DNA from: a virus
Length of the DNA stretch: 45,831 nt
IMG/VR virus record: IMGVR_UViG_3300045988_042777
Direction: 5' to 3' (one strand)
The notes under the pieces: model-generated
What the model was told of the DNA's origin: nothing
The model's input: the letters and a program-made list of their open reading frames with translations, nothing else
Databases searched by the model: none
Part shown: piece after piece, positions 1 to 45,831 of the stretch
Numbering within the stretch: position 1 is the first letter of the stretch
Layout of the letters: each line of letters starts with the position of its first letter
Position numbers and translations under genes: made by a program

Positions 1-99
1 CTTTTTTTTTCTTGACGATATACAACTAAAGTAGTATAATGAGGGCAACGGAGGTGAGCATGATGGACACCAAGAAAAACAGCAGACTGCAAAACACCC
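1..99. repeat. Terminal overlap copy 1, identical to 45733-45831; marks circular closure of the contig
   Basis: Reading both ends base by base, 1-99 (c, t x9, cttgacgatatacaac...caaaacaccc) equals 45733-45831 exactly. Confidence 0.9.
12..40 (+). promoter_or_regulatory. Sigma-A/sigma-70-type promoter for the first XRE gene
   Basis: TTGACG (12-17), 17-nt spacer, TATAAT (35-40). It directly follows the T9 tract of the upstream terminator in the circular map. Confidence 0.6.
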
Positions 100-311
100 G
101 CCTGGCCGCTGGACTTTCTCAATCCCAGCTGGCCGCCGCCACTGGGCTCAATGTGCGGACGCTCCAATGCTATGAACAAGGGGCCAAAGACATCAACAAT
201 GCCAAGTTAGCCACCCTCCTCAAGCTCTGTTTGGCGCTTGACTGCAAGCTGGGTGACATCCTGACAGATGAGGCCACGGTCAAGCTATTGGAGCAGTACA
301 TGGCAGCATAA
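60..311 (+). CDS. XRE-family helix-turn-helix transcriptional regulator
   Basis: HTH signature LAAGLSQSQLAAATGLNVRTLQCYEQG. GGAGGTG RBS at 50-56 precedes ATG 60/63. The tracked ATG at 39 lies inside the -10 box and is unlikely. Confidence 0.8.
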   Translation: MMDTKKNSRLQNTRLAAGLSQSQLAAATGLNVRTLQCYEQGAKDINNAKLATLLKLCLALDCKLGDILTDEATVKLLEQYMAA

Positions 312-323
312 ACGGCAGATCAG

Positions 324-350
324 AGCGGGGCGGCAGCGCCCCGCTTTTCT
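324..350 (+). terminator. Rho-independent terminator
   Basis: Perfect 9-bp stem agcggggcg / cgccccgct with loop gcag, followed by ttttctcattttt. Confidence 0.7.
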
Positions 351-368
351 CATTTTTGGAGGTGCAGC

Positions 369-1409
369 ATGAACCACAAGGACGCAAAGCATTTTACATG
401 GGACCAACGCCTGACACTGGAGCGGATGCTCAAAAAGGGATTTACCAAGGCCGCCATTGCCAGCGCTCTGGGCAAGTGTGAGCGGTCCATCTACTATGAG
501 ATCAACCGGGGCCTCTGTGTCCAGCAGACCTCTGGCTATGAGTTTATAGAGGTTTACTGCCCGGAGGTGGCTGAGCGGAGATACAGAGAGTTTCTAAAAG
601 AAAAAGGCCGGGACCTCAAAATTGGAAAAGACCACGCCCTGGCCCGGAGGCTGGAGGAGCTTGTCATGGTCCATGGCTTTGCACCTGGAGCTGCCCTGGC
701 GGAGATCAGAAACAACGGAGAGGTCTATGATACCGTGATATGTGAAAACACGCTTTATAATTATATCTACCGGGGAGATGTTTTCCTCCAGCTCACACCG
801 GACCACCTGCACAATAAAGGCCGCCGTCATTATGCCGCAAACAGCAAACGGCAGGCCGCCAGGAGCTCCCACGGAAAAAGCATTGAAACCCGCCCCCAGG
901 AGGTCAAAGGACGGGGCAGCTTTGGCCATTGGGAGATGGACAGCATCATGGGGTGCAAAGGCTCCAAAAAAGCCCTCCTGGTCCTCACGGAACGCCGGAC
1001 ACGAATGGGCATTGTAATGCTCCTGGAGGACCACACGGCGGCCAGCGTGGTCAAGGCCATCAACCGCCTGGAGCGCCGTTTTGGCAAGCTGTTTTATAAA
1101 CTTTTCAAGTCAATCACTGTGGACAATGGCTGTGAGTTTCAGGACTTCGAGGGCATAGAGGCCGCCCACCGGCGCAAGGGCAAGCGGACCGTGGTGTTTT
1201 TCTGTCACCCATACAGCGCCTTTGAGCGGGGCTCCAATGAGAACATGAACAGGCTGATTAGACGATTTTTCCCCAAGGGCACCAGCTTTGACACCGTGAC
1301 GCCGGAGGAAGTGAGGGCAGCAGAAAAATGGGTGAACAGCTACCCCCGCAAGCTGCTGGGGTGGCAATCGGCGGCCACGCTCTTTGAAAAAGAGCTCCTC
1401 TCCGCCTGA
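369..1409 (+). CDS. IS30-family DDE transposase/integrase
   Basis: N-terminal HTH (ERSIYYEINRG). DDE catalytic blocks GHWEMD, TVDNGCEF and ERGSNENMNRLIRRFFPKG are typical of IS30-family transposases. Confidence 0.85.
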   Translation: MNHKDAKHFTWDQRLTLERMLKKGFTKAAIASALGKCERSIYYEINRGLCVQQTSGYEFIEVYCPEVAERRYREFLKEKGRDLKIGKDHALARRLEELVMVHGFAPGAALAEIRNNGEVYDTVICENTLYNYIYRGDVFLQLTPDHLHNKGRRHYAANSKRQAARSSHGKSIETRPQEVKGRGSFGHWEMDSIMGCKGSKKALLVLTERRTRMGIVMLLEDHTAASVVKAINRLERRFGKLFYKLFKSITVDNGCEFQDFEGIEAAHRRKGKRTVVFFCHPYSAFERGSNENMNRLIRRFFPKGTSFDTVTPEEVRAAEKWVNSYPRKLLGWQSAATLFEKELLSA

Positions 1410-1545
1410 CAGGGAATAAGAAAAGCAGCCGGATGAGATTGACCCATCCGGCTGGCTTGCCATGTTATTTTGTTGTGAAAATGCCCAATAAGGCGCTTTT
1501 TATTTATGCGCTTTGCTGTTTTTTCTTGACTTATGCAAATTTCTA

Positions 1546-1575
1546 TTGACTTTTAGCCAGGGTGACCGCTAAGAT
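1546..1575 (+). promoter_or_regulatory. Candidate early promoter
   Basis: TTGACT (1546-1551), 18-nt spacer, TAAGAT (1570-1575). A second TTGACT lies at 1526-1531. Confidence 0.35.
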
Positions 1576-1626
1576 TAGTTTGCAGGGTCCATGTAGAAAT
1601 ACATGGCACCCCGCAAGCTAATTTTT
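1570..1626. repeat. Long imperfect inverted repeat: about 26-bp arms with a 4-bp spacer (gaaa)
   Basis: Arms 1570-1595 and 1600-1626 read outward as tacatgg-accctgcaaactaatctt and tacatggcaccccgcaagctaatttt. About 22 of 26 columns match with one gap. A T9 run follows at 1622-1630. Confidence 0.75.
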
Positions 1627-1652
1627 TTTTATGCAGAAAAGAGGTGAAATCA

Positions 1653-1895
1653 ATGGCGAGCTACGCTTTCGCAACGCTCCAGGCCCGGCAAACGCTCCAG
1701 GAGCTTTGGGAGCAAGGCAAAACGGTCAAAGACATGGCGGTGGCTCTTGATATGCCGCTGTCCACGCTCTACACGGAACTGCGCCGGGGCCGTTCTGGGG
1801 TCCGCCTCCCGGACCAGCGATTGCAGTATGATGCTACCCTTGCCCAGCTCAGGATGCAGCAGGAACTTGAGCGGAGGGGAAAGCAGAGCCGCTGA
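1653..1895 (+). CDS. Small HTH protein resembling the N-terminal HTH of IS30 transposases
   Basis: RBS agaggtga precedes ATG 1653. TVKDMAVALDMPLSTLYTELRRG parallels TKAAIASALGKCERSIYYEINRG of the transposase. Confidence 0.6.
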   Translation: MASYAFATLQARQTLQELWEQGKTVKDMAVALDMPLSTLYTELRRGRSGVRLPDQRLQYDATLAQLRMQQELERRGKQSR

Positions 1896-1939
1896 GGCCA
1901 TACCTGTCACCGCTTTTCACAAATCAAAGGAGGCACAAC

Positions 1940-2146
1940 ATGAAACCCATTATTTTGAGGACCCAGACCCGCACCGATGAGTGCATCGGCACCGTCCGGC
2001 TCACCCCGGAGGCGGAGAAAGTTGTCCGGCGGCTCCGCTTCAAGACCGGCTTGCCCATCCGCCAGATTGTTTCTGAAATCATCGTCCAGGCAGAAAGCCT
2101 CATTGACATCTCCGGGGACGATGATGAGGACGAAACCGACCAATAA
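1940..2146 (+). CDS. Hypothetical protein with an acidic C-terminus
   Basis: AAGGAGG RBS upstream of the ATG; 68-aa ORF packed tightly against its neighbours. Confidence 0.55.
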   Translation: MKPIILRTQTRTDECIGTVRLTPEAEKVVRRLRFKTGLPIRQIVSEIIVQAESLIDISGDDDEDETDQ

Positions 2147-2156
2147 GGAGGAGCCC

Positions 2157-2387
2157 ATGAACAAAGCACGCCGCAAAGCTCTTGATGAGGTCATCTCCAA
2201 AATTGAGGAGGCCAAAGAGCTGTTGGAAAACCTCCAGGCGGAGGAGGAAGAATACCGGGATAACATGCCGGAAAACCTCCAGGGCTCTGAGAGGTATGAG
2301 GCGGCAGACGCCGCCGTGGACAACATGAGCAGCGCTGTGGATGCTCTGGATGAGGCCATCTCCAGCATTGAAAGCGCCCAGGAATAA
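2157..2387 (+). CDS. Hypothetical coiled-coil protein
   Basis: AAGGAGGAG RBS precedes ATG 2157 (MNKARRKALDEV...). The upstream part of the tracked ORF 1977-2387 has no RBS. Confidence 0.6.
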   Translation: MNKARRKALDEVISKIEEAKELLENLQAEEEEYRDNMPENLQGSERYEAADAAVDNMSSAVDALDEAISSIESAQE

Positions 2388-2404
2388 CAAAGGAGGACAT
2401 ACCA

Positions 2405-2991
2405 ATGAAAACCCCTGTTTTGAACATCGCCCCCGGTAAGACCGTGGACTACCACGGAGAGCCCTGCCTGGTGCTGGAGCACCGCAAGGACGGCACCCTC
2501 ATGCTGCACCTGGACCAGATGACCCACGCCTTTGGCAGCTCCAACAACTTTGCCGCCAGCTCTCTCCGGTCCCATCTCAATGGCCCCTATCTGCGGAGCC
2601 TCACGGACGGCAACCCCGATGAGATCATCACCCGCACTGTGGACCTCACCGCTCTCAATGGCTCCAAAGAGTATGGCACCTGTGAGTGCAAGGTGGCCCC
2701 GCTCACCCTGGATGAGCTCCGCAAGTACCATGACATTCTGCCCTTGCCTGAGAGCTTTGAGTGGTCCGTCACCCCCTGGAGCACCCCGGAGGTCAATGAG
2801 GATGACAAGTGGGTGATGGGCCTGTTCACCGGTGGCGGTGTCTACGACAACAGCTGCACGGCACCTACGGGTCCCGCCCCGCTTTCCTCATTCCCTCCTC
2901 CCTCACTGTGGAGGCTGAGGACGCCAACCCTCTGGAGCAGTACAGCACCCGTGAGCTGGCGGAGGAGCTTTTCCGCCGTATCACCAATTAA
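2405..2991 (+). pseudogene. Second DGR target paralog (C-type-lectin-like variable protein), disrupted by a 1-nt deletion inside VR2
   Basis: Frame A (2405 onward) gives FGSSNNFAASSLRSHLNG...WSVTPWS...VYDNSCT. The conserved end GTYGSRPAFLIPSSL...RRITN* is in frame B (stop at 2989-2991). The two frames join across one missing base at 2859/2860. Confidence 0.75.
2822..2883 (+). repeat. DGR variable repeat 2 (VR2), matching TR 39102-39164
   Basis: 62 nt against 63 nt of TR. There are 12 substitutions, all at TR adenines (aac to ttc, tac, gac, agc, ggc; aat to ggt), plus one deleted C. The 3' gggtcccgccccgct is identical. Confidence 0.8.
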
Positions 2992-3003
2992 GGGGTGAGC
3001 TCC

Positions 3004-3669
3004 ATGTCCACCCATGAAACAACCCGGAGGCCTGCTAAGCGCAAACGCCGCCCCAATTATCGCCCGGTCATCTTTTTGGCCCTGGTATGCGCTGCTATCT
3101 TCGCCGCCGGTTACTGCGTGGGGGTGAGGGCTGCTGACAAAGCGGCCCCCACTCTCCAGGAGCCGGTCCAGGAAAGCACCAGCACGCCGGAGCCTACCCA
3201 TGAGCCCAGTGAGGTCCCCTCCACGGAGGAGGTCCTCTGGCGGGATGACATAGTGACAGACGGCAACCTCCTGGACTATGACCTCCAGGTGACCATGCAG
3301 GCCTGTTGTGAGGAGTACAGCGTCCCCTACGCTCTGGCGCTGGCTGTGGCCGATGTGGAGAGCCGCTTTGACCCGGATGCCACCAGCAACACCAATGACT
3401 ATGGCCTCATGCAAATCAACAAGGTCAATCATGGGTGGCTCCTGGAGCAAGGCATTGACCCCATGACACCCGCCGGAAACATTGAGGCTGGTGTCCTGTT
3501 CCTCTCCGACTACCTCACCGCCTACGGGGACCCGGAAATGGCCATCATGGCCTACAACTGCGGCCCCTCCGGTGCTCAAAAGCTGTGGGCCTCCGGTACA
3601 TACCACACGGAGCACTCCACAAAGGTCATGGACCGCTTTGACTACTGGACAAGCATTTTGGAGGAGTAA
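3004..3669 (+). CDS. Membrane-anchored lytic transglycosylase (SLT domain)
   Basis: N-terminal TM segment (VIFLALVCAAIFAAGYCV). SLT motifs VADVESRFDP, YGLMQI and AYNCGP. RBS aaggggtga precedes ATG 3004. Confidence 0.8.
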   Translation: MSTHETTRRPAKRKRRPNYRPVIFLALVCAAIFAAGYCVGVRAADKAAPTLQEPVQESTSTPEPTHEPSEVPSTEEVLWRDDIVTDGNLLDYDLQVTMQACCEEYSVPYALALAVADVESRFDPDATSNTNDYGLMQINKVNHGWLLEQGIDPMTPAGNIEAGVLFLSDYLTAYGDPEMAIMAYNCGPSGAQKLWASGTYHTEHSTKVMDRFDYWTSILEE

Positions 3670-3672
3670 GCC

Positions 3673-3792
3673 ATGCCGTATTACTGGACCTGTCCCTATT
3701 GCGGGGCCAACCTGGACCCCGGAGAGAAATGTGACTGCCAAGAAAACACAAAGGAGGATGACATCCATGATGGAAATGAAAATCACCGTTGA
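3673..3792 (+). CDS. Small zinc-ribbon-like protein (39 aa), absent from the ORF track
   Basis: My translation is MPYYWTCPYCGANLDPGEKCDCQENTKEDDIHDGNENHR*. It carries CxxC and CxC pairs and fills the gap after the SLT gene. Confidence 0.35.
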   Translation: MPYYWTCPYCGANLDPGEKCDCQENTKEDDIHDGNENHR

Positions 3793-4294
3793 GGCTCCCG
3801 ATCTGGCCGCCTCTATCTTGAAACTGGCTGAGGCCATCGCCTCTGGCCCGGACCCGGCGCTGCTCATCCCGGATGAGCCGCTGCCGGTTTCCGCCTATCC
3901 GGCCACACCTGCCCCTGCGGTGGCTCCTGCGGCCCCCGTGGCGGCTCCTGTGAGCCCTGCGCCGGTAAACCCTACCCCGGGACCTGCGCCCACTATGGCG
4001 GCCCCTGTGGTGGCCCCCAGCCCCTCTCCCACGCCTGTGACCAATGCGCCGACTGCTGGCCCGACATCTGCCGCCCCTGGTAACACCCCCGCCCCTGCTG
4101 TGCCTGTTGCGGGAGCCCCCACCTATACCCTGGACCAAATCTCCCGGGCCGGTGCCTCCCTGGTTGACGCCGGGAAGATGCAGCAGCTTTTGGAGCTCCT
4201 GGGCCGCTATGGCGTGCAGGCCGTCACCCAGCTCAAGCCGGAGCAGTATGGCGCTTTCGCCACGGAGCTCCGGGGCCTGGGCGCTCAGATTTAA
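3767..4294 (+). CDS. Hypothetical Pro/Ala-rich protein with a conserved-looking helical C-terminus
   Basis: AAGGAGG at 3751-3757 is followed by in-frame ATGs at 3758, 3767, 3770 and 3776. There is a long PAPAVAPAAP low-complexity linker. Confidence 0.55.
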   Translation: MMEMKITVEAPDLAASILKLAEAIASGPDPALLIPDEPLPVSAYPATPAPAVAPAAPVAAPVSPAPVNPTPGPAPTMAAPVVAPSPSPTPVTNAPTAGPTSAAPGNTPAPAVPVAGAPTYTLDQISRAGASLVDAGKMQQLLELLGRYGVQAVTQLKPEQYGAFATELRGLGAQI

Positions 4295-4305
4295 GGAGGT
4301 GCCCC

Positions 4306-5544
4306 ATGCCTCCTGAGAAACACGCTTTGCTTTCTGCCTCCTCCGCCTCCCGCTGGCTCAAGTGTACGGCGGCCCCCCGCTTTGAGGAGGGGCTGCCGGA
4401 GAACACCAGCGAGTATGCGGAGGAGGGCCGCCTGGCCCACGCTATTGGTGAGCTCAAGGTCCTCAAGAAATGCACCCCCATGAGCACCCGGGCCTACAAC
4501 ACCCGGCTCAATAAGCTCAAGAAAAACCCCCTCTATGACCCGGAGATGGACAAGACCACGGACCTCTACCTGGAGCACATCACGGAGCAGGTCATGGACT
4601 ATGACAGCGCCCCCACCGTGGCCGTGGAGGTCCGGGTGGACTTTTCGGACTATGTGCCGGAGGGCTTTGGCACCTGTGACTGCTGCATCATCGGCGGCGA
4701 TCTGCTGAGCATCACCGACTACAAGCACGGCAAGGGCGTCCCGGTTTCCGCCGTGGGCAACCCGCAAATGAAACTTTACGCCCTGGGAGCGCTCCGGCGC
4801 TATGCCGCCGTGTTCGGTGACACCATCAAGCGGGTCCGCATGACCATTGACCAACCCCGGCTGGACAGCTACACCACGGATGAAATCACCGTGGAGGAGC
4901 TGAGGGCCTGGGGCGAAAGCATCAAGCCCATTGCCCAGCGGGCCTTTTCTGGCCTGGGTGAGTTTGTCCCCGGTGACCATTGCCGCTTTTGCCGTGGCAA
5001 GGCTCAGTGCCGGGCCCGTGCCAAGGTCAACACTGCCCTGGAGGACTTCAAGGACTGTGTGCCTGCCGGGAGCATCCCAGCGGATGCCATGGTCCCCCAA
5101 GAACACTCCCACACCGGAGCCATCACTGGTGAGGAGGTCCACCCGCTGCTCTCTGATGAGGAGATTGGCGATCTGCTGGAGCGTGGGGCCCAACTGGTCC
5201 AATGGTACAAAGACCTGGAGGCCTACGCCACGGAGGCCCTGCTGGCGGGAAAAGAAATCCCCGGCTGGAAACTGGTGGCGGGCCGGAGCAATCGGACCTT
5301 TACCGACCAGGACGCTGCCATCCAGGCTGTCATTGCTGCCGGGTATGATGAGGCCCTGGTCTATGACCGCAAGCCCAAGACGCTCTCTGAGCTGGAGAAA
5401 CTCATGGGCAAAGCTGAATTTGCGGAGAAGATTGGCGGCTTTGTGACAAAGCCTCTGGGCAAGCCCACCCTTGCCCCGGCCTCTGACAAGCGGGAGGCCT
5501 ACGCCCCCGCCGCCTCTGATTTTGCCGGGGTGGTTGATGGATGA
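4306..5544 (+). CDS. DUF2800-type PD-(D/E)XK (Cas4-like) nuclease
   Basis: N-terminal LSASSASRWLKC, the ITDYKHGKG nuclease core and a C-terminal Cys cluster CRFCRGKAQC. It sits upstream of the SSB and PolA, as in DUF2800/DUF2815 replication modules. Confidence 0.7.
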   Translation: MPPEKHALLSASSASRWLKCTAAPRFEEGLPENTSEYAEEGRLAHAIGELKVLKKCTPMSTRAYNTRLNKLKKNPLYDPEMDKTTDLYLEHITEQVMDYDSAPTVAVEVRVDFSDYVPEGFGTCDCCIIGGDLLSITDYKHGKGVPVSAVGNPQMKLYALGALRRYAAVFGDTIKRVRMTIDQPRLDSYTTDEITVEELRAWGESIKPIAQRAFSGLGEFVPGDHCRFCRGKAQCRARAKVNTALEDFKDCVPAGSIPADAMVPQEHSHTGAITGEEVHPLLSDEEIGDLLERGAQLVQWYKDLEAYATEALLAGKEIPGWKLVAGRSNRTFTDQDAAIQAVIAAGYDEALVYDRKPKTLSELEKLMGKAEFAEKIGGFVTKPLGKPTLAPASDKREAYAPAASDFAGVVDG

Positions 5545-5948
5545 ACGGCAGCGACTTTTTCACCATCCGGCACGGCTCTTTCCATGCGGCTGTCCTGTAC
5601 TCCGCACTGGAACACCTGCCCATCCACAACCTCAAAAAGCTCTTTCGGCTGGCCAAAAAGGCCCAGTTTGAAAATGAGGCCGCCATCCAGGGCATCCGGT
5701 CCTACTTTGACACCACCATCCCAGAGGCCCAGGAAACCATGAGAGCTGCCGCAAGAGCCTATGAGGACGGCTGGAGAAAGGTGGACAAGCCAAGGAGCCG
5801 CAACCCCAAAACGGTTGAGCAGCTCCGCATCAACAAAGAGCTCACCACCCGTTTCAAGCAAGCCCACGCACGCTATGAGCGGCTGGTGGCATCCCGCAAG
5901 GTATTTGAGGAAACCCTCTTTCCCGATACGAAACACCCAATGAATTAA
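5541..5948 (+). CDS. Hypothetical protein
   Basis: Its ATG overlaps the upstream stop (ATGA) and the gene lies in an operon context. Confidence 0.5.
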   Translation: MNGSDFFTIRHGSFHAAVLYSALEHLPIHNLKKLFRLAKKAQFENEAAIQGIRSYFDTTIPEAQETMRAAARAYEDGWRKVDKPRSRNPKTVEQLRINKELTTRFKQAHARYERLVASRKVFEETLFPDTKHPMN

Positions 5949-5967
5949 GAAAAGGAGATCAAGGATT

Positions 5968-6642
5968 ATGTATCAGAATGACCCCATGAAAGTGCTGACC
6001 GGTGAGGTGCGCCTCTCCTACTGCAACCTGACCACCCCCAGGGCCTCCCAGCAGGGCGGTGAGCCCAAGTTTTCCGTCACCCTGCTCATCCCCAAGACCG
6101 ACACGGCCACCAAGGCGGACATTGACGCCGCCATCAACGCCGCCGCTCAGGAGGCTTTGACCAAGACCTGGAACGGGGCCCGGCCTCCGGTGCTCAAGGT
6201 GCCCATCCATGACGGTGACGGCGTGCGCCAGTCCGGTGTCCCCTTTGGCGATGAGTGCAAAGGCCACTGGGTCATCACCGCCAGCACCAAGAACAAGCCC
6301 CAGGTGGTGGGCATCGACAACATCAACTGTGAGCTGGCCCCCTCCGACATTTACAGCGGCATGTATGGCCGTGTGACCATCCGCTTTTTCGGCTACTCCA
6401 ACAGCGGAAACAAGGGCATCGGCTGCGGCCTGGGCAATGTCCTCAAGACCCGTGACGGGGAGCCTCTGAGCGGCCAGGCCTCCGCCGCCTCTGATTTTGC
6501 GGGCATCGATGCTGCCCCCGCCGCTCCGGCCCCCAACTATGGTGCCCCCGCTCCCAACTATGGTGCGGCCCCCATGCCTGCCAACACCCCGCCCTGGAAC
6601 GGCGGCAACGGCATCAACCCCATCACCGGACAGCCCATGTGA
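5968..6642 (+). CDS. DUF2815-type phage single-stranded DNA-binding protein
   Basis: GEVRLSYCNLTTPR start and GRVTIRFFGY block. Gly/Pro/Asn-rich tail with tandem APAPNYGA repeats. Confidence 0.65.
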   Translation: MYQNDPMKVLTGEVRLSYCNLTTPRASQQGGEPKFSVTLLIPKTDTATKADIDAAINAAAQEALTKTWNGARPPVLKVPIHDGDGVRQSGVPFGDECKGHWVITASTKNKPQVVGIDNINCELAPSDIYSGMYGRVTIRFFGYSNSGNKGIGCGLGNVLKTRDGEPLSGQASAASDFAGIDAAPAAPAPNYGAPAPNYGAAPMPANTPPWNGGNGINPITGQPM

Positions 6643-6666
6643 TAACTGACAAAGGAGGAAATACCG

Positions 6667-7044
6667 ATGAAAACCCGCTTTGATGGCAAGCTCTGGATTG
6701 GAGCTTTTGGCCTGGCCCTGGATGTCAAGGACATGGAAACCGCCCACCTGCTCAACACGGTCAAGATGCTGGTGCAAAAGCCCGCCCGTGTCCAGGCCAT
6801 GTTGGTCACTGACATTGAGGCCGCCACCTTTGAGGAACAGGAGGCCTGGACCCCCAACGGCAACGGGGAGGACATCCGCAAGAAGTCCCTCCACAACGCC
6901 ACCAGCCTCACCTCTGAGGAGCTGGTCCAGTATGTGACCGGCACCCCGCTCTTTAAGGCCATGATGGATGAGCTGGAGGCCCGTGGCGTGAACACGGAGA
7001 ACATCATGGAGCTCTACACCAAGGACGCCGCTTTCAGCGCATAA
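6667..7044 (+). CDS. Hypothetical protein
   Basis: AAAGGAGGAA RBS; 125-aa ORF between the SSB and the polymerase. Confidence 0.55.
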   Translation: MKTRFDGKLWIGAFGLALDVKDMETAHLLNTVKMLVQKPARVQAMLVTDIEAATFEEQEAWTPNGNGEDIRKKSLHNATSLTSEELVQYVTGTPLFKAMMDELEARGVNTENIMELYTKDAAFSA

Positions 7045-7056
7045 GGAGGCCCACTC

Positions 7057-9045
7057 ATGCACCATCTCAGCATTGACCTTGAAACCTACTCCAGCGTGCC
7101 GCTGGCAAAGGCCGGTGCCCAGAAGTACATCCAGAGCCCGGACTTTGAAATCCTGCTCTTTGCGTTCAGCCTGGATGGTGCGCCTGTTGAAATCATCGAC
7201 CTGGCCCGGGGGGAGAGGCTCCCCCCGTGGCTGGTCCAGGCCATCACCAGCCCGGAGTACATCAAGCACGCCTACAACGCCCCCTTTGAGTGGGGCTGCC
7301 TCTCAAAGTATCTGGGCACCCTGCCACCCAGCCAATGGCGCTGCACCATGTTCCATGGCCTCTACTGCGGCTACACGGCGGGCCTGGATGCCACTGGCAA
7401 GGCCCTGGGGCTCCCCCAGGACAAGCAAAAGCTCAACACTGGCAAGGCCCTCATCCGCTATTTCTGCATACCGTGCAAGCCCACAAAGGCCAACGGACAG
7501 AGGACCCGCAACCTGCCCCAGCATGACCCCGCAAAATGGGAGCTTTTCAAAGAGTATTGCAAGCAGGATGTGGTCACGGAGATGGAGATTGAGCGGCGGC
7601 TCTCAGCGTTCATGCCCCCGGACTGGGTGCAGAAACAATGGGAAACCGACCTCATCATCAACGCCCGGGGCGTGGCCGTTGACCTGGAGCTGGTCACCGG
7701 GGCCCTGTATCTGGGTGATACCGTGCGCCAAAACCTCACAGCGGAGGCCGTGCGGCTCTCCGGTCTGTCTAACCCCAACAGCGTGGCCCAGCTCTCCGCA
7801 TGGCTCCAGGAGGAGATTGGTGAGGAGCTGGCCGATCTGAGAAAGGACACCGTGGCCCGCCTGCTGGGCCGTGACGATAACAGCGCCCAGGTGAGCCGCA
7901 TGTTGGAAATCCGGCAAGAGCTGGGCAAGACCTCCACCAAAAAGTATGACGCCATAGAGGCCGCCGTCTGCGATGATGGCCGGGTCCGGGGACTGCTCCA
8001 ATTCTACGGGGCCAACCGGACAGGGCGCTGGGCCGGGCGGCTGGTGCAGGTGCAAAACCTGCCCCGGACCTACACGGAGCCGCTGGACCTGGCCCGTGAG
8101 CTGGTCAAGACCCGCAAGCTGGACGCTCTGCGGCTCATCTATGGCAGCGTGCCTGACACCCTCAGCCAGCTCATCCGCACGGCCTTTGTGGCCCCGGAGG
8201 GCCATGTCCTCATTGATGCTGATTTTTCGGCCATTGAGGCCCGTGTCATTTCCTGGCTGGCCGGTGAGCAATGGCGGCTGGAGGTGTTCCGCACACACGG
8301 CAAAATCTATGAGGCCTCTGCCTCTCAGATGTTCGGCGTGCCCCTGGAGCTCATCAAAAAGGGCAACCCAGAGTATGCACTCCGGCAAAAGGGCAAGGTG
8401 GCTGAGCTGGCCCTGGGCTACCAGGGCAGCACCGGTGCCCTCATCACCATGGGAGCCCTGGACATGGGGCTCACTGAGGAGGAGCTGCCGGACATCGTGA
8501 GCCGCTGGAGAGAGGCCAACAAGCGCATCCGTGACCTCTGGTATTCCATGGACAGCGCCGCCGTCCAAGTCATCACAGAGGGCGGCAGCGTGGGCGTCAA
8601 CGGCCTGCTACTGGCCCGTGAGTACGACTATGACAACGGCACCGACTGCCTCACCATCCTGCTCCCATCCGGGCGCAAGCTCTACTACATCAACCCCAGC
8701 ATTGGCCAGAACGAATGGGGGCGGCCCTCCATCTCCTACATGGGCATGGACCAGAAAACCAAGCGGTGGAAACGCATTGAAACCTATGGCGGCAAGCTGG
8801 TGGAGAACTGTGTGCAGGCCATCGCCCGGGACTGTCTGGCCGCATCCATTGACAGGCTGGAGGCCGCCAAGCTCCCTGTGGTGTTCCATGTGCATGATGA
8901 GGTGGTCATTGATGTGGCCCCCTTTGCCGATGAGGACACCATGCTCTCCACCGTCTGCTCCATCATGGGGGAGCCGGTGCCCTGGGCACCTGATCTGCCC
9001 CTCAAAGCCGCTGGCTGGGTGGGCTATTACTTCACCAAAGACTGA
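7057..9045 (+). CDS. Family-A DNA polymerase with N-terminal 3'-5' exonuclease
   Basis: Exo motif SIDLETYS. Pol motifs DADFSAIEARV (A), RQKGKVAELALGYQGS (B) and VHDEVVID (C). Confidence 0.9.
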   Translation: MHHLSIDLETYSSVPLAKAGAQKYIQSPDFEILLFAFSLDGAPVEIIDLARGERLPPWLVQAITSPEYIKHAYNAPFEWGCLSKYLGTLPPSQWRCTMFHGLYCGYTAGLDATGKALGLPQDKQKLNTGKALIRYFCIPCKPTKANGQRTRNLPQHDPAKWELFKEYCKQDVVTEMEIERRLSAFMPPDWVQKQWETDLIINARGVAVDLELVTGALYLGDTVRQNLTAEAVRLSGLSNPNSVAQLSAWLQEEIGEELADLRKDTVARLLGRDDNSAQVSRMLEIRQELGKTSTKKYDAIEAAVCDDGRVRGLLQFYGANRTGRWAGRLVQVQNLPRTYTEPLDLARELVKTRKLDALRLIYGSVPDTLSQLIRTAFVAPEGHVLIDADFSAIEARVISWLAGEQWRLEVFRTHGKIYEASASQMFGVPLELIKKGNPEYALRQKGKVAELALGYQGSTGALITMGALDMGLTEEELPDIVSRWREANKRIRDLWYSMDSAAVQVITEGGSVGVNGLLLAREYDYDNGTDCLTILLPSGRKLYYINPSIGQNEWGRPSISYMGMDQKTKRWKRIETYGGKLVENCVQAIARDCLAASIDRLEAAKLPVVFHVHDEVVIDVAPFADEDTMLSTVCSIMGEPVPWAPDLPLKAAGWVGYYFTKD

Positions 9046-9063
9046 TAAAGGAGGCCAAGGACC

Positions 9064-9261
9064 ATGCACATGATAAACGACAAAGGAGAGGCCGTCTATT
9101 TCAACTATGTCCGTAAGAACAACAAAGACTACTGGGTGGTCAAGGGCATCGGCTCCACCGTTGTCTATGGGCGGGACCGTGAGCGCCGCAAAAGCCGCCA
9201 TTTCACCCAGGAACAGCAGGCGGAGCGCTACCTTGCCCGGCATGGTTTCCGGGCCGATTAG
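9064..9261 (+). CDS. Hypothetical protein
   Basis: AAGGAGG RBS; 65-aa ORF. Confidence 0.5.
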   Translation: MHMINDKGEAVYFNYVRKNNKDYWVVKGIGSTVVYGRDRERRKSRHFTQEQQAERYLARHGFRAD

Positions 9262-9303
9262 CGCCGTTTTTTCCGCTGGAAAAAACAACAAAGGAGGTTA
9301 CCA

Positions 9304-10565
9304 ATGAAAACCGCGTATGACCGGATGATGGAGAATGACTCCTACCAAAAGACCAAGGACTTCATCATCAAGCAAAAGTGGCCCTACCTCAAAAAAAGGC
9401 CTATGCCGAAAAAATCGCCTGGGAGTTTTACCAGCACCCCGATGTTGCCGGACGGTGCTATGTGACCGTTGGCGGGCTTGACAGCATTACCCTGTTTCTG
9501 TTTCTCCGATCTATCGGCATCAATGTGCCAGCCGTGTCCGTTTCCTCTCTGGAGGACAAGAGCATCCAGCTTGTCCACAAGGCCCTGGGCATCCGCTCCC
9601 TGCCTCCCATCAAGGATGAAAACGGGAGGCCATACACAAAAATGCGAGTTATACAGCAATATGGCTATCCTGTCATATCCAAAGAGGCGGCACAGAAAAT
9701 CAGCCATCTCCAAAACCCTACCAGCAAAAATGCAACCGTGCGCCACGCCATAATGACTGGAGAAACCGGAGAATACGGGGGATTTAAGAAAAACAGCCGG
9801 ATGAAAATGTCCCAAAAATGGCTGGAGAAGTTTGGCGGGCCGGAAAATGAAAACGAGGGGACCAACTACCAGACCGCTCCCTTTAAGGTTTCAGACGCCT
9901 GCTGCTACTACCTCAAAGAGCGCCCCTGTGATCTGTATGCCAAAGATACAAAGTGTTTCCCCTATCTGGGGCTCATGGCCTCCGAGGGTGGCCGCCGTCA
10001 AAAATCTCTCATGTGGAACGGGTGCAACTATGTCGGCAAAAAGACAAAGCGGAGCTGTCCCTTTGCCATTTTCAGCCGCCAGGACCTCCTCACAATGGCC
10101 CTGGAAATGGACGCCTACTACCACGCCCACTGGGAAGAATTTAAGCCAATCACCGTTGACGCTGACACCGATGCCGTGACCTACGGGAAGCCCATACACC
10201 TGGACACCATCGTCCCCGCCATCTACGGAGAGATTGCAGAGTGTGGCCACCGCTCTGAGGCCGAAATCCAGGAGCTTGTGGAGGCCAACGGCGGCATCAT
10301 GGATGAGAGCTTTTCCAGACCGCTCCTGTGTACCACTTTGGCCCAGAGGACCGGCTGCTCTATGTGCGGCTTTGGGGTACACATGGAAAAGCGCCCGCAC
10401 CGCTTTGACCTGCTCTGGGAACGAAACCCCAAAGAATGGGACTTGTGGATGCACCACATTGAGCAGGACGCCTCTGGCAACTGGTGCGGCTGGGACCGTG
10501 TTCTGGACTACATCGGCGTGGAGTGGAGAAACCCGGAGCAATTCTTTGGAGGTGAGAAAAAGTGA
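9304..10565 (+). CDS. PP-loop ATP pyrophosphatase of the PAPS-reductase/DndC-like family; N-terminus ambiguous (frame change at an A7 run)
   Basis: PP-loop VTVGGLDS and C-terminal Cys motif RTGCSMCGFG. The body is 9378-10565 from a GTG with no RBS. A strong AAGGAGG RBS with ATG lies at 9304 in another frame, and the two frames meet at A7 (9391-9397). Confidence 0.7.
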
Positions 10566-11692
10566 TCTATGCAGATGCAGCAGCCACCACAAGGCTGGCT
10601 CCAGGTGTTCTTAAAGCCATGCAGCCCTACATGGAGGATAACTTTTTCAATCCTGGTGGGGTCTACCCAGGAGCCGTCTATGTGCGCCGTGCAGTAAATG
10701 GTGCTCATTCCATTGTAGGTGAGGCGCTGGGGTGCCAAGGGAGAGAAATTTTCTTCACCTCTGGAGGAACGGAGGCAGACAACTGGGCGCTCAAGCAGTT
10801 TATTGCCGAAAAGCCCGCTCACATCATCACCAGCCAGATTGAACACAAAGCCATCCTCAACACCTGCAAAGCGCTCCAGCAAATGGGCTGGGATGTGACA
10901 TATCTGCCGGTGGATAAATACGGGATTGTGCAGCCGGATGACCTGCAATCTGCCATGCGAAACAACACCAGACTGGTGAGCATCATGCTGGCAAACAACG
11001 AAGTGGGGACCATTGAGCCAATTAAAACGCTGGCAGCTGTGGCCCACGCTGGAGGCGCTCTGTTTCACACTGACGCTGTGCAGGCGGTGGGACACATCCC
11101 CGTAAATGTGAATGAGCTGGGCGTGGACTTTCTTTCCCTCTCTGCCCACAAGTTTGGGGGCCCCAAAGGCATGGGGGCCCTCTACGCCAAAGACGGTGCA
11201 ATCTCCTCCTTTGTGGACGGAGGTGGCCAAGAAATGGGCCGCCGATCTGGCACAGAAAATGTGCCTGGTATCATTGGCACCGCTGTTGCCTTGATGCTGG
11301 CAGACGGCCTCATGCTGCACAATGCCCAGAAAGTCCGTCACCTCCGGGACCGCATCATTGATGAATTATCCAGCATGGACGGCGTTTTGGTAACTGGCCC
11401 GGACCCCGGACCTATGCGGCTGCCTGGGCTTGCCTCATTCATCATTGACGGAGTAGACAGTGAAACGCTTGTCATGGATTTATCTGCCAAGGGTGTCTGT
11501 GTTTCCGCTGGCTCAGCGTGTAGCTCTGGGACAGGCAAGCCATCCTATGTGCTCCGTGCCATGGGCTACTCCGAGCGGGAGGCCTGGTCCAGTCTGCGTG
11601 TTTCCCTGGATGACCACATAACCCACGATGAGGTTTCTGAGCTCATCCAGGCTATCAAATCCAGCATAAAGGTTATAAGAAACCAGCATTAA
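10562..11692 (+). CDS. Cysteine desulfurase (class V aminotransferase; NifS/IscS/DndA-like)
   Basis: PLP-lysine motif SAHKFGGPKG, RSGTENVPGI, and catalytic Cys loop SAGSACSSG. The GTG start overlaps the upstream stop (GTGA). Confidence 0.9.
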   Translation: MIYADAAATTRLAPGVLKAMQPYMEDNFFNPGGVYPGAVYVRRAVNGAHSIVGEALGCQGREIFFTSGGTEADNWALKQFIAEKPAHIITSQIEHKAILNTCKALQQMGWDVTYLPVDKYGIVQPDDLQSAMRNNTRLVSIMLANNEVGTIEPIKTLAAVAHAGGALFHTDAVQAVGHIPVNVNELGVDFLSLSAHKFGGPKGMGALYAKDGAISSFVDGGGQEMGRRSGTENVPGIIGTAVALMLADGLMLHNAQKVRHLRDRIIDELSSMDGVLVTGPDPGPMRLPGLASFIIDGVDSETLVMDLSAKGVCVSAGSACSSGTGKPSYVLRAMGYSEREAWSSLRVSLDDHITHDEVSELIQAIKSSIKVIRNQH

Positions 11693-11704
11693 GGAGGCAT
11701 CAAC

Positions 11705-12343
11705 ATGAAAATCATCTCTCCCAGTTTTGAAATTCTCACGCCCCTGGACGGCAAAACCATCCTCAAGCACATTGAGCTGTGTGGCCGGGTGTGCTATAAG
11801 TCCGAGGACAAAATCACCGACACCAGCGCCGCTGCCTTTGTGGCTGGCATTATCAAGCGGGGCCATGAGGCCGTGCTGGAGCACTTCAACATCACCATCA
11901 AGTTTATCTGTGACCGGGGTGTTTCCCATGAACTGGTCCGGCACCGTCTGGCATCCTACTGCCAGGAAAGCACCCGCTACTGCAATTACTCCAAAGAGGG
12001 CTTTGGCGGTGAAATCGCCGTCATCCGCCCGGCGTTTCTGGTGGAGGGCACCAAGGCCTTTGCCTGCTGGAGAGGGGCCTGTGAAACGGCTGAGCGGTCC
12101 TATTTCTCCCTGCTGGAGTGGGGCTGTTCTCCTCAAGAGGCCCGCTCTGTGTTGCCCAACAGCCTCAAGACGGAGGTGGTGATGACTGCCAACCTGCGGG
12201 AATGGCGGCATTTCTTCAAGCTCCGCACGGCTCCGGCAGCTCACCCCCAGATGAGAGAGGTGGCCATCCCGCTGCTCCACCGGATGCAGGAGCTCATCCC
12301 CGTTGTGTTTGATGATCTGGAGGTGCCGCATGAAAAGAGCTGA
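11705..12343 (+). CDS. thyX: FAD-dependent thymidylate synthase ThyX
   Basis: ThyX signature RHRLASYCQESTRY (RHRxxSxxxxSxR); AAGGAGG RBS. Confidence 0.9.
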   Translation: MKIISPSFEILTPLDGKTILKHIELCGRVCYKSEDKITDTSAAAFVAGIIKRGHEAVLEHFNITIKFICDRGVSHELVRHRLASYCQESTRYCNYSKEGFGGEIAVIRPAFLVEGTKAFACWRGACETAERSYFSLLEWGCSPQEARSVLPNSLKTEVVMTANLREWRHFFKLRTAPAAHPQMREVAIPLLHRMQELIPVVFDDLEVPHEKS

Positions 12344-12632
12344 AATCCTGGAGGCTGCCCGGGTCTGTGTCTGCGGAGAGCGTGAGCAGGACTATGGCAC
12401 CCCGGAAAATAACTTTGAAACCATTGGCCTGCTGTGGGGTGTCTACCTGCGGGCAGCTCACCCGGAGCTGGCCAGGGTCATGGCCGTCAACCACATCACC
12501 GCCAAGGATGTGGCCGCCATGATGGGGCTGCTCAAGGTGGCCCGGATTGCCACCGGAAACAAAGCGGACAGCTTTGTGGACCTGGCCGGTTATGCGGCAT
12601 GTGCTGGCGAGATTGCCACCGCTGAGGACTGA
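12330..12632 (+). CDS. DUF6378-like phage protein
   Basis: Start MKRAEILEAA; contains DYGTPENNFETIGLLW and AMMGLLKVARI...DSFVDLAGYAACAGE. Confidence 0.55.
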   Translation: MKRAEILEAARVCVCGEREQDYGTPENNFETIGLLWGVYLRAAHPELARVMAVNHITAKDVAAMMGLLKVARIATGNKADSFVDLAGYAACAGEIATAED

Positions 12633-12650
12633 GAAAGGAGGCCTTGACCT

Positions 12651-12851
12651 ATGGGCAAGCGTAAAAAGCACCGCCATCCGGTGCCCAAAACCTGTGACCC
12701 CAACCTTTGTGACCGTTGCATGTATCTGGGTGAGGGTGACTTTGTGTGTGACCTCCACGGCCTGGGGCCGGAGGAAACGGTCTTTGTGATGGAGGACTGG
12801 GAGCCCACGGAGCACTTTCTCCAATGCGTGAAAGAGGCCCGCCATGAATAG
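12651..12851 (+). CDS. Small Cys-rich hypothetical protein
   Basis: AAAGGAGG RBS; CDPNLCDRC...C pattern. Confidence 0.5.
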   Translation: MGKRKKHRHPVPKTCDPNLCDRCMYLGEGDFVCDLHGLGPEETVFVMEDWEPTEHFLQCVKEARHE

Positions 12852-13233
12852 GCAGGAACGCCGCAAGCTGAAAAAGCAGGGCATCCAGGTGCCCAAGGAC
12901 CCCAGCATCAACATCAAGCTCTCCGATCTGGGCCGGGACATTATGACCCCGACCATGGAGAGCGCCATGATGCACGAAATCAATCAACAATGCCTGGAGG
13001 CAGACAAGCGCTTTTCCCTTGACCTGGACACCATGGTCATCTGGACCCTGTACCAGTGCTATGGATGGAGGGAAAAGCGCCTCCATGACTTTTATCTGGC
13101 GATGGCCAAAGAACACCGCCGGATGCGTGAATTTTATGAAATGGATGACCTTTACCCCGAGCGCTACAAGCTCAAGGAAAAGGGCATTGATATTGAAAAA
13201 TGGCAAGAGGAGGTGCTGAACAATGACCCCTAA
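12844..13233 (+). CDS. Hypothetical protein
   Basis: Overlapping start and stop with its neighbours; 129-aa ORF. Confidence 0.5.
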   Translation: MNRQERRKLKKQGIQVPKDPSINIKLSDLGRDIMTPTMESAMMHEINQQCLEADKRFSLDLDTMVIWTLYQCYGWREKRLHDFYLAMAKEHRRMREFYEMDDLYPERYKLKEKGIDIEKWQEEVLNNDP

Positions 13234-13432
13234 ACCCTGGGAAAACGGTGAGGGCTACCCTGACCCCACCGCCTACAACGCCCTGCGGCCCATCATGCAG
13301 GAGGACGCCGCCCTGGAGGGAAAGGTCAATTTTCTCATCAAGGTGCTCAAATTCATCATAGCGGAAAGCGGCTTTGAGCTGCTGGCCCGTATTGAAATCA
13401 AGGACAAAAAGACCGGGAGGTGTTTCAGATGA
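13223..13432 (+). CDS. Hypothetical protein
   Basis: 69-aa ORF packed into the operon. Confidence 0.45.
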   Translation: MTPKPWENGEGYPDPTAYNALRPIMQEDAALEGKVNFLIKVLKFIIAESGFELLARIEIKDKKTGRCFR

Positions 13433-13758
13433 AAGCTGCTGACACCGAAAGCACCAGAGGGGTGCTCCAGGTCATTGAGGCCATCGGCCTGCCCGCTGTG
13501 CTGGAGCAATGCGCTGAGGAGCTGGCCGAACTGACCCAGGCCTCTCTCAAAATGGCCAGAAAGCTCCGGGGTGAAAACCCCACGCCCGTGACCCATGCAC
13601 AAGCGGCAGCGCATCTGCATGAGGAGCTGGGAGATGTCCGCCTGTGCCTCAAGGTCCTGGATGTCGCTATGGGCGGATATAACACCACCGCCGTGGAGGC
13701 GGAAAAGCTCCGGCGCTGGCTGGAACGAATAACCCAAGAACAGAAAAACCCAGAGTAA
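13429..13758 (+). CDS. MazG-like nucleotide pyrophosphohydrolase (putative)
   Basis: Helical protein with EELAEL ... EELGDV acidic pairs typical of MazG-like folds. GGGAGG RBS precedes ATG 13429. Confidence 0.5.
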   Translation: MKAADTESTRGVLQVIEAIGLPAVLEQCAEELAELTQASLKMARKLRGENPTPVTHAQAAAHLHEELGDVRLCLKVLDVAMGGYNTTAVEAEKLRRWLERITQEQKNPE

Positions 13759-13771
13759 GAGGTGCCCGCCC

Positions 13772-16174
13772 ATGCAATATGACCGCAAAATAACAATATC
13801 GGCCGGAAGTAACCGGCGGGCCATGACCTGGCAACAGCAAACCATGCTCATCTCTGAGCTTTGGGCCAGGCTCCAGACCCCGGCCAGAGGCACGGAAACC
13901 CTGGCTGAATATCTGAATATGAAAAAGGCCCAGCAGGATGACCTCAAGGATGTGGGCGGCTTTATGGCCGGCACACTGTCCGGGCCCCGGCGCAAGGCCA
14001 ACAATGTGACCGGGCGTGATGTCATCACCCTGGACCTGGACAACATCCCCTCCGGTGGTACGGAGGATGTCCTGCGCCGGGTGGACGCTCTGGGGTGCGG
14101 CTATTGCATTTACAGCACCAGAAAGCACAGCCCGGCAGCGCCCCGCTTGCGTGTTCTGCTGCCCGCTGACCGGACCATGACGGCGGATGAATATGAGCCC
14201 GCTGCCCGGAAGATGGCGGAATACATAGGCCTGGAGCTTATGGACCCCACCACCTTTGAGGTGTCCCGGCTCATGTATTGGCCATCCTGCTGCTCTGACA
14301 GCCAGTATGTCTACCGCTGGCAGGACAAGCCCCTGCTCTCCGTCAACGGCCTGCTGGCCCAATATGCCGACTGGCAGGACTGCACCGCCTGGCCCCAAGT
14401 GCCGGGCGCTCTGAGCCTCCCCAAGCTGGCCGTCAAGCAAGGTGACCCGGAGGCCAAGACCGGCGTGGTGGGCGCTTTCTGCCGCACCTATGACATCTAC
14501 CGGGCCATGGATGAGCTCATCCCGGGCATGTATGAGGCCGTGGACACTATGCCTGGCCGGTACACCTACCTGGGCGGCTCCACCACCGGCGGCGCTGTGA
14601 TCTACGACAACGGCAAATTTCTTTATAGCCACCACGCCACCGACCCGTGCAGCGCGCGGCTGGTCAATGCCTTTGATATGGTACGCCTCCACCGCTTTGG
14701 GGACAAGGACGATGAGGCCCAGCCCGGGACCCCCACAAACCGCCTGCCGTCCTACAAGGCCATGTGTGAGCTGGCGGTCCAGGATGCCGATGTGGCCGCC
14801 CTGATGAGCCAGGAGCGCTACCAGGAGGCCGTCCGGGGCTTTGAGGGCGTGGAGCCCACCAATGAGGAGGACCCCGCCAACTGGATGGCCAAGCTGGCCG
14901 TGAACACCCAGACGGGGCTCCCCAAGGCCACCATTGACAATGTGTGGATTATCCTGGAGCATGACCCCCTCCTCAAAGGCAAGTTTGCACTCAACCAATT
15001 TGCTGGCCGTGGTGAGGTCCTGGGGCCCCTGCCGTGGGACAACCGCACGGAGCGCCGCTTTTGGGATGACAACGACAACCAGGGCCTCTACTGGTACATG
15101 GAGAGATACCACCACATCACCGGCAATGGGAAGATTGACGGGGCCCTCTCCCTGCACTCCACCGCTCATGCTTTTAACGACATCCAGGACTACCTCCGGG
15201 GCCTGACCTGGGACGGAGTGCCACGCCTGGACACCCTTTTCATTGACTACCTGGGGGCCGTGGACAGCCCCTACACCCGAGCCGTCACCCGCAAGTCATT
15301 CACCGCCGCCGTGGCCCGTGCCATGGTCCCCGGCACCAAGTATGACACCATGCTCATCCTGTCCGGGGCGCAAGGCCTGGGCAAAAGCACTCTGCTGGAT
15401 AAGATGAGCCGGGGCTGGTTCAATGACAGCATCCGCACCTTTGAGGGCAAGGAGGCCTCTGAGCTGCTCCAGGGTGTCTGGCTGGTGGAGATTGCGGAGC
15501 TGGACGCTTTCCGGCGCACAGACATTGCCCGCATCAAGCAGTTTCTCTCACTACGGGCTGACCGTTTCCGGGCCGCTTATGGCCGCCATGTCAAGGAGCT
15601 GCCCCGCTGCTGCGTCTTTTTCGGCACCACGAATGTGAGCGCCTACCTCCAGGACAGGACCGGCAACCGCCGTTTCTGGCCCGTGGATGTGGGCCTGGGC
15701 CCCGTCACAAAGAATGTGTGGGCTGATCTGCCGGGAGAGATTGACCAGCTGTGGGCGGAGGCCGTGGTCCGCTGGAGGACCGGAGAGGCCCTTTTCCTCA
15801 AAGGCGATCTGGAGGAGGCCGCCAAGGCCAAGCAGGAGGAGCACCGTGAGGTAAGCACCCGGGAGGGCCTCATCACGGACTTTCTGGAGCGCCAGGTGCC
15901 GGAGGACTGGCCCAGCTGGCCGCTGGACCGCCGCCGCATGTTCTGGGCGGGGGCCGTGCAGGGTGATGTCAAGCTGGTGGACCGTGACCGGGTGTGTGCC
16001 CTGGAGGTCTGGTGTGAGGCCCTGGACGGCAAGCAGCGGGACATGAGATACAGCGACACGGCGGAAATCAACAGCATCATTGAGGCCTCTGCTGACTGGG
16101 AGAAAAGCGCCAACTCCATGCGCTTTGGCTATTGCGGAAAGCAGCGTGGTTTTCTCCGCCGGAGGGACATTTGA
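13772..16174 (+). CDS. Primase-polymerase / VirE-D5-type replicative helicase fusion
   Basis: 800 aa. N-terminal prim-pol-like region (ITLDLDN, YSTRKHS) and C-terminal P-loop LSGAQGLGKST with VirE-like context. Confidence 0.8.
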   Translation: MQYDRKITISAGSNRRAMTWQQQTMLISELWARLQTPARGTETLAEYLNMKKAQQDDLKDVGGFMAGTLSGPRRKANNVTGRDVITLDLDNIPSGGTEDVLRRVDALGCGYCIYSTRKHSPAAPRLRVLLPADRTMTADEYEPAARKMAEYIGLELMDPTTFEVSRLMYWPSCCSDSQYVYRWQDKPLLSVNGLLAQYADWQDCTAWPQVPGALSLPKLAVKQGDPEAKTGVVGAFCRTYDIYRAMDELIPGMYEAVDTMPGRYTYLGGSTTGGAVIYDNGKFLYSHHATDPCSARLVNAFDMVRLHRFGDKDDEAQPGTPTNRLPSYKAMCELAVQDADVAALMSQERYQEAVRGFEGVEPTNEEDPANWMAKLAVNTQTGLPKATIDNVWIILEHDPLLKGKFALNQFAGRGEVLGPLPWDNRTERRFWDDNDNQGLYWYMERYHHITGNGKIDGALSLHSTAHAFNDIQDYLRGLTWDGVPRLDTLFIDYLGAVDSPYTRAVTRKSFTAAVARAMVPGTKYDTMLILSGAQGLGKSTLLDKMSRGWFNDSIRTFEGKEASELLQGVWLVEIAELDAFRRTDIARIKQFLSLRADRFRAAYGRHVKELPRCCVFFGTTNVSAYLQDRTGNRRFWPVDVGLGPVTKNVWADLPGEIDQLWAEAVVRWRTGEALFLKGDLEEAAKAKQEEHREVSTREGLITDFLERQVPEDWPSWPLDRRRMFWAGAVQGDVKLVDRDRVCALEVWCEALDGKQRDMRYSDTAEINSIIEASADWEKSANSMRFGYCGKQRGFLRRRDI

Positions 16175-16179
16175 CCCCC

Positions 16180-16424
16180 GGAACATTGAGCGGAACATTG
16201 GGTGGAACATTCAAAAAACGGCCTCCAATGTTCCGGGACATGTTCCGGGCAATGTTCCGGGCAATGTTCCGGGCAAAACCCTTGAAAACACTGGATTTTT
16301 TGGCAAGTGGAACATTGGAACATTCATTTTCTATTGATTGTGAAATAGAGGAAATAGAGAGAAAAAAAACTCTCTATCCCGCCTGTATGCGTATATGTAT
16401 AGAAATCAATGTTGACAATGTTCC
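16180..16424. repeat. Iteron cluster (GGAACATT / AATGTTCC, 10 copies) with an AT-rich segment; candidate replication origin
   Basis: GGAACATT at 16180, 16192, 16204, 16309 and 16317. AATGTTCC (one copy is cATGTTCC) at 16227, 16239, 16251, 16263 and 16417. Also tandem gaaatagag x2 (16342-16359) and palindrome atagagag-A8-ctctctat (16354-16377). Confidence 0.6.
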
Positions 16425-16451
16425 ACCCCCTCAGATTGGAGGTTGAAAAGC

Positions 16452-16748
16452 ATGAGAGAAAGCAGCATAGAAAGCTACCTTGTCCGCAAGGTGAAAGAGC
16501 ACGGCGGCCTATGCTATAAGTTTGTATCACCCGGCAATCCTGGTGTGCCTGACCGCATCATCATCACCCCCACCGGCAAGACGGTGTATGTGGAGCTGAA
16601 AACAGAGATTGGGAGGCTGGCCAAGGTGCAGAAGTGGCAGCGGAGCGAGATGGAGAAACGGGGGGCGGATGTCCGGGTGCTTTATGGCCTGGATGCCGTG
16701 AAAGATTTTTTGAGGGAGGTTTTCACCGATGCAGTACACCCCGCATAA
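16452..16748 (+). CDS. VRR-NUC domain nuclease
   Basis: GVPDRIIITPTGKTVYVELKT...QKWQ matches the VRR-NUC PD-(D/E)XK core. GGAGG RBS precedes ATG 16452. Confidence 0.7.
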   Translation: MRESSIESYLVRKVKEHGGLCYKFVSPGNPGVPDRIIITPTGKTVYVELKTEIGRLAKVQKWQRSEMEKRGADVRVLYGLDAVKDFLREVFTDAVHPA

Positions 16749-18129
16749 TTACCAAGCCTACTGCATCCAGCGGGTGGTGGAGGACCCGGCCATTGGGCTG
16801 TTTCTCCGGCCAGGCCTGGGCAAAACCGTCATCACCCTCTCTGCCGTCAATATTCTCAAGTATTTCCGCTGGCAGGTGGCCAAGGCCCTGGTGGTGGCCC
16901 CCAAAAAGGTGGCAGAGGCCACCTGGAGCAAGGAGGCGGCCAAGTGGGACCACCTCCAGCATCTTCGGGTGTCCACCGTCCTGGGGAGCGCCAGCAAGCG
17001 CATCAAGGCCCTCAACACTCCGGCGGATGTCTATGTGACCAACCGGGAGAACTTTGAGTGGCTGGTGGACTACTACCAGCAGGCCTGGCCGTTTGATATG
17101 GTCATCTTTGATGAGAGCACCAGTTTCAAGAACTCCCAGAGTAAGCGTTTCAAGGCCGCCAAGCGCATCCGCCGGTTTATCAAGAAAGTGGTGTTGCTGA
17201 CCGGCACACCGTCCTCCAAAGGCTTGATTGATCTGTGGGCCCAGGTGTACCTCCTGGATGGCGGTGAGCGCCTGGGGCCGTCCCTGTCCGCCTACCGGGA
17301 GCGATACTTTGACCCAGACAAGAGAAGCCGGACCCAGATTTTTTCCTACAAGGCCAAGGATGGAGCTGAGAGCGCCGTGCTGGATGCCATCTCAGACATC
17401 TGCATCTCCATGAAAGCGGAGGACTATTTGCAGCTGCCGGACTTCATCCAGCATGAAATCCCCGTCCTCCTGGATGCCAAGGCCAAAAAGGCCTATGACC
17501 AGTTTGAGCGGGACCTGCTGCTGGAGGTGGATGAGGACATCATCACAGCGGGCACCGCCGGGGTACTGGTGGGCAAGCTGCTGCAATTCTGCAATGGGGC
17601 TGTGTATGGCAATGACGGCAAGGTGGTCCCAGTCCATGACTGCAAGTTGGAGGCTTTCACGGAGTTGCTGGAGCAGCTGAACGGGGAGCATTGCCTCACA
17701 TTCTACGGCTACCAGCACGACAAGGACCGCATCCTGGAGCGCCTTGAGAAGTACAACCGGGGCCGGGCCGAAAAGCTGAGGGTCCGGGTCTACAAGGGCG
17801 TGGAGGATGAGGAGGCCTGGAACGCCGGAGAGGTGGATGTGCTGCTGGTGCATCCGGCCTCTTGTGCCTACGGCCTCAACCTCCAGGCTGGTGGCCGCCA
17901 TGTGGTGTGGTATGGCCTCAACTGGAGCTTTGAGCTGAATGACCAGGGAAACTGCCGCCTGTACCGGCAGGGCTCCCCCTACGAAAAAGTGTTTGTGCAT
18001 TACCTCATTGTGCAGGGCTGTGAGGATGAGGATGTCATGGCCACCATACGGGGCCGGGCAGACACCCATGAGGCTGTCATGCGGGCCCTCAAGGCCAGAA
18101 TACGCAAGGTAAAGGAGAGTGCAACATGA
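16729..18129 (+). CDS. SNF2/DEAD-like helicase
   Basis: Walker A GLGKT, motif II IFDESTSFK, and the C-terminal helicase lobe. Confidence 0.85.
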   Translation: MQYTPHNYQAYCIQRVVEDPAIGLFLRPGLGKTVITLSAVNILKYFRWQVAKALVVAPKKVAEATWSKEAAKWDHLQHLRVSTVLGSASKRIKALNTPADVYVTNRENFEWLVDYYQQAWPFDMVIFDESTSFKNSQSKRFKAAKRIRRFIKKVVLLTGTPSSKGLIDLWAQVYLLDGGERLGPSLSAYRERYFDPDKRSRTQIFSYKAKDGAESAVLDAISDICISMKAEDYLQLPDFIQHEIPVLLDAKAKKAYDQFERDLLLEVDEDIITAGTAGVLVGKLLQFCNGAVYGNDGKVVPVHDCKLEAFTELLEQLNGEHCLTFYGYQHDKDRILERLEKYNRGRAEKLRVRVYKGVEDEEAWNAGEVDVLLVHPASCAYGLNLQAGGRHVVWYGLNWSFELNDQGNCRLYRQGSPYEKVFVHYLIVQGCEDEDVMATIRGRADTHEAVMRALKARIRKVKESAT

Positions 18130-18503
18130 GCAAGAGCAATTTAACAGTGATCTTGAATGGTGAGCAGGTTTTTTGTGATGAGCTCATCCGGGAAAGCGCC
18201 CGTCTGGCCATCCAGCATGAGGCGGACAAGCTGACCATTGAGGCCCTGCGGCAGCAGGTCCAGGACCTTGAGCGATACGCCAAGGAGGCTGAGGAGGCCG
18301 GGGCCATGTGCAACGCCGTCCAGAAAGAGGCCGCCACGATGAAAGCGGAGCTGGATGCCGAGCGGGCCGCTTATGCCAAGCTACTCAAGGACATGCACTT
18401 TGTCATGGCGGGCGGTGACCCTTGCAAGGTGTGCGCCAAGGTGTGCATGATGGGTGAGGGAAACTGCCAGCCGGAGTGGACTGGAGAGAAAACGGAGGAC
18501 TGA
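18126..18503 (+). CDS. Hypothetical coiled-coil protein with a C-terminal Cys cluster
   Basis: Start overlaps the upstream stop (ATGA); 125-aa ORF. Confidence 0.5.
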   Translation: MSKSNLTVILNGEQVFCDELIRESARLAIQHEADKLTIEALRQQVQDLERYAKEAEEAGAMCNAVQKEAATMKAELDAERAAYAKLLKDMHFVMAGGDPCKVCAKVCMMGEGNCQPEWTGEKTED

Positions 18504-18507
18504 GCGC

Positions 18508-18903
18508 ATGACCTTGAAAGAGCTGTCCCAGCTGTATTACTTAAACCGGGAAATTGAGATGGACAAGCGCCGCCTCCAGGAGCTTGAGGTCAAAGCGCTG
18601 CCGGGGGCCCAGGTCATCGCCGGGATGCCCCACGCCCCGGGCGTGACGGACAAGGTGGGAGAATATGCGGCGGAGATTGCCGATCTGCGGGGCATCATTG
18701 AGGCCAAGCACCAGCAATGCCTCTATGAGCGGAGCCGCCTGGAGCGTTACATCTCCAGCATTGATGACAGCCTCCTCCGGCAGATTTTCACCTATCGTTT
18801 TGTCAATGGACTCCCCTGGCGGCAGGTGGCCGCTTGTATTGGCGGAGGGAATACCGAGGACGGATGCAGAAAAGCCGTGAAACGGTATCTGGAACGGAAC
18901 TAA
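18508..18903 (+). CDS. Putative late-gene transcriptional activator (sigma-like; ArpU/RinA/DUF1492-type)
   Basis: MTLKELSQLYYLNREIEMDKRRLQEL...MPHAPGVTDKVGEY pattern with a C-terminal HTH-like region. It is the last gene before terS. Confidence 0.5.
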   Translation: MTLKELSQLYYLNREIEMDKRRLQELEVKALPGAQVIAGMPHAPGVTDKVGEYAAEIADLRGIIEAKHQQCLYERSRLERYISSIDDSLLRQIFTYRFVNGLPWRQVAACIGGGNTEDGCRKAVKRYLERN

Positions 18904-18990
18904 AAGAGATTGTCCGTTTTGTCCGGTGTACTTATGTTACACTGACATAGCGGGTGTATGCCTCATCATGGTATTACCTCCTTTGAGAGT

Positions 18991-19030
18991 GGCGGCAGGG
19001 TGACGGAAGTGAAACCAGACCCCTGCCGCC
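18991..19030 (+). promoter_or_regulatory. Perfect 10-bp stem with a 20-nt loop, upstream of terS
   Basis: ggcggcaggg (18991-19000) pairs with ccctgccgcc (19021-19030). Confidence 0.4.
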
Positions 19031-19048
19031 ATTCACTATGTCTTTTTG

Positions 19049-19078
19049 GCTGCTTTTCTCAAAGAAAAGCGGCTTTTT
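19049..19078 (+). terminator. Rho-independent terminator just upstream of terS
   Basis: Stem gctgcttttc / gaaaagcggc (one G-U pair), loop tcaaa, then ttttt. Confidence 0.6.
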
Positions 19079-19100
19079 ATTATGTTTTGGGGTGGTGAGC

Positions 19101-19664
19101 GTGGCAAAGCTGAATGACAGACAAGAGCGGTTTGTGGATGAGTACCTGGTGGACCTCAATGCCACCGCCGCCGCAAAGCGGGCCGGGTACAGCGAAAAAA
19201 CAGCCAGGAGCCAAGGGCAAAGGCTGTTGACGAATGTTGACATACAAGCCGCAATCCAAAAGCGCCAGGCGAGGCTCCGGGGCAAGCTGGAAATCACCCA
19301 GGAGCGGGTGCTGGAGGAGCTGGCTGCCATAGCCTTTGCCAACGGCACGGACTTTGCGACCATCAACCGCAACGGCCTTGTCCGGCTCATCCCCACGGAT
19401 GATCTGCCAGAGGACAAGAAAAAGGCCGTTGCCTCCATCAAGGAGGGCCAATATGGCACGGAGGTCAAGCTCCATGACAAGGTAAAGGCGCTGGAGCTGC
19501 TGGGCAAGCGCCTGGGTGTGTTTGACAGCGGAAACGGCCCCGGCAGCGAACAGGAAAACAACATTTTTGAGGTCATAGACCAGAGCACCAGAGAGGAGAT
19601 AGACACGGATGATATACCAGAGATTGAGCCCCCGGCAAAATCTGGCCATGACCTGGTGGAATAG
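19101..19664 (+). CDS. Terminase small subunit
   Basis: AKLNDRQERFVDEYLVDLNATAAAKRAGYSEKTA is typical of terS N-terminal HTHs. GTG start follows ggggtgg. Confidence 0.85.
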   Translation: MAKLNDRQERFVDEYLVDLNATAAAKRAGYSEKTARSQGQRLLTNVDIQAAIQKRQARLRGKLEITQERVLEELAAIAFANGTDFATINRNGLVRLIPTDDLPEDKKKAVASIKEGQYGTEVKLHDKVKALELLGKRLGVFDSGNGPGSEQENNIFEVIDQSTREEIDTDDIPEIEPPAKSGHDLVE

Positions 19665-20832
19665 GCCCGGCTTTGAGGACTATGACGGCATCATCTGTGA
19701 CGGCTCCATCCGATCTGGCAAGACCGTGGCCATGACCGTGGGCTTTGTTATGTGGGCAATGCGCCGCTTTCAAGGCCAAAACTTTGCGCTGTGCGGCAAG
19801 ACCATTGAGAGCTTGCGGCGCAATGTGACCTCCAACCTGCCAAACTGGCTGGCAGGGGTGTTTTCTTTTCGGGAATACCGCACGGAAAACAAGATTGTGG
19901 TGACTGCCGCCGGGTGGAGCAATAACTTTTACCTGTTCGGCGGACGGGATGAAAGCAGCGCTGCTCTCATCCAGGGCATCACCCTGGCGGGCGTCCTGCT
20001 GGATGAGGTGGCCCTCATGCCCCGCTCCTTTGTGGAGCAGGCCTGTGCCCGCTGCTCTGTGGACGGCTCAAAGCTCTGGTTTAACTGTAACCCAGAGGGG
20101 CCGTCCCACTGGTTTTATCTAAACTGGATATTGGAGGCCGCCAAGCGGAACATGCTGCACCTCCATTTCACCATGGATGACAACCTCAGCCTCTCCGCCT
20201 CCGTCAAGGCCAGGTATGAGAGCCTTTACTCTGGCGTGTTTTATGACCGCTTTATCCGGGGCCTATGGGTGGTGGCGGAGGGGCTGATTTATACCATGTT
20301 CAACAAGGATTTTCATGTGGTGCCGGATGCTCCCCGGCCCTATGACCGTTACTACATTTCCATTGACTACGGCACCGCAAACCCCACCAGCATGGGGCTC
20401 TGGGCCCGGGCAGGCGGGAAATGGTATCGCATCCGGGAGTATTACTACAATAGCCGCAAGGTGGGCCGCCAGCTCACCGATGAGGAGTATTATGCAGAGC
20501 TGGAAAAGCTGGCCGGTGATCTGCCTATCCGGGCGGTTATCGTTGACCCCTCAGCAGCCAGCTTTATTGAGGTCATCCGGCGGCACGGCCGTTTTTATGT
20601 GGAAAAGGCCTCCAACTCTGTCCTGGACGGCATCCGGGATGTGGCCACCAGGCTCCAGAGCGGGGACATCTTCATCTGCTCCTGCTGCACGGACTGCATC
20701 CGGGAGTTTGGGCTCTATCGCTGGGACGAAAAGGCCCCCATGGACCGGCCCATCAAGGAGAATGACCACGCCATGGACGAGGTGCGCTATTTTGTCCACA
20801 AGGTCTTTGCGCCCGAGATTTTCAGCTTTTGA
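19609..20832 (+). CDS. Terminase large subunit (PBSX XtmB-like)
   Basis: Walker A DGSIRSGKT plus the C-terminal nuclease region. The start could be the later in-frame Met at 19648. Confidence 0.9.
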   Translation: MIYQRLSPRQNLAMTWWNRPGFEDYDGIICDGSIRSGKTVAMTVGFVMWAMRRFQGQNFALCGKTIESLRRNVTSNLPNWLAGVFSFREYRTENKIVVTAAGWSNNFYLFGGRDESSAALIQGITLAGVLLDEVALMPRSFVEQACARCSVDGSKLWFNCNPEGPSHWFYLNWILEAAKRNMLHLHFTMDDNLSLSASVKARYESLYSGVFYDRFIRGLWVVAEGLIYTMFNKDFHVVPDAPRPYDRYYISIDYGTANPTSMGLWARAGGKWYRIREYYYNSRKVGRQLTDEEYYAELEKLAGDLPIRAVIVDPSAASFIEVIRRHGRFYVEKASNSVLDGIRDVATRLQSGDIFICSCCTDCIREFGLYRWDEKAPMDRPIKENDHAMDEVRYFVHKVFAPEIFSF

Positions 20833-20840
20833 GGTGCGCC

Positions 20841-21014
20841 ATGTTTGAGCAGCAGTATGTTTTATCTAAGATTGAGCAATGGGCGGAGCGCCTGCCATAT
20901 AACACTCTGCGGATTGAGGTGGAGCTCCCTGGGCAGACCCTCACGCTGGAGAAGTGCAAAGCCCGGCCCATTGGATTTACCCCCCCCCAACAGGAAAATC
21001 AGAAAAGGAGGTGA
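20841..21014 (+). CDS. Hypothetical protein
   Basis: GAGGTG RBS precedes ATG 20841. Confidence 0.45.
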   Translation: MFEQQYVLSKIEQWAERLPYNTLRIEVELPGQTLTLEKCKARPIGFTPPQQENQKRR

Positions 21015-21020
21015 TGCACG

Positions 21021-22556
21021 GTGGTGGTGCTTAATTTGCGGGGTGACTGCGTGGCCAGGGCGGCCACTAATTTCCGCCGGGGCATGACAGACAAGCGCTT
21101 TTTGGAGCTTGAAATCACGGCCTGGCTGGGCTCCAAAGAGCGAAAACGGCAGCTGGCCGGTGAGGCCTACTATGACGGGGACCAGGATGTGACCCGCCGC
21201 AAGCGCATTGCCCTGGACGATGATGGAAACATCAAGGTGCTGGAGCATCTGCCCAATAACCGATTGGTCCACAACATCTATGCCAAGATGGTGGACCAGA
21301 AAACCAACTATTCCTTTGGGCGGCCTTTTTCTCTTGATACTGAAAACAAGGCCTATGCAGAGGCTCTCTCCACCGTCTTTGGGTCCCGTTTTCAGCGGAC
21401 CATGCACAACATTGGAGAGGGTGCCTGGATTGGCGGCAAGTGCTGGGTGTTCCCCTACTACGACCAAAACGGGGAGCTGGCTTTCCAGCGCTTTCCCGCT
21501 GATGAGGTTTTGCCTTTTTGGGCGGATGCTGACCACACCATCCTGGATGCTGCTGTCCATGTCTATGTGGTGCTGGAGTATGACGAAACCGAACAGACCA
21601 AGGATGTGGTCAAGGTGGAGGTCATGCACGGCGGCGGCGTGGATTGCTTCATCCGCCGGGATGATGGCACCCTGGAGCCGGACGATTTTGCCCGCTCTGG
21701 GCCGTACATAACCAACACGGACCCCCAGACAGGCGAGGAAACCGGCTACAACTGGGAGCGCATCCCCCTGGTGTGTTTCAAGAGCTCCCACCATGAAATC
21801 CCCCTGCTGTCCAGGGTGCGGTGTCTGCAAGACGCCTATAACAACATCATCTCCAATTTTGCCAACCAGATGGAGGAGGACATCCACTCCACCATCCTGG
21901 TCATCAAGAACTATGACGGGGAGGACCTGGGGCGGCTCCGGGCCAACCTGGCCACCTATGGCGTCATCAAGGTCCGCTCTTTTGAGGGCTCTGAGGGCGG
22001 AGTGGACACCCTCCAGATTGAGGTCAACGCCGAAAACTACAAGGTGCTGCTCTCTATGCTCAAGGATGCCATCATTGAGAACGCCCGGGGCTACGATGCC
22101 AAGGATGAGCGCATGAGCGGAAACCCTAACCAGATGAATATACAGAGCATGTACTCTGACATTGATCTGGACGCCAACGGCATTGAGATGGAGTTTCAGG
22201 CCTCCATGGAGGAGCTGCTCTGGTTTGTCAATAAGCACCTGGCCAACACTGGCCGGGGGAGCTTTGACGGCACGGAGGTCAAGGTCATCTTTGACCGGGA
22301 TGTCCTCATCAATGAAACGGAGGTCATCAACAACTGCAAGAGCTCTGTGGGCATCCTCTCTGATGAAACCATCGTGAAAATGCACCCCTGGGTGAGCGAC
22401 CCGGAGCAGGAGCTCCAGCGCATCAAGGATGAGAAAGAGGAGGCCATGGCCGACCCCTACCAGGCCGCTTTTATGAAAAACCGGCAGAACGGAGGGGACG
22501 GCTCCGGCAATCCCGTGACCGATCAGAACGGCGGTGGCGGCAATGCCGAGGAATAA
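21021..22556 (+). CDS. Portal protein (SPP1 gp6-like)
   Basis: Position after terL, size of about 510 aa, and LPNNRLVHNIYAKMVDQKTNY block. GTG 21021 lies 9 nt after GGAGG; ATG 21084 is an alternative start. Confidence 0.85.
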   Translation: MVVLNLRGDCVARAATNFRRGMTDKRFLELEITAWLGSKERKRQLAGEAYYDGDQDVTRRKRIALDDDGNIKVLEHLPNNRLVHNIYAKMVDQKTNYSFGRPFSLDTENKAYAEALSTVFGSRFQRTMHNIGEGAWIGGKCWVFPYYDQNGELAFQRFPADEVLPFWADADHTILDAAVHVYVVLEYDETEQTKDVVKVEVMHGGGVDCFIRRDDGTLEPDDFARSGPYITNTDPQTGEETGYNWERIPLVCFKSSHHEIPLLSRVRCLQDAYNNIISNFANQMEEDIHSTILVIKNYDGEDLGRLRANLATYGVIKVRSFEGSEGGVDTLQIEVNAENYKVLLSMLKDAIIENARGYDAKDERMSGNPNQMNIQSMYSDIDLDANGIEMEFQASMEELLWFVNKHLANTGRGSFDGTEVKVIFDRDVLINETEVINNCKSSVGILSDETIVKMHPWVSDPEQELQRIKDEKEEAMADPYQAAFMKNRQNGGDGSGNPVTDQNGGGGNAEE

Positions 22557-24309
22557 CCTCCAGCGCAATGCGGACTACTGGGCCCAGCGCATGAAAAACA
22601 TGGAGGACGCCTTGCTGGACCAGTCCTATTCCTATGTGGAAAACCTGGATGCTCAATTCCGGGCCGCTGAGGCTGAGATTGAGCGCCAGATGTCTGCATG
22701 GTATAGGCGCTTTGCCGCCAATAATGACATCACCCTGGCAGATGCCAAGCGGCTGCTCAACAGTGATGAGCTGGCAGAGTTTCACTGGACTGTGGAGGAG
22801 TACATCAAGCACGGCGAGGAAAACGCCCTCACCGGGGCCTGGATGAAAGAGCTTGAGAACGCCAGCGCCCGGGTCCACATCTCCAGGCTTGATGCCCTCA
22901 AAATCCAGCTCCAGCAGCAGGCGGAGCTCCTCTATTCTAACCAGCTGGACTACCTGGACACGGTGACACGGCAGGCCTATGCCGGGAGCTACTACCACAC
23001 GGCCTATGAAATCCAAAAGGGCCTGGGTGTTGGGTGGACCATGCAGGCTGTCAATGAAAACACCATCAAAAAGGTGCTCTCCCGGCCCTGGACCACGGAC
23101 GGCCAGACATTCCGTGACCGCTGCTGGACGAACAAGCAAAGCCTTGTCAATTCCGTCAACACCCAGCTGACCCAGATGATTATACGGGGGGAGCCCCCGG
23201 ACAAGGCCATCTCTACCATTGCCAAGCAGTTTGAGGTGTCCCGCTCCAAAGCGGGCCGCCTGGTGATGACGGAAAGCGCCTATTTCTCCAGCACGGCCCA
23301 GCAGGACTGTTTCAACGCCCTGGGCGTGGAGCAATACCAGATTGTGGCCTCTTTTGACCGGGACACCTGCTCCCTTTGCGCTCAGCTTGACGGCAAGGTG
23401 TTCCGCATGTCGGACTATCAGGTGGGGCTCACCGCTCCGCCGTTTCATCCGTGGTGCCGGTGCTGCACCTGCCCCTACTATGCGGACATGGAGGGCATTG
23501 GAGAGCGATGGACCAGAAACCCGGACGGCACCACAAAGAAAATACCGGCCAACACCACCTTTGATGAGTGGCGGCAGAGCTTTGTGCAGGGCCCCACACC
23601 TGGTTTGCAAACCCAGGCCCCGGGTGTTACAATTACAGCAAAGACAACTCCGCATTTCCAGAATGTTGTGCAAGGCCTGCCGTCTGCTCCCAGCGGCTAC
23701 ACGGACGCCCTTGAGCAGCATTATGCTGCGGGCAACCAGACGGCCCAGGCCGTCTTTGAGCGTTATGTCCAGCCCGGCTCTGTGGCGGACGGGGCTTTCT
23801 CCGGCACGCCGCATTTTGACAGCCGCATCCAAAAGGTCAAAATGAACTTTGCCGCCGACATGAAAGACCCCAGGGGCCCGGCAACAACCTTTTTCCATGA
23901 GCATGGCCATTTTGTTGACTTCACATCCTGCGCCGGGAGCGGCTACACCTCTTTGCAGACGCCGGACTTTGGTGATGCTCTGAAAAAGGACTTTGAGGCC
24001 TATGTCAAGGCCACCATGAAAGCCAATGGCACCCGGAAAAAGACGGATGCCTACACCATCATTGCCCGGGAGCTCATGGACGCCGACCACAACGCCATTT
24101 CTGATCTGTTCGGCGGGCTCTCCAGGAACAAAGCCCGGGGCAATTATGGCCACGCCACCCGCTACTGGACATACTACGGGATGTTGGAGAAAGAGGCCTT
24201 TGCCCACATGTTTGCCGCTCAGTTTGATGCTGGGCGCTACGCTCTCATGCAGAAATATTTTCCCACCGCTTTGGCGGAGTTTGAAAAGCTCTTGAAAGGT
24301 GTGATTTGA
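22534..24309 (+). CDS. MuF/SPP1 gp7-like minor head protein fused to a C-terminal HExxH domain
   Basis: MuF region ends PPFHPWCRCCTCPY. The C-terminal extension of about 260 aa contains HEHGH (23896-23910). Confidence 0.8.
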   Translation: MAAMPRNNLQRNADYWAQRMKNMEDALLDQSYSYVENLDAQFRAAEAEIERQMSAWYRRFAANNDITLADAKRLLNSDELAEFHWTVEEYIKHGEENALTGAWMKELENASARVHISRLDALKIQLQQQAELLYSNQLDYLDTVTRQAYAGSYYHTAYEIQKGLGVGWTMQAVNENTIKKVLSRPWTTDGQTFRDRCWTNKQSLVNSVNTQLTQMIIRGEPPDKAISTIAKQFEVSRSKAGRLVMTESAYFSSTAQQDCFNALGVEQYQIVASFDRDTCSLCAQLDGKVFRMSDYQVGLTAPPFHPWCRCCTCPYYADMEGIGERWTRNPDGTTKKIPANTTFDEWRQSFVQGPTPGLQTQAPGVTITAKTTPHFQNVVQGLPSAPSGYTDALEQHYAAGNQTAQAVFERYVQPGSVADGAFSGTPHFDSRIQKVKMNFAADMKDPRGPATTFFHEHGHFVDFTSCAGSGYTSLQTPDFGDALKKDFEAYVKATMKANGTRKKTDAYTIIARELMDADHNAISDLFGGLSRNKARGNYGHATRYWTYYGMLEKEAFAHMFAAQFDAGRYALMQKYFPTALAEFEKLLKGVI

Positions 24310-24557
24310 TGACGCTTTTGGAATACAGCAACAGCAAGCAGGTGCAGGACGCCGCCACCGCCTATGCTGAGAGGCATGGCGGGAGCTTTTTCTGGGAGGA
24401 GCCCGGAGGCGGCTTTGTGTATGAGCTGGAGGAGGACGCTTTTTCCCCTCCGGCGGATGCTACCGTTGACCAGGTGCTCAAGGACCTCCAGGGCGGCAAG
24501 CTCATCCCTGACATCTGGACAAAGCTGGAGGACCCCGGCCCGGATGTCCTCTATTAA
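24309..24557 (+). CDS. Small acidic protein; candidate immunity partner of the MuF C-terminal domain
   Basis: ATG overlaps the upstream stop (TGATG). 82 aa, followed directly by a terminator. Confidence 0.45.
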   Translation: MTLLEYSNSKQVQDAATAYAERHGGSFFWEEPGGGFVYELEEDAFSPPADATVDQVLKDLQGGKLIPDIWTKLEDPGPDVLY

Positions 24558-24569
24558 ACCGTTGATGAA

Positions 24570-24600
24570 AGCATCGTGCTGAAAAGCACGGTGCTTTTTT
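24570..24600 (+). terminator. Rho-independent terminator
   Basis: Stem agcatcgtgct / agcacggtgct, loop gaaa, then tttttt. Confidence 0.7.
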
Positions 24601-24702
24601 CATACCCAAATACCGCCGGGCCCCGGTGGAAACCAACAGGGGCGCTGCCATACCGGGACTGGCCGGACACAAGGAAAGCAGATAACAGGAGGTAAACGAA
24701 AC

Positions 24703-25356
24703 ATGAAACTTTTGTGGCTCAAGGAAATCATTGGCGATGCCTACACGGAGGACATGGACGCCGCCGCCTGCCAGGCGATTGGCAAGGACTTTGTTGCCCG
24801 TGCGGACTTCAACGCCAAAAACACCCGTGTCAAGGAACTGGAGGCCCAGGTGGGCCAGCTTGAGGAGGCCGCCAAGGGACATGCCAAGCAGCTGGAGGAG
24901 CTGAAAAAGTCCGCTGGTGACAACGAGGAGCTGACCCGCAAGATTGGTGAGCTGGAACAGCAGAACAAGGCCGACAAAGCCGCTTTTGAGAAAGAGCTGG
25001 CCACCATCCGGCTGACCTCTGCCGTGGATGCTGAGCTCACCGCCGCCGGAGCCAAGAACAACACCGCCGTCCGGGCTCTTTTGGCTGACTACCTCAAGGA
25101 TGCCAAGATTGAGGACGGCAAAGTGGTGGCCAAGGTCAACAATGAGAGCATCACCCTGGCCGCTAAAATCGAGGCCATGAAAAAGGACGCCGCCACGGAC
25201 TTTCTCTTTGGCAACCCCGGCGGAAAGCTGAGCGGCTGGAAACCCGGGGACCCCGACAACGGACGCAAGCCCGGCGAGGGGAAAAAGCCCTCTGAGATGT
25301 CCTACACCGAGCTGGCGGCCTGGATGGCCGAAAACCCGGATGCAAAGCTGGAATGA
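24703..25356 (+). CDS. Head scaffolding protein
   Basis: Coiled-coil, Lys/Glu-rich protein immediately upstream of the capsid gene. Confidence 0.7.
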   Translation: MKLLWLKEIIGDAYTEDMDAAACQAIGKDFVARADFNAKNTRVKELEAQVGQLEEAAKGHAKQLEELKKSAGDNEELTRKIGELEQQNKADKAAFEKELATIRLTSAVDAELTAAGAKNNTAVRALLADYLKDAKIEDGKVVAKVNNESITLAAKIEAMKKDAATDFLFGNPGGKLSGWKPGDPDNGRKPGEGKKPSEMSYTELAAWMAENPDAKLE

Positions 25357-25364
25357 GGTGCAAC

Positions 25365-25736
25365 ATGAGAAACATTACTACCCCCACCAAAGCGGTGTCT
25401 TTTGAGGACGCCCTGAGAAATCTGGCCGCTAAGCTGACCGGCAAGCCTGCCGCATCTCTGCCCCGCACCCAGGAGGCTGTTGTGCAGTTTATCGCTGACA
25501 ACATCTCCTCCGTGAAAGAGCTGACGGATGCCATGGCTGTTGAGCTGGCCACCCGTCTGACCCAGGAGCTTGCGGAGGCTATCGTCAAGGAAGTCATGGC
25601 CCGCCTCTCTCCTGCGGCCTCTGAGGAGCCCCAGGAGGACCAGGATGCCGCACCCGAGGAGCAGGCCTCCCCCGAGGCTGAAACGCCCGCTGAGGAGCCC
25701 CAGGCGGCTCCCAAGACCCGCAAACGCAAGACCTAA
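25365..25736 (+). CDS. Hypothetical head-module protein with an acidic/Pro-rich tail
   Basis: GAGG RBS precedes ATG 25365. Confidence 0.5.
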   Translation: MRNITTPTKAVSFEDALRNLAAKLTGKPAASLPRTQEAVVQFIADNISSVKELTDAMAVELATRLTQELAEAIVKEVMARLSPAASEEPQEDQDAAPEEQASPEAETPAEEPQAAPKTRKRKT

Positions 25737-25766
25737 AACCATTTTGTAAGAAAGGACGATTGAATT

Positions 25767-26951
25767 ATGCCTAACACCAAGTTTGACGCCAAGTTTGACG
25801 CCAAGTCTTTCAATCCCCAGGCTTTCAAGTATGCGGTGGACCGCATCCCCCGCACCCGGCTCAATGAGATGCGGAAGTCCAGAGCCCTGGCGGGCAACCC
25901 CGACATCCGGGAGGTGTTCAGCACTCAGGGTGGCACCGGCTATGCCCGTATTGCTATGAGAGGCCTGCTGGACGGCGATGCTGTCAATTATGACGGTCAG
26001 ACCGACATCACCGCCACCTCCACCAAGACCTTTGAGCAGGGCGTGGTGGTCACTGGCCGTGCCAAGGCCTGGACTGAAAAGGATTTTTCCTTTGACATCA
26101 CCGGCGGCATTGACTGGATGGACAATGTGGCCCAGCAGGTTTCTGAGTATTGGCAGGACATTGACCAGGACACCATCCTGGCTGTCCTCAAGGGCGTCTT
26201 TGCCATGACCGGCGGCCAGAGCGCTGAGTTTGTGGCCAAGCACACCTATGAGGTGGCAGGCAACATGGAGGCCACCACCATGAACAGCGCCACCGCCCAG
26301 GCATGCGGTGACCGCAAGAAGAAGTTTTCTCTTGTGTTCATGCACTCTGTCCCCGCCACCAACCTGGAAAACCTCAACCTGCTCACCGCTCTCAAGTACA
26401 CCGACAAAGACGGCGTGACCCGTGACCTCACCCTCTACACCTGGAACGGCAAGACGGTGGTGGTGGATGACGGCATGCCCGCCGAGGACGGCTATTTCCC
26501 CGCCAGCTCCACCGATGAGGGAGCGCTCCAGGTCAAGGCCTCTGGTGCCTCTACCGGCCAGATCAACCAGGAGGATGTCACCCCCTATTTTGGCGATGGC
26601 ACCCCGGCGGCGGACAGCTATGTGGTCCCCGGCACCCGCTACACCACCTATGTGCTGGGCGAGGGTGCCATCAACTTTGAGGACATCGGGGCCAAGGTCC
26701 CCTATGAGATGGCCCGTGACCCCAAGACGGATGGCGGCGTGGACACCCTCTACACCCGCCAGCGCAAGGTCTTTGCCCCCTTTGGCATCTCCTACGAAAA
26801 GACCAGCCAGATCACTCTCTCTCCCACGGATGCGGAGCTGGCCAAGGGTGCCAACTGGTGCCTGGTCCATTCCGGCGAAAGCAGCGAGGGGGACCGCTCC
26901 TACATCGCCCACAAGGCCATCCCCATTGCCCGCATCCTCTCCAGAGGCTAA
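25767..26951 (+). CDS. Major capsid protein
   Basis: 394 aa, positioned after the scaffold gene, with strong RBS context. Confidence 0.8.
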   Translation: MPNTKFDAKFDAKSFNPQAFKYAVDRIPRTRLNEMRKSRALAGNPDIREVFSTQGGTGYARIAMRGLLDGDAVNYDGQTDITATSTKTFEQGVVVTGRAKAWTEKDFSFDITGGIDWMDNVAQQVSEYWQDIDQDTILAVLKGVFAMTGGQSAEFVAKHTYEVAGNMEATTMNSATAQACGDRKKKFSLVFMHSVPATNLENLNLLTALKYTDKDGVTRDLTLYTWNGKTVVVDDGMPAEDGYFPASSTDEGALQVKASGASTGQINQEDVTPYFGDGTPAADSYVVPGTRYTTYVLGEGAINFEDIGAKVPYEMARDPKTDGGVDTLYTRQRKVFAPFGISYEKTSQITLSPTDAELAKGANWCLVHSGESSEGDRSYIAHKAIPIARILSRG

Positions 26952-26956
26952 CGGCC

Positions 26957-27352
26957 ATGGAGGCCGTATATGAGGCCGTTGTGACCCGGCTGGCCATGCT
27001 GGGCTACACCGTCACGGACGATGACAAAACCGGCCTTGAGTACACCATCCGCAAGTGTGAGGCAGAGCTCCTGGCGAACATCAACCACCGGGAGCTCCCG
27101 CCTCCTCTTTTTTATACGCTTGTGGACATGGTGGCCGGTCAATTCCTGTTTGATAAGAAAGCCGCCGGAGGGCTGGAGGGCTTTGACTTTGAGGCCCCCG
27201 CCAAGAGCATCACGGAGGGTGACATCTCTGTCACCTTTGCCGGGGCCAGTGATGGTGCAAGCAATGCGGAAAGCCGCTTTGACGCCATGCTGTCCAGGCT
27301 CATGCACCCGGCAGAGAGCACCCTGGCGGCTTTTCGGAGGCTGAGGTGGTAG
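26957..27352 (+). CDS. Head-tail connector (gp6-like)
   Basis: MEAVYEAVVTRL start, with position and size typical of the family. The tracked upstream extension overlaps the capsid gene. Confidence 0.6.
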   Translation: MEAVYEAVVTRLAMLGYTVTDDDKTGLEYTIRKCEAELLANINHRELPPPLFYTLVDMVAGQFLFDKKAAGGLEGFDFEAPAKSITEGDISVTFAGASDGASNAESRFDAMLSRLMHPAESTLAAFRRLRW

Positions 27353-27717
27353 CAATACCCGCCGCCTACAAAAAGGCCATCCAGAGCCTCTGGACCGGCC
27401 TGGCCACCGTCACCGTGCGGCAGGGAGTGCTCAACCCTGCCAATGGCCGCACAGAGCCGGTGGAAAAAGTGACGGCCTCCGGCCTGCCCTGCCGCATCTC
27501 TCACCAGACGGTCAAAAGCACGGAGCCATCCGAGGAGGCCGCCCTGGTGGCCCAAACGGTAACGCTCTACATTGACCCCTCTGTGGACATCCCGGAGGGC
27601 TCCAAGATCACCGTGACCCAGAACGGCGTCACCCGTGACTATGAGCGGAGCGGCAAGCCCGCCGTCTACACTTGCCACCAGGAGGTGCCCCTGGAGCTTT
27701 TCAAGGAGTGGGCTTGA
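27346..27717 (+). CDS. Head closure protein (SPP1 gp16-like)
   Basis: GGAGG RBS precedes GTG 27346; consistent with module order. Confidence 0.55.
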   Translation: MVAIPAAYKKAIQSLWTGLATVTVRQGVLNPANGRTEPVEKVTASGLPCRISHQTVKSTEPSEEAALVAQTVTLYIDPSVDIPEGSKITVTQNGVTRDYERSGKPAVYTCHQEVPLELFKEWA

Positions 27718-28208
27718 TGCAATGGGGAAATGTTGATTATAGGCAGCTCCAGAAATTGCGGGACAACCTGCAAAAGCTCCAGGACATGGACCTGGACAAA
27801 TTCTGTGAGGATGTGTCCAAAGAGCTGGCAGCCCGTCTGCTGGCTCTTGTCATTCCCCGCACACCTGTGGGGCAGTACCCCAAGAGCAGCGGGAAGAAAG
27901 GAGGCACCCTCCGGCGGGGCTGGACGGCCCGAACAGAACAGGCCGCAAGAGAGGGCGGCAAGGTGGACCCAAAAGCCTACGCCAACGCCCTGCCTGTGTT
28001 CAGACGGGGCCGGAATTTTTACATTGAGGTCATCAACCCGGTCACCTATGCCAGCTATGTGGAGTTTGGCCACCGCACCCGTGGAGGGGGCGGCTGGGTG
28101 GCCGGTCAGTATTTCCTCACCCTGTCTGAAAAGGACCTTGAGCGGGTGGCTCCCGCCGTCATTGAGAAAAAGCTGGAGGCGCTGCTGCGGGAGGCTTTCA
28201 ATGTCTGA
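27717..28208 (+). CDS. HK97 gp10-like head-tail adaptor
   Basis: MQWGNVDY start overlaps the upstream stop (TGATG). YASYVEFGHRT motif. Confidence 0.6.
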   Translation: MQWGNVDYRQLQKLRDNLQKLQDMDLDKFCEDVSKELAARLLALVIPRTPVGQYPKSSGKKGGTLRRGWTARTEQAAREGGKVDPKAYANALPVFRRGRNFYIEVINPVTYASYVEFGHRTRGGGGWVAGQYFLTLSEKDLERVAPAVIEKKLEALLREAFNV

Positions 28209-28623
28209 AATCAGTTTCAAAAGTATTTTTGACGGCGTGAGCCTTGCGCTGCACGCCGCTTTTCCTGCCGTACAGGTACACGGCGGAAATGTCAAGCAGG
28301 GCCTCAACCCTGGGGACCTCAATGTGGTCATGCCATCCGCCGGGCAAAGCAGACAGGTGGGAGAGCGGTTTCTCCGCACCCCCACCCTGGATGTCATCTA
28401 TTACCCCAAAGTGGGGGCGGCGGAGTGCTGTGAGATGGCAGATCAGCTCATCATGCTCCTGCGGGACATCACTACCCCGGAGGGGGACCTCATCCATTGC
28501 ACCAACAGCGAATGGAGCATTGAGGAGGGCGTCCTGCATGTCATGGTGAGCTATGACCATCACATCTACATCCCCCAGGAGCCGGTCCTCATGGAAACCC
28601 TTGATATTGAAATGGAGGGATAA
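28201..28623 (+). CDS. Tail completion / neck protein (putative)
   Basis: ATG 28201 overlaps the upstream stop; position is before the sheath gene. Confidence 0.5.
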   Translation: MSEISFKSIFDGVSLALHAAFPAVQVHGGNVKQGLNPGDLNVVMPSAGQSRQVGERFLRTPTLDVIYYPKVGAAECCEMADQLIMLLRDITTPEGDLIHCTNSEWSIEEGVLHVMVSYDHHIYIPQEPVLMETLDIEMEG

Positions 28624-28625
28624 GC

Positions 28626-28820
28626 ATGGCACAAGCCAAGACCACGAACACCGAACAGGCCGCCCCCGCTGCTACCTACACCAAAGAGCAGCTGGCGGCC
28701 TCTAAGCGCTACGCCAACCGGCGGGACCTCATCCGGGCTTTGCTGGAGGACGGCAAAGCCTACACGCTGAAAGAGGCGGATGCGCTGATTGAGAAATACA
28801 TGAAAGGAAAGGTGAACTAA
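28626..28820 (+). CDS. Hypothetical protein
   Basis: 64-aa ORF packed between neighbours. Confidence 0.45.
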   Translation: MAQAKTTNTEQAAPAATYTKEQLAASKRYANRRDLIRALLEDGKAYTLKEADALIEKYMKGKVN

Positions 28821-28821
28821 T

Positions 28822-30147
28822 ATGGCACTGGGAGGCGGCACCTGGCTGACCCAAAACAAGGTCCTGCCGGGCTCCTACATCGTATTCTCCAGCGTGCCCA
28901 GGGCGTCCGCAACCCTCTCCGATAGAGGCTATGCGGCAGCGCCTTTTGAGCTGAGCTGGGGCCCCGAGGGCACGGTTTTCCCCGTCACCTCCGGGGAGTT
29001 TCAGAAGAACAGCAAGACCATTTTCGGCTACGCCTACGATCACCCCAAGATGCTCCCCCTGCGGGAGATTTTCACCCACGCCACCACCGTCTACTGCTAC
29101 CGCCTGGGCACCGGGGCCGTCAAGGCCAACAACACCCTGGCCACGGCCAAGTATGGCGGCGTGAGAGGCAACGACATCACCATTGTGGTGGCCGCCAATG
29201 TGGATGATGAGGAGCTCTGGGATGTGACCACCTATGTGGACGGCGTGGCCACCGACACCCAGACTGTGGCGGACGCTGAGGCTCTGGTGAGCAATGACTG
29301 GGTGGACTTCAAGACGGACGCCACCCTGGAGGCATCCGCCGGGATGCCTCTGACCTCCGGGGCGGACGCCACCACCATCAATGGCGAGGCTCACCAGGCC
29401 TTTTTGGACAAGATTGAGCCCTATGCCTACAACGCCCTTTGTTGTCCGTCCTCTGACCCCACCACGGTGCGGCTGTATCAGCAGTTTTGCGGCCGTGTCC
29501 GGGATGAGGTGGGCAGCAAATTCCAGCTGGTGGCATGGCAGCCCACCACGGCGGACTATGAGGGCATCATTGGTGTGTGGAACACCGTGACCCACTCCAC
29601 CATTTCCGGCGTGCCCACTCACTCCCTGGTGTATTGGGTGGCCGGTGCTCAGGCGGGCTGTGCGGTCAATAAGTCCCTCACCAATTTCAAGTATGATGGT
29701 GAGCTGACCATCAACACCGACTACACCCAGGCGGAGCTGGAGGCGGCCCTCAAGGCTGGCAAGTTTATTTTCCACAATGTCAACGGGGACACCAGGGTGC
29801 TGGAGGACATCAACACCCTGCTCACCCTGTCTGACACCAAGGGAGAGATTTTCCAGAGCAACCAGACCATCCGGGTGTGTGACCAGATTGCCAATGATGT
29901 GGCGCTCATGTTCGGCCAAAAATATCTGGGCACCGTGCCCAATGATGCCTCTGGCCGCTCCTCTCTGTGGGGTGACATCACCAAGCTCATCCAGCAGCTC
30001 AATGACATCCGTGCTGTGGAGAACTTTGACCCGGAGATTGTGACCTGTGAGCAGGGTGACAGCAAAAAGGCCGTCCTCTGTATCATCAATGGCCTCAATG
30101 TAATTAACGCCATGTCCCAGCTCTATATGAGCGTTATCATCCAGTAA
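28822..30147 (+). CDS. Contractile tail sheath protein (XkdK-like)
   Basis: 441 aa with GGGTWLTQNKVLPGSYI N-terminus, directly followed by the tube gene. Confidence 0.85.
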   Translation: MALGGGTWLTQNKVLPGSYIVFSSVPRASATLSDRGYAAAPFELSWGPEGTVFPVTSGEFQKNSKTIFGYAYDHPKMLPLREIFTHATTVYCYRLGTGAVKANNTLATAKYGGVRGNDITIVVAANVDDEELWDVTTYVDGVATDTQTVADAEALVSNDWVDFKTDATLEASAGMPLTSGADATTINGEAHQAFLDKIEPYAYNALCCPSSDPTTVRLYQQFCGRVRDEVGSKFQLVAWQPTTADYEGIIGVWNTVTHSTISGVPTHSLVYWVAGAQAGCAVNKSLTNFKYDGELTINTDYTQAELEAALKAGKFIFHNVNGDTRVLEDINTLLTLSDTKGEIFQSNQTIRVCDQIANDVALMFGQKYLGTVPNDASGRSSLWGDITKLIQQLNDIRAVENFDPEIVTCEQGDSKKAVLCIINGLNVINAMSQLYMSVIIQ

Positions 30148-30156
30148 AGGAGGGAA

Positions 30157-30636
30157 ATGACAATGCCCAATCCGACTATGAACACCCAGGACGCTGTAAG
30201 CGCCAATTTTGCGGAGTGCTTTGTCACCCTGGATGGCACCCGCTACTCCATGCTGATGGCCAAGGAGTTTGAGGGCAAGGCCTCTGTAAACACCAAAGAG
30301 GTCTACAAGCTGGGCGGTGTCGTTGTGGGCCATAAGGCTCAGACCATCGCCCTGGCTTTCTCCATGACCATTTACAAATGCACGGAGATTTTTGACCAGG
30401 TGGTGGAGCGTTTCATCAAGACCGGCGTGATGCCCACTATGGACATCCAGACCTCCAACGATGACCCCGCCACCTCTGTGGGCCGGAGCACCAAGATTTA
30501 CAACAACTGCATCCTGGACGGTGATGTGCTGCTGTCCATGTTCAATGCAGAGGGTGATTTTGTTGAGCAGTCCATTGAGGGCTACTGTGACGGCTTTACC
30601 CGCCCCGAACAGCACACCAATCCGTCCTACATGTAA
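30157..30636 (+). CDS. Tail tube protein (XkdM-like)
   Basis: 159 aa, positioned after the sheath gene. Confidence 0.8.
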   Translation: MTMPNPTMNTQDAVSANFAECFVTLDGTRYSMLMAKEFEGKASVNTKEVYKLGGVVVGHKAQTIALAFSMTIYKCTEIFDQVVERFIKTGVMPTMDIQTSNDDPATSVGRSTKIYNNCILDGDVLLSMFNAEGDFVEQSIEGYCDGFTRPEQHTNPSYM

Positions 30637-30663
30637 CACCAGAATATAAGGAGGAAAAAATCC

Positions 30664-31089
30664 ATGAGTAACCTGTCCGCTTTTATGCGTGCCAATGTTG
30701 AGCAGATTGAAAATCACAAGTATGCAGCCTCCCCCCGCATCCGGGGGGAGGACGGCAAGCCCATGGAGTGGGAAATCTGCTGCATCTCCGCCGATGAATA
30801 CGCCCGCATCCGCTCCGGCTGCATCCGCCAGGTCCCCGTCCCCGGCAAGAAAAACCAGTACACTCAGCAGCTTGACAACTACACTTTCCAGGCCAGGGTG
30901 GCGGCCCGTTGCACCGTGTTCCCGGACCTCAACAATGCCGCCCTCCAGAATGACTGGGGCGTAGCAAAGCCGGAGGAACTCATTGGCAAGTTGCTCATTG
31001 GCGGTGAGTTTGATGACTATGTGACGGAGGTTTTCCAGGTCAATGGCTTCAAGTCTGAGGATGACCTGGTGGCCGAGGCAAAAAACTAA
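30664..31089 (+). CDS. Tail assembly chaperone, short form (XkdN-like)
   Basis: Position between the tube and tape-measure genes. Ends GCA AAA AAC TAA. Confidence 0.75.
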   Translation: MSNLSAFMRANVEQIENHKYAASPRIRGEDGKPMEWEICCISADEYARIRSGCIRQVPVPGKKNQYTQQLDNYTFQARVAARCTVFPDLNNAALQNDWGVAKPEELIGKLLIGGEFDDYVTEVFQVNGFKSEDDLVAEAKN

Positions 31090-31283
31090 TCCTGGACGGG
31101 GACCCGGAGGCTAACTTTGCCCATTTCTGCCTGCAAAAGTTTGGCTGGAAACCGTCCGAGTTTTTAGACCTCCCTGTCAAAGAAAGGGCTTTCGTTATTG
31201 CCTCCATCCAGGTGCGGGGCGAGGACGAGAAGAAACGGGAGGCGGAGCTGAAAAGCAAAATGAGAAAAGGCAGACGGAAGTAA
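30664..31283 (+). CDS. Tail assembly chaperone, -1 frameshift-extended form
   Basis: Slippery A AAA AAC at 31080-31086. The -1 frame stays open from 31086 to TAA 31281-31283, giving LILDGDPEANFAHFCLQKFGWKPSEF...KMRKGRRK*. Confidence 0.65.
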
Positions 31284-31339
31284 CAGCAAGGCCTCCGCTT
31301 TACGGCGGGGGCCTTAATTCTTAAAGAGGAGGTGAACTT

Positions 31340-33400
31340 GTGGCAACTATCAGATCTCAGATGGTCCTAAATGACGGTATCAGCGGGGTGCTGATGAAAA
31401 TGAATAGGGCCCTTAACACCACCCTCAATGCCTTTGAGCAGGTCCAGCGGGCCTCTGGGCGTGCAGTAGACGCTACCCAGATACAGGCCGCACGGGCAGC
31501 GTTGGTGCAAGCCAACAATGAGGTTGAGCAGATGGCGGAGGGCTACCGCCGGGCGGCGGAACAGGAGGAAGTCCTCAACAGAGGCCTCCGAAACGGCAAC
31601 AGTGCTGCTGGCGGCCTGCTGGGCAAGGTCAAAGGCATTGTGGCCACATTGGCAGCCGGTGCAGGTCTAAAGGACCTCACGGGGCTGTCCGATAAGCTGA
31701 CCAGCACCACGGCCCGCCTCAGTTTCATGGTGGATGACGGCGGCTCTGTGGATGCTTTGGAGCAGAAAATCATGGCCTCCGCCCAGAGGTCCAGGTCTTA
31801 TTATCTGGACACGGCCTCTGCTATCGCCAGTATGGGCTCCAACGCTGGGCGGGCTTTTGGCAACAATGATGAGCTCATTGGTTTCATGGAACTCATCAAC
31901 AAGAGCTTTGTCATTGGCGGTGCATCGGCAGAGGGTCAATCTGCGGCTATGCTCCAGCTCACCCAGGCCATGGCCGCCGGAGCCCTCAGAGGCGAGGAGC
32001 TTAACTCCATCCTGGAGAACGCCCCCAGCATTGCCCGGGCTATTGAGAGCTACATGGGCGTTGCAGAGGGCTCCATCAAACAATATGCAGAGCAGGGCCT
32101 TGTCACCGCTGAGGTGGTAAAAAACGCCATGTTTGCCTCTGCGGATGAAATCAACGCCAAGTTTGAGAGTATGCCCATGACCTGGGGCCAGATTGCAACC
32201 AAAATGCAAAACACGGCCTTGGCCGCTTTTGACCCGGTGCTCAATAGGCTCAATCAGGTGGCCAACAGCGCCCAGTTTAACACGGTCATCAATGGAGCAA
32301 TCAACGGGCTGGCCATGCTGGCCACTGTGGCCACCGGCGTCCTGGACCTCCTCATCAAAGGGGCCTCCTTTGTGGTTGAAAACTGGTCCTGGATAAGTCC
32401 CATAGTGTATGGCCTTGTGGCGGCCTTTATCGCATATAACACCGTGGCGCTCATTACCAACGGCATCAACGGTATTATGGCTCTGGCTGAGGGCGTGAAA
32501 GCCGCTGCTTTGATGATGAGCACCGGAGCCACCTTTGCTGCTACTGCGGCGGCGATCTACGCCGCCTGTTCCGCCATCGCCAAGTTTACCGGCATAGCCA
32601 ACAGTGGCTTTGGCGTCATTGCCGGTGGCATCAATGTGGTCATCCAATTCTTTGTCAACCTGGGCTTGACGGTGGCCAACATCGCCCTGGGCATCTGGAA
32701 CGCCCTGGGAGCTTGTGCTCAAAATATCGGCATCGCCTTTGGCAATGTTATTGCCGGGGTGCAATCCTGGTTTTACAACCTGCTCTCCACGGCCCTCACC
32801 GTGGTGGCCGGTATTTGTGAGGCCTTGAACAAGCTGCCCTTTGTGGAGTTTGACTATTCTGGCATCACCAATGCGGCCAGCGACTATGCCGCCAAAGCGG
32901 CAGAGGCCTCCGGCAACATGCAGGATTTTGTCAGTGTAGGCGATGCTTTCAATGAGGGCATGAGCACCTTTGAAACCTGGCAGGACGGCTGGGTGGGTGA
33001 CGCTTTTGACGCCGGAGCCAACTGGGGCGATGGTGTAGCCGCTGGCGTGTCCGATGCCATCGGCGGCCTGTTTGACATGGACCTGGGAGCCGCTACCGAC
33101 TACGGGACCGGCATGGGCAATTTTGCGCTTGATGATATTGCAGACTATACCGGCCAGACTGCCGCAAATACTGGAGCCGCTGCTGACGCTCTCAGCACCT
33201 CCACGGAGGAGCTGGCATATTTGCGGGACATCGCTGAGCGTGACGCCATCAACCGATTTACCACGGCGGAGGTCAAGATTGACATGACCGGCATGACCAA
33301 CCGCATTGAGGGTGGAGCCGATCTTGACGGCGTTATTTCCGTATTGACGGACGGCTTTACAGAGGCCCTGCTGACTGCGGCGGAGGGCGTCCATGCGTGA
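31340..33400 (+). CDS. Tape measure protein
   Basis: 686 aa, Ala/Gly-rich with hydrophobic central segments. GTG start follows AAGAGGAGG. Confidence 0.85.
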   Translation: MATIRSQMVLNDGISGVLMKMNRALNTTLNAFEQVQRASGRAVDATQIQAARAALVQANNEVEQMAEGYRRAAEQEEVLNRGLRNGNSAAGGLLGKVKGIVATLAAGAGLKDLTGLSDKLTSTTARLSFMVDDGGSVDALEQKIMASAQRSRSYYLDTASAIASMGSNAGRAFGNNDELIGFMELINKSFVIGGASAEGQSAAMLQLTQAMAAGALRGEELNSILENAPSIARAIESYMGVAEGSIKQYAEQGLVTAEVVKNAMFASADEINAKFESMPMTWGQIATKMQNTALAAFDPVLNRLNQVANSAQFNTVINGAINGLAMLATVATGVLDLLIKGASFVVENWSWISPIVYGLVAAFIAYNTVALITNGINGIMALAEGVKAAALMMSTGATFAATAAAIYAACSAIAKFTGIANSGFGVIAGGINVVIQFFVNLGLTVANIALGIWNALGACAQNIGIAFGNVIAGVQSWFYNLLSTALTVVAGICEALNKLPFVEFDYSGITNAASDYAAKAAEASGNMQDFVSVGDAFNEGMSTFETWQDGWVGDAFDAGANWGDGVAAGVSDAIGGLFDMDLGAATDYGTGMGNFALDDIADYTGQTAANTGAAADALSTSTEELAYLRDIAERDAINRFTTAEVKIDMTGMTNRIEGGADLDGVISVLTDGFTEALLTAAEGVHA

Positions 33401-33459
33401 CCCTTGCCCATCCCCAGAAAAGCAGAGTTTTTTCCAATGGAAAAAAGGAGGGCATCCAC

Positions 33460-34104
33460 ATGAGCTACACATGCTATCTGGGCGGGGCCCTTTGGCCTAC
33501 CCCGGAAAAGCTCCAGGTCAAAATCAAGGGTAAAAACAAAACCCTGGTCCTCTTGAATGAGGGGGAGGTCAATTTCTTGCGGGCTCCCGGCCTCACAGAA
33601 ATTACGGTCCCTTTTGACTTGCCCATGCTCACGGGCAGCCAGTCCCCGGACTATTTCCTGGGCCTGCTGGAGCGTATGAAAACCAATAAAGAAACCACCC
33701 AATTCATGCTGGTGCGGGTGTCCCCCTCCGGGGGGATGCTCTTTGACACCAACATCAAAGTGAGCGTGGAGGACTACACCATCACAGAGGATGGCAAAAA
33801 TGGCCTGGATGTGGCCGTTGATGTCAACCTCAAGCAATGGCGGGACTACGGCACCAAGACTGTGACTGTGGAGGAGCCAAAAGCGGAGAGCGCCACGCCC
33901 ACGGTGACGGTGCAGAAAGAGCGGGAGGCAAGCACGGCACCCACGGCCAAAACCTACACCGTAAAGGCCGGTGATTGCCTCTGGGCCATTGCCGCCAAGT
34001 ATTATGGCAACGGTGCCGACTACACCAAAATCTACAACGCAAACACGGATAAAATCAGCAATCCCAATCTCATCTATCCCGGGCAGGTGCTCACCCTCCC
34101 ATGA
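33460..34104 (+). CDS. LysM-domain tail protein (XkdP-like)
   Basis: C-terminal LysM domain YTVKAGDCLWAIAAKYYGNGADYTKIYNAN...IYPGQVLTLP. AAGGAGG RBS precedes ATG 33460. Confidence 0.8.
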   Translation: MSYTCYLGGALWPTPEKLQVKIKGKNKTLVLLNEGEVNFLRAPGLTEITVPFDLPMLTGSQSPDYFLGLLERMKTNKETTQFMLVRVSPSGGMLFDTNIKVSVEDYTITEDGKNGLDVAVDVNLKQWRDYGTKTVTVEEPKAESATPTVTVQKEREASTAPTAKTYTVKAGDCLWAIAAKYYGNGADYTKIYNANTDKISNPNLIYPGQVLTLP

Positions 34105-35066
34105 CCTATGAGCTGCTGATACAACACCAGGGGACCATCATGCTGCCGCCCGTGGTGGAAAATGTGAGCATTGAATGGGAGCGCCAAGGACAGCCCGGAA
34201 AGCTCACGGCGGAGGTGGTCAAAACCCCCGGCCTGAGTTTCCAGGAGGGGGACCCGTGCCGTTTTTCCGTGGACGGCACCCCCGTCTTTTATGGCTTTGT
34301 CTTTGAGAAATCCCGAAAAGGCAGCACGGATGATGTCATCCAGATCACTGTGTATGACCAGCTCTACTACCTCAAGAACAAGGACACCTATGTCTACACC
34401 AACAAAACCGCCGCCGATGTGATACGCATGATTGCGGAGGACTTCCAGCTCAATGTTGGTGACCTTGAGGACACCGGCTACACCATAGGGAGCCGGGTGG
34501 AGGACAACCAGACCCTCTTTGACATCATCCAGACCGCATTGGACGAAACCCTCAAAGCCACCTCCCAGATGTATGTGCTGTATGACGATGTGGGCAAGCT
34601 GACCCTCAAAAACATCGGCAGCATGAAACTGGGGGTGCTCATAGATGAGGACACGGCTGGGGACTTTGACTATAAAAGCTCCATTGCCTCCCAGACCTAT
34701 GACAAAATAAAGCTCTCCTATGAGAACAAGGAAACCGGAAAGCGGGAAATCTTTGTTGCACAGGACAGCTCCAACATCAACCAATGGGGCGTCCTGCAAT
34801 ACTATGAGAAGCTGGACAGCACAGAAAACGCCAAGGCCATGGCGGACGCCCTCCTGGACCTCTACAACACCAAAACCCGCACGCTCAAGCTGCGGGATGT
34901 GCTGGGGGACATCCGGGTCCGGGCCGGGACCCTGCTGGTAGTCATGCTGGGGCTGGGTGACATCAATGTTTCCAGCTATCTCATGGTGGAGCAGGCAAAG
35001 CACACTTTCAACAACGAACAGCACTTGATGGACCTAAACATGCGAGGTGGTACATTTGTCACTTGA
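34101..35066 (+). CDS. XkdQ/YqbQ-like baseplate hub protein
   Basis: 321 aa, in the order expected for the PBSX-type tail module. Confidence 0.65.
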   Translation: MTYELLIQHQGTIMLPPVVENVSIEWERQGQPGKLTAEVVKTPGLSFQEGDPCRFSVDGTPVFYGFVFEKSRKGSTDDVIQITVYDQLYYLKNKDTYVYTNKTAADVIRMIAEDFQLNVGDLEDTGYTIGSRVEDNQTLFDIIQTALDETLKATSQMYVLYDDVGKLTLKNIGSMKLGVLIDEDTAGDFDYKSSIASQTYDKIKLSYENKETGKREIFVAQDSSNINQWGVLQYYEKLDSTENAKAMADALLDLYNTKTRTLKLRDVLGDIRVRAGTLLVVMLGLGDINVSSYLMVEQAKHTFNNEQHLMDLNMRGGTFVT

Positions 35067-35460
35067 CATCAACCAACTGGTCAAGCTGGTCAAGCAGGCC
35101 GCTGTGGAGGCCGTCCAGGCTGGCGCTCCCATGAGTGGGGGCTATGGCTATGTGACATCCACCTCCCCGCTTGAAATCACCGTTGACCAAAAGAAAATCT
35201 TGTCTGAGGCCCAGCTCATCCTCACGGACGCCGTGAGGGACTACACCGTGGAGATGACCACCATGCCGGAGTTTCACGAAACGGAGGAAATCAGCGGCGG
35301 AGCTGGGGACGCTGCTTTTGCGTCCCACAAGCACCGCTACCAGGGCCGGAAAAAGTGGAAAGTCCACAACGCCCTCCAGATGGGGGAAAAGGTCATCCTC
35401 CTCCGGTGTGACGGCGGGCAGCAGTACATAGTCCTGGGACGATGGGAGGCGAGGAGCTAA
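35047..35460 (+). CDS. XkdR-like (DUF2577) baseplate spike-related protein
   Basis: Supported by order and size. The start is uncertain because it overlaps the previous gene by 20 nt. Confidence 0.55.
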   Translation: MVHLSLDINQLVKLVKQAAVEAVQAGAPMSGGYGYVTSTSPLEITVDQKKILSEAQLILTDAVRDYTVEMTTMPEFHETEEISGGAGDAAFASHKHRYQGRKKWKVHNALQMGEKVILLRCDGGQQYIVLGRWEARS

Positions 35461-35870
35461 TGGCCACACTACCGACCACGGGAGATGACCTGGACCTCAT
35501 CACCTTTGCGGTGGAAACCCAGCCCAGCTACACCCACAAGCTGGACATTGACCGCAACCAGGTGAGGGGCATGACGGATGAGCGGGATGCCGTCCTCCAG
35601 GCTGTTTACCTCATTCTGAATGTGGAGAGATATGCTTTCCCCATTTACTCCCGCAATTATGGCTCTGAGCTGTCCGATCTGATAGGCAAGCCCAAGGATT
35701 ATGCCATGAGCGAGATAAAGCGGCGCATCACGGAGGCGCTCCTCCAGGATGACCGCATCACCTCCCTGGACGGCTGGACCTTTGAAACGGGCAGAAATTG
35801 GGTCCTGGCCCGGTTTACCGTCCACACAATTTACGGCGATGTAAGCGCCCAAAAGGAGGTTGACATCTGA
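35460..35870 (+). CDS. XkdS-like (DUF2634) baseplate protein
   Basis: ATG 35460 overlaps the upstream TAA (TAATG), with a GGGAGGCGAGGAG RBS. Confidence 0.6.
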   Translation: MATLPTTGDDLDLITFAVETQPSYTHKLDIDRNQVRGMTDERDAVLQAVYLILNVERYAFPIYSRNYGSELSDLIGKPKDYAMSEIKRRITEALLQDDRITSLDGWTFETGRNWVLARFTVHTIYGDVSAQKEVDI

Positions 35871-37094
35871 ATGTTTGAAAGCAGGACCTATGAGGCGCTG
35901 CTCAGCAGCGCTCTTTCCAGGGTGACCTCTCCGGTGGATAAGCGGGAGGGCTCCATGGTGATGAATGGCGTGGCCCCGTCCATGGCAGAGCTGGCCCAGC
36001 TCTACATTGCGGCGGACTTTGTACTCCAGGCCACCTACATCCTCACAGCGCCCAGAGAGTATCTCATCAAGCGGGCCCATGACCGAAACATGGACCCCTA
36101 CCCGGCAAGCGCTGCCGTCTATCGTGCGGAGTTTAACATTGAGGTCCCTGTGGGCACCCGTTTTTCCTGTGAGGACCTCAACTTTGTTGTGACGGCCCGC
36201 ATGGACACGGAGGATGACACCGAAACCGGGCTCAGCCACCAGGTAACCTGTGAAACCCTGGGGGCCGTGGCCAACGGCTATGGCGGCACCCTCATCCCGG
36301 TGGAGTATGTGCAGGGCCTCACCAGAGCAGAACTGGTGGAGCTGCTCATCCCCGGCGATGATGAGGAGGAAACGGAGGCTTTCCGCCAAAGAGTGCTGGA
36401 CAGTTTCCAGTCCCAGGCCTTTGGTGGAAACCAGGCCGACTACCGGGAGAAAGTGCTGGCCATGCCCGGCGTGGGTGACCTCAAAATACACCCCGTATGG
36501 AACGGGGACATTTCCCCAGCCAGCCTCATTCCCGGGGAGGAGGTGGAAAGCTGGTACTCCAGCATCATCTCCACACTGAGCGGCCCTGTAGCCGCATGGC
36601 TCACGGCGGTCTATACGGCGGCCAAAGAGAAAAAGCTCACGGTGGGTGGCACAGTCAAGCTGGTCATCATGGCCTCTGATTACAAGGCCCCCACGCCCAC
36701 GCTGCTGGAGGAAATCCAGACGGCCATTGACCCAGAGCAGAACGCCGGGGAGGGCCTGGGCCTGGCTCCCATCGGTCATGTGGTGCATGTAACCGGTGTG
36801 ACGGCTGAAAAGGTGGACATTGAGCTCCACCTCACCTATGCCTCTGATTGGAGCTGGGAGGCCGTCAAGAGCTATGTGGAGGCTGTCATTGACGCCTATT
36901 TTGTGGAGCTGTCCCAAGACTGGGCCAGCTCTGATTTTTTGACCGTCCGTATTTCTCAGATTGAAAGCCGCATCCTGGCGGAGTGCTCCAGCATGATAAC
37001 CGACATTGGCGGCACAAAAATCAATGGGCAGGAGAGCAACCTGGCCCTGGGCCCGGATAGCATCCCCTCCAGAGGGGAGGTCACAGATGGATAG
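35871..37094 (+). CDS. Baseplate J-like protein (XkdT-like)
   Basis: 407 aa, in the expected position within the baseplate cluster. Confidence 0.75.
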   Translation: MFESRTYEALLSSALSRVTSPVDKREGSMVMNGVAPSMAELAQLYIAADFVLQATYILTAPREYLIKRAHDRNMDPYPASAAVYRAEFNIEVPVGTRFSCEDLNFVVTARMDTEDDTETGLSHQVTCETLGAVANGYGGTLIPVEYVQGLTRAELVELLIPGDDEEETEAFRQRVLDSFQSQAFGGNQADYREKVLAMPGVGDLKIHPVWNGDISPASLIPGEEVESWYSSIISTLSGPVAAWLTAVYTAAKEKKLTVGGTVKLVIMASDYKAPTPTLLEEIQTAIDPEQNAGEGLGLAPIGHVVHVTGVTAEKVDIELHLTYASDWSWEAVKSYVEAVIDAYFVELSQDWASSDFLTVRISQIESRILAECSSMITDIGGTKINGQESNLALGPDSIPSRGEVTDG

Positions 37095-37728
37095 ACGCCT
37101 TTTGAACTACCTGCCCCCGGTGCTCCGGGAGGTGCTTGAGTTTCAGACTATCAGCAGGGCCAATGAGCCGGAAATCTCCCTTGCCTGGGACGCCCTGACA
37201 CGGGTGTTGGCCAACCAATTCCTTGAGGACGCTGATGAGGACGGTGTGGCCATCTGGGAGAAAGAGCTGAGGCTCTATCCAAAAGATACGGACACCCTGG
37301 AGGCCCGCAAGGCCCGCATCAAGGCCAAGTGGAATTTGGAATTGCCCTACACCCTGCCCTGGCTGCGGAATTGGCTGGCGGGGCTATGTGGCCCGGATGG
37401 TCATGCTGTTTCTCTCAAGGACTACACCCTGGACATCCAGCTTGACTACACCATCCTGCCTGAGCCTGGCAGATTGGCTGCGGAAATTTTGGAGATGCTG
37501 CTGACCATCCGCCCGGAAAACCTTGTGATCTTGATGACCTCATTGGTGCAGTCCACGGGCGGTGTCCGGCTGGGAGCTCACACTGAGCGCTCTTTGCACA
37601 TGGACCTTTGGCCCCTGCTCACCAATGAGCTGGAGAGCTCCGGCGGCGTCATTGGAGCCGGGCCTCTGGAATATCGCACGACCATTGAAATTTATCCATA
37701 CGAACAGGAGGAAAGCGGAAATGCCTGA
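37087..37728 (+). CDS. XkdU/DUF2313-like baseplate protein
   Basis: MDRRLLNYLPPVLREVLEF start is typical of the family. ATG 37087 overlaps the upstream stop. Confidence 0.65.
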   Translation: MDRRLLNYLPPVLREVLEFQTISRANEPEISLAWDALTRVLANQFLEDADEDGVAIWEKELRLYPKDTDTLEARKARIKAKWNLELPYTLPWLRNWLAGLCGPDGHAVSLKDYTLDIQLDYTILPEPGRLAAEILEMLLTIRPENLVILMTSLVQSTGGVRLGAHTERSLHMDLWPLLTNELESSGGVIGAGPLEYRTTIEIYPYEQEESGNA

Positions 37729-38458
37729 CCAGGAAAAAAAGTATGGCACCAGAATAACCACGGCTGGAGCTGCTCTCATCACTGACTGCATTTTGGCTGG
37801 GACAAAGCTGAAAATCACCCAGGCCGCTGCCGGTGACGGCGGCGGCAGCTACTATGTGCCCAGTACGGAGCAGACGGCACTTGTGCGGGAATTGTGGCGG
37901 GGCCCTATCGTGTCCGCCGAACAAAACCCCACTGTGCCCAACATGATGGATGTGAAAATCATCATTGATGACAGTGTTGGCAACTTCATCTGCCGTGAAA
38001 TGGGCCTTTTTGATGAAAGTGGCACTCTCATTGCCATCTGCAACACCCCGGACACGGAAAAGGTGGCCATCTCCACGGGAGTGGACGGGCGGCTCACCAT
38101 GCTCATGCACATTGTTGTGGTGGACAGCTCTGTGCTGGAGTTTACCATTTCCCCGTCCCTTGACACCGTTACACCGGAGGACCTTGAGATGGCCATTGAC
38201 GACCACAACAAGGACCCCGAGAGCCACGCCGACATCCGGCAGGCCGTAAAGGACACCGTGAACACCCACAATTCTGACGAAACCTCCCACCCGGACATCC
38301 GGGTGGCCCTGTCTGGACTGGACAGCCGCCTCTCCGTGCTGGAGCTGAAATACGGCACCGATGTCACCGGCAACAGCTTTGAGGTCACCTTTGGAACACT
38401 CACGGGTGTGGTGGTTACCGGCGTCTGGAATGAAACTTATGCGAGGATTGAGTTTTAA
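37721..38458 (+). CDS. Tail-collar fibre protein (DUF3751-like N-terminus)
   Basis: MPDQEKKYGTRITTAGAALITDCILAGTKLKITQAAAGDGGG resembles tail-collar fibre N-termini. CAGGAGGAA RBS. Confidence 0.7.
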   Translation: MPDQEKKYGTRITTAGAALITDCILAGTKLKITQAAAGDGGGSYYVPSTEQTALVRELWRGPIVSAEQNPTVPNMMDVKIIIDDSVGNFICREMGLFDESGTLIAICNTPDTEKVAISTGVDGRLTMLMHIVVVDSSVLEFTISPSLDTVTPEDLEMAIDDHNKDPESHADIRQAVKDTVNTHNSDETSHPDIRVALSGLDSRLSVLELKYGTDVTGNSFEVTFGTLTGVVVTGVWNETYARIEF

Positions 38459-39006
38459 TGCCAAGTTATGACATCATCCCACTTGCCTCTGATCTGCTGG
38501 ATTACACCATCCAGCGGGTCAAGCAGAAAGACCCGGAATACAGGCAGGTCAAAGCGTATGTAATGGAAAATGGCCAGATGGTAGAAAAGACCCTCTATGA
38601 GAGGCTGAAAGACAACGGAAAGCCCCATTTTCCAAAGAGCCAGGCTTTCCACCTCTGTGCAGAGCTCCAGTCCTGCGCCCTCCGTATTCTGAGGGGCTGC
38701 GTGGCCGCCAATGGGCGGTATTTTGAAACTGAGTATGAGGAGCGGTTGAAAGACCTTGACGGCGTGCTCATTGAGTGTGAAACCATGGGCCAGCTCATCA
38801 ATCTCAGTTTCAAGCGCAAGTATATCACCGGCGATCAATGCCATTACTGGGCGGAACTTGTGCGCCCAGTCCGTCAAAAGGCTTTCAACTGGAGAAAATC
38901 AGACGGCAACCGTGCCGCCACTCTCCGGGAGGCCAAAACGGCCCAGGAGCTTGCCAAGATGGGGCAAATGGCTCTGCAAATGGCAGAGGCTCTGCGGCCT
39001 CAATAA
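38458..39006 (+). CDS. avd: DGR accessory variability determinant (Avd-like helical bundle protein)
   Basis: Lies immediately 5' of TR. Helical, with FPKSQAFHLCAELQSCALRILRGCVAANG and a basic C-terminus (NWRKSDGNR). Larger than a typical Avd. Confidence 0.6.
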   Translation: MPSYDIIPLASDLLDYTIQRVKQKDPEYRQVKAYVMENGQMVEKTLYERLKDNGKPHFPKSQAFHLCAELQSCALRILRGCVAANGRYFETEYEERLKDLDGVLIECETMGQLINLSFKRKYITGDQCHYWAELVRPVRQKAFNWRKSDGNRAATLREAKTAQELAKMGQMALQMAEALRPQ

Positions 39007-39064
39007 CGGATGCACCGGCCCTAAAGGCCGTGTATTTGGGTGTGACCTGTTTATTTTATGCTAC

Positions 39065-39164
39065 CTCCCCGAACACGAACAACACCAACAACGCCATCTA
39101 CCTGAACACCAATGGCAATGTCAACAACAACAACTGCACCAACACCAACGGGTCCCGCCCCGCT
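39065..39164 (+). repeat. DGR template repeat (TR)
   Basis: Non-coding 100-nt segment with about 35 adenines. In the VR frame it reads as 12 AAC and 2 AAT codons. It is collinear with VR1 and, over part of its length, with VR2. Confidence 0.9.
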
Positions 39165-39394
39165 CTGATGGTAAGGCCCGACCGAGTAGGCCCAAAGCCA
39201 AAAGCAGCGCCATCCATCACATCAAAGGAGGTCACATCCAGCCTTGACACCAAGGCAAATACATTGCGCTGATGCCCCCAGCCGCACAAGAGGAGGCTGG
39301 GAGCTGCTGGTCCTGTTCCCTGCGGCACCTACACGGCGCACAAGGACAGGGAGGCCCGCCGGGATGAACAGGGGGCCGCCCGTATGTTAGGGGT
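39065..39394 (+). ncRNA. Putative DGR template RNA (TR plus spacer up to the RT start)
   Basis: No credible ORF in this stretch; the tracked ORFs here translate the Asn-rich TR. The placement mirrors the TR-spacer-RT arrangement of characterised DGRs. Confidence 0.5.
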
Positions 39395-40432
39395 ATGAAA
39401 CCCGTGCTTAAATTTTCCGAGATTTGCACCTTTGCGGTGCTTTACAAAGCCTACCTTGCGGCCAGACGGGGCAAACGCTCCAGAGCCGCTACCGCACATT
39501 ATGAGGTCCACCTGCTGGCCAATATCGTCAACCTTGTCTATATCCTGCAAACCAAGATTTACCGCCCGGGGCTGTTCCGGGTGTTCTATGTCTATGAGCC
39601 CAAAAAGAGGCTTGTGCAGGCTCCGGCTTTCGTTGACAAAGTGGTCCAGCACGCTTTGGTGGATAACCTCATATATGAACGCATCACAAGAAGTTTCATT
39701 CTTGACAACTACGCATCCCAGAGAGGAAAAGGCCTGCACTTTGGGCTGGACAGGCTCAAGGGCTTTTTCACAGAATACTGGAACAAATACCGCACAGCGG
39801 AGGGCTGGGTCCTCAAGGCAGATGTGCGGCATTTCTTTGCGTCCATCGACCATGACAGGCTCAAGGAAAAGCTCAAAAAGCTGGACCTTGAGCCCGTTGT
39901 CTATGATCTGCTGTGTACCTACATAGACAGCACGGACGGGCTGCCGCTGGGCTATCAAACCAGGCAGCTTTTTGCCCTGCTGTTTCTGGATGAATTTGAC
40001 CACTTTGTCAAAGAGCGGCTCCGCATCCGCTGGTATGGCCGTTATATGGATGACTTTTTCCTCATCCACCCTGACAAAGAATACCTGCAATTTTGCCTCA
40101 AAGAAATCCGGGCTTTCATGGCCAGTTTGGGGCTGGAGCTCAATGAGAAAACCCAGATTTTCCCGCTGAGAAATGGGATTGACTTTCTGGGCTTTCATAC
40201 CTACTTGACGGAGCAGGGCAAGGTCATCCGCAAGTTACGGCACAGCAGCATCAAGCGTATGCGCTCTAAGCTCCGCCGGTGGGAAAAAGACTACCCGGCG
40301 GGCCTTGTGAGCCGGGAGGTCATCCTGCAAAGCTGGCAGGCCTGGGACGCCCACGCTGCTCACGGCAACACCTGGTCCTTGCGCCAACAGGTGCGGGACC
40401 GTGTTCAAAACATTCTAAAGGAGGAAATCTAA
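39395..40432 (+). CDS. DGR reverse transcriptase
   Basis: RT motifs LKADVRHFFASIDH, LPLGYQTRQLFALLFLDEFDHF and YGRYMDDFFLI (YMDD). Confidence 0.9.
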   Translation: MKPVLKFSEICTFAVLYKAYLAARRGKRSRAATAHYEVHLLANIVNLVYILQTKIYRPGLFRVFYVYEPKKRLVQAPAFVDKVVQHALVDNLIYERITRSFILDNYASQRGKGLHFGLDRLKGFFTEYWNKYRTAEGWVLKADVRHFFASIDHDRLKEKLKKLDLEPVVYDLLCTYIDSTDGLPLGYQTRQLFALLFLDEFDHFVKERLRIRWYGRYMDDFFLIHPDKEYLQFCLKEIRAFMASLGLELNEKTQIFPLRNGIDFLGFHTYLTEQGKVIRKLRHSSIKRMRSKLRRWEKDYPAGLVSREVILQSWQAWDAHAAHGNTWSLRQQVRDRVQNILKEEI

Positions 40433-42243
40433 TGGCCACAACCACCCTTGGCAGTAAGGCCACAGGCTCCATCATCAAGCTCAAAGAAAACGGCAAGCTG
40501 GTGGAGTTTTATGTTGGCGTGCATAACTACGAAAGCAGCCTCAACGGAACCGGGAGGACCCTGGTTTTCCGCAAGGACTGCTATGACCAGCGGCAATGGC
40601 ACACTTCCAATGTGAACGCCTACGCATCCAGTGCTATTGACAGCTGGCTCAACAGTACCTACAAAAACATGCTGGACGCTGACATCCGGGCGCTGATTGG
40701 CTCCACGAAAATCCGCTACACTCCCGGCAATGGTAACACCACAATGGGCACCCTGGACCGGGCGGTGTTCCTGCTGTCCGCCTATGAGCTGGGCGAGAGC
40801 GAAAGCTGGTTTAACAAGGAGGGCACAACGCTGCCCAATGCAACCAATTATCAGATTGCCAAGCTGAACGGCTCCGCCGTGGTCCAGTGGACCCGCTCCC
40901 CGGGCACGAACAGCACCAACTACGCCATCTGCCTGGTCACCAATGGCCATGTCGACTACAGCTACTGCACCTTCACCTACGGGTCCCGCCCCGCTTTCAC
41001 TCTCCCCTCCAACCTCTATGTGAGCGATGACGGCACAGTGTTTCAGAACACCGCCCCCTCTACGCCCGCCAGCATTTCTGTCCCCAGCAGCATCAACGGC
41101 GGCTCCTCCATCACGGTGAGCTGGGCGGCCTCCACGGACGCTGAGGGAAACCTTGAGGGCTATATTGTCGAGCGCTCCACCAATGGCGGCTCCTCCTGGT
41201 CCCAGATTTACCAGGGCAGCGCTACCAGCACCAGCAACACCGTGGCCTTTGGCACCGCAAGCGTGACCTATCGGGTCAAGGCCTATGACAGCGCCGGGCT
41301 TGAGAGCGGCTGGAAAACCAGCAACACGGTGACCGTGACCAACAACCGGGCCCCCAGCGCCCCCGGCGGCCTGACTGTCCCCGCCATTGTGAGAGGCGGC
41401 AGCACTCTGGCCATTTCCTGGACGGCGGCCTCTGACAGTGACGGTAACCTCAGCGGCTATGAGCTGGAGCGCCAGGTGGATGGTGGCGGCTGGTCCCAGA
41501 TTTACAAAGGCAGCGCTCTGGCCTACACCGACACCATCACCTCCGGCTGGAATACGGTGGCCTATCGTGTGCGGGCCTATGACACCTATAACTCCACCAG
41601 CGGCTATGTGACCAGCGAAACCCGGACAGTGGATAACAACGCCCTGCCGGTCATCACCAGCTCCACGGCCTCCGGGAGCGATCTGGGCACCAAGGAAACC
41701 GGCTTTGATCTGACCTATACCGTCAATGATGCCGACAAGGACACGGTGACGGTCAAAGAGTATCTGGATGATGTACTCAAGCGGACCTACACCGCCACCC
41801 TGGGGCAGAGCAACACCGTCCAGTGTGTCACCGCTGCCAACTGGCAAAAGGTCCTCAACGGGGCCCACACCATCAAGGTGGTGGCCAATGACGGCAAGGC
41901 AGACAGCGCCCCCTACACCGTGACATTTACCAAGGCCGTCTATGAGGCCTCCATCACCCTGGCGGCCCCCATGGATGCGGATGACCTCATCACGGTCATG
42001 GTGCTCAATGTGCTGGGCTCTATTCCGGCGGACGCTGACCTGGAGGTCCTTGTGACCAACAACGCCAAGGACACGGAGCCTGTCTGGGAGGACGCCACCC
42101 AGGATGTCAAGAACGGCAACAACCATGTTTTCACCAACCAGACCGCAACCAACGGCTTTGCCTTTAACTTTAAGGTCAATGTGAGCCGGGGCTCCAGCAG
42201 CACCGGCGGCTACATTACCAGCATTGGAGGTGCTTTTCAATAA
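40432..42243 (+). CDS. DGR target: tail fibre / receptor-binding protein (N-terminal variable lectin-like domain, two FN3 repeats, C-terminal beta domains)
   Basis: ATG 40432 overlaps the RT stop (TAATG), with AAGGAGGAA 7 nt upstream. Contains WTRSPG...YGSRPAFTLPS. The tracked start at 40279 lies inside the RT gene. Confidence 0.85.
   Translation: MATTTLGSKATGSIIKLKENGKLVEFYVGVHNYESSLNGTGRTLVFRKDCYDQRQWHTSNVNAYASSAIDSWLNSTYKNMLDADIRALIGSTKIRYTPGNGNTTMGTLDRAVFLLSAYELGESESWFNKEGTTLPNATNYQIAKLNGSAVVQWTRSPGTNSTNYAICLVTNGHVDYSYCTFTYGSRPAFTLPSNLYVSDDGTVFQNTAPSTPASISVPSSINGGSSITVSWAASTDAEGNLEGYIVERSTNGGSSWSQIYQGSATSTSNTVAFGTASVTYRVKAYDSAGLESGWKTSNTVTVTNNRAPSAPGGLTVPAIVRGGSTLAISWTAASDSDGNLSGYELERQVDGGGWSQIYKGSALAYTDTITSGWNTVAYRVRAYDTYNSTSGYVTSETRTVDNNALPVITSSTASGSDLGTKETGFDLTYTVNDADKDTVTVKEYLDDVLKRTYTATLGQSNTVQCVTAANWQKVLNGAHTIKVVANDGKADSAPYTVTFTKAVYEASITLAAPMDADDLITVMVLNVLGSIPADADLEVLVTNNAKDTEPVWEDATQDVKNGNNHVFTNQTATNGFAFNFKVNVSRGSSSTGGYITSIGGAFQ
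40896..40995 (+). repeat. DGR variable repeat 1 (VR1)
   Basis: 100 nt with 15 mismatches to TR, all at TR adenines. Encodes residues 155-188 of 603. Confidence 0.9.
41056..41640 (+). other. Two tandem fibronectin type III-like repeats within the target protein
   Basis: The two units are ...ITVSWAASTDAEGNLEGYIVERS...YRVKAYDSAG... and ...LAISWTAASDSDGNLSGYELERQ...YRVRAYDTYN... Confidence 0.75.
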
Positions 42244-42755
42244 TGGCAGTTACATGGAAAAAGGACAGTGTGAAAGCTATGCGGGAACAGCGGGAGGCAG
42301 CGGCCAAAGCTGAGGCCATGAACGCCCAGGCCCAGATTGCAGTTATGGCGTTTTGCGCTACCGCCACGACTATCACGGACGCCCAGGCTCTCCAGATGCC
42401 GGACCTTTTCCCCGTGTGGGAGGATGTCCTGGCCGCTGGTGAAAAGCTGGCGGAGGGCACCATCCTCAAGGATGGCACCGTCCTCTATCGGGTGGTGCAG
42501 CCTGGCGGCGTCACTCCCCAGGAGCACCAGCCGCCCCACGGTGAGGGGATGCTGGCGGTTTACCGCCCCATTGACCAGAGCCATGCCGGAACCCTTGAGG
42601 ACCCCATCCCCTGGGTGTACGGGATGGATTGTCACGCTGGTGTTTATTTCAGCTACCAGGGCCACATCTACAAGGTGGCTGAGGGCGGTGACATGGTGCC
42701 ATGCACCTGGGCCCCTGGCACTCCTGGCCTGTGGCAGTGGGAACTCATTAAGTAA
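42243..42755 (+). CDS. Hypothetical tail-associated protein with a CBM5/12-like aromatic C-terminal motif
   Basis: ATG overlaps the upstream TAA. The C-terminus GVYFSYQGHIYKVAEGG...WAPGTPGLWQWELI resembles small carbohydrate-binding modules. Confidence 0.5.
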   Translation: MAVTWKKDSVKAMREQREAAAKAEAMNAQAQIAVMAFCATATTITDAQALQMPDLFPVWEDVLAAGEKLAEGTILKDGTVLYRVVQPGGVTPQEHQPPHGEGMLAVYRPIDQSHAGTLEDPIPWVYGMDCHAGVYFSYQGHIYKVAEGGDMVPCTWAPGTPGLWQWELIK

Positions 42756-42769
42756 AGGAAGCGGACCCA

Positions 42770-43102
42770 ATGGTTATTGAGCTTTCTGTGGGGAGCCTGC
42801 TCACCCTGCTGGGCATCCCCACAGCGATCACGGCCTTTTGTTCCTGGATGCTCCAGCGCCGGATTGCCAAACGAGAGGCCATCCAGGACGCAAGGGAGGC
42901 CGCAAGAGAACAAAACGAGGTCCTGCTAATCCAGAACACCCGGGCAGCACTGGCGCTGGCAGAGGCCACCGCCGTGGCTGTCCAGCGCATCCCCGATGCC
43001 CATTGTAATGGGGATATGCACGCCGCTCTGGAATATGCCCGCAAGGTCAAGCACAAACAGAAAGACTTTTTGACGGAGCAGGGCGTCAAAGCCATTTACT
43101 GA
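42770..43102 (+). CDS. Membrane protein (one N-terminal TM segment plus a coiled coil)
   Basis: TM segment LSVGSLLTLLGIPTAITAFCSWML; lies in the lysis-region context. Confidence 0.5.
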   Translation: MVIELSVGSLLTLLGIPTAITAFCSWMLQRRIAKREAIQDAREAAREQNEVLLIQNTRAALALAEATAVAVQRIPDAHCNGDMHAALEYARKVKHKQKDFLTEQGVKAIY

Positions 43103-43217
43103 GGCCCGCCATGAGGCTGGTTTTCCTGGCCCTGCTGGGCATGGTAGAACTCCTCTGGCGGAACCGGAAAGGAGGGCGTGAAAAATAGATACCTCAAAAA
43201 AGCTGCTCTGGGCCCAT

Positions 43218-43463
43218 GTGGTCATTTCTGTCCTGTTGTGTGTGGCCACCATCGTCACCAACTACCTGGGCTATGATGTGACCGCCCTGGCGGGCCTTGC
43301 GGGGGCCTCTCTTTTGACCAACGGGGCCTGGGGCGGTTTCTATTTCTGGAAAGCCAAAAATGAAAACCGGGCCAAATACGCCCAACGGTTTCTCAAGCAA
43401 TTTGCGGACAAGTATGGGGCGGATGTCGCTGTCCGTGTGGCGGAAATCGTGCTGAAAGATTAA
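43218..43463 (+). CDS. Two-TM holin-like membrane protein; start uncertain
   Basis: TM segments VISVLLCVATIVTNYLGY and LAGLAGASLLTNGAWGGFYFW, then a basic tail. GTG 43218 has no RBS. Confidence 0.45.
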   Translation: MVISVLLCVATIVTNYLGYDVTALAGLAGASLLTNGAWGGFYFWKAKNENRAKYAQRFLKQFADKYGADVAVRVAEIVLKD

Positions 43464-43480
43464 GTAAAGGAGAGATTGCA

Positions 43481-44506
43481 TTGAGTAAGATGACCGCAAA
43501 GGAACTGGTTGACAAGGCGGTTGACATCGCCAAGAACTACAAGACCCTGTATGTGATGGGCTGCTTTGGGGCCCCGCTGACCGGGGGAAATGTGAGCCGC
43601 TATTGCACCAACCACTCCTACAATAAGGCCCCGGCCCGCACGGCCATGATTAAGGCCGCCGCCAACCAGAGCCCTCCTGTTTATGGCTTTGATTGCGTCA
43701 ATCTCATCAAGGGCATCCTCTGGGGCTGGAACGGGAACGCCTCCAAAACCTATGGCGGGGCGTCCTACGCCGTCAATGGTGTGCCCGACATCGGTGCTGA
43801 TACCATGATTACCAAATGCACCGGAGTGAGCACCACCGGCTGGGCCAACATGGCTGTTGGTGAGGCCGTCTGGATGTCCGGCCATATCGGCATCTATATT
43901 GGGGACGGCCTGGCTGTGGAATGTACCCCCAAGTGGGAGAATAAAGTGCAGATCACCGCTGTTGGGAACATCGGCAGCAAGGCAGGCTACAACACCCGCA
44001 CCTGGACCAAGCACGGAAAGCTCCCCTATGTGGACTACACGGGGGCCTCTACGGGCGGAGGCACTGGGGGAACATCCCCGAGCACCCCCGGCTCCGGTGG
44101 CTCTCTGGAGGCCTCTGTGGGCGATACAGTGACCTTTACCGGCACCAAGCACTATGTCAGCTCCAACGCCACCAATGGGGCCGCCTGTAAGCCCGGCAAG
44201 GCTAAAGTCACCGCCGTGGCAAAGAACGCCAAGCACCCCTACCACCTCATCAAAGTGGCGGGCGGCGGCTCCACCGTCTACGGCTGGGTGGACGCCTCTG
44301 ACATCCAGGTGGATGGTGCCATCACCGTGGGTGCAAAGGTAAAGGTCAACAAAGGAGCCAAGACCTACACCGGCGGGAGCCTGGCCTCTTTTGTCTATAA
44401 CAACACCTACACCGTCATGCAGATGGACGGTGACCGGGCGGTCATTGGCCAGAATGGCGTGGTAACTGCCGCCATCAACAAAAAGGACCTCACCCTTGTG
44501 GGGTAA
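43481..44506 (+). CDS. Endolysin: NlpC/P60-type peptidase with two C-terminal SH3-like wall-binding repeats
   Basis: Catalytic Cys context YGFDCVNLIKG and His context SGHIGIYIGDG. Gly/Ser linker, then repeated GD/GA-TV...V... modules. AAAGGAGAG RBS precedes TTG 43481. Confidence 0.8.
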   Translation: MSKMTAKELVDKAVDIAKNYKTLYVMGCFGAPLTGGNVSRYCTNHSYNKAPARTAMIKAAANQSPPVYGFDCVNLIKGILWGWNGNASKTYGGASYAVNGVPDIGADTMITKCTGVSTTGWANMAVGEAVWMSGHIGIYIGDGLAVECTPKWENKVQITAVGNIGSKAGYNTRTWTKHGKLPYVDYTGASTGGGTGGTSPSTPGSGGSLEASVGDTVTFTGTKHYVSSNATNGAACKPGKAKVTAVAKNAKHPYHLIKVAGGGSTVYGWVDASDIQVDGAITVGAKVKVNKGAKTYTGGSLASFVYNNTYTVMQMDGDRAVIGQNGVVTAAINKKDLTLVG

Positions 44507-44529
44507 CATAGAAAAGGGAGGATAAACTC

Positions 44530-44844
44530 ATGGAAAGCATTTTTGACTGGTCCGTTATTCTCAGCATCGTGGGCATCCTGGTGGTGGTCACCAACATCAT
44601 CACCCAGGTGCTCAAAAAGCTCACCTGGGACAAGCTGCCCAACAACATCCTGGCGGTGCTCATCGCCATGGCCCTGACCCTGGCGGCATTTTTCGCCTAC
44701 TGTGAAATCAAGGGCGTGGCTATCGTCTGGTACATGATTGTGGCCGCTGTGGTCCTGGGCTTTTTCGTGGCCTATGCGGCCATGTTTGGCTTTGACAAGC
44801 TGAAAGAGGCCATTGCCCAGCTTGACCAGAAAAAGATTGAATAA
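44530..44844 (+). CDS. Holin (three TM segments)
   Basis: 104 aa with three hydrophobic segments and a charged C-terminus, adjacent to the endolysin. GGGAGGA RBS. Confidence 0.7.
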   Translation: MESIFDWSVILSIVGILVVVTNIITQVLKKLTWDKLPNNILAVLIAMALTLAAFFAYCEIKGVAIVWYMIVAAVVLGFFVAYAAMFGFDKLKEAIAQLDQKKIE

Positions 44845-44848
44845 GTGC

Positions 44849-44888
44849 AAAAAAGCCGGAGAGGGTCAAACCTCTCCGGCTTTTTTTT
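44849..44888. terminator. Bidirectional rho-independent terminator
   Basis: A6, then stem gccggagagg / cctctccggc (perfect 10 bp, loop gtcaaa), then T8. It lies between convergent genes. Confidence 0.85.
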
Positions 44889-44895
44889 ATTCTCT

Positions 44896-45291
44896 TTACA
44901 GGGTATAGTCCCCGGCGGCTGCCCCGATCTGAGCGGACAACGCCCGAAAAGCATCTCCGGTTTTGGGCTCAAGATACCAAAAAGCCAGCATCCGCTCCCC
45001 ATCCTGGGCGGTGTAATGGAACACGGCAAACCACTTGACGGCCTTGCCATGCGCTGTGGTGGCCGCCGTGCCGTGATACCGGGCCATGAAATTGCGCTCT
45101 GGCATCATTTCAAGGCCGGTCACCTTTTCCAGCGGGAGCGTGGCAGCTGGGCCATTTACCTGCTGGAACACCAGCCCGGCCTCAGTCTGCTCCATAAAAC
45201 ACGGGCCATCCTGGGAAAAGCCTCTCAGGCCCTCATAGTGCATCATGCGGACCCCTGCGGGGAGGTCCTTTTTCTTTTTGCCAAACAACAT
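44896..45291 (-). CDS. Hypothetical protein; the only minus-strand gene (moron / lysogeny-expressed candidate)
   Basis: AAGGAGG RBS lies 9 nt before the ATG whose first base is at 45291 on the complement (MLFGKKKKDLPAG...). It has its own promoter and terminator. Confidence 0.65.
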   Translation of the reverse strand: MLFGKKKKDLPAGVRMMHYEGLRGFSQDGPCFMEQTEAGLVFQQVNGPAATLPLEKVTGLEMMPERNFMARYHGTAATTAHGKAVKWFAVFHYTAQDGERMLAFWYLEPKTGDAFRALSAQIGAAAGDYTL

Positions 45292-45316
45292 GTGGCATCG
45301 CCTCCTTTGTATCTCC

Positions 45317-45345
45317 ATTGTAAGGTTAGGCCCTCATTGTGTCAA
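45317..45345 (-). promoter_or_regulatory. Strong sigma-A-type promoter for the minus-strand gene
   Basis: On the complement: TTGACA (45345-45340), 17-nt spacer, TACAAT (45322-45317). Confidence 0.65.
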
Positions 45346-45366
45346 GTATTGGAGCCTAAAATGACA

Positions 45367-45394
45367 ATGACATATCAAAAGAGCACAATATAAT
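45367..45394 (+). promoter_or_regulatory. Promoter for the second XRE gene, divergent from the minus-strand promoter
   Basis: ATGACA (45367-45372), 16-nt spacer, TATAAT (45389-45394). Confidence 0.5.
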
Positions 45395-45410
45395 TGACAT
45401 TATGGAGGTG

Positions 45411-45707
45411 ATGCTGGTGATAGCAGAACGGATAAAAGAACTCCGGCAGGCACGGGGCTGGACGCAAGCAGACCTTGCCCGGCGGTTGAACATAACCAGG
45501 AACGGCGTCAACTCCTGGGAGCAAGGGCTCTCTACGCCGTCCCCATCCTCTCTGGTTGACCTGGCCAAGCTGTTCTCTGTTTCAACGGACTATCTGCTGG
45601 GCATGGAGCCTTTACATACCGTGAATGTATCTGGCCTGGATGAGCGGGATGTGGCCATCCTTGCGGAACTGGCGGACCGGCTACGGAAAAGCAAGACAGA
45701 GGACTAA
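45411..45707 (+). CDS. XRE-family helix-turn-helix transcriptional regulator
   Basis: IKELRQARGWTQADLARRLNITRNGVNSWEQG HTH. GGAGGTG at 45404-45410; the start may be ATG 45411 or GTG 45417. Confidence 0.8.
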   Translation: MLVIAERIKELRQARGWTQADLARRLNITRNGVNSWEQGLSTPSPSSLVDLAKLFSVSTDYLLGMEPLHTVNVSGLDERDVAILAELADRLRKSKTED

Positions 45708-45712
45708 AAGAC

Positions 45713-45742
45713 GCCTGGAGCAATCCGGGCATCTTTTTTTTT
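45713..45742 (+). terminator. Rho-independent terminator
   Basis: Stem gcctgga / tccgggc (one G-U pair), loop gcaa, then atc followed by T9, which abuts the TTGACG -35 box. Confidence 0.6.
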
Positions 45743-45831
45743 CTTGACGATATACAACTAAAGTAGTATAATGAGGGCAACGGAGGTGAGCATGATGGAC
45801 ACCAAGAAAAACAGCAGACTGCAAAACACCC
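45733..45831. repeat. Terminal overlap copy 2, identical to 1-99
   Basis: Exact 99-nt repeat of the window start. It includes the promoter and the first codons of the XRE gene at 60-311. Confidence 0.9.

Follow-up and report, generated by a model that had tools for sequence, protein, structure and literature searches.

The reference model for DGRs is that of Bordetella phage BPP-1, which combines Avd, a template repeat (TR), a reverse transcriptase (RT), adenine mutagenesis and a variable repeat (VR) with a GC-rich 3' end. Its target, Mtd, is a lectin-fold protein in which the VR closes the domain. BPP-1 has a single target adjacent to the cassette, and Mtd carries additional N-terminal domains. 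Closer to the locus described here are two published systems in which one TR serves two targets. In phages nd4 and nd12 (Baykov et al., 2023; PMC10743442), a large target with DUF6273 and Fn3 domains (target1, or "tentaclin") is encoded beside the RT, while a small target consisting of DUF6273 only (tgt2) is encoded in the early region. The same layout was reported in 2024 for Lelie and CP11 (PMC11792537), where the small target lies remote from the cassette (Table S3 of that paper: ~16 kb for Lelie, 22.8 kb for CP11) and where the cognate IMG/VR genomes of CP11 show a spike of variation at both VRs.

Two further studies bear on remote second targets. In the DGR of the gut phage Quimbyvirus, the second target is far from the structural module and probably non-structural (Benler et al., 2021; PMC8008677), yet this system differs from ours in its Bacteroides host, in C-type lectin targets of another family and in an RT spread over several ORFs. 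The survey of Wu et al. (2018; PMC5758913), a catalogue of all DGRs that does not treat the present phage group or DUF6273, recorded non-adjacent targets within the same prophage, two targets in 13% of DGRs and TR/VR length differences in 7%.

The window analyzed here is a 45,831-nt IMG/VR record (IMGVR_UViG_3300045988_042777) in which positions 1-99 are identical to 45733-45831 (repeat family D1). The contig is circular, with a genome of 45,732 bp. It is probably the complete 45.7-kb genome of a temperate myovirus from the gut whose hosts are Oscillospirales of the Faecalibacterium type. When 1-12000 and 26000-45000 were compared with GenBank phages by megablast, all matches were to unannotated "Bacteriophage sp." fragments (78-85% identity). 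All genes and repeats discussed below are on the plus strand. The original prediction had called the use of one TR for two such different targets unusual, which was overstated given the nd4/nd12 and Lelie/CP11 layouts. The window adds one well-documented member to the tentaclin plus tgt2 class of two-target phage DGRs. Its architecture is already published, and what sets this genome apart is its lesions alone: a -1 deletion in VR2 and S190R in the RT.

The window appears to contain a single cassette in the order Avd, TR, RT and large target. The Avd-like accessory gene (38458-39006) is directly 5' of the TR, a position that fits Avd, and has a weak match to Pfam bAvd (23.5 bits, E 8e-5, under the 40-bit gathering score). 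The TR (39065-39164; repeat family D2), which is the sole TR in the window, has adenine at 35 of its 100 positions and a series of AAC codons. It is followed by the RT gene (39395-40432; RVT_1, E 2.5e-16) and by the large target gene (40432-42243), whose 603-aa product has an N-terminal DUF6273 domain (Pfam E 1e-26, residues 41-193) and then Fn3-like repeats. The nd4/nd12 target1 is built in the same way, with ~570-600 aa, an N-terminal C-lec-like DUF6273 domain, a 5' VR and then Fn3/Ig-like domains. PHROG matches span the Fn3-type C-terminal part of the window protein and the best of them is "Hoc-like head decoration", so the label "tail fibre" that it had been given is not established; proteins of this type are named tentaclin in the literature (PMC10743442). 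VR1 (40896-40995, aligned to 39065-39164) lies in the 5' third of the gene, at codons 155-188 of 603, and all 15 of its substitutions relative to the TR are at TR adenines.

The second target is a small gene of the tgt2 type, with DUF6273 only, at 2405-2991. It is frameshifted in the window, unlike tgt2 of nd4/nd12, and its repaired product has 195 aa. This product gave a weak match to Pfam DUF6273 (21.2 bits against a cut-off of 23.5 bits), its homologues carry precomputed PF19789, and it is a paralogue of the large target at 30% identity, in agreement with the claim that the gene encodes a small paralogue, of about 195 aa, of the variable domain of the large target. As in nd4/nd12, the small target has short flanking helices and a VR at its 3' end, and as in nd4 its gene is in the early/replication region, preceded by genes for an IS30-like transposase and an HTH protein. 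The two lineages are different (~30% protein identity): the window tgt2 matched nd4 tgt2 by tblastn with E 2e-14, at 31% identity and 88% query coverage, and the nd4/nd12 tgt2 proteins have 234 and 294 aa rather than 195. Lelie and CP11, which are temperate and infect Faecalibacterium, also resemble the window: a single TR serves two VRs, one located in a large protein and the other in a small one, and in either target the VR is at the C terminus of the DUF6273 domain. The small target of Lelie is 34% identical to the window tgt2 over half of the query. CP11 was compared by coordinates, no CP11 sequence having been found among the phage records searched. The CP11 region has 35.7 kb, with 22.8 kb between TR and VR2, a spacing that differs from that of the window, which is probably not a CP11-type phage.

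VR2 (2821-2883) aligns with TR 39101-39164 through 12 substitutions and one 1-nt gap, which is within 1 nt of the alignment first proposed (2822-2883 with 39102-39164). All 12 substitutions are at TR adenines (39105/06, 39111/12, 39117/18, 39123, 39126, 39133, 39141/42 and 39147), and the 42 aligned non-A positions are unchanged. With 21 adenines among 63 aligned positions, the chance of this distribution is 1.1e-7. The claim of adenine-only substitution was therefore reproduced, and realignment, a check set beforehand, gave no non-adenine mismatch between VR2 and the TR. The 3' end of VR2 (2869-2883) is the GC-rich core GGGTCCCGCCCCGCT, of which the window has exactly three copies (at 2869 in VR2, 39150 in the TR and 40981 in VR1; 0.21 expected), so the predicted identity of the GC-rich 3' sequence holds for all 15 nt in TR, VR1 and VR2. 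Upstream, homology to the TR ends at TR 39099 (T vs G). VR2 thus uses ~64 nt of the TR against 100 nt for VR1, as had been noted from the shorter match and as is also the case in nd4/nd12. As VR2 shares just the 3'-terminal 64 nt with the TR, fewer codons are diversified.

The sequence that follows the core (2884-2904; TTCCTCATTCCCTCC..., repeat family D9) is VR1-like and TR-unlike, as first described: counted by eye, 10 of 15 positions match the VR1 flank and 5 of 15 the TR flank. The first ~15 nt of this flank are kept across lineages. The flank is a candidate IMH-like determinant, but it also codes for a conserved peptide, F-L-I-P-S. A downstream hairpin of the BPP-1 type was not detected in the window: when the 82 nt that begin with the core were folded as DNA in search of a hairpin or cruciform 3' of the VR, neither VR2 nor VR1 scored significantly above shuffled sequence (z-scores of 0.41 and -1.17, respectively).

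Could the likeness of VR2 to the TR come from ordinary paralogy, or from gene conversion with VR1, rather than from retrohoming? The two targets are paralogous and their 3' flanks are alike. Outside VR2, however, the DNA of tgt2 and of the large target is too diverged for alignment, yet the 63-nt VR2 is identical to the TR at every non-A position. Moreover, VR2 tracks TR-specific non-A polymorphisms across lineages, with variability confined to TR-A positions, and VR2 and VR1 differ from one another at A sites. Conversion between the VRs was rejected on these last grounds, and we regard the explanation as a whole as very improbable.

The tracking of the TR by VR2 was seen in a survey of related phages. 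The repaired tgt2 has 1732 database homologues, and the best 120 of the 1732 all have 194-197 aa and 91-97% identity. High column entropy is nearly all at residues 141-155, in codons with TR adenines, and the residue repertoire is that of NNC codons. At the nucleotide level, variability among 28 IMG/VR copies of VR2 was 0.47 where the TR has A and 0.037 where it does not. Eight IMG/VR contigs have both a TR and VR2: the number of non-A mismatches was zero in six of the eight, a single T>C in one and four in one. In 7 of the 8, VR2 follows the haplotype of its own TR at non-A positions with at most one exception; in the other contig (3300045988_026419), VR2 departs from its own TR at four non-A positions, which shows that the two repeats do not always keep in step. 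The seven TR/VR2 pairs from isolates of Butyricicoccus, Vescimonas and Flintibacter and from four MAGs had no non-A mismatch (7/7).

The confinement of variation to A codons in the homologues, together with the tracking of the own TR at non-A positions, indicates that VR2 is a real and actively rewritten second target, and the survey shows that VR2 retrohoming is ongoing in the lineage. With its adenine-only differences and shared core, the locus bears out the proposal that one TR serves both targets. Active rewriting of the small target extends over many prophages of Oscillospirales, among them those of the cultured Butyricicoccus, Vescimonas and Flintibacter isolates.

From these results we hold with high confidence that a single TR rewrites both VR1 and VR2 in this Oscillospirales phage; that the deletion in VR2 is a real allele we consider somewhat more likely than not. 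The TR RNA would be reverse-transcribed with misincorporation opposite adenines, and the cDNA would replace two homologous acceptors. One is VR1, which belongs to the N-terminal DUF6273 domain of the large 603-aa target encoded beside the RT; the other is VR2, the 3'-terminal part of the DUF6273 domain in the stand-alone 195-aa paralogue of the early operon. The features common to both acceptors are the core GGGTCCCGCCCCGCT and a similar pyrimidine-rich 3' flank. As the contig is circular, the distance from TR to VR2 is ~9.5 kb across the junction and ~36 kb on the linear or prophage map; in an integrated prophage, VR2 would thus be at the opposite end from the cassette.

The lesion in VR2 is a 1-nt deletion at 2858/2859, where one C of TR 39139-39140 (CC) is missing. 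The missing C is directly 5' of an AAC that is mutated to GGC in VR2, and the allele with the deletion carries TGCACGGCACC where the frame-intact counterpart has TGCACCGGCACC. The ORF from the ATG at 2405 keeps the conserved frame to codon 152 and then loses it, ending with a stop at 2998 after 197 aa. The conserved C-terminus, YGSRPAFLIPSSL...RRITN, is in the frame of an ORF at 2809-2991, and insertion of one C after 2858 gives the 195-aa protein ending at 2991. The claim that one missing C moves the C-terminus out of frame was thus correct. The VR of the window tgt2 is therefore not in an intact ORF, whereas those of relatives are, and the deletion is missing from 7/7 near relatives (97.5-99% identity). 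A frameshifted VR2 has been reported neither for nd4/nd12 (PMC10743442) nor for Lelie/CP11 (PMC11792537).

One way to retain a functional gene would be programmed ribosomal frameshifting through the change of frame. Specific support for it is absent, beyond a downstream frame that is open to the normal stop at 2991. Nearly all relatives encode tgt2 in a single frame, and no slippery heptamer was seen when 2850-2862 was read by eye. Since the shift is inside a hypervariable stretch, a recoding signal could not be conserved there. We rejected this candidate, and its probability is negligible.

There are at least two other possibilities for the frameshift. Most likely, the deletion is a real allele that arose by RT or cDNA slippage during retrohoming. 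The alternative, plausible but in our estimate of less than even probability, is that it is an assembly or consensus artefact of a hypervariable VR2 population and that the phage really has an intact 195-aa gene. Errors of this kind do occur at the locus: one assembly of the locus (L011) has a tandem VR2 duplication around an N, one contig is broken inside VR2 (L010/L013), and chimeric TR/VR2 or VR1/VR2 joins were found in L137, L135, L191, L237, P0124 and P0132. Among the top hits of a search of representative sequences, several were fusions of the tgt2 N-terminus to RT, terminase or TR sequences (P0124, P0123 and P0132), which were treated as assembly artefacts. VR2 and TR loci are thus often mis-assembled in metagenomes, and single-base lesions in them are not to be interpreted without reads. 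The deleted base is within a CC dinucleotide, a context that is also prone to sequencing error, and another copy (L180) has two 1-nt deletions in C runs. The frameshifted 197-aa product is unique in the protein collection, an exact look-up having found no record of it anywhere else, and intact alleles make up ~97-99% of the copies surveyed.

Several observations count against an artefact. The 99-nt terminal overlap suggests a de Bruijn assembly with k=99, in which a deletion needs read support and one k-mer spans the entire variable stretch. In the early-region stretches compared (~1565-7044), the other 1-2 nt indels between the window and its seven near relatives are intergenic, and no other indel disrupts the frame of a gene. 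Finally, the deletion adjoins a mutagenized AAC, which is the context of genuine DGR indels: indels between TR and VR were found in 25/372 DGRs and were frameshifting in 11, and 74% of indels adjoin AAC (PMC5758913). The restriction of the deletion to the window, the recurrence of indels in VR2 and the neighbouring AAC therefore favour a real allele.

The recurrence of indels is mostly a matter of in-frame changes. VR2 has the canonical length in 28/31 IMG/VR copies and 92/104 metagenome copies, and in-frame length variants were seen in 8/120 protein clusters, 2/31 IMG/VR copies and up to 11/104 metagenome copies. Frameshifted alleles, at ~1-3% of the VR2 copies surveyed, were found elsewhere in IMGVR 3300008725_000055, P0127 and L180. 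Length changes in tgt2 are overwhelmingly multiples of three. Together with the active rewriting and the tracking of the own TR, this retention of the frame speaks for a functional small protein that is under selection; the proposed survey of relatives found the intact form in >1,700 homologues, with nearly all variation at TR-adenine codons. In the window, the frameshift would remove the last three strands and the C-terminal helices and would leave the allele of this accessory gene null. Its absence from 15/54 nd4-like genomes (PMC10743442) indicates that the small target is dispensable.

The second lesion is in the RT. Codon 190 (39962-39964) is AGG, which gives LGYQTRQ instead of the signature LGYQTSQ and so changes the Ser of the motif defined as [I/V/L]GxxxSQ (PMC7826257). 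The change is private to the window: 60/60 relatives have Ser at this position, encoded by AGC, TCA or TCC. Both window-private lesions, S190R and the VR2 frameshift, thus fall in the DGR system, and the DGR may be decaying in this genome, with an RT impaired by S190R and VR2 fixed as a relic pseudogene while the lineage remains active. DGRs without read-level activity have been reported for Lelie and CP11 (PMC11792537). If S190R impairs the RT, the null VR2 allele could not be rewritten. Against decay, VR1 is intact and differs from the TR only at adenines, and the RT ORF is otherwise identical to that of relatives (344/345). Furthermore, the bRT change Q187P, which affects the Gln neighbouring the motif Ser, left misincorporation opposite adenines unaltered (PMC7826257). 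Two lesions in one genome could also be coincidence or error, and on balance we consider decay rather unlikely. The window may be a natural example of a DGR-made null allele together with a lesion in the RT signature motif, which is of interest only if reads confirm both.

The fold of the repaired tgt2 protein was predicted with AF2 (pLDDT 96.3). In the model, the variable residues are in strands 146-150 and 154-157 and in the connecting loops, so that the VR forms a hairpin (146-157), and the C-terminal helices are at 176-194. Foldseek with this model found DUF6273 proteins in BFVD (E 1e-8) and a DUF6273-containing IgA peptidase (9qa6; E 2e-5), while similarity to canonical C-type lectins was weak (E above 0.08). 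In nd4/nd12 the VR is likewise a surface beta-hairpin. Because the VR2 codons are modelled as a surface beta-hairpin of a lectin-like domain, the tgt2 protein is most likely a diversified ligand-binding module.

The position of tgt2 among early genes, as first claimed, is clear from its neighbours. The early operon is opened by an HTH gene (1644-1895), close to the left prophage junction at ~1565, and contains HTH, tgt2, SLT transglycosylase, exonuclease, SSAP and DNA polymerase genes. A scan of 1-4400 for promoters and terminators gave counts not above those of shuffled sequence; one promoter-like site from that scan (1546-1575) overlaps the prophage junction. The original prediction described one target as a virion protein and the other as non-structural, putative assignments that follow from gene position only. 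The small DUF6273 target might be an early-expressed, non-virion intracellular binder for which DGR indels act as an on/off switch, a reading that we consider improbable. In that case tgt2, near the head of the early operon, would be translated next to an SLT transglycosylase anchored in the membrane, the DGR would serve a purpose other than adsorption, such as countering host defence or excluding superinfection, and the S190R RT would possibly raise the frequency of indels. The SLT-domain transglycosylase gene (2995-3669; PF01464) encodes an N-terminal hydrophobic segment, as read from its sequence, and directly follows tgt2 in most of the related loci examined. The order HTH - tgt2 - SLT - exonuclease, continued by SSAP in the conserved arrangement, is kept across related hosts.

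The first and last 99 nt of the window (1-99 and 45733-45831) are identical, and this exact terminal overlap shows that the window holds a circular genome in full (45,732 bp); the overlap length suggests de Bruijn assembly at k=99. Nearly every gene is on the + strand, and the DGR cassette, also on +, follows the tail genes (baseplate J, tail-collar fibre). It consists of an Avd-like gene (38458-39006; weak bAvd match), the template repeat (TR; 39065-39164), the reverse transcriptase (RT; 39395-40432; RVT_1, E 2.5e-16) and a large target of 603 aa (40432-42243) whose start overlaps the RT stop. The N-terminal 190 residues of the large target are DUF6273 (E 1e-26), followed by Fn3-like repeats, and its variable repeat VR1 (40896-40995, +) differs from TR at 15 positions, 15/15 of them TR adenines. 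Among PHROGs, the large target matches "Hoc-like head decoration" best, and not tail fibre (E 3e-171, best-scoring stretch residues 301-603).

The original prediction placed a second variable repeat, VR2, in the small gene tgt2 (+ strand; ATG 2405, with a good AAGGAGG ribosome-binding site upstream; conserved-frame stop 2989-2991), and this interpretation is essentially right. Re-alignment placed VR2 at 2821-2883 (+) against TR 39101-39164, within 1 nt of the predicted coordinates. As had been claimed, all substitutions (12/12) fall at TR adenines with no mismatch at non-adenine positions, which has a chance probability of 1.1e-7 given 21 A in 63 aligned positions. The GC-rich 3' sequence also proved identical to TR: its core GGGTCCCGCCCCGCT is present in three exact copies in the window (TR, VR1 and VR2) versus 0.21 expected. 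The only gap is the predicted missing C, 1 nt of the CC at TR 39139-39140, which throws the conserved C-terminus into another frame; reading from ATG 2405, the conserved frame is lost after codon 152, and the conserved C-terminus runs in the other frame to 2989-2991. Insertion of one C after 2858 gives a product of 195 aa. This repaired protein is 30% identical to the large-target DUF6273 domain over 161 aa (E 2e-10), in agreement with the proposal that tgt2 is a paralogue of that variable domain. No signal peptide or membrane segment was seen on reading its sequence.

Four lines of evidence concur with the prediction that VR2 is a second target of TR. First, a large protein collection contains 1732 homologues of the repaired protein, and the best 120 of the 1732 are all 194-197 aa long at 91-97% identity. 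High column entropy lies nearly all at residues 141, 143, 145, 147-150, 152, 153 and 155. The residues found at these sites (N, D, Y, S, G, H, F, L, V, I, R) are those expected for NNC codons derived from AAC. Second, IMG/VR yielded 36 contigs with a VR2-type flank and 49 with TR; in the 28 canonical VR2 copies, variability was 0.47 at TR-adenine positions versus 0.037 elsewhere, and the few variable non-A positions match sites that are polymorphic among the TRs themselves. Third, eight contigs carry both TR and VR2, and the non-adenine haplotype of VR2 equals that of its own TR without exception in six, with a single T>C in one and with four mismatches in one (for example, TR/VR2 haplotypes CCTG..ACC..AATGTC versus GCTG..TCC..AATATC..AAC..TCC). 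Fourth, when one genome per prokaryotic species was scanned, prophages with the three-repeat system turned up in Butyricicoccus pullicaecorum ET57, Vescimonas sanitatis MH37-1 and Flintibacter muris DSM 110149, as well as in several Oscillospiraceae MAGs; the isolate and MAG TR/VR2 pairs differ at adenines only (7/7). Because TR-specific non-adenine bases are carried into VR2, there is direct evidence that information flows from TR to VR2. VR2 is a live target at the lineage level: a true second target, of the tgt2 type, under active diversification.

The 51.7-kb contig IMGVR 3300045988_026419 (loci L095/L060) carries a VR2 with four non-adenine differences from its own TR that matches another TR haplotype, which points to inter-phage recombination, a chimeric contig or a stale VR2. 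Two TR-flanked repeats, in related loci L043 (IMGVR 3300045988_006712) and L058, lack some of the adenines expected at the usual AAC positions (e.g. GGCGCCGTTTGCTTGGGCGCC...). Either VR-like sequence seems to have overwritten a TR there, or TR and VR were exchanged by mis-assembly.

The combination of a large and a small DUF6273 target was published previously and is not new here. In nd4 and nd12, gut phages described by Baykov et al. (2023; PMC10743442), one TR diversifies two targets. In "tentaclin" (~570 aa), an N-terminal DUF6273 whose VR is close to the 5' end precedes Ig/Fn3 domains; tgt2 is small, consists of DUF6273 only and has its VR at the 3' end. VR2 is shorter than VR1, and tgt2 is absent from 15/54 nd4-like genomes. 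The best annotated match of the window tgt2 is that of nd4 (31% identity, E 2e-14), which likewise lies in the early/replication region, 3' of an HTH gene and an IS30-like transposase 43% identical to the window's. Lelie and CP11, from a 2024 study of Faecalibacterium prophages (PMC11792537), also have large and small DUF6273 targets, with the second VR 16-23 kb from TR (Table S3), and in CP11 variation spikes at both VRs in cognate genomes. The CP11 spacing is unlike that of the window. In Quimbyvirus, the second target is distal and was interpreted as probably non-structural (Benler et al. 2021; PMC8008677), and in the catalogue of Wu et al. (2018; PMC5758913) two-target DGRs account for 13%, with non-adjacent targets within prophages. 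A GenBank phage search found no close DNA-level relationship to any named phage.

A 91%-identical copy resides in a prophage of Faecalibacterium sp. An58, where homology starts at window 1565, beside host genes, placing the attachment site at ~1565. The left junction (attP side; about 1565, position 9406 of related locus L099) is overlapped by a promoter-like site (about 1546-1575), and its An58 neighbours are host polysaccharide-synthesis genes. The integrase candidate is the IS30-like DDE transposase (369-1409), which belongs to neither the tyrosine nor the serine recombinases. In the integrated prophage, tgt2 comes third from the left end and TR lies ~37 kb off at the opposite end; on the circle ~9.5 kb separates the two, with lysis and regulatory genes and the IS30-like transposase between. 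The order HTH - tgt2 - SLT transglycosylase - small ORF - exonuclease - SSAP is kept in nearly all related prophages examined. By gene position alone, an early, non-structural role for tgt2 is favoured. The SLT-domain lytic transglycosylase gene (2995-3669, +) starts 4 nt past the tgt2 stop and encodes an N-terminal basic and hydrophobic segment; of the related loci examined, most have it 3' of tgt2 (Vescimonas, Butyricicoccus, Flintibacter, Angelakisella, MAGs), and one IMG/VR locus lacks it. The two genes may form a functional pair.

An AF2 model of an intact homologue 97% identical to tgt2 (65-sequence alignment; mean pLDDT 96.3) has a small N-terminal beta-barrel, a mixed alpha/beta domain and C-terminal helices (176-194). 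The variable residues occupy strands 146-150 and 154-157 and the surrounding loops, forming a beta-hairpin like that described for nd4/nd12 tgt2 (PMC10743442). Foldseek matched viral DUF6273 proteins in BFVD (E 1e-8) and, in the PDB, the Thomasclavelia IgA peptidase 9qa6 (E 2e-5), whose N-terminal domain is annotated DUF6273 (PMC12402451). On this model, the frameshift is predicted to cost the protein its C-terminal helices and final two strands as well as strand two of the hairpin, a loss that would almost certainly leave the window's tgt2 product non-functional.

Indels that shift the frame of a VR are already documented in a minority of DGRs: Wu et al. (PMC5758913) recorded TR/VR indels in 7%, with eleven frameshifting cases, and indels tended to adjoin AAC. 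The base at 2859-2862 is missing in the window alone versus seven near relatives (97.5-99% identity). We consider it probable that the deletion is a real allele; an assembly artefact is somewhat less likely, yet a substantial possibility. Across the early-region stretches compared (about 1565-7044), the window's other 1-2 nt indels versus those seven relatives are intergenic, so the contig is not generally error-ridden. Assemblies of the tgt2/VR2 locus are error-prone, however, which favours an artefact: among related loci, L011 (4608-4698) has VR2 duplicated in tandem around an N, a contig is split inside VR2 (L010 end/L013 start), and TR/VR2 and VR1/VR2 chimeras join TR or VR1 upstream sequence to the VR2 flank (L137, L135, L191, L237). 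In some predicted proteins (P0124, P0123, P0132), the N-terminus of tgt2 is joined to RT, to terminase or to TR sequence read out of frame. Public assemblies frequently break or mis-join at these TR and VR repeats.

VR2 length also varies recurrently in the lineage. Among the best 120 protein clusters, eight are 194, 196 or 197 aa; the IMG/VR copies comprise 28 canonical, two in-frame (-3, +6) and one frameshifted (+4), and 104 distinct anchored metagenome copies comprise 92 canonical, up to 11 in-frame and one frameshifted. The metagenome in-frame changes mostly add or remove NNC units within the run of AAC codons. Length changes by multiples of three are in excess, consistent with AAC-repeat slippage combined with selection to keep the frame intact. 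A relative at 61% identity (P0127) is also frameshifted inside VR2. The window deletion lies outside the AAC run, directly 5' of an AAC with both adenines mutated (AAC to GGC). As a real allele, it could plausibly have arisen by slippage after two consecutive misincorporations, in line with PMC5758913.

The RT of the window carries a second lesion. Codon 190 (39962-39964) is AGG, giving Arg (LGYQTRQ) within the DGR RT signature motif [I/V/L]GxxxSQ (PMC7826257). Ser occupies this position in 60/60 related RTs from the fetched loci, encoded by AGC, TCA or TCC, and its retention through three different codons indicates purifying selection on the residue. S190R is the sole difference between the window RT and its nearest relatives (344/345 identical) and the sole window-private residue in the RT alignment. 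If S190R is real and damaging, the DGR of this single genome may be impaired and its VR2 null allele not overwritable. In L114 (CAUWNE010000008, a "Dysosmobacter" MAG), a 98.6% identical relative with a TR identical to the window's, the RT gene has a 1-nt length difference at window position 39572 and may be frameshifted.

Follow-up and report, generated by a model that had tools for sequence, protein, structure and literature searches.

Genes and features of the locus

The window, that is, the whole 45,831-nucleotide stretch of viral DNA that was analysed, from a phage of a gut bacterium, carries two adjacent genes, here called A and B, whose main ORFs were read from the sequence and whose features are collected in Table 1. 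The two genes are tightly coupled: they share a GTGA (10562–10565) in which GTG is the start of B and TGA the stop of A, and GGAGG lies 9 nt 5′ of the start of B. The identical 4-nt overlap is found in six independent assemblies of relatives (L242–L247). The GTGA overlap given in the initial annotation is thus confirmed, and the four motifs that it cited (VGGLDS, RTGCSMCGFG, SAHKFGGPKG and SAGSACSSG) are all present. As for the placement of the pair between the DNA polymerase and ThyX/MazG-like genes, the family-A DNA polymerase and ThyX flanks were verified, but the MazG-like label of the ORF at 13420–13758 received no support from comparison with the PDB. The basic 65-aa ORF that separates the polymerase from A has no family match in Pfam and PHROG searches, and a scan for promoters and terminators around the pair gave nothing above shuffled sequences.

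Table 1. Position of genes A and B, their motifs and the neighbouring genes in the window.
Feature	Position	Strand	Evidence
Family-A DNA polymerase (context)	7057..9045	+	PF00476; also upstream of A in L004, L162, L163, L242–L247
Conserved 65-aa basic ORF, polymerase–A interval	9064..9261	+	called as a 65-aa gene in L242–L247
Shine-Dalgarno AAAGGAGG of gene A	9290..9297	+	sequence; 6 nt before ATG 9304
Gene A 5′ segment, frame of ATG 9304 (MKTAYDRMMENDSYQKTKDFIIKQKWPY...)	9304..9396	+	matches N-termini of intact homologues
Gene A main ORF, PP-loop/Fe-S PAPS-reductase-like protein	9378..10565	+	PHROG 424, homologue alignment, AF2 fold
Frameshift site, C/A homopolymer tract with 1 nt fewer than the relatives	9385..9397	+	alignments with L004, L162, L242–L247
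PP-loop motif VGGLDS (family consensus SGGxDS)	9468..9485	+	family alignment
Cys-Cys dyad (CCYYLKERP)	9900..9905	+	invariant in family alignment
GCN cysteine	10020..10028	+	at least 90% conserved
RTGCSMCGFG, CxxC motif	10347..10376	+	R-T-G-C-x-x-C-x-x-G at least 90% conserved
Ribosome-binding site GGAGG of B and GTGA stop/start overlap	10548..10565	+	sequence; overlap also in L242–L247
Gene B, NifS/IscS-type (class I) cysteine desulfurase	10562..11692	+	PF00266, TIGR03402, PDB matches
PLP-lysine motif SAHKFGGPKG	11141..11170	+	H and K invariant in desulfurase alignment
Persulfide-forming cysteine loop SAGSACSSG	11504..11530	+	Cys invariant in desulfurase alignment
ThyX thymidylate synthase (context)	11705..12343	+	PF02511 at 2.3e-46

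Family and motifs of the PP-loop protein

The A protein of the window has no Pfam match even at E=10 and none among NCBIfam or PADLOC models, and a phmmer search of the PDB returned noise only. It matches PHROG 424 ("PAPS reductase") at 8.7e-16, and PF01507 is matched by 31 of 45 aligned homologues, up to 4.6e-29. Through these two steps A is assigned to the PAPS_reduct superfamily by transitive homology and, judged from its sequence, belongs as a divergent protein to PHROG 424, the phage family named "PAPS reductase". The description of A as PAPS-reductase/DndC-like therefore holds transitively, via its relatives and PHROG 424, but not by any direct Pfam, NCBIfam or PADLOC match. The relatives also match BrxP (up to 1e-22; 27/45), SspD (2e-12) and DndC (4e-7, the PADLOC model being matched by 14/45), while TIGR03183 is matched by 3/45 (1.3e-4). 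Membership of A itself in DndC or SspD was not borne out, since no model (TIGR03183, PADLOC) matches it. Grouping with IbrA-type proteins, named earlier as a refuting outcome, was rejected, DUF3440 being matched by none of the 45 family members.

The residues G-G-x-D-S of the PP-loop are invariant or nearly so in the 45 homologues and were found in all 143 locus-derived proteins, as was GCxxC (143/143). The Cys-Cys dyad of the family member P0231 aligns to the cluster-ligand Cys-Cys of the APS reductases 2goy and 7lhr. In the assimilatory reductase CysH, the C-terminal catalytic cysteine lies in a motif of the ECGLH type. The family alignment contains no conserved cysteine C-terminal of CxxC, so the reductase-type C-terminal catalytic cysteine is missing in A. 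With an intact PP-loop and no such cysteine, A was rejected as a true APS/PAPS reductase (CysH). By Foldseek, the PDB folds nearest to the AF2 model of A (pLDDT 93) are PAPS/APS reductases (6vpu, 2goy, 2oq2 and 1sur; probability 0.94–1.0, TM on the target about 0.5, with a weak E of about 1e-2), followed by TtuA at TM 0.2–0.35. Taken together, it is supported that A carries the chemistry-relevant features predicted for a sulfur-handling PP-loop Fe-S enzyme.

Frameshift in gene A

Whether A can be read as one ORF from 9304 has a divided answer. The ATG at 9304 has a strong ribosome-binding site, and the segment behind it matches the N-termini of WAK79605 of phage Saumur, L004 and P0001–P0003, but this reading is out of frame with the main ORF and ends at 9465. 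The break falls in the homopolymer tract, where the window has TACCTCAAAAAAAGG and the relatives have TACCCCAAAAAAAAGG or TACCCCCAAAAAAAGG; homology to the relatives picks up again at about 9396. An intact 420-aa A is present in all relatives examined, including, among the matches listed, 6/6 contigs with an identical B protein, and public assemblies contain the intact allele in no fewer than 191 sample blocks. Production of A in this window requires a frame correction.

It is quite unlikely that the shift marks A as a pseudogene, in which case the module would be dead or decaying in this genome and nothing would be modified here. In favour of decay, the tract is 1 nt short against every relative and is the sole uncompensated frame-breaking indel inside an ORF over about 9 kb compared with L162 (gene A 98% identical; 94–97% DNA identity over the stretch). 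Damage is also seen among the relatives, with a frameshifted C-terminus of B in L004 and the deletion chimeras P0002, P0037 and P0018. On the other hand, the 395 codons past the shift are entirely open and 96–98% identical to intact copies, the site is an A7/A8–C4/C5 homopolymer junction of the kind classic for sequencing error or slippage, and an A product equal in length to that of the relatives would result from a −1 shift or from an A8 tract.

The cysteine desulfurase

Gene B matches PF00266 at 1.7e-73 along its entire length (positions 1–371), and K197, C320 and H95, i.e., the PLP lysine, the loop cysteine and the active-site histidine, are invariant in the desulfurase alignment; the SAGSACSSG-type loop is present in every phage-linked copy of B. 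The claim of a complete cysteine desulfurase is upheld by these results, and the catalytic motifs of both proteins of the pair are complete. In NCBIfam, B scores 407 bits against NifS (TIGR03402, cut-off 530.75) and 316 against DndA (TIGR03235, cut-off 480). Since it lies below both equivalog cut-offs, it is a desulfurase family member to which no specific equivalog can be assigned. Against PDB sequences, IscS, NFS1 and NifS give 244–276 bits and DndA (3vax) 167 bits, and the PADLOC SspA model is matched at 1.4e-126, so that the ranking is IscS/NifS, then SspA, then DndA. DndA and SspA are both further from B in sequence than is the housekeeping NifS of Clostridia; an equation of B with them gives way to a generic NifS type, for which a general role in Fe-S assembly is possible.

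Recurrence of the gene pair and repeated capture of the desulfurase

In IMG/VR, a desulfurase lies directly downstream at 11/11 loci with A of at least 66% identity and at 0/72 with A of at most 60%. Among bacterial and MAG contigs it accompanies the top 3 relatives of A and none of the remaining 77. Neighbour-joining of 143 unique A proteins placed those linked to a desulfurase in one pure clade of 15, apart from two distant singletons, L101 and L135; a desulfurase is directly 3′ in 15/15 unique members of the immediate clade of A and in 2/128 outside it. Most members of the A family, including relatives 54–62% identical, have no desulfurase of their own, and B is therefore an accessory rather than a universal partner.

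The pairing is conserved and recurrent, and its desulfurases are not all of one descent. Window-type B is 48–51% identical to cellular Clostridia NifS and 41–43% identical to B of the sister sub-clade, which in turn is about 50% identical to cellular NifS; for the copies of L101, L135 and L164 (in L164 upstream of A), the nearest cellular NifS differs for each. These comparisons point to no fewer than four separate captures of NifS as the source of the desulfurases. The claim of a functional pair is strengthened accordingly by the co-occurrence check and the tree, adjacency being clade-wide and having arisen repeatedly with non-orthologous NifS genes, and the linkage between A and B looks to be under selection. 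The flanking genes of the window-type pair are unlike those of the sister sub-clade. In the latter, a C5-methyltransferase gene precedes A and B, an N6/N4-methyltransferase gene follows them, and an MT-A70 methylase is near. The DNA-related context claimed for the pair is thus found in both, as replication genes in the window and as DNA methylation genes in the sister sub-clade. Such repeated emergence of the pairing in phages suggests a compact sulfur-based module for modification of nucleic acid, probably DNA.

Search for partner proteins

Among the 61 window ORFs searched with PADLOC, no match better than about 1e-12 was obtained for DndB, DndD or DndE (only the DndA-like B), for SspB or SspC, or for BrxC, BrxZ (PglZ) or BrxL. 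The earlier statement that DndB/D/E and SspB/C partners are absent stands for strong matches of this level. A ParB-type domain (IbrB) is not found among the Pfam-scanned window ORFs and recurrent neighbours of A. An SMC/AAA_23 ATPase encoded 3′ of A in the 54–55% identical clade might have been an analogue of DndD. This reading was rejected: the desulfurase-linked clade lacks the gene, which was judged to belong to an ordinary siphovirus replication module (Gp157, AAA_24, helicase). On the whole, the initial annotation is partly confirmed in what it observed and partly supported in how it interpreted it.

Proposed function and alternatives

The best reading of the locus, held tentatively, is a two-gene module for sulfur-dependent DNA modification and anti-restriction. 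In such a module, B, a PLP-dependent enzyme of the NifS type, would take the sulfur of L-cysteine and carry it as a persulfide on the cysteine of its loop. A would be a PP-loop ATP pyrophosphatase with an APS-reductase-like core and a [4Fe-4S]-type Cys-Cys...CxxC site, which would either receive sulfur from B or have its cluster built by B. It may then adenylate an oxygen of the nucleic acid that it targets and exchange this oxygen for sulfur in an ATP-dependent thiolation. The target would lie among DNA backbone, base, nucleotide and RNA; the replicating DNA of the phage itself is the most likely one, with a phosphorothioate-like or thio-base product. The sulfur mark might shield phage DNA from host restriction, and, with a desulfurase encoded by the phage, the pathway would not depend on the IscS/NifS supply of the host. 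It is more doubtful that A and B form a self-sufficient phage writer of phosphorothioate or a new thio-base on replicating DNA without DndDE, SspBC or BrxCZL, which would reveal the true role of the very widespread phage "PAPS reductase/cysH" genes that viromics now counts as sulfur-metabolism AMGs.

B may instead only build or repair the Fe-S cluster of A, or serve phage Fe-S proteins in general, while A adenylates DNA or a nucleotide without thiolation, for instance towards an amidation or other substitution comparable to those of QueC and other PP-loop enzymes. This is consistent with DndA being a documented assembler of the DndC cluster, with the cysteine pattern of A, which is that of the structural cluster ligands of APS reductase, with the housekeeping NifS type of B, and with weak matches of relatives of A to QueC, TilS, NAD synthase and GMP synthase models. 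It is nevertheless unlikely: a desulfurase captured repeatedly, tightly and specifically beside A points to a stoichiometric need rather than a general supply, no scaffold-like gene of NifU/IscU size recurs beside the pairs when flanking genes are compared, and sulfur insertion is the activity of every characterised protein of the PAPS-reductase branch with a competent PP-loop (DndC, SspD and BrxP).

Only a slim chance is given to thiolation of tRNA, whether of the host or of the phage, of the kind carried out by IscS with TtcA, TtuA, ThiI or MnmA, as a means of tuning translation during infection. Thionucleoside pathways do use these two activities, TtuA is a secondary fold match of A, a few relatives weakly match TtcA, TtuA and MnmA models, and relatives in archaeal viruses are annotated as PUA–PAPS reductase fusions. 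However, the window has no tRNA genes, the neighbours are DNA polymerase, ThyX or DNA methyltransferases, and A lies on the PAPS/APS-reductase branch; a TtcA/TtuA identity of A was rejected on that other branch, the low TtuA fold similarity and weak matches in only 4–6/45 relatives. A very slim chance remains for auxiliary metabolic genes that boost host sulfate assimilation (APS/PAPS reductase) and the turnover of cysteine and Fe-S, like "cysH" of viromes. The database name of the family, the nearest solved folds (CysH and APS reductase) and matches of relatives to CysH and APS-reductase models all lean that way. Against it, A retains the ATP-type PP-loop GGxDS, which is replaced by SFGIQA or SGAED in the aligned reductases, it lacks their C-terminal catalytic cysteine, and no further sulfate-assimilation gene is near the pair.

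Significance

Phage "PAPS reductase" is among the most often reported viral "sulfur AMGs", and to our knowledge none has a demonstrated biochemical activity. The repeated independent capture of a desulfurase beside one lineage, sometimes amid DNA methyltransferases, is genomic evidence for sulfur on nucleic acid rather than for sulfate reduction. If the pair modifies DNA alone, it would be the smallest sulfur-based DNA-modification system known. In that case it would also provide a phage counter to PT-based defences (Dnd, Ssp and BREX-4) and a simple two-gene tool for studying DNA thiolation by PP-loop Fe-S enzymes. Since the intact allele is widespread in public assemblies, test material should be obtainable.

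Comparison with known systems

Gut Bacillota commonly carry PT systems (PMC12914056). In the Dnd system, as with B and A, a NifS-like desulfurase (DndA) adjoins a PAPS-reductase-like PP-loop protein (DndC) that has an Fe-S site and a Cys dyad. DndC has a three-cysteine cluster and a Cys dyad (PMC10853773), and the PP-loop, dyad and Fe-S cysteines of the DndC type are all present in A (VGGLDS, CC, GCN and CxxC). It has been reported that DndC is assembled into an Fe-S protein by DndA, for which IscS can substitute (PMC8569181); this dispensability of DndA, given a housekeeping IscS, mirrors the relatives of A without B. The differences are that A fails the DndC models, that B is nearer to IscS/NifS than to DndA, that DndB, DndD and DndE are absent among strong matches, and that the A–B pair is phage-borne in a replication or methylase context.

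In the Ssp system, SspA and SspD pair equal activities, and B matches the PADLOC SspA model, but A has no SspD match and neither the SspB nickase nor the SspC ATPase is among the strong matches. For BREX type 4, BrxP is the best defence-model match of the wider family of A, whereas A of the window has no BrxP match and strong BrxC, BrxZ and BrxL matches are lacking; BrxP is also without a Cys dyad, unlike A (PMC12839542). Partners like DndD/E, SspB/C or BrxC/Z/L are held to be essential in all three known PT systems.

The assimilatory APS reductases of P. aeruginosa (2goy) and M. tuberculosis (7lhr) are among the nearest solved folds and share the homologous Cys-Cys...CxxC pattern with "CCxxxKxxP"; A differs in its canonical ATP PP-loop, in the missing catalytic cysteine and in about 150 more residues in its C-terminal half. 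A Vibrio phage protein in which a PAPS domain is fused to Dam confers anti-Dnd activity (bioRxiv 10.1101/2021.05.05.442762). Like A, this protein of Vibrio podophage p0018 (Piel et al.) has a phage PAPS-reductase-like domain; it is tied to a DNA methyltransferase, and escape from Dnd was shown genetically. It differs in having only the N-terminal PAPS half and no phage desulfurase, and tblastn with A or P0231 did not recover p0018, which showed no detectable BLAST relationship to A in these searches. The genes of the Clostridium phages Saumur, Villandry and phiCP34O have no adjoining desulfurase, and in several they lie by the terminase or head the replication module; nevertheless, these phages represent PHROG 424, the actual family of A, with Saumur and Villandry 54–58% identical to it.

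Conservation of the pairing

On comparative grounds, the pairing of gene A, a PP-loop, Fe-S PAPS-reductase-like gene, with gene B, a NifS/IscS-type cysteine desulfurase gene, appears to be meaningful. The initial annotation had proposed a co-occurrence analysis in phage genomes, and the linkage proved clade-wide: in IMG/VR, where 80 loci encoding A relatives were sampled, a desulfurase lies immediately downstream in 11 of 11 loci with A at 66% identity or more, and in 0 of 72 at 60% or less. Among 80 bacterial/MAG contigs, a desulfurase stands beside A in the three closest relatives, L162 (Ca. Avoscillospira), L163 (Faecousia) and L164 (Oscillibacter), and in none of the rest. A neighbour-joining tree built from 143 unique A sequences puts the desulfurase-linked members in one pure clade of 15, apart from the distant singletons L101 and L135 (naive Fisher p = 1.8e-18 for linkage versus clade, a value that ignores shared ancestry).

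Window-type B is 48–51% identical to cellular NifS versus 41–43% to the B of the sister sub-clade, a B that in turn shares about 50% identity with cellular NifS, and the desulfurases of L164 (upstream copy), L101 and L135 are each nearest a different cellular NifS. Judged by these identities, the desulfurases beside A are not orthologous, which implies at least four captures or replacements of host NifS next to a PAPS-reductase-like gene. A third gene conserved with the pair across contexts was not found. The reciprocal view is weaker: a PAPS-reductase-like gene occurs within 5 kb in about 13 of the 80 viral desulfurase loci retrieved, so viral desulfurases occur in other settings too.

Another recurrent setting on viral contigs (about 10 loci: L085, L089, L091, L093, L100, L107, L109, L120, L137 and L155, 0–6 kb) consists of a ~320-aa protein without Pfam match, a ~770-aa DUF7864/DUF7863/DUF7862 protein, a BrxL-like Lon ATPase and then the desulfurase; it may be an undescribed BREX- or PT (phosphorothioate)-related cassette. 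In L164 (3194–7432), two different desulfurases flank the A homologue; the 61% identity of the upstream one to NifS of Flavonifractor points to a recent capture or to an ongoing gene replacement. In addition, three single-contig proteins look like internal deletions or assembly artefacts: P0002 and P0037, from two different lineages, which join A in frame with the C-terminal third of a desulfurase, and P0018, a fusion of A with the N6/N4 methyltransferase encoded downstream of it.

Gene layout and genomic context

The window is a phage-like genome of about 45.8 kb with essentially all genes on the + strand, and no tRNA genes were found in it. All four motifs cited in the initial annotation were located, and the claimed translational coupling is borne out by the GTGA overlap and by a GGAGG 9 nt upstream of the GTG start of B.

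Features of the gene pair and its neighbours
Feature	Position	Strand	Remark
Family-A DNA polymerase	7057-9045	+	upstream of A, profile match
Basic 65-aa ORF	9064-9261	+	between polymerase and A
Gene A main ORF	9378-10565	+	long ORF, 395 aa
Gene B	10562-11692	+	long ORF, 376 aa
GTGA, A stop (TGA) / B start (GTG)	10562-10565	+	read from sequence
Four cited motifs	9468-9485, 10347-10376, 11141-11170, 11504-11530	+	read from sequence
ThyX	11705-12343	+	downstream of B, profile match

In the lineage of the window, the pair lies 3′ of the DNA polymerase and 5′ of ThyX, as first described; the MazG-like label attached to 13420-13758 was not confirmed. A DUF6378 protein and a VapE-type primase-helicase lie 3′ of ThyX in the profile search. 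The 65-aa ORF, without family match in profile searches, is conserved, being called as a gene in 6 of 6 assemblies with identical B, and is missing from L163. A 125-aa gene just 5′ of the polymerase (6667-7044) is missing from the otherwise collinear L162 as a whole-gene indel (6641-7041). ThyX also differs from L162 in a short, highly divergent stretch (12026-12098) with several compensating 1-nt indels, possibly through recombination over a small patch or a local excursion out of frame.

In the sister sub-clade, as in L008, the genes run from an MT-A70 methylase through an HD protein, SLT, a C5-cytosine methyltransferase, A, B, an N6/N4 DNA methyltransferase and Rep to DUF5131, an arrangement that puts the pair within a DNA-methylase block. 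The A proteins of this sub-clade (L005-L014, L108-L117; e.g. L008 7120-7314) carry an extra C-terminal CxxC...CxxC zinc-ribbon-like tail of ~45 aa, which the A of the window lacks. Distant desulfurase-less A relatives either open a standard replication module (AAA_23, Gp157, AAA_24, helicase) or lie between terminase subunits. In one desulfurase-less clade (L037-L083, 54–55% identical), A is often followed by the gene of an SMC_N/AAA_23 ATPase; the likeness of this ATPase to DndD is superficial, and it belongs to the Gp157/AAA_24/helicase module.

When the 61 ORFs of the window were scanned with PADLOC, strong matches among the best 25 of 102 families were confined to B, a reverse transcriptase and an SNF2 helicase, with none to DndB-E, SspB-D or Brx. 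The earlier statement that DndB/D/E or SspB/C partners are absent thus holds for strong matches in these families. The reverse transcriptase ORF (39395-40432; PADLOC RT 2.9e-31, several DRT/UG models matched) is probably that of a diversity-generating retroelement, and the database protein P0003 is a chimera in which gene A, up to 'RTGCS', is joined to this sequence.

Frameshift in gene A

An ATG at 9304 has an excellent RBS and a product resembling the N-termini of homologues; the reading from it ends at 9465, out of frame with the main ORF of A. At the shift site, TACCCCAAAAAAAAGG stands in five assemblies of intact relatives and TACCCCCAAAAAAAGG in two (L162 and L247); the window has TACCTCAAAAAAAGG there, one base fewer. 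The window's copy of the pair may therefore be inactive. The exact B protein of the window was found in 191 sample blocks of public assemblies, and A is an intact 420-aa gene with a 4-nt overlap with B in 6 of 6 among the matches listed for identical B. Against L162 (gene A 98% identical, DNA identity 94–97% over the compared stretch), the shift is the sole uncompensated frame-breaking indel inside an ORF across ~9 kb, and the other 395 codons are open and 96–98% identical to intact copies. On these grounds, the shift is taken for an error in the homopolymer, or for slippage of very recent date, at the C4-5/A7-8 tract. This tract (9385-9397) is a slippage-prone run inside coding sequence, and its C/A junction varies in natural populations, with C4A8 in five and C5A7 in one of the contigs with identical B (L242-L247, ~1825-1837), that is, Pro-Lys versus Pro-Gln. 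A −1 shift on the A-run would restore an A protein of normal length. In L004, an IMG/VR relative (A 96% identical, B 80–85% according to the alignment used), it is the desulfurase C-terminus that is frameshifted (~7560-7738), with loss of the conserved 'LRVSL' region that B of the window keeps.

Identity of gene B

B was first described as a complete class-V cysteine desulfurase, and it indeed has the full-length class-V aminotransferase fold (PF00266, 1.7e-73) with the PLP lysine, the loop cysteine and the active-site histidine. Its top-scoring NCBIfam models are NifS and IscS, yet under equivalog cut-offs; among solved structures, IscS, NFS1 and NifS (244–276 bits) score above SspA (217) and DndA (167). 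Among cellular proteins, NifS of Oscillospiraceae and of other Clostridia come nearest (~50% identity). By sequence, B is a generic NifS and no specialised DndA or SspA, and its strong PADLOC SspA/DndA matches reflect the general family.

Identity of gene A

Even under permissive thresholds, A of the window drew no match from Pfam, NCBIfam or PADLOC models; PHROG 424 'PAPS reductase' (8.7e-16) is its sole match. Homologues are plentiful (5,447 at E<=1e-3 in a word-indexed search; 1,157 representatives in an exhaustive one). Among 45 aligned homologues, 31 match PF01507, 27 BrxP (best 1e-22), 25 SspD (best 2e-12) and 14 DndC (best 4e-7), and many match CysH and APS-reductase models too. The label 'PAPS-reductase/DndC-like' therefore stands through PHROG 424 and these relatives, not through any direct Pfam, NCBIfam or PADLOC match. 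From its own match and those of its homologues, A is best placed, as a divergent lineage, in the PAPS-reductase-like PP-loop superfamily and outside every named defence-system family. It fails the membership tests run for DndC, SspD, BrxP, CysH, IbrA and TtcA/TtuA. The IbrA type, which the initial annotation had raised against its own reading, is not indicated, since its hallmark DUF3440 is absent from the Pfam matches of all 45 homologues.

In the alignment, GGxDS (the ATP PP-loop), the Glu of LE(D/x), a Cys-Cys dyad followed by K..P, ExxxR, GCN and RTGCxxCxFG are invariant or nearly so, and the PP-loop and GCxxC are kept in 143 of 143 locus-derived A-family proteins. In APS reductases, CC and CxxC ligate a [4Fe-4S] cluster; the Cys-Cys motif of the A homologue P0231 aligns residue for residue with 'ECCGIRKIEPL' of P. 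aeruginosa APS reductase (2goy), and likewise with 'HECCRLRKVVPL' of the M. tuberculosis enzyme. The AlphaFold model of A is confident (pLDDT 93, pTM 0.89), and the closest solved structures are CysH, APS reductase and yeast PAPS reductase, followed by TtuA and GMP synthetase, all with modest scores.

Proposed mechanism and alternatives

What is evidenced for the pair is two intact catalytic inventories (the frameshift aside), tight coupling and clade-wide convergent linkage. In the proposed mechanism, B would form a persulfide from cysteine, and A would accept this sulfur at its cluster or Cys dyad, need B for cluster assembly, or both; A, using ATP and the PP-loop, would then activate a substrate oxygen, which sulfur would replace. 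That A and B act together in a sulfur-dependent reaction is considered fairly likely. B may instead only mature the cluster of A, with A doing non-sulfur adenylation chemistry. It has been reported that DndA assembles the cluster of DndC and can be replaced by IscS (PMC8569181), and that DndC has both a three-Cys cluster and a sulfur-relay Cys dyad (PMC10853773). A metabolic AMG is disfavoured, as the PP-loop of A is intact and the reductase cysteine is missing; A as a true APS/PAPS reductase was rejected on the same features, the ATP-type loop and the lack of a conserved Cys after CxxC.

As a further alternative, the A-B pair may thiolate tRNA. Phage DNA as substrate, with anti-restriction as purpose, is favoured from the replication/methylase context, the kinship of the wider family to DndC/SspD/BrxP and the literature: a PAPS-domain::Dam fusion of a Vibrio podophage leads to escape from Dnd restriction (bioRxiv 10.1101/2021.05.05.442762), PAPS reductases of phages under Aca regulation have been put forward as anti-defence genes, and PT systems are frequent in gut Bacillota (PMC12914056). 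A DNA target is nevertheless held tentatively, at slightly under an even chance, and a phosphorothioate as the specific product is rather unlikely. With no strong match found to DndDE-, SspBC- or BrxCZL-type partners, such a product would require a route unlike all three known systems (Dnd, Ssp and BREX-4); speculatively, it might use replication intermediates or host Dnd components.

Comparison with known systems

In the literature searched, no account was found of a phage desulfurase in partnership with a PAPS-reductase-like gene, and the A-B module offers a concrete, testable handle on the role of the ubiquitous phage 'PAPS reductases'. By function, the closest analogues of the pair are DndA/DndC and SspA/SspD; by structure, A is closest to APS reductase, and by family it belongs to PHROG 424. 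Unlike true reductases, in which the loop is degenerate (SFGIQA or SGAED in the aligned structures) and a conserved cysteine follows CxxC, A keeps an ATP-type PP-loop and has no such cysteine.

Follow-up and report, generated by a model that had tools for sequence, protein, structure and literature searches.

The diversity-generating retroelement (DGR) of Bordetella phage BPP-1, with the gene order mtd-avd-TR-brt, is the experimentally characterised prototype. Elements of the type considered here have already been described in 2023–2024 (PMC10743442, PMC11792537), including the tentaclin-type two-target DGRs of nd4 and nd12, tentaclin being a protein type named by Baykov 2023 (PMC10743442), and those of a set of Faecalibacterium prophages, for which activity was shown through read variation and the comparison of cognate genomes (PMC11792537; Cornuault 2018, cited there), the same logic as is applied below. 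The window, a 45,831-nt stretch of viral DNA analysed as a whole (IMG/VR record IMGVR_UViG_3300045988_042777), almost certainly carries a functional-type DGR with two targets in the late operon of a 45.7-kb contractile-tailed temperate Oscillospiraceae phage. Its features are as follows:

2405–2998, + strand: target 2, a short gene coding for a DUF6273 domain alone, with 195-aa products in relatives (hhalign, Pfam, gene calls in relatives)
2821–2883, + strand: VR2, matching TR positions 37–100 (comparison with TR)
37721–38458, + strand: tail-collar fibre gene, 245 aa (Pfam Phage_tail_fib, 8e-37; PHROG tail collar fibre, 5e-43; gene call in the near-identical contig L161)
38458–39006, + strand: divergent avd-like accessory gene, 182 aa (PHROG 3206 ‘Avd protein of DGR’, 5e-22)
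39065–39164, + strand: template repeat (TR), 100 nt (direct comparison, repeat finder, codon count)
39150–39164, + strand: IMH-like element GGGTCCCGCCCCGCT, the A-free, GC-rich 3′ end of TR (repeat comparison)
39165–39394, + strand: structured non-coding spacer RNA, 230 nt (covariation; Rfam RF03077 RT-2 RNA)
39395–40432, + strand: DGR-type reverse transcriptase (RT), 345 aa (RVT_1, 2.5e-16; PHROG 1423, 4e-115; PDB 8ub7, 8e-33)
40432–42243, + strand: target 1, a tentaclin-type protein, 603 aa (Pfam DUF6273, 1e-26; PHROG 10993, 3e-171; FN3/titin PDB matches; AF2; Foldseek)
40896–40995, + strand: VR1, residues 156–188 of target 1, the C-terminal beta-hairpin region of its DUF6273 domain (TR comparison, AF2 model)
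42243–42755, + strand: 170-aa ORF of unknown function, translationally coupled to target 1 (PHROG 27545, unknown function, 2e-48; conserved in L161 and L162)

As in nd4 and nd12, the carrier is a small myovirus-like gut phage in which VR1 lies near the 5′ end of a target 1 in which Ig/FN3 domains come after the N-terminal DUF6273/C-lec domain (603 aa here, 569–579 aa there), while a small, DUF6273-only target 2 has a shorter VR2 at its 3′ end; the TR is rich in AAC/AAT codons, VR1 is a predicted beta-hairpin, and the Tyr-to-Cys change of VR1 was noted there too (PMC10743442). The elements differ in that RT identity is only 43–51%, with no similarity at the nucleotide level, in the length of target 2 (195 aa compared to 234–294 aa) and its location here in the early/replication region by an SLT transglycosylase gene, and in the frameshifted VR2 and the RT substitution S190R of this genome. 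The RTs of the Faecalibacterium prophages Lelie, FP_Toutatis, and FP_Brigit are 55–57% identical to the RT here; these prophages, with CP11, Roos, and Pioen, have DUF6273 targets in which the domain carries the VR at its C-terminal end, and Lelie and CP11 pair one large with one small target (PMC11792537). The genome and the host of this phage both differ from theirs, the host being Dysosmobacter or another member of the Oscillospiraceae, as judged from the 98.7%-identical L091. A search of INPHARED phages (GenBank records) gave MT835552.1 as the sole match to this genome (78–80%).

Direct comparison and a repeat finder returned TR and VR1 as one ungapped 100-nt direct repeat (85% identity; E-value 5e-28 by BLAST within the whole window) with a sharp end to the homology at both sides. 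The initial annotation had counted 15 differences between these collinear 100-mers, all at TR adenines, and the count was reproduced exactly (seven A>G, seven A>T, one A>C); careful alignment gave no mismatch at any of the 65 non-A positions. The probability of 15/15 mismatches landing by chance on the 35 TR adenines is 1.3e-8 (hypergeometric), and because the alignment is ungapped the A-specificity is not an alignment artefact. Read in the VR frame, TR holds the 12 AAC and 2 AAT codons first reported, and in the target frame all 35 adenines occupy codon positions 1 or 2, with none at position 3. The terminal GGGTCCCGCCCCGCT also ends VR1 (40981–40995) and VR2 (2869–2883) and is nearly invariant amongst the ~100 relatives compared; immediately 3′ of it the flanks diverge (CTGATGG after TR, TTC... 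after the VRs). A search downstream of VR1 for a hairpin or cruciform found none.

The core of the cassette, avd-TR-spacer-RT, is that of BPP-1, with which it also shares adenine-specific TR-to-VR differences, a VR and a TR that both end 3′ in a GC-rich element, a structured RNA between TR and RT, and an RT homologous to the Bordetella RT (bRT; 8ub7, E = 8e-33). In BPP-1, the target lies upstream of the RT, its VR is at the protein C-terminus and has the Mtd C-lec fold, and the spacer is RT-10 (PMC5737381). Here, the target is downstream, the VR belongs to an N-terminal domain, of DUF6273 fold, in a long protein, the match of the spacer is to Rfam RT-2, and there are two targets and no hairpin after the VR. 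The Avd-like gene that had been proposed was recovered as a divergent Avd, with matches to NCBIfam DivGenRetAVD (9e-7) and Pfam bAvd (8e-5) both below the curated cut-offs; sequence searching found no PDB relative, and its placement directly upstream of TR is kept in relatives. The RT stop overlaps the target 1 start in a TAATG (40430–40434), as initially described, and the same overlap occurs at 38456–38460 (tail-fibre gene/avd) and 42241–42245 (target 1/next ORF). This next ORF had no match in Pfam and may encode an assembly or partner protein.

The region between TR and RT, described beforehand simply as a non-coding spacer, is a structured RNA with four helices (39166–71/39214–19, 39241–44/39253–56, 39266–71/39334–39, and 39274–82/39296–304). 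Across an alignment of 26 relatives, 94% of cells were paired compared to 34–48% in slid controls, and compensatory changes were present at 18 of the 30 pairs, with the observed values reached in 0 of 500 shuffles. The helices are those of the Rfam RT-2 RNA (RF03077; Weinberg et al. 2017, PMC5737381), found independently by covariation; the match (39172–39361) spans the full model, at 28.9 bits (E = 4e-5) in the window, below the gathering score of 40, while the spacer of a relative (L056) passes it at 43.4 bits. That study linked RT-10 alone to a DGR and made no specific link between DGRs and RT-2 (PMC5737381).

The RT has YMDD at residues 217–220, as had been noted, and amongst solved structures its best match is bRT, 25 orders of magnitude ahead of any other RT class (group II intron, retron, Drt, and Abi RTs, all 1e-8 or worse). 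Its nearest named relatives are DGR RTs from Faecalibacterium phages, nd12/nd4, Vibrio VP585, and Bordetella phages. These results bear on whether the TR/VR likeness could be an ordinary duplication or gene conversion of paralogous segments beside an unrelated retron, group II intron, or defence RT, a reading with next to no chance of being correct. It can draw on the NCBIfam search, which returned no DGR RT model and placed group II and Drt3a models at the top, both far under their cut-offs, but it is at odds with the bRT match, with the lack of any group II intron or retron match in an Rfam scan of the window, with strictly A-specific mismatches here and in >100 relatives, and with a non-coding TR that is invariant while the VRs vary. 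Through A-specificity, invariant TR, and the bRT match, duplication with an unrelated RT is effectively refuted.

Independent assemblies of related genomes were used in place of read mapping. The TR is identical in the window, L001, L002, L091, L161, and L162, while VR1 occurs as six different sequences, and every VR1 difference among near-identical genomes is at a TR-A position. Between L161 and the window there are 25 differences in 7038 nt, of which 22 are in VR1, all 22 at TR-A positions (binomial p = 5e-38). VR2 likewise varies at TR-A positions in genomes 98.1–99.7% identical to the window, and the same cassette with A-specific TR/VR pairs is present in nearly all of the ~120 related loci with enough flanking sequence. 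The initial expectation of an invariant TR and a VR polymorphic only at TR-A positions thus held across assemblies, and an identical TR with a different VR1 in each near-identical genome indicates that the lineage of this element is actively diversifying.

Four points weigh against the main DGR reading: R190, the VR2 frameshift, the lack of a VR1 hairpin, and the sub-cut-off Avd matches. The first concerns the RT signature motif [L/I/V]GxxxSQ, which reads LGYQTRQ (R190, codon 39962–39964) in place of LGYQTSQ; in a motif comparison of 160 loci, residue 190 was Ser in 116/116 clade relatives and R190 was confined to the sub-lineage of the window. The second is a 1-nt deletion inside VR2, which otherwise differs from TR by 12 substitutions, all at TR adenines: one C is deleted (after 2858), shifting the target 2 frame, which if intact would stop at 2988–2990. 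Taken as early decay, the two would make this DGR a recently disabled relic whose TR/VR pattern records past activity only, an improbable reading. R190 and the deletion are indeed particular to this sub-lineage and genome, respectively: VR2 is ungapped in 26 of 27 related genomes and 3 nt longer in the other (L189), hypervariable at TR-A positions with a frameshifting gap in 0/27, and the exact frameshifted product was not found elsewhere on record. However, an RT identical to the R190 one recurs in three independent contigs (four sequencing samples), and their VR1 differs from that of the window at 19–22 positions, all TR-A, within flanks 99.0–99.6% identical, which indicates that VR1 diversification continued after S190R arose. 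A-specific TR/VR pairs are likewise seen in DGR clades further removed, which have N (INQ) where the signature Ser stands. The missing C of VR2 could reflect faulty assembly, or a slip during retrohoming that would be overwritten in the following round.

Target 2 lies outside the coordinates first given for the cassette, adjoining the SLT transglycosylase gene; VR2 is 9.4 kb distant when the genome is circular and ~36 kb distant when it is a prophage. The repaired protein matched DUF6273 profile A3 (hhalign, 97.8%, E = 1e-12), and the Pfam DUF6273 score of target 2 (21 bits) is just short of the 23.5-bit cut-off.

Target 1 consists of an N-terminal DUF6273 domain (residues ~1–200), two confidently modelled FN3 domains (~205–400), and C-terminal beta-rich domains. 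The C-type-lectin fold suggested for the first ~200 residues was examined by AF2, which modelled residues 1–205 (pLDDT 97) as a DUF6273 fold with VR1 as its C-terminal beta-hairpin. Foldseek matched this domain to the DUF6273 domain of 9qa6 (E = 6e-7) and many phage DUF6273 proteins, with DUF1566/Lcl and C-type lectin domains as weak neighbours; DUF6273 is related to the C-type-lectin fold. Protein-level entropy amongst 61 homologues peaks exactly at the codons holding TR adenines. Of the claim that adenine-specific retrohoming acts on a receptor-binding tail protein, the first part stands on the 15 A-specific mismatches and the varying VRs in relatives; for the second, gene position and domain type suggest a tail receptor-binding protein. 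It is possible, if rather doubtful, that target 1 of a real DGR is instead a Hoc-like capsid decoration or general adhesin for mucus, host-animal, or other environmental ligands. The best PHROG over residues 301–603 is 10993 (‘Hoc-like head decoration’, 3e-171), tandem Ig/FN3 architecture is typical of Hoc-like proteins, and the tentaclin authors allow for intestinal or immune cells as binding partners (PMC10743442). The PHROG label nonetheless stems from annotation transfer, not from a functional test, T4 Hoc lacks an N-terminal lectin-like domain (PMC10743442), and target 1 ends a baseplate/tail-fibre module in an overlapping late-gene chain, before the lysis genes, with the tail-collar fibre gene directly preceding the cassette.

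By analogy with BPP-1, the avd-TR-spacer-RT core of a two-target DGR would yield a single RNA comprising the avd 3′ end, TR, and spacer, in which the structured spacer may dock the RT-Avd complex and prime cDNA synthesis. Copying of TR by the RT would be accurate save at adenines, opposite which any base may enter, and the cDNA would replace the homologous VR, with the shared GGGTCCCGCCCCGCT as the 3′ limit and the direction of retrohoming given by the flanks that diverge right after it. In VR1 this would recode up to 20 residues in the beta-hairpin of the N-terminal, C-type-lectin-related DUF6273 domain held on an Ig/FN3 stalk, and in VR2 the corresponding hairpin of a small protein made up solely of a DUF6273 domain. 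The likely purpose of the DGR would be to vary the ligand specificity of binding proteins displayed on the virion, whether towards host receptors or other gut surface ligands.

The window contains one ungapped direct repeat of 100 nt, the copies of which are 85% identical. All 15 differences between them fall on adenines of the upstream copy (7 A>G, 7 A>T, and 1 A>C), the template repeat (TR), and all 65 non-A positions of TR are unchanged in the downstream copy, the variable repeat VR1. The chance that 15 mismatches would all land on the 35 adenines is low (p = 1.3e-8). In the downstream gene's reading frame, TR carries 12 AAC and 2 AAT codons and has no adenine at a third codon position. The factual statements of the initial annotation about this TR/VR1 cassette were all correct, including the YMDD of the reverse transcriptase (RT; residues 217–220) and the start of the target gene on the RT stop codon. 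That stop and start form a TAATG overlap, and the same overlap joins the fibre gene to avd and target 1 to the next ORF.

Features of the element and its surroundings (window coordinates unless residues are stated)
369–1409, rve-type integrase/transposase gene (PHROG 4646)
2405–2998, target 2, a small DUF6273 gene with VR2 near its 3′ end, encoding 195 aa once a deleted base is restored
2821–2883, second variable repeat (VR2), matching TR positions 37–100
38458–39006, avd
39065–39164, TR
39165–39394, TR-to-RT spacer
39395–40432, RT gene
39962–39964, codon AGG at RT residue 190, Arg for Ser (S190R), confined to the sub-lineage of the window
40432–42243, target 1, encoding a tentaclin-type protein of 603 aa
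40896–40995, VR1
42243–42755, conserved 170-aa ORF (PHROG 27545) between the tentaclin and lysis genes, translationally coupled to the tentaclin gene
44849–44886, terminator, the sole strong one in the cassette region
Target 1 residues 41–193, DUF6273 domain (Pfam, 1e-26)
Target 1 residues ~205–400, two FN3 domains (AF2 pLDDT ~90; FN3/titin matches in the PDB)
Target 1 C-terminal part, to residue 603, match to PHROG 10993 (3e-171)

TR, VR1, and VR2 all end in the same 15-nt A-free, GC-rich segment, GGGTCCCGCCCCGCT, directly after which their flanks diverge. This segment is probably an IMH-like element and would be the sole recognisable feature of that kind here. No inverted repeat, hairpin, or cruciform was found within 120 nt downstream of VR1 (fold z-score, -0.8), which sets VR1 apart from the VR of BPP-1, where a hairpin follows; such a hairpin or cruciform is a BPP-1 feature and not universal among diversity-generating retroelements (DGRs). 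A strict scan of the window for VRs, which tolerated almost no mismatch at non-A positions over segments of 30–100 nt, recovered TR and VR1 alone. At VR1 codon 167 (40929–40931), TAC (Tyr) in TR has become TGC (Cys), a change also present in many relatives; a recurrent Tyr-to-Cys change in the VR has been described and proposed to form a stabilising disulfide (Baykov et al., PMC10743442).

Related genomes indicate how these repeats have behaved over time. Six genomes (the window and the related contigs L001, L002, L091, L161, and L162) share an identical TR, and VR1 is different in all six. Between L161 and the window, 25 of 7038 positions differ, 22 of which lie in the 100-nt VR1 and every one of these 22 at a TR adenine, while for L002 the TR is unchanged and VR1 differs at 12 positions, each of them a TR adenine. 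A TR/VR pair with 80–100% of mismatches at A is present in nearly all of the ~120 related loci whose flanks are long enough. An invariant TR beside a VR polymorphic at TR adenines is the pattern sought by read mapping, appearing here across samples and not within one, and the comparison of independent assemblies shows ongoing diversification in the lineage. In the L036 locus, the copy in the TR position (3678–3766) has G at several sites that are A in sister TRs (GGAC, GGCGATG, AACGGC, CCGGC). This TR may be decaying, or may itself have been overwritten.

The protein components point the same way as the repeats. Against solved structures, the RT matched the Bordetella bRT best (8ub7, E 8e-33), whereas group II, retron, Drt, and Cas-linked RTs scored about 1e-8 or worse (2e-8 for the next-best class). 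Its relatives in annotated phages occur in the Faecalibacterium phages Lelie, FP_Toutatis, and FP_Brigit (55–57%), nd12 (51%), nd4 (43%), Vibrio VP585, ANMV-1, and Bordetella phages. Together, the structural match and the homologues in known DGR phages would place the RT in the DGR clade. DGR RTs carry the signature motif [I/L/V]GxxxSQ, a definition that agrees with bRT (IGSLTSQ) and with 116 related DGR RTs. The window RT departs from this signature, with GLPLGYQTRQ vs GLPLGYQTSQ in 116/116 of these relatives, and the substitution is its sole amino-acid difference from L001, L002, and L091, the nearest relatives from IMG/VR and genome collections. R190 is not an error, since 3 contigs (4 samples) carry an identical RT. 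VR1 in the R190-RT contigs differs from the window VR1 at TR adenines only, and from this divergence S190R seems to be compatible with mutagenic retrohoming.

The 182-aa ORF whose stop lies 58 nt upstream of TR matches PHROG 3206 ('Avd protein of DGR', 5e-22), as the initial description of an Avd-like gene had it; matches to the Pfam and NCBIfam Avd models were below cut-offs and a sequence search of the PDB returned chance matches only. The ORF encodes a divergent Avd. With A-only TR/VR differences, a DGR-type RT, Avd, and VR diversification across assemblies, the assignment of the cassette to the DGRs is well founded.

The spacer between TR and the RT gene had been described as non-coding, and this holds, but it is not mere filler: its 230 nt carry covarying structure. 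In an alignment of 26 relatives, the first ~150 nt are strongly conserved, and a four-helix core has 94% of cells paired vs 34–48% with slid partners, with compensatory changes at 18/30 pairs. An Rfam search of the whole window at the gathering threshold gave no match. A more permissive E-value search aligned the spacer (39172–39361) to the full-length model of the RT-2 RNA (RF03077; 28.9 bits, E 4e-5), a score below the gathering score of 40 bits for the window; a relative (L056) lies above it (43.4 bits), and the covariation lends independent support to the helices. The RT-1 to RT-19 motifs were found beside RT genes (Weinberg et al. 2017, PMC5737381), and in that study RT-10 was linked to the BPP-1 spacer and other RT motifs were speculated to serve other DGRs. 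The spacer of this clade appears to be a case of an RT motif serving a DGR, which suggests that the RT-2 RNA is a DGR spacer RNA.

A full-length AF2 model of target 1, built from 61 close homologues, was confident for the two FN3 domains only, with pLDDT of 30–60 for the N-terminal domain and VR and <50 for the C-terminal 100 residues. When a profile search supplied a more diverse alignment of the domain, the model of residues 1–205 was of high confidence (pLDDT 97, pTM 0.92). In this model VR1 (residues 156–188) forms the last strands of the DUF6273 domain, including a hairpin (164–168/174–178). VR1 thus has the position expected of a DGR, where the VR closes a ligand-binding domain of C-type-lectin or Ig fold at its C-terminal side. 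The best Foldseek match in the PDB was to the Thomasclavelia IgA peptidase, at its N-terminal DUF6273 domain (9qa6, E 6e-7, TM 0.71); behind it came the Legionella Lcl C-terminal domain and then many C-type lectin domains with weak scores. Against viral models there were 29 significant matches, many of them gut-phage DUF6273 domain-containing proteins, with DUF1566 proteins as weak neighbours. With moderate confidence, the modelled DUF6273 domain would thus be related to the C-type-lectin fold class, in agreement with the published assignment. Protein-level entropy in the 61 homologues peaks exactly at codons with TR adenines.

The N-terminal DUF6273 domain with a VR-bearing beta-hairpin, with Ig-like domain(s) after it, is the architecture of a tentaclin. 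Tentaclins as published also have an Ig-like anchor at the C-terminus with a consensus of seven residues, a part of target 1 that is covered by the PHROG 10993 match. The phage is contractile-tailed, as had been proposed, with genes for a portal, major head protein, tail sheath (PHROG 279, 2e-120), tube, tape measure, baseplate J and gp48-like proteins, and a tail-collar fibre, and the cassette does lie in the tail-fibre module, flanked by the tail-collar fibre gene and the lysis genes. Target 1 is presumably a tail receptor-binding protein. It may instead be a Hoc-like decoration or adhesin, a role favoured by the PHROG 10993 match of its C-terminal part. The product of the 170-aa ORF that follows may assist the tentaclin as a partner or in its assembly. 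A promoter scan found sites no more numerous than expected by chance. Homologues of target 1 were plentiful (>8000 matches), and one 90%-identity cluster (P0001) held 1611 distinct sequences, consistent with massive VR-driven diversity in gut metagenomes. Two DUF6273 domain matches of >50 bits each were present in 77/240 retrieved homologues (P0121–P0135 and about 60 others), and the examples inspected have tandem domains (~430–540 aa) instead of DUF6273 and Ig.

A gapped BLAST search within the window, with TR as query and 7-nt words, located VR2 in the early region, in a gene that adjoins an SLT transglycosylase gene. All 12 of its substitutions are at TR adenines and one C is deleted; this 1-nt deletion and the shorter 5′ extent are why the strict scan overlooked it. 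The deletion shifts the frame of target 2. The repaired 195-aa protein, which ends ...YGSRPAFLIPSSLTVEAED..., aligned along its whole length to the DUF6273 profile (hhalign 97.8%, E 1e-12). The frameshifted product and the product of the GTG-start SLT ORF were not on record as exact sequences, and relatives of the region were reached by exact-product look-up of the DUF2800 gene. None of 27 related genomes has a frameshifting gap in VR2 (L189, +3 nt), and in them the target 2 gene is called at 195 aa. Among these genomes the deletion is confined to the window, where it reflects either a misassembly or a true mutation, for instance a slip during retrohoming. Among genomes 98.1–99.7% identical to the window, VR2 is hypervariable at TR-A positions. 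With these A-only substitutions and this hypervariability, the element has two targets. TR and VR2 are separated by 9.4 kb on the circular genome and by about 36 kb in the prophage; non-adjacent DGR targets within a prophage have been documented (Wu et al. 2018, PMC5758913). Several repeats in relatives depart from the common layout, including two tandem VR2-like copies 9 nt apart in L173 (2918–2980 and 2990–3048), one extra TAC codon in VR2 of L189, and VR1 with 3-nt gaps relative to TR in L004 and L061.

The first and last 99 nt of the window match exactly (1–99 = 45733–45831), indicating a closed circular assembly of 45,732 bp. In one related contig (L183, region 1–660), a 99.7%-identical phage copy adjoins a bacterial SMC gene, which indicates that the phage is temperate, and the junction near ~1561 of the window locates the attachment site immediately past the integrase gene, on its downstream side. 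A Dysosmobacter MAG holds a copy 98.7% identical over 34671–45831, and RT relatives in bacterial genomes (251 in total) are mostly from Oscillospiraceae and other Clostridia. An INPHARED nucleotide search of GenBank records returned one match, the unannotated MT835552.1, at about 79% identity. The same two-target plan occurs in nd4 and nd12, myovirus-like phages of the gut (Baykov et al. 2023, PMC10743442). Their target 1 proteins, named 'tentaclins', have VR1 near the 5′ end, in an N-terminal DUF6273/C-lec domain followed by Ig, and their small, DUF6273-only target 2 has a shorter VR2. The DGRs of Faecalibacterium prophages are likewise the same kind of element, with large and small DUF6273 targets and activity seen via read variation (PMC11792537). 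On the INPHARED result, the window phage is a genome distinct from the published ones, with the same kind of element.

The element leaves the current understanding of DGRs unchanged and adds only three points to published descriptions: the assignment of the spacer to RT-2, an S190R change that is tolerated, and a remote VR2 with a frameshift. It is a well-documented natural example of the tentaclin-type two-target phage DGRs that are very abundant in the human gut, and the near-identical genomes with different VRs provide a natural experiment on selected hairpin sequences and VR1/VR2 co-variation. A joint reading of the three features, in which RT-2 is a priming and scaffold spacer RNA, the Ser to Arg change is tolerated, and VR indels switch target 2, is offered tentatively, at somewhat less than even chances. 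If true, the orphan RT-2 motif would gain a function in a large clade of Oscillospiraceae-phage DGRs, as RT-10 did for BPP-1, and the supposedly diagnostic Ser of [L/I/V]GxxxSQ would be replaceable by Arg with adenine mutagenesis retained in nature. Retrohoming would sometimes write VR indels, such as the 1-nt deletion of the window and the 3-nt insertions of its relatives, and the VR2 indel would act as an on/off switch of target 2, which a further round of retrohoming could undo. The RT-2-like spacer, the S190R variant, and the frameshifted VR2 may serve as guides to the RT–RNA biochemistry of DGRs beyond Bordetella.
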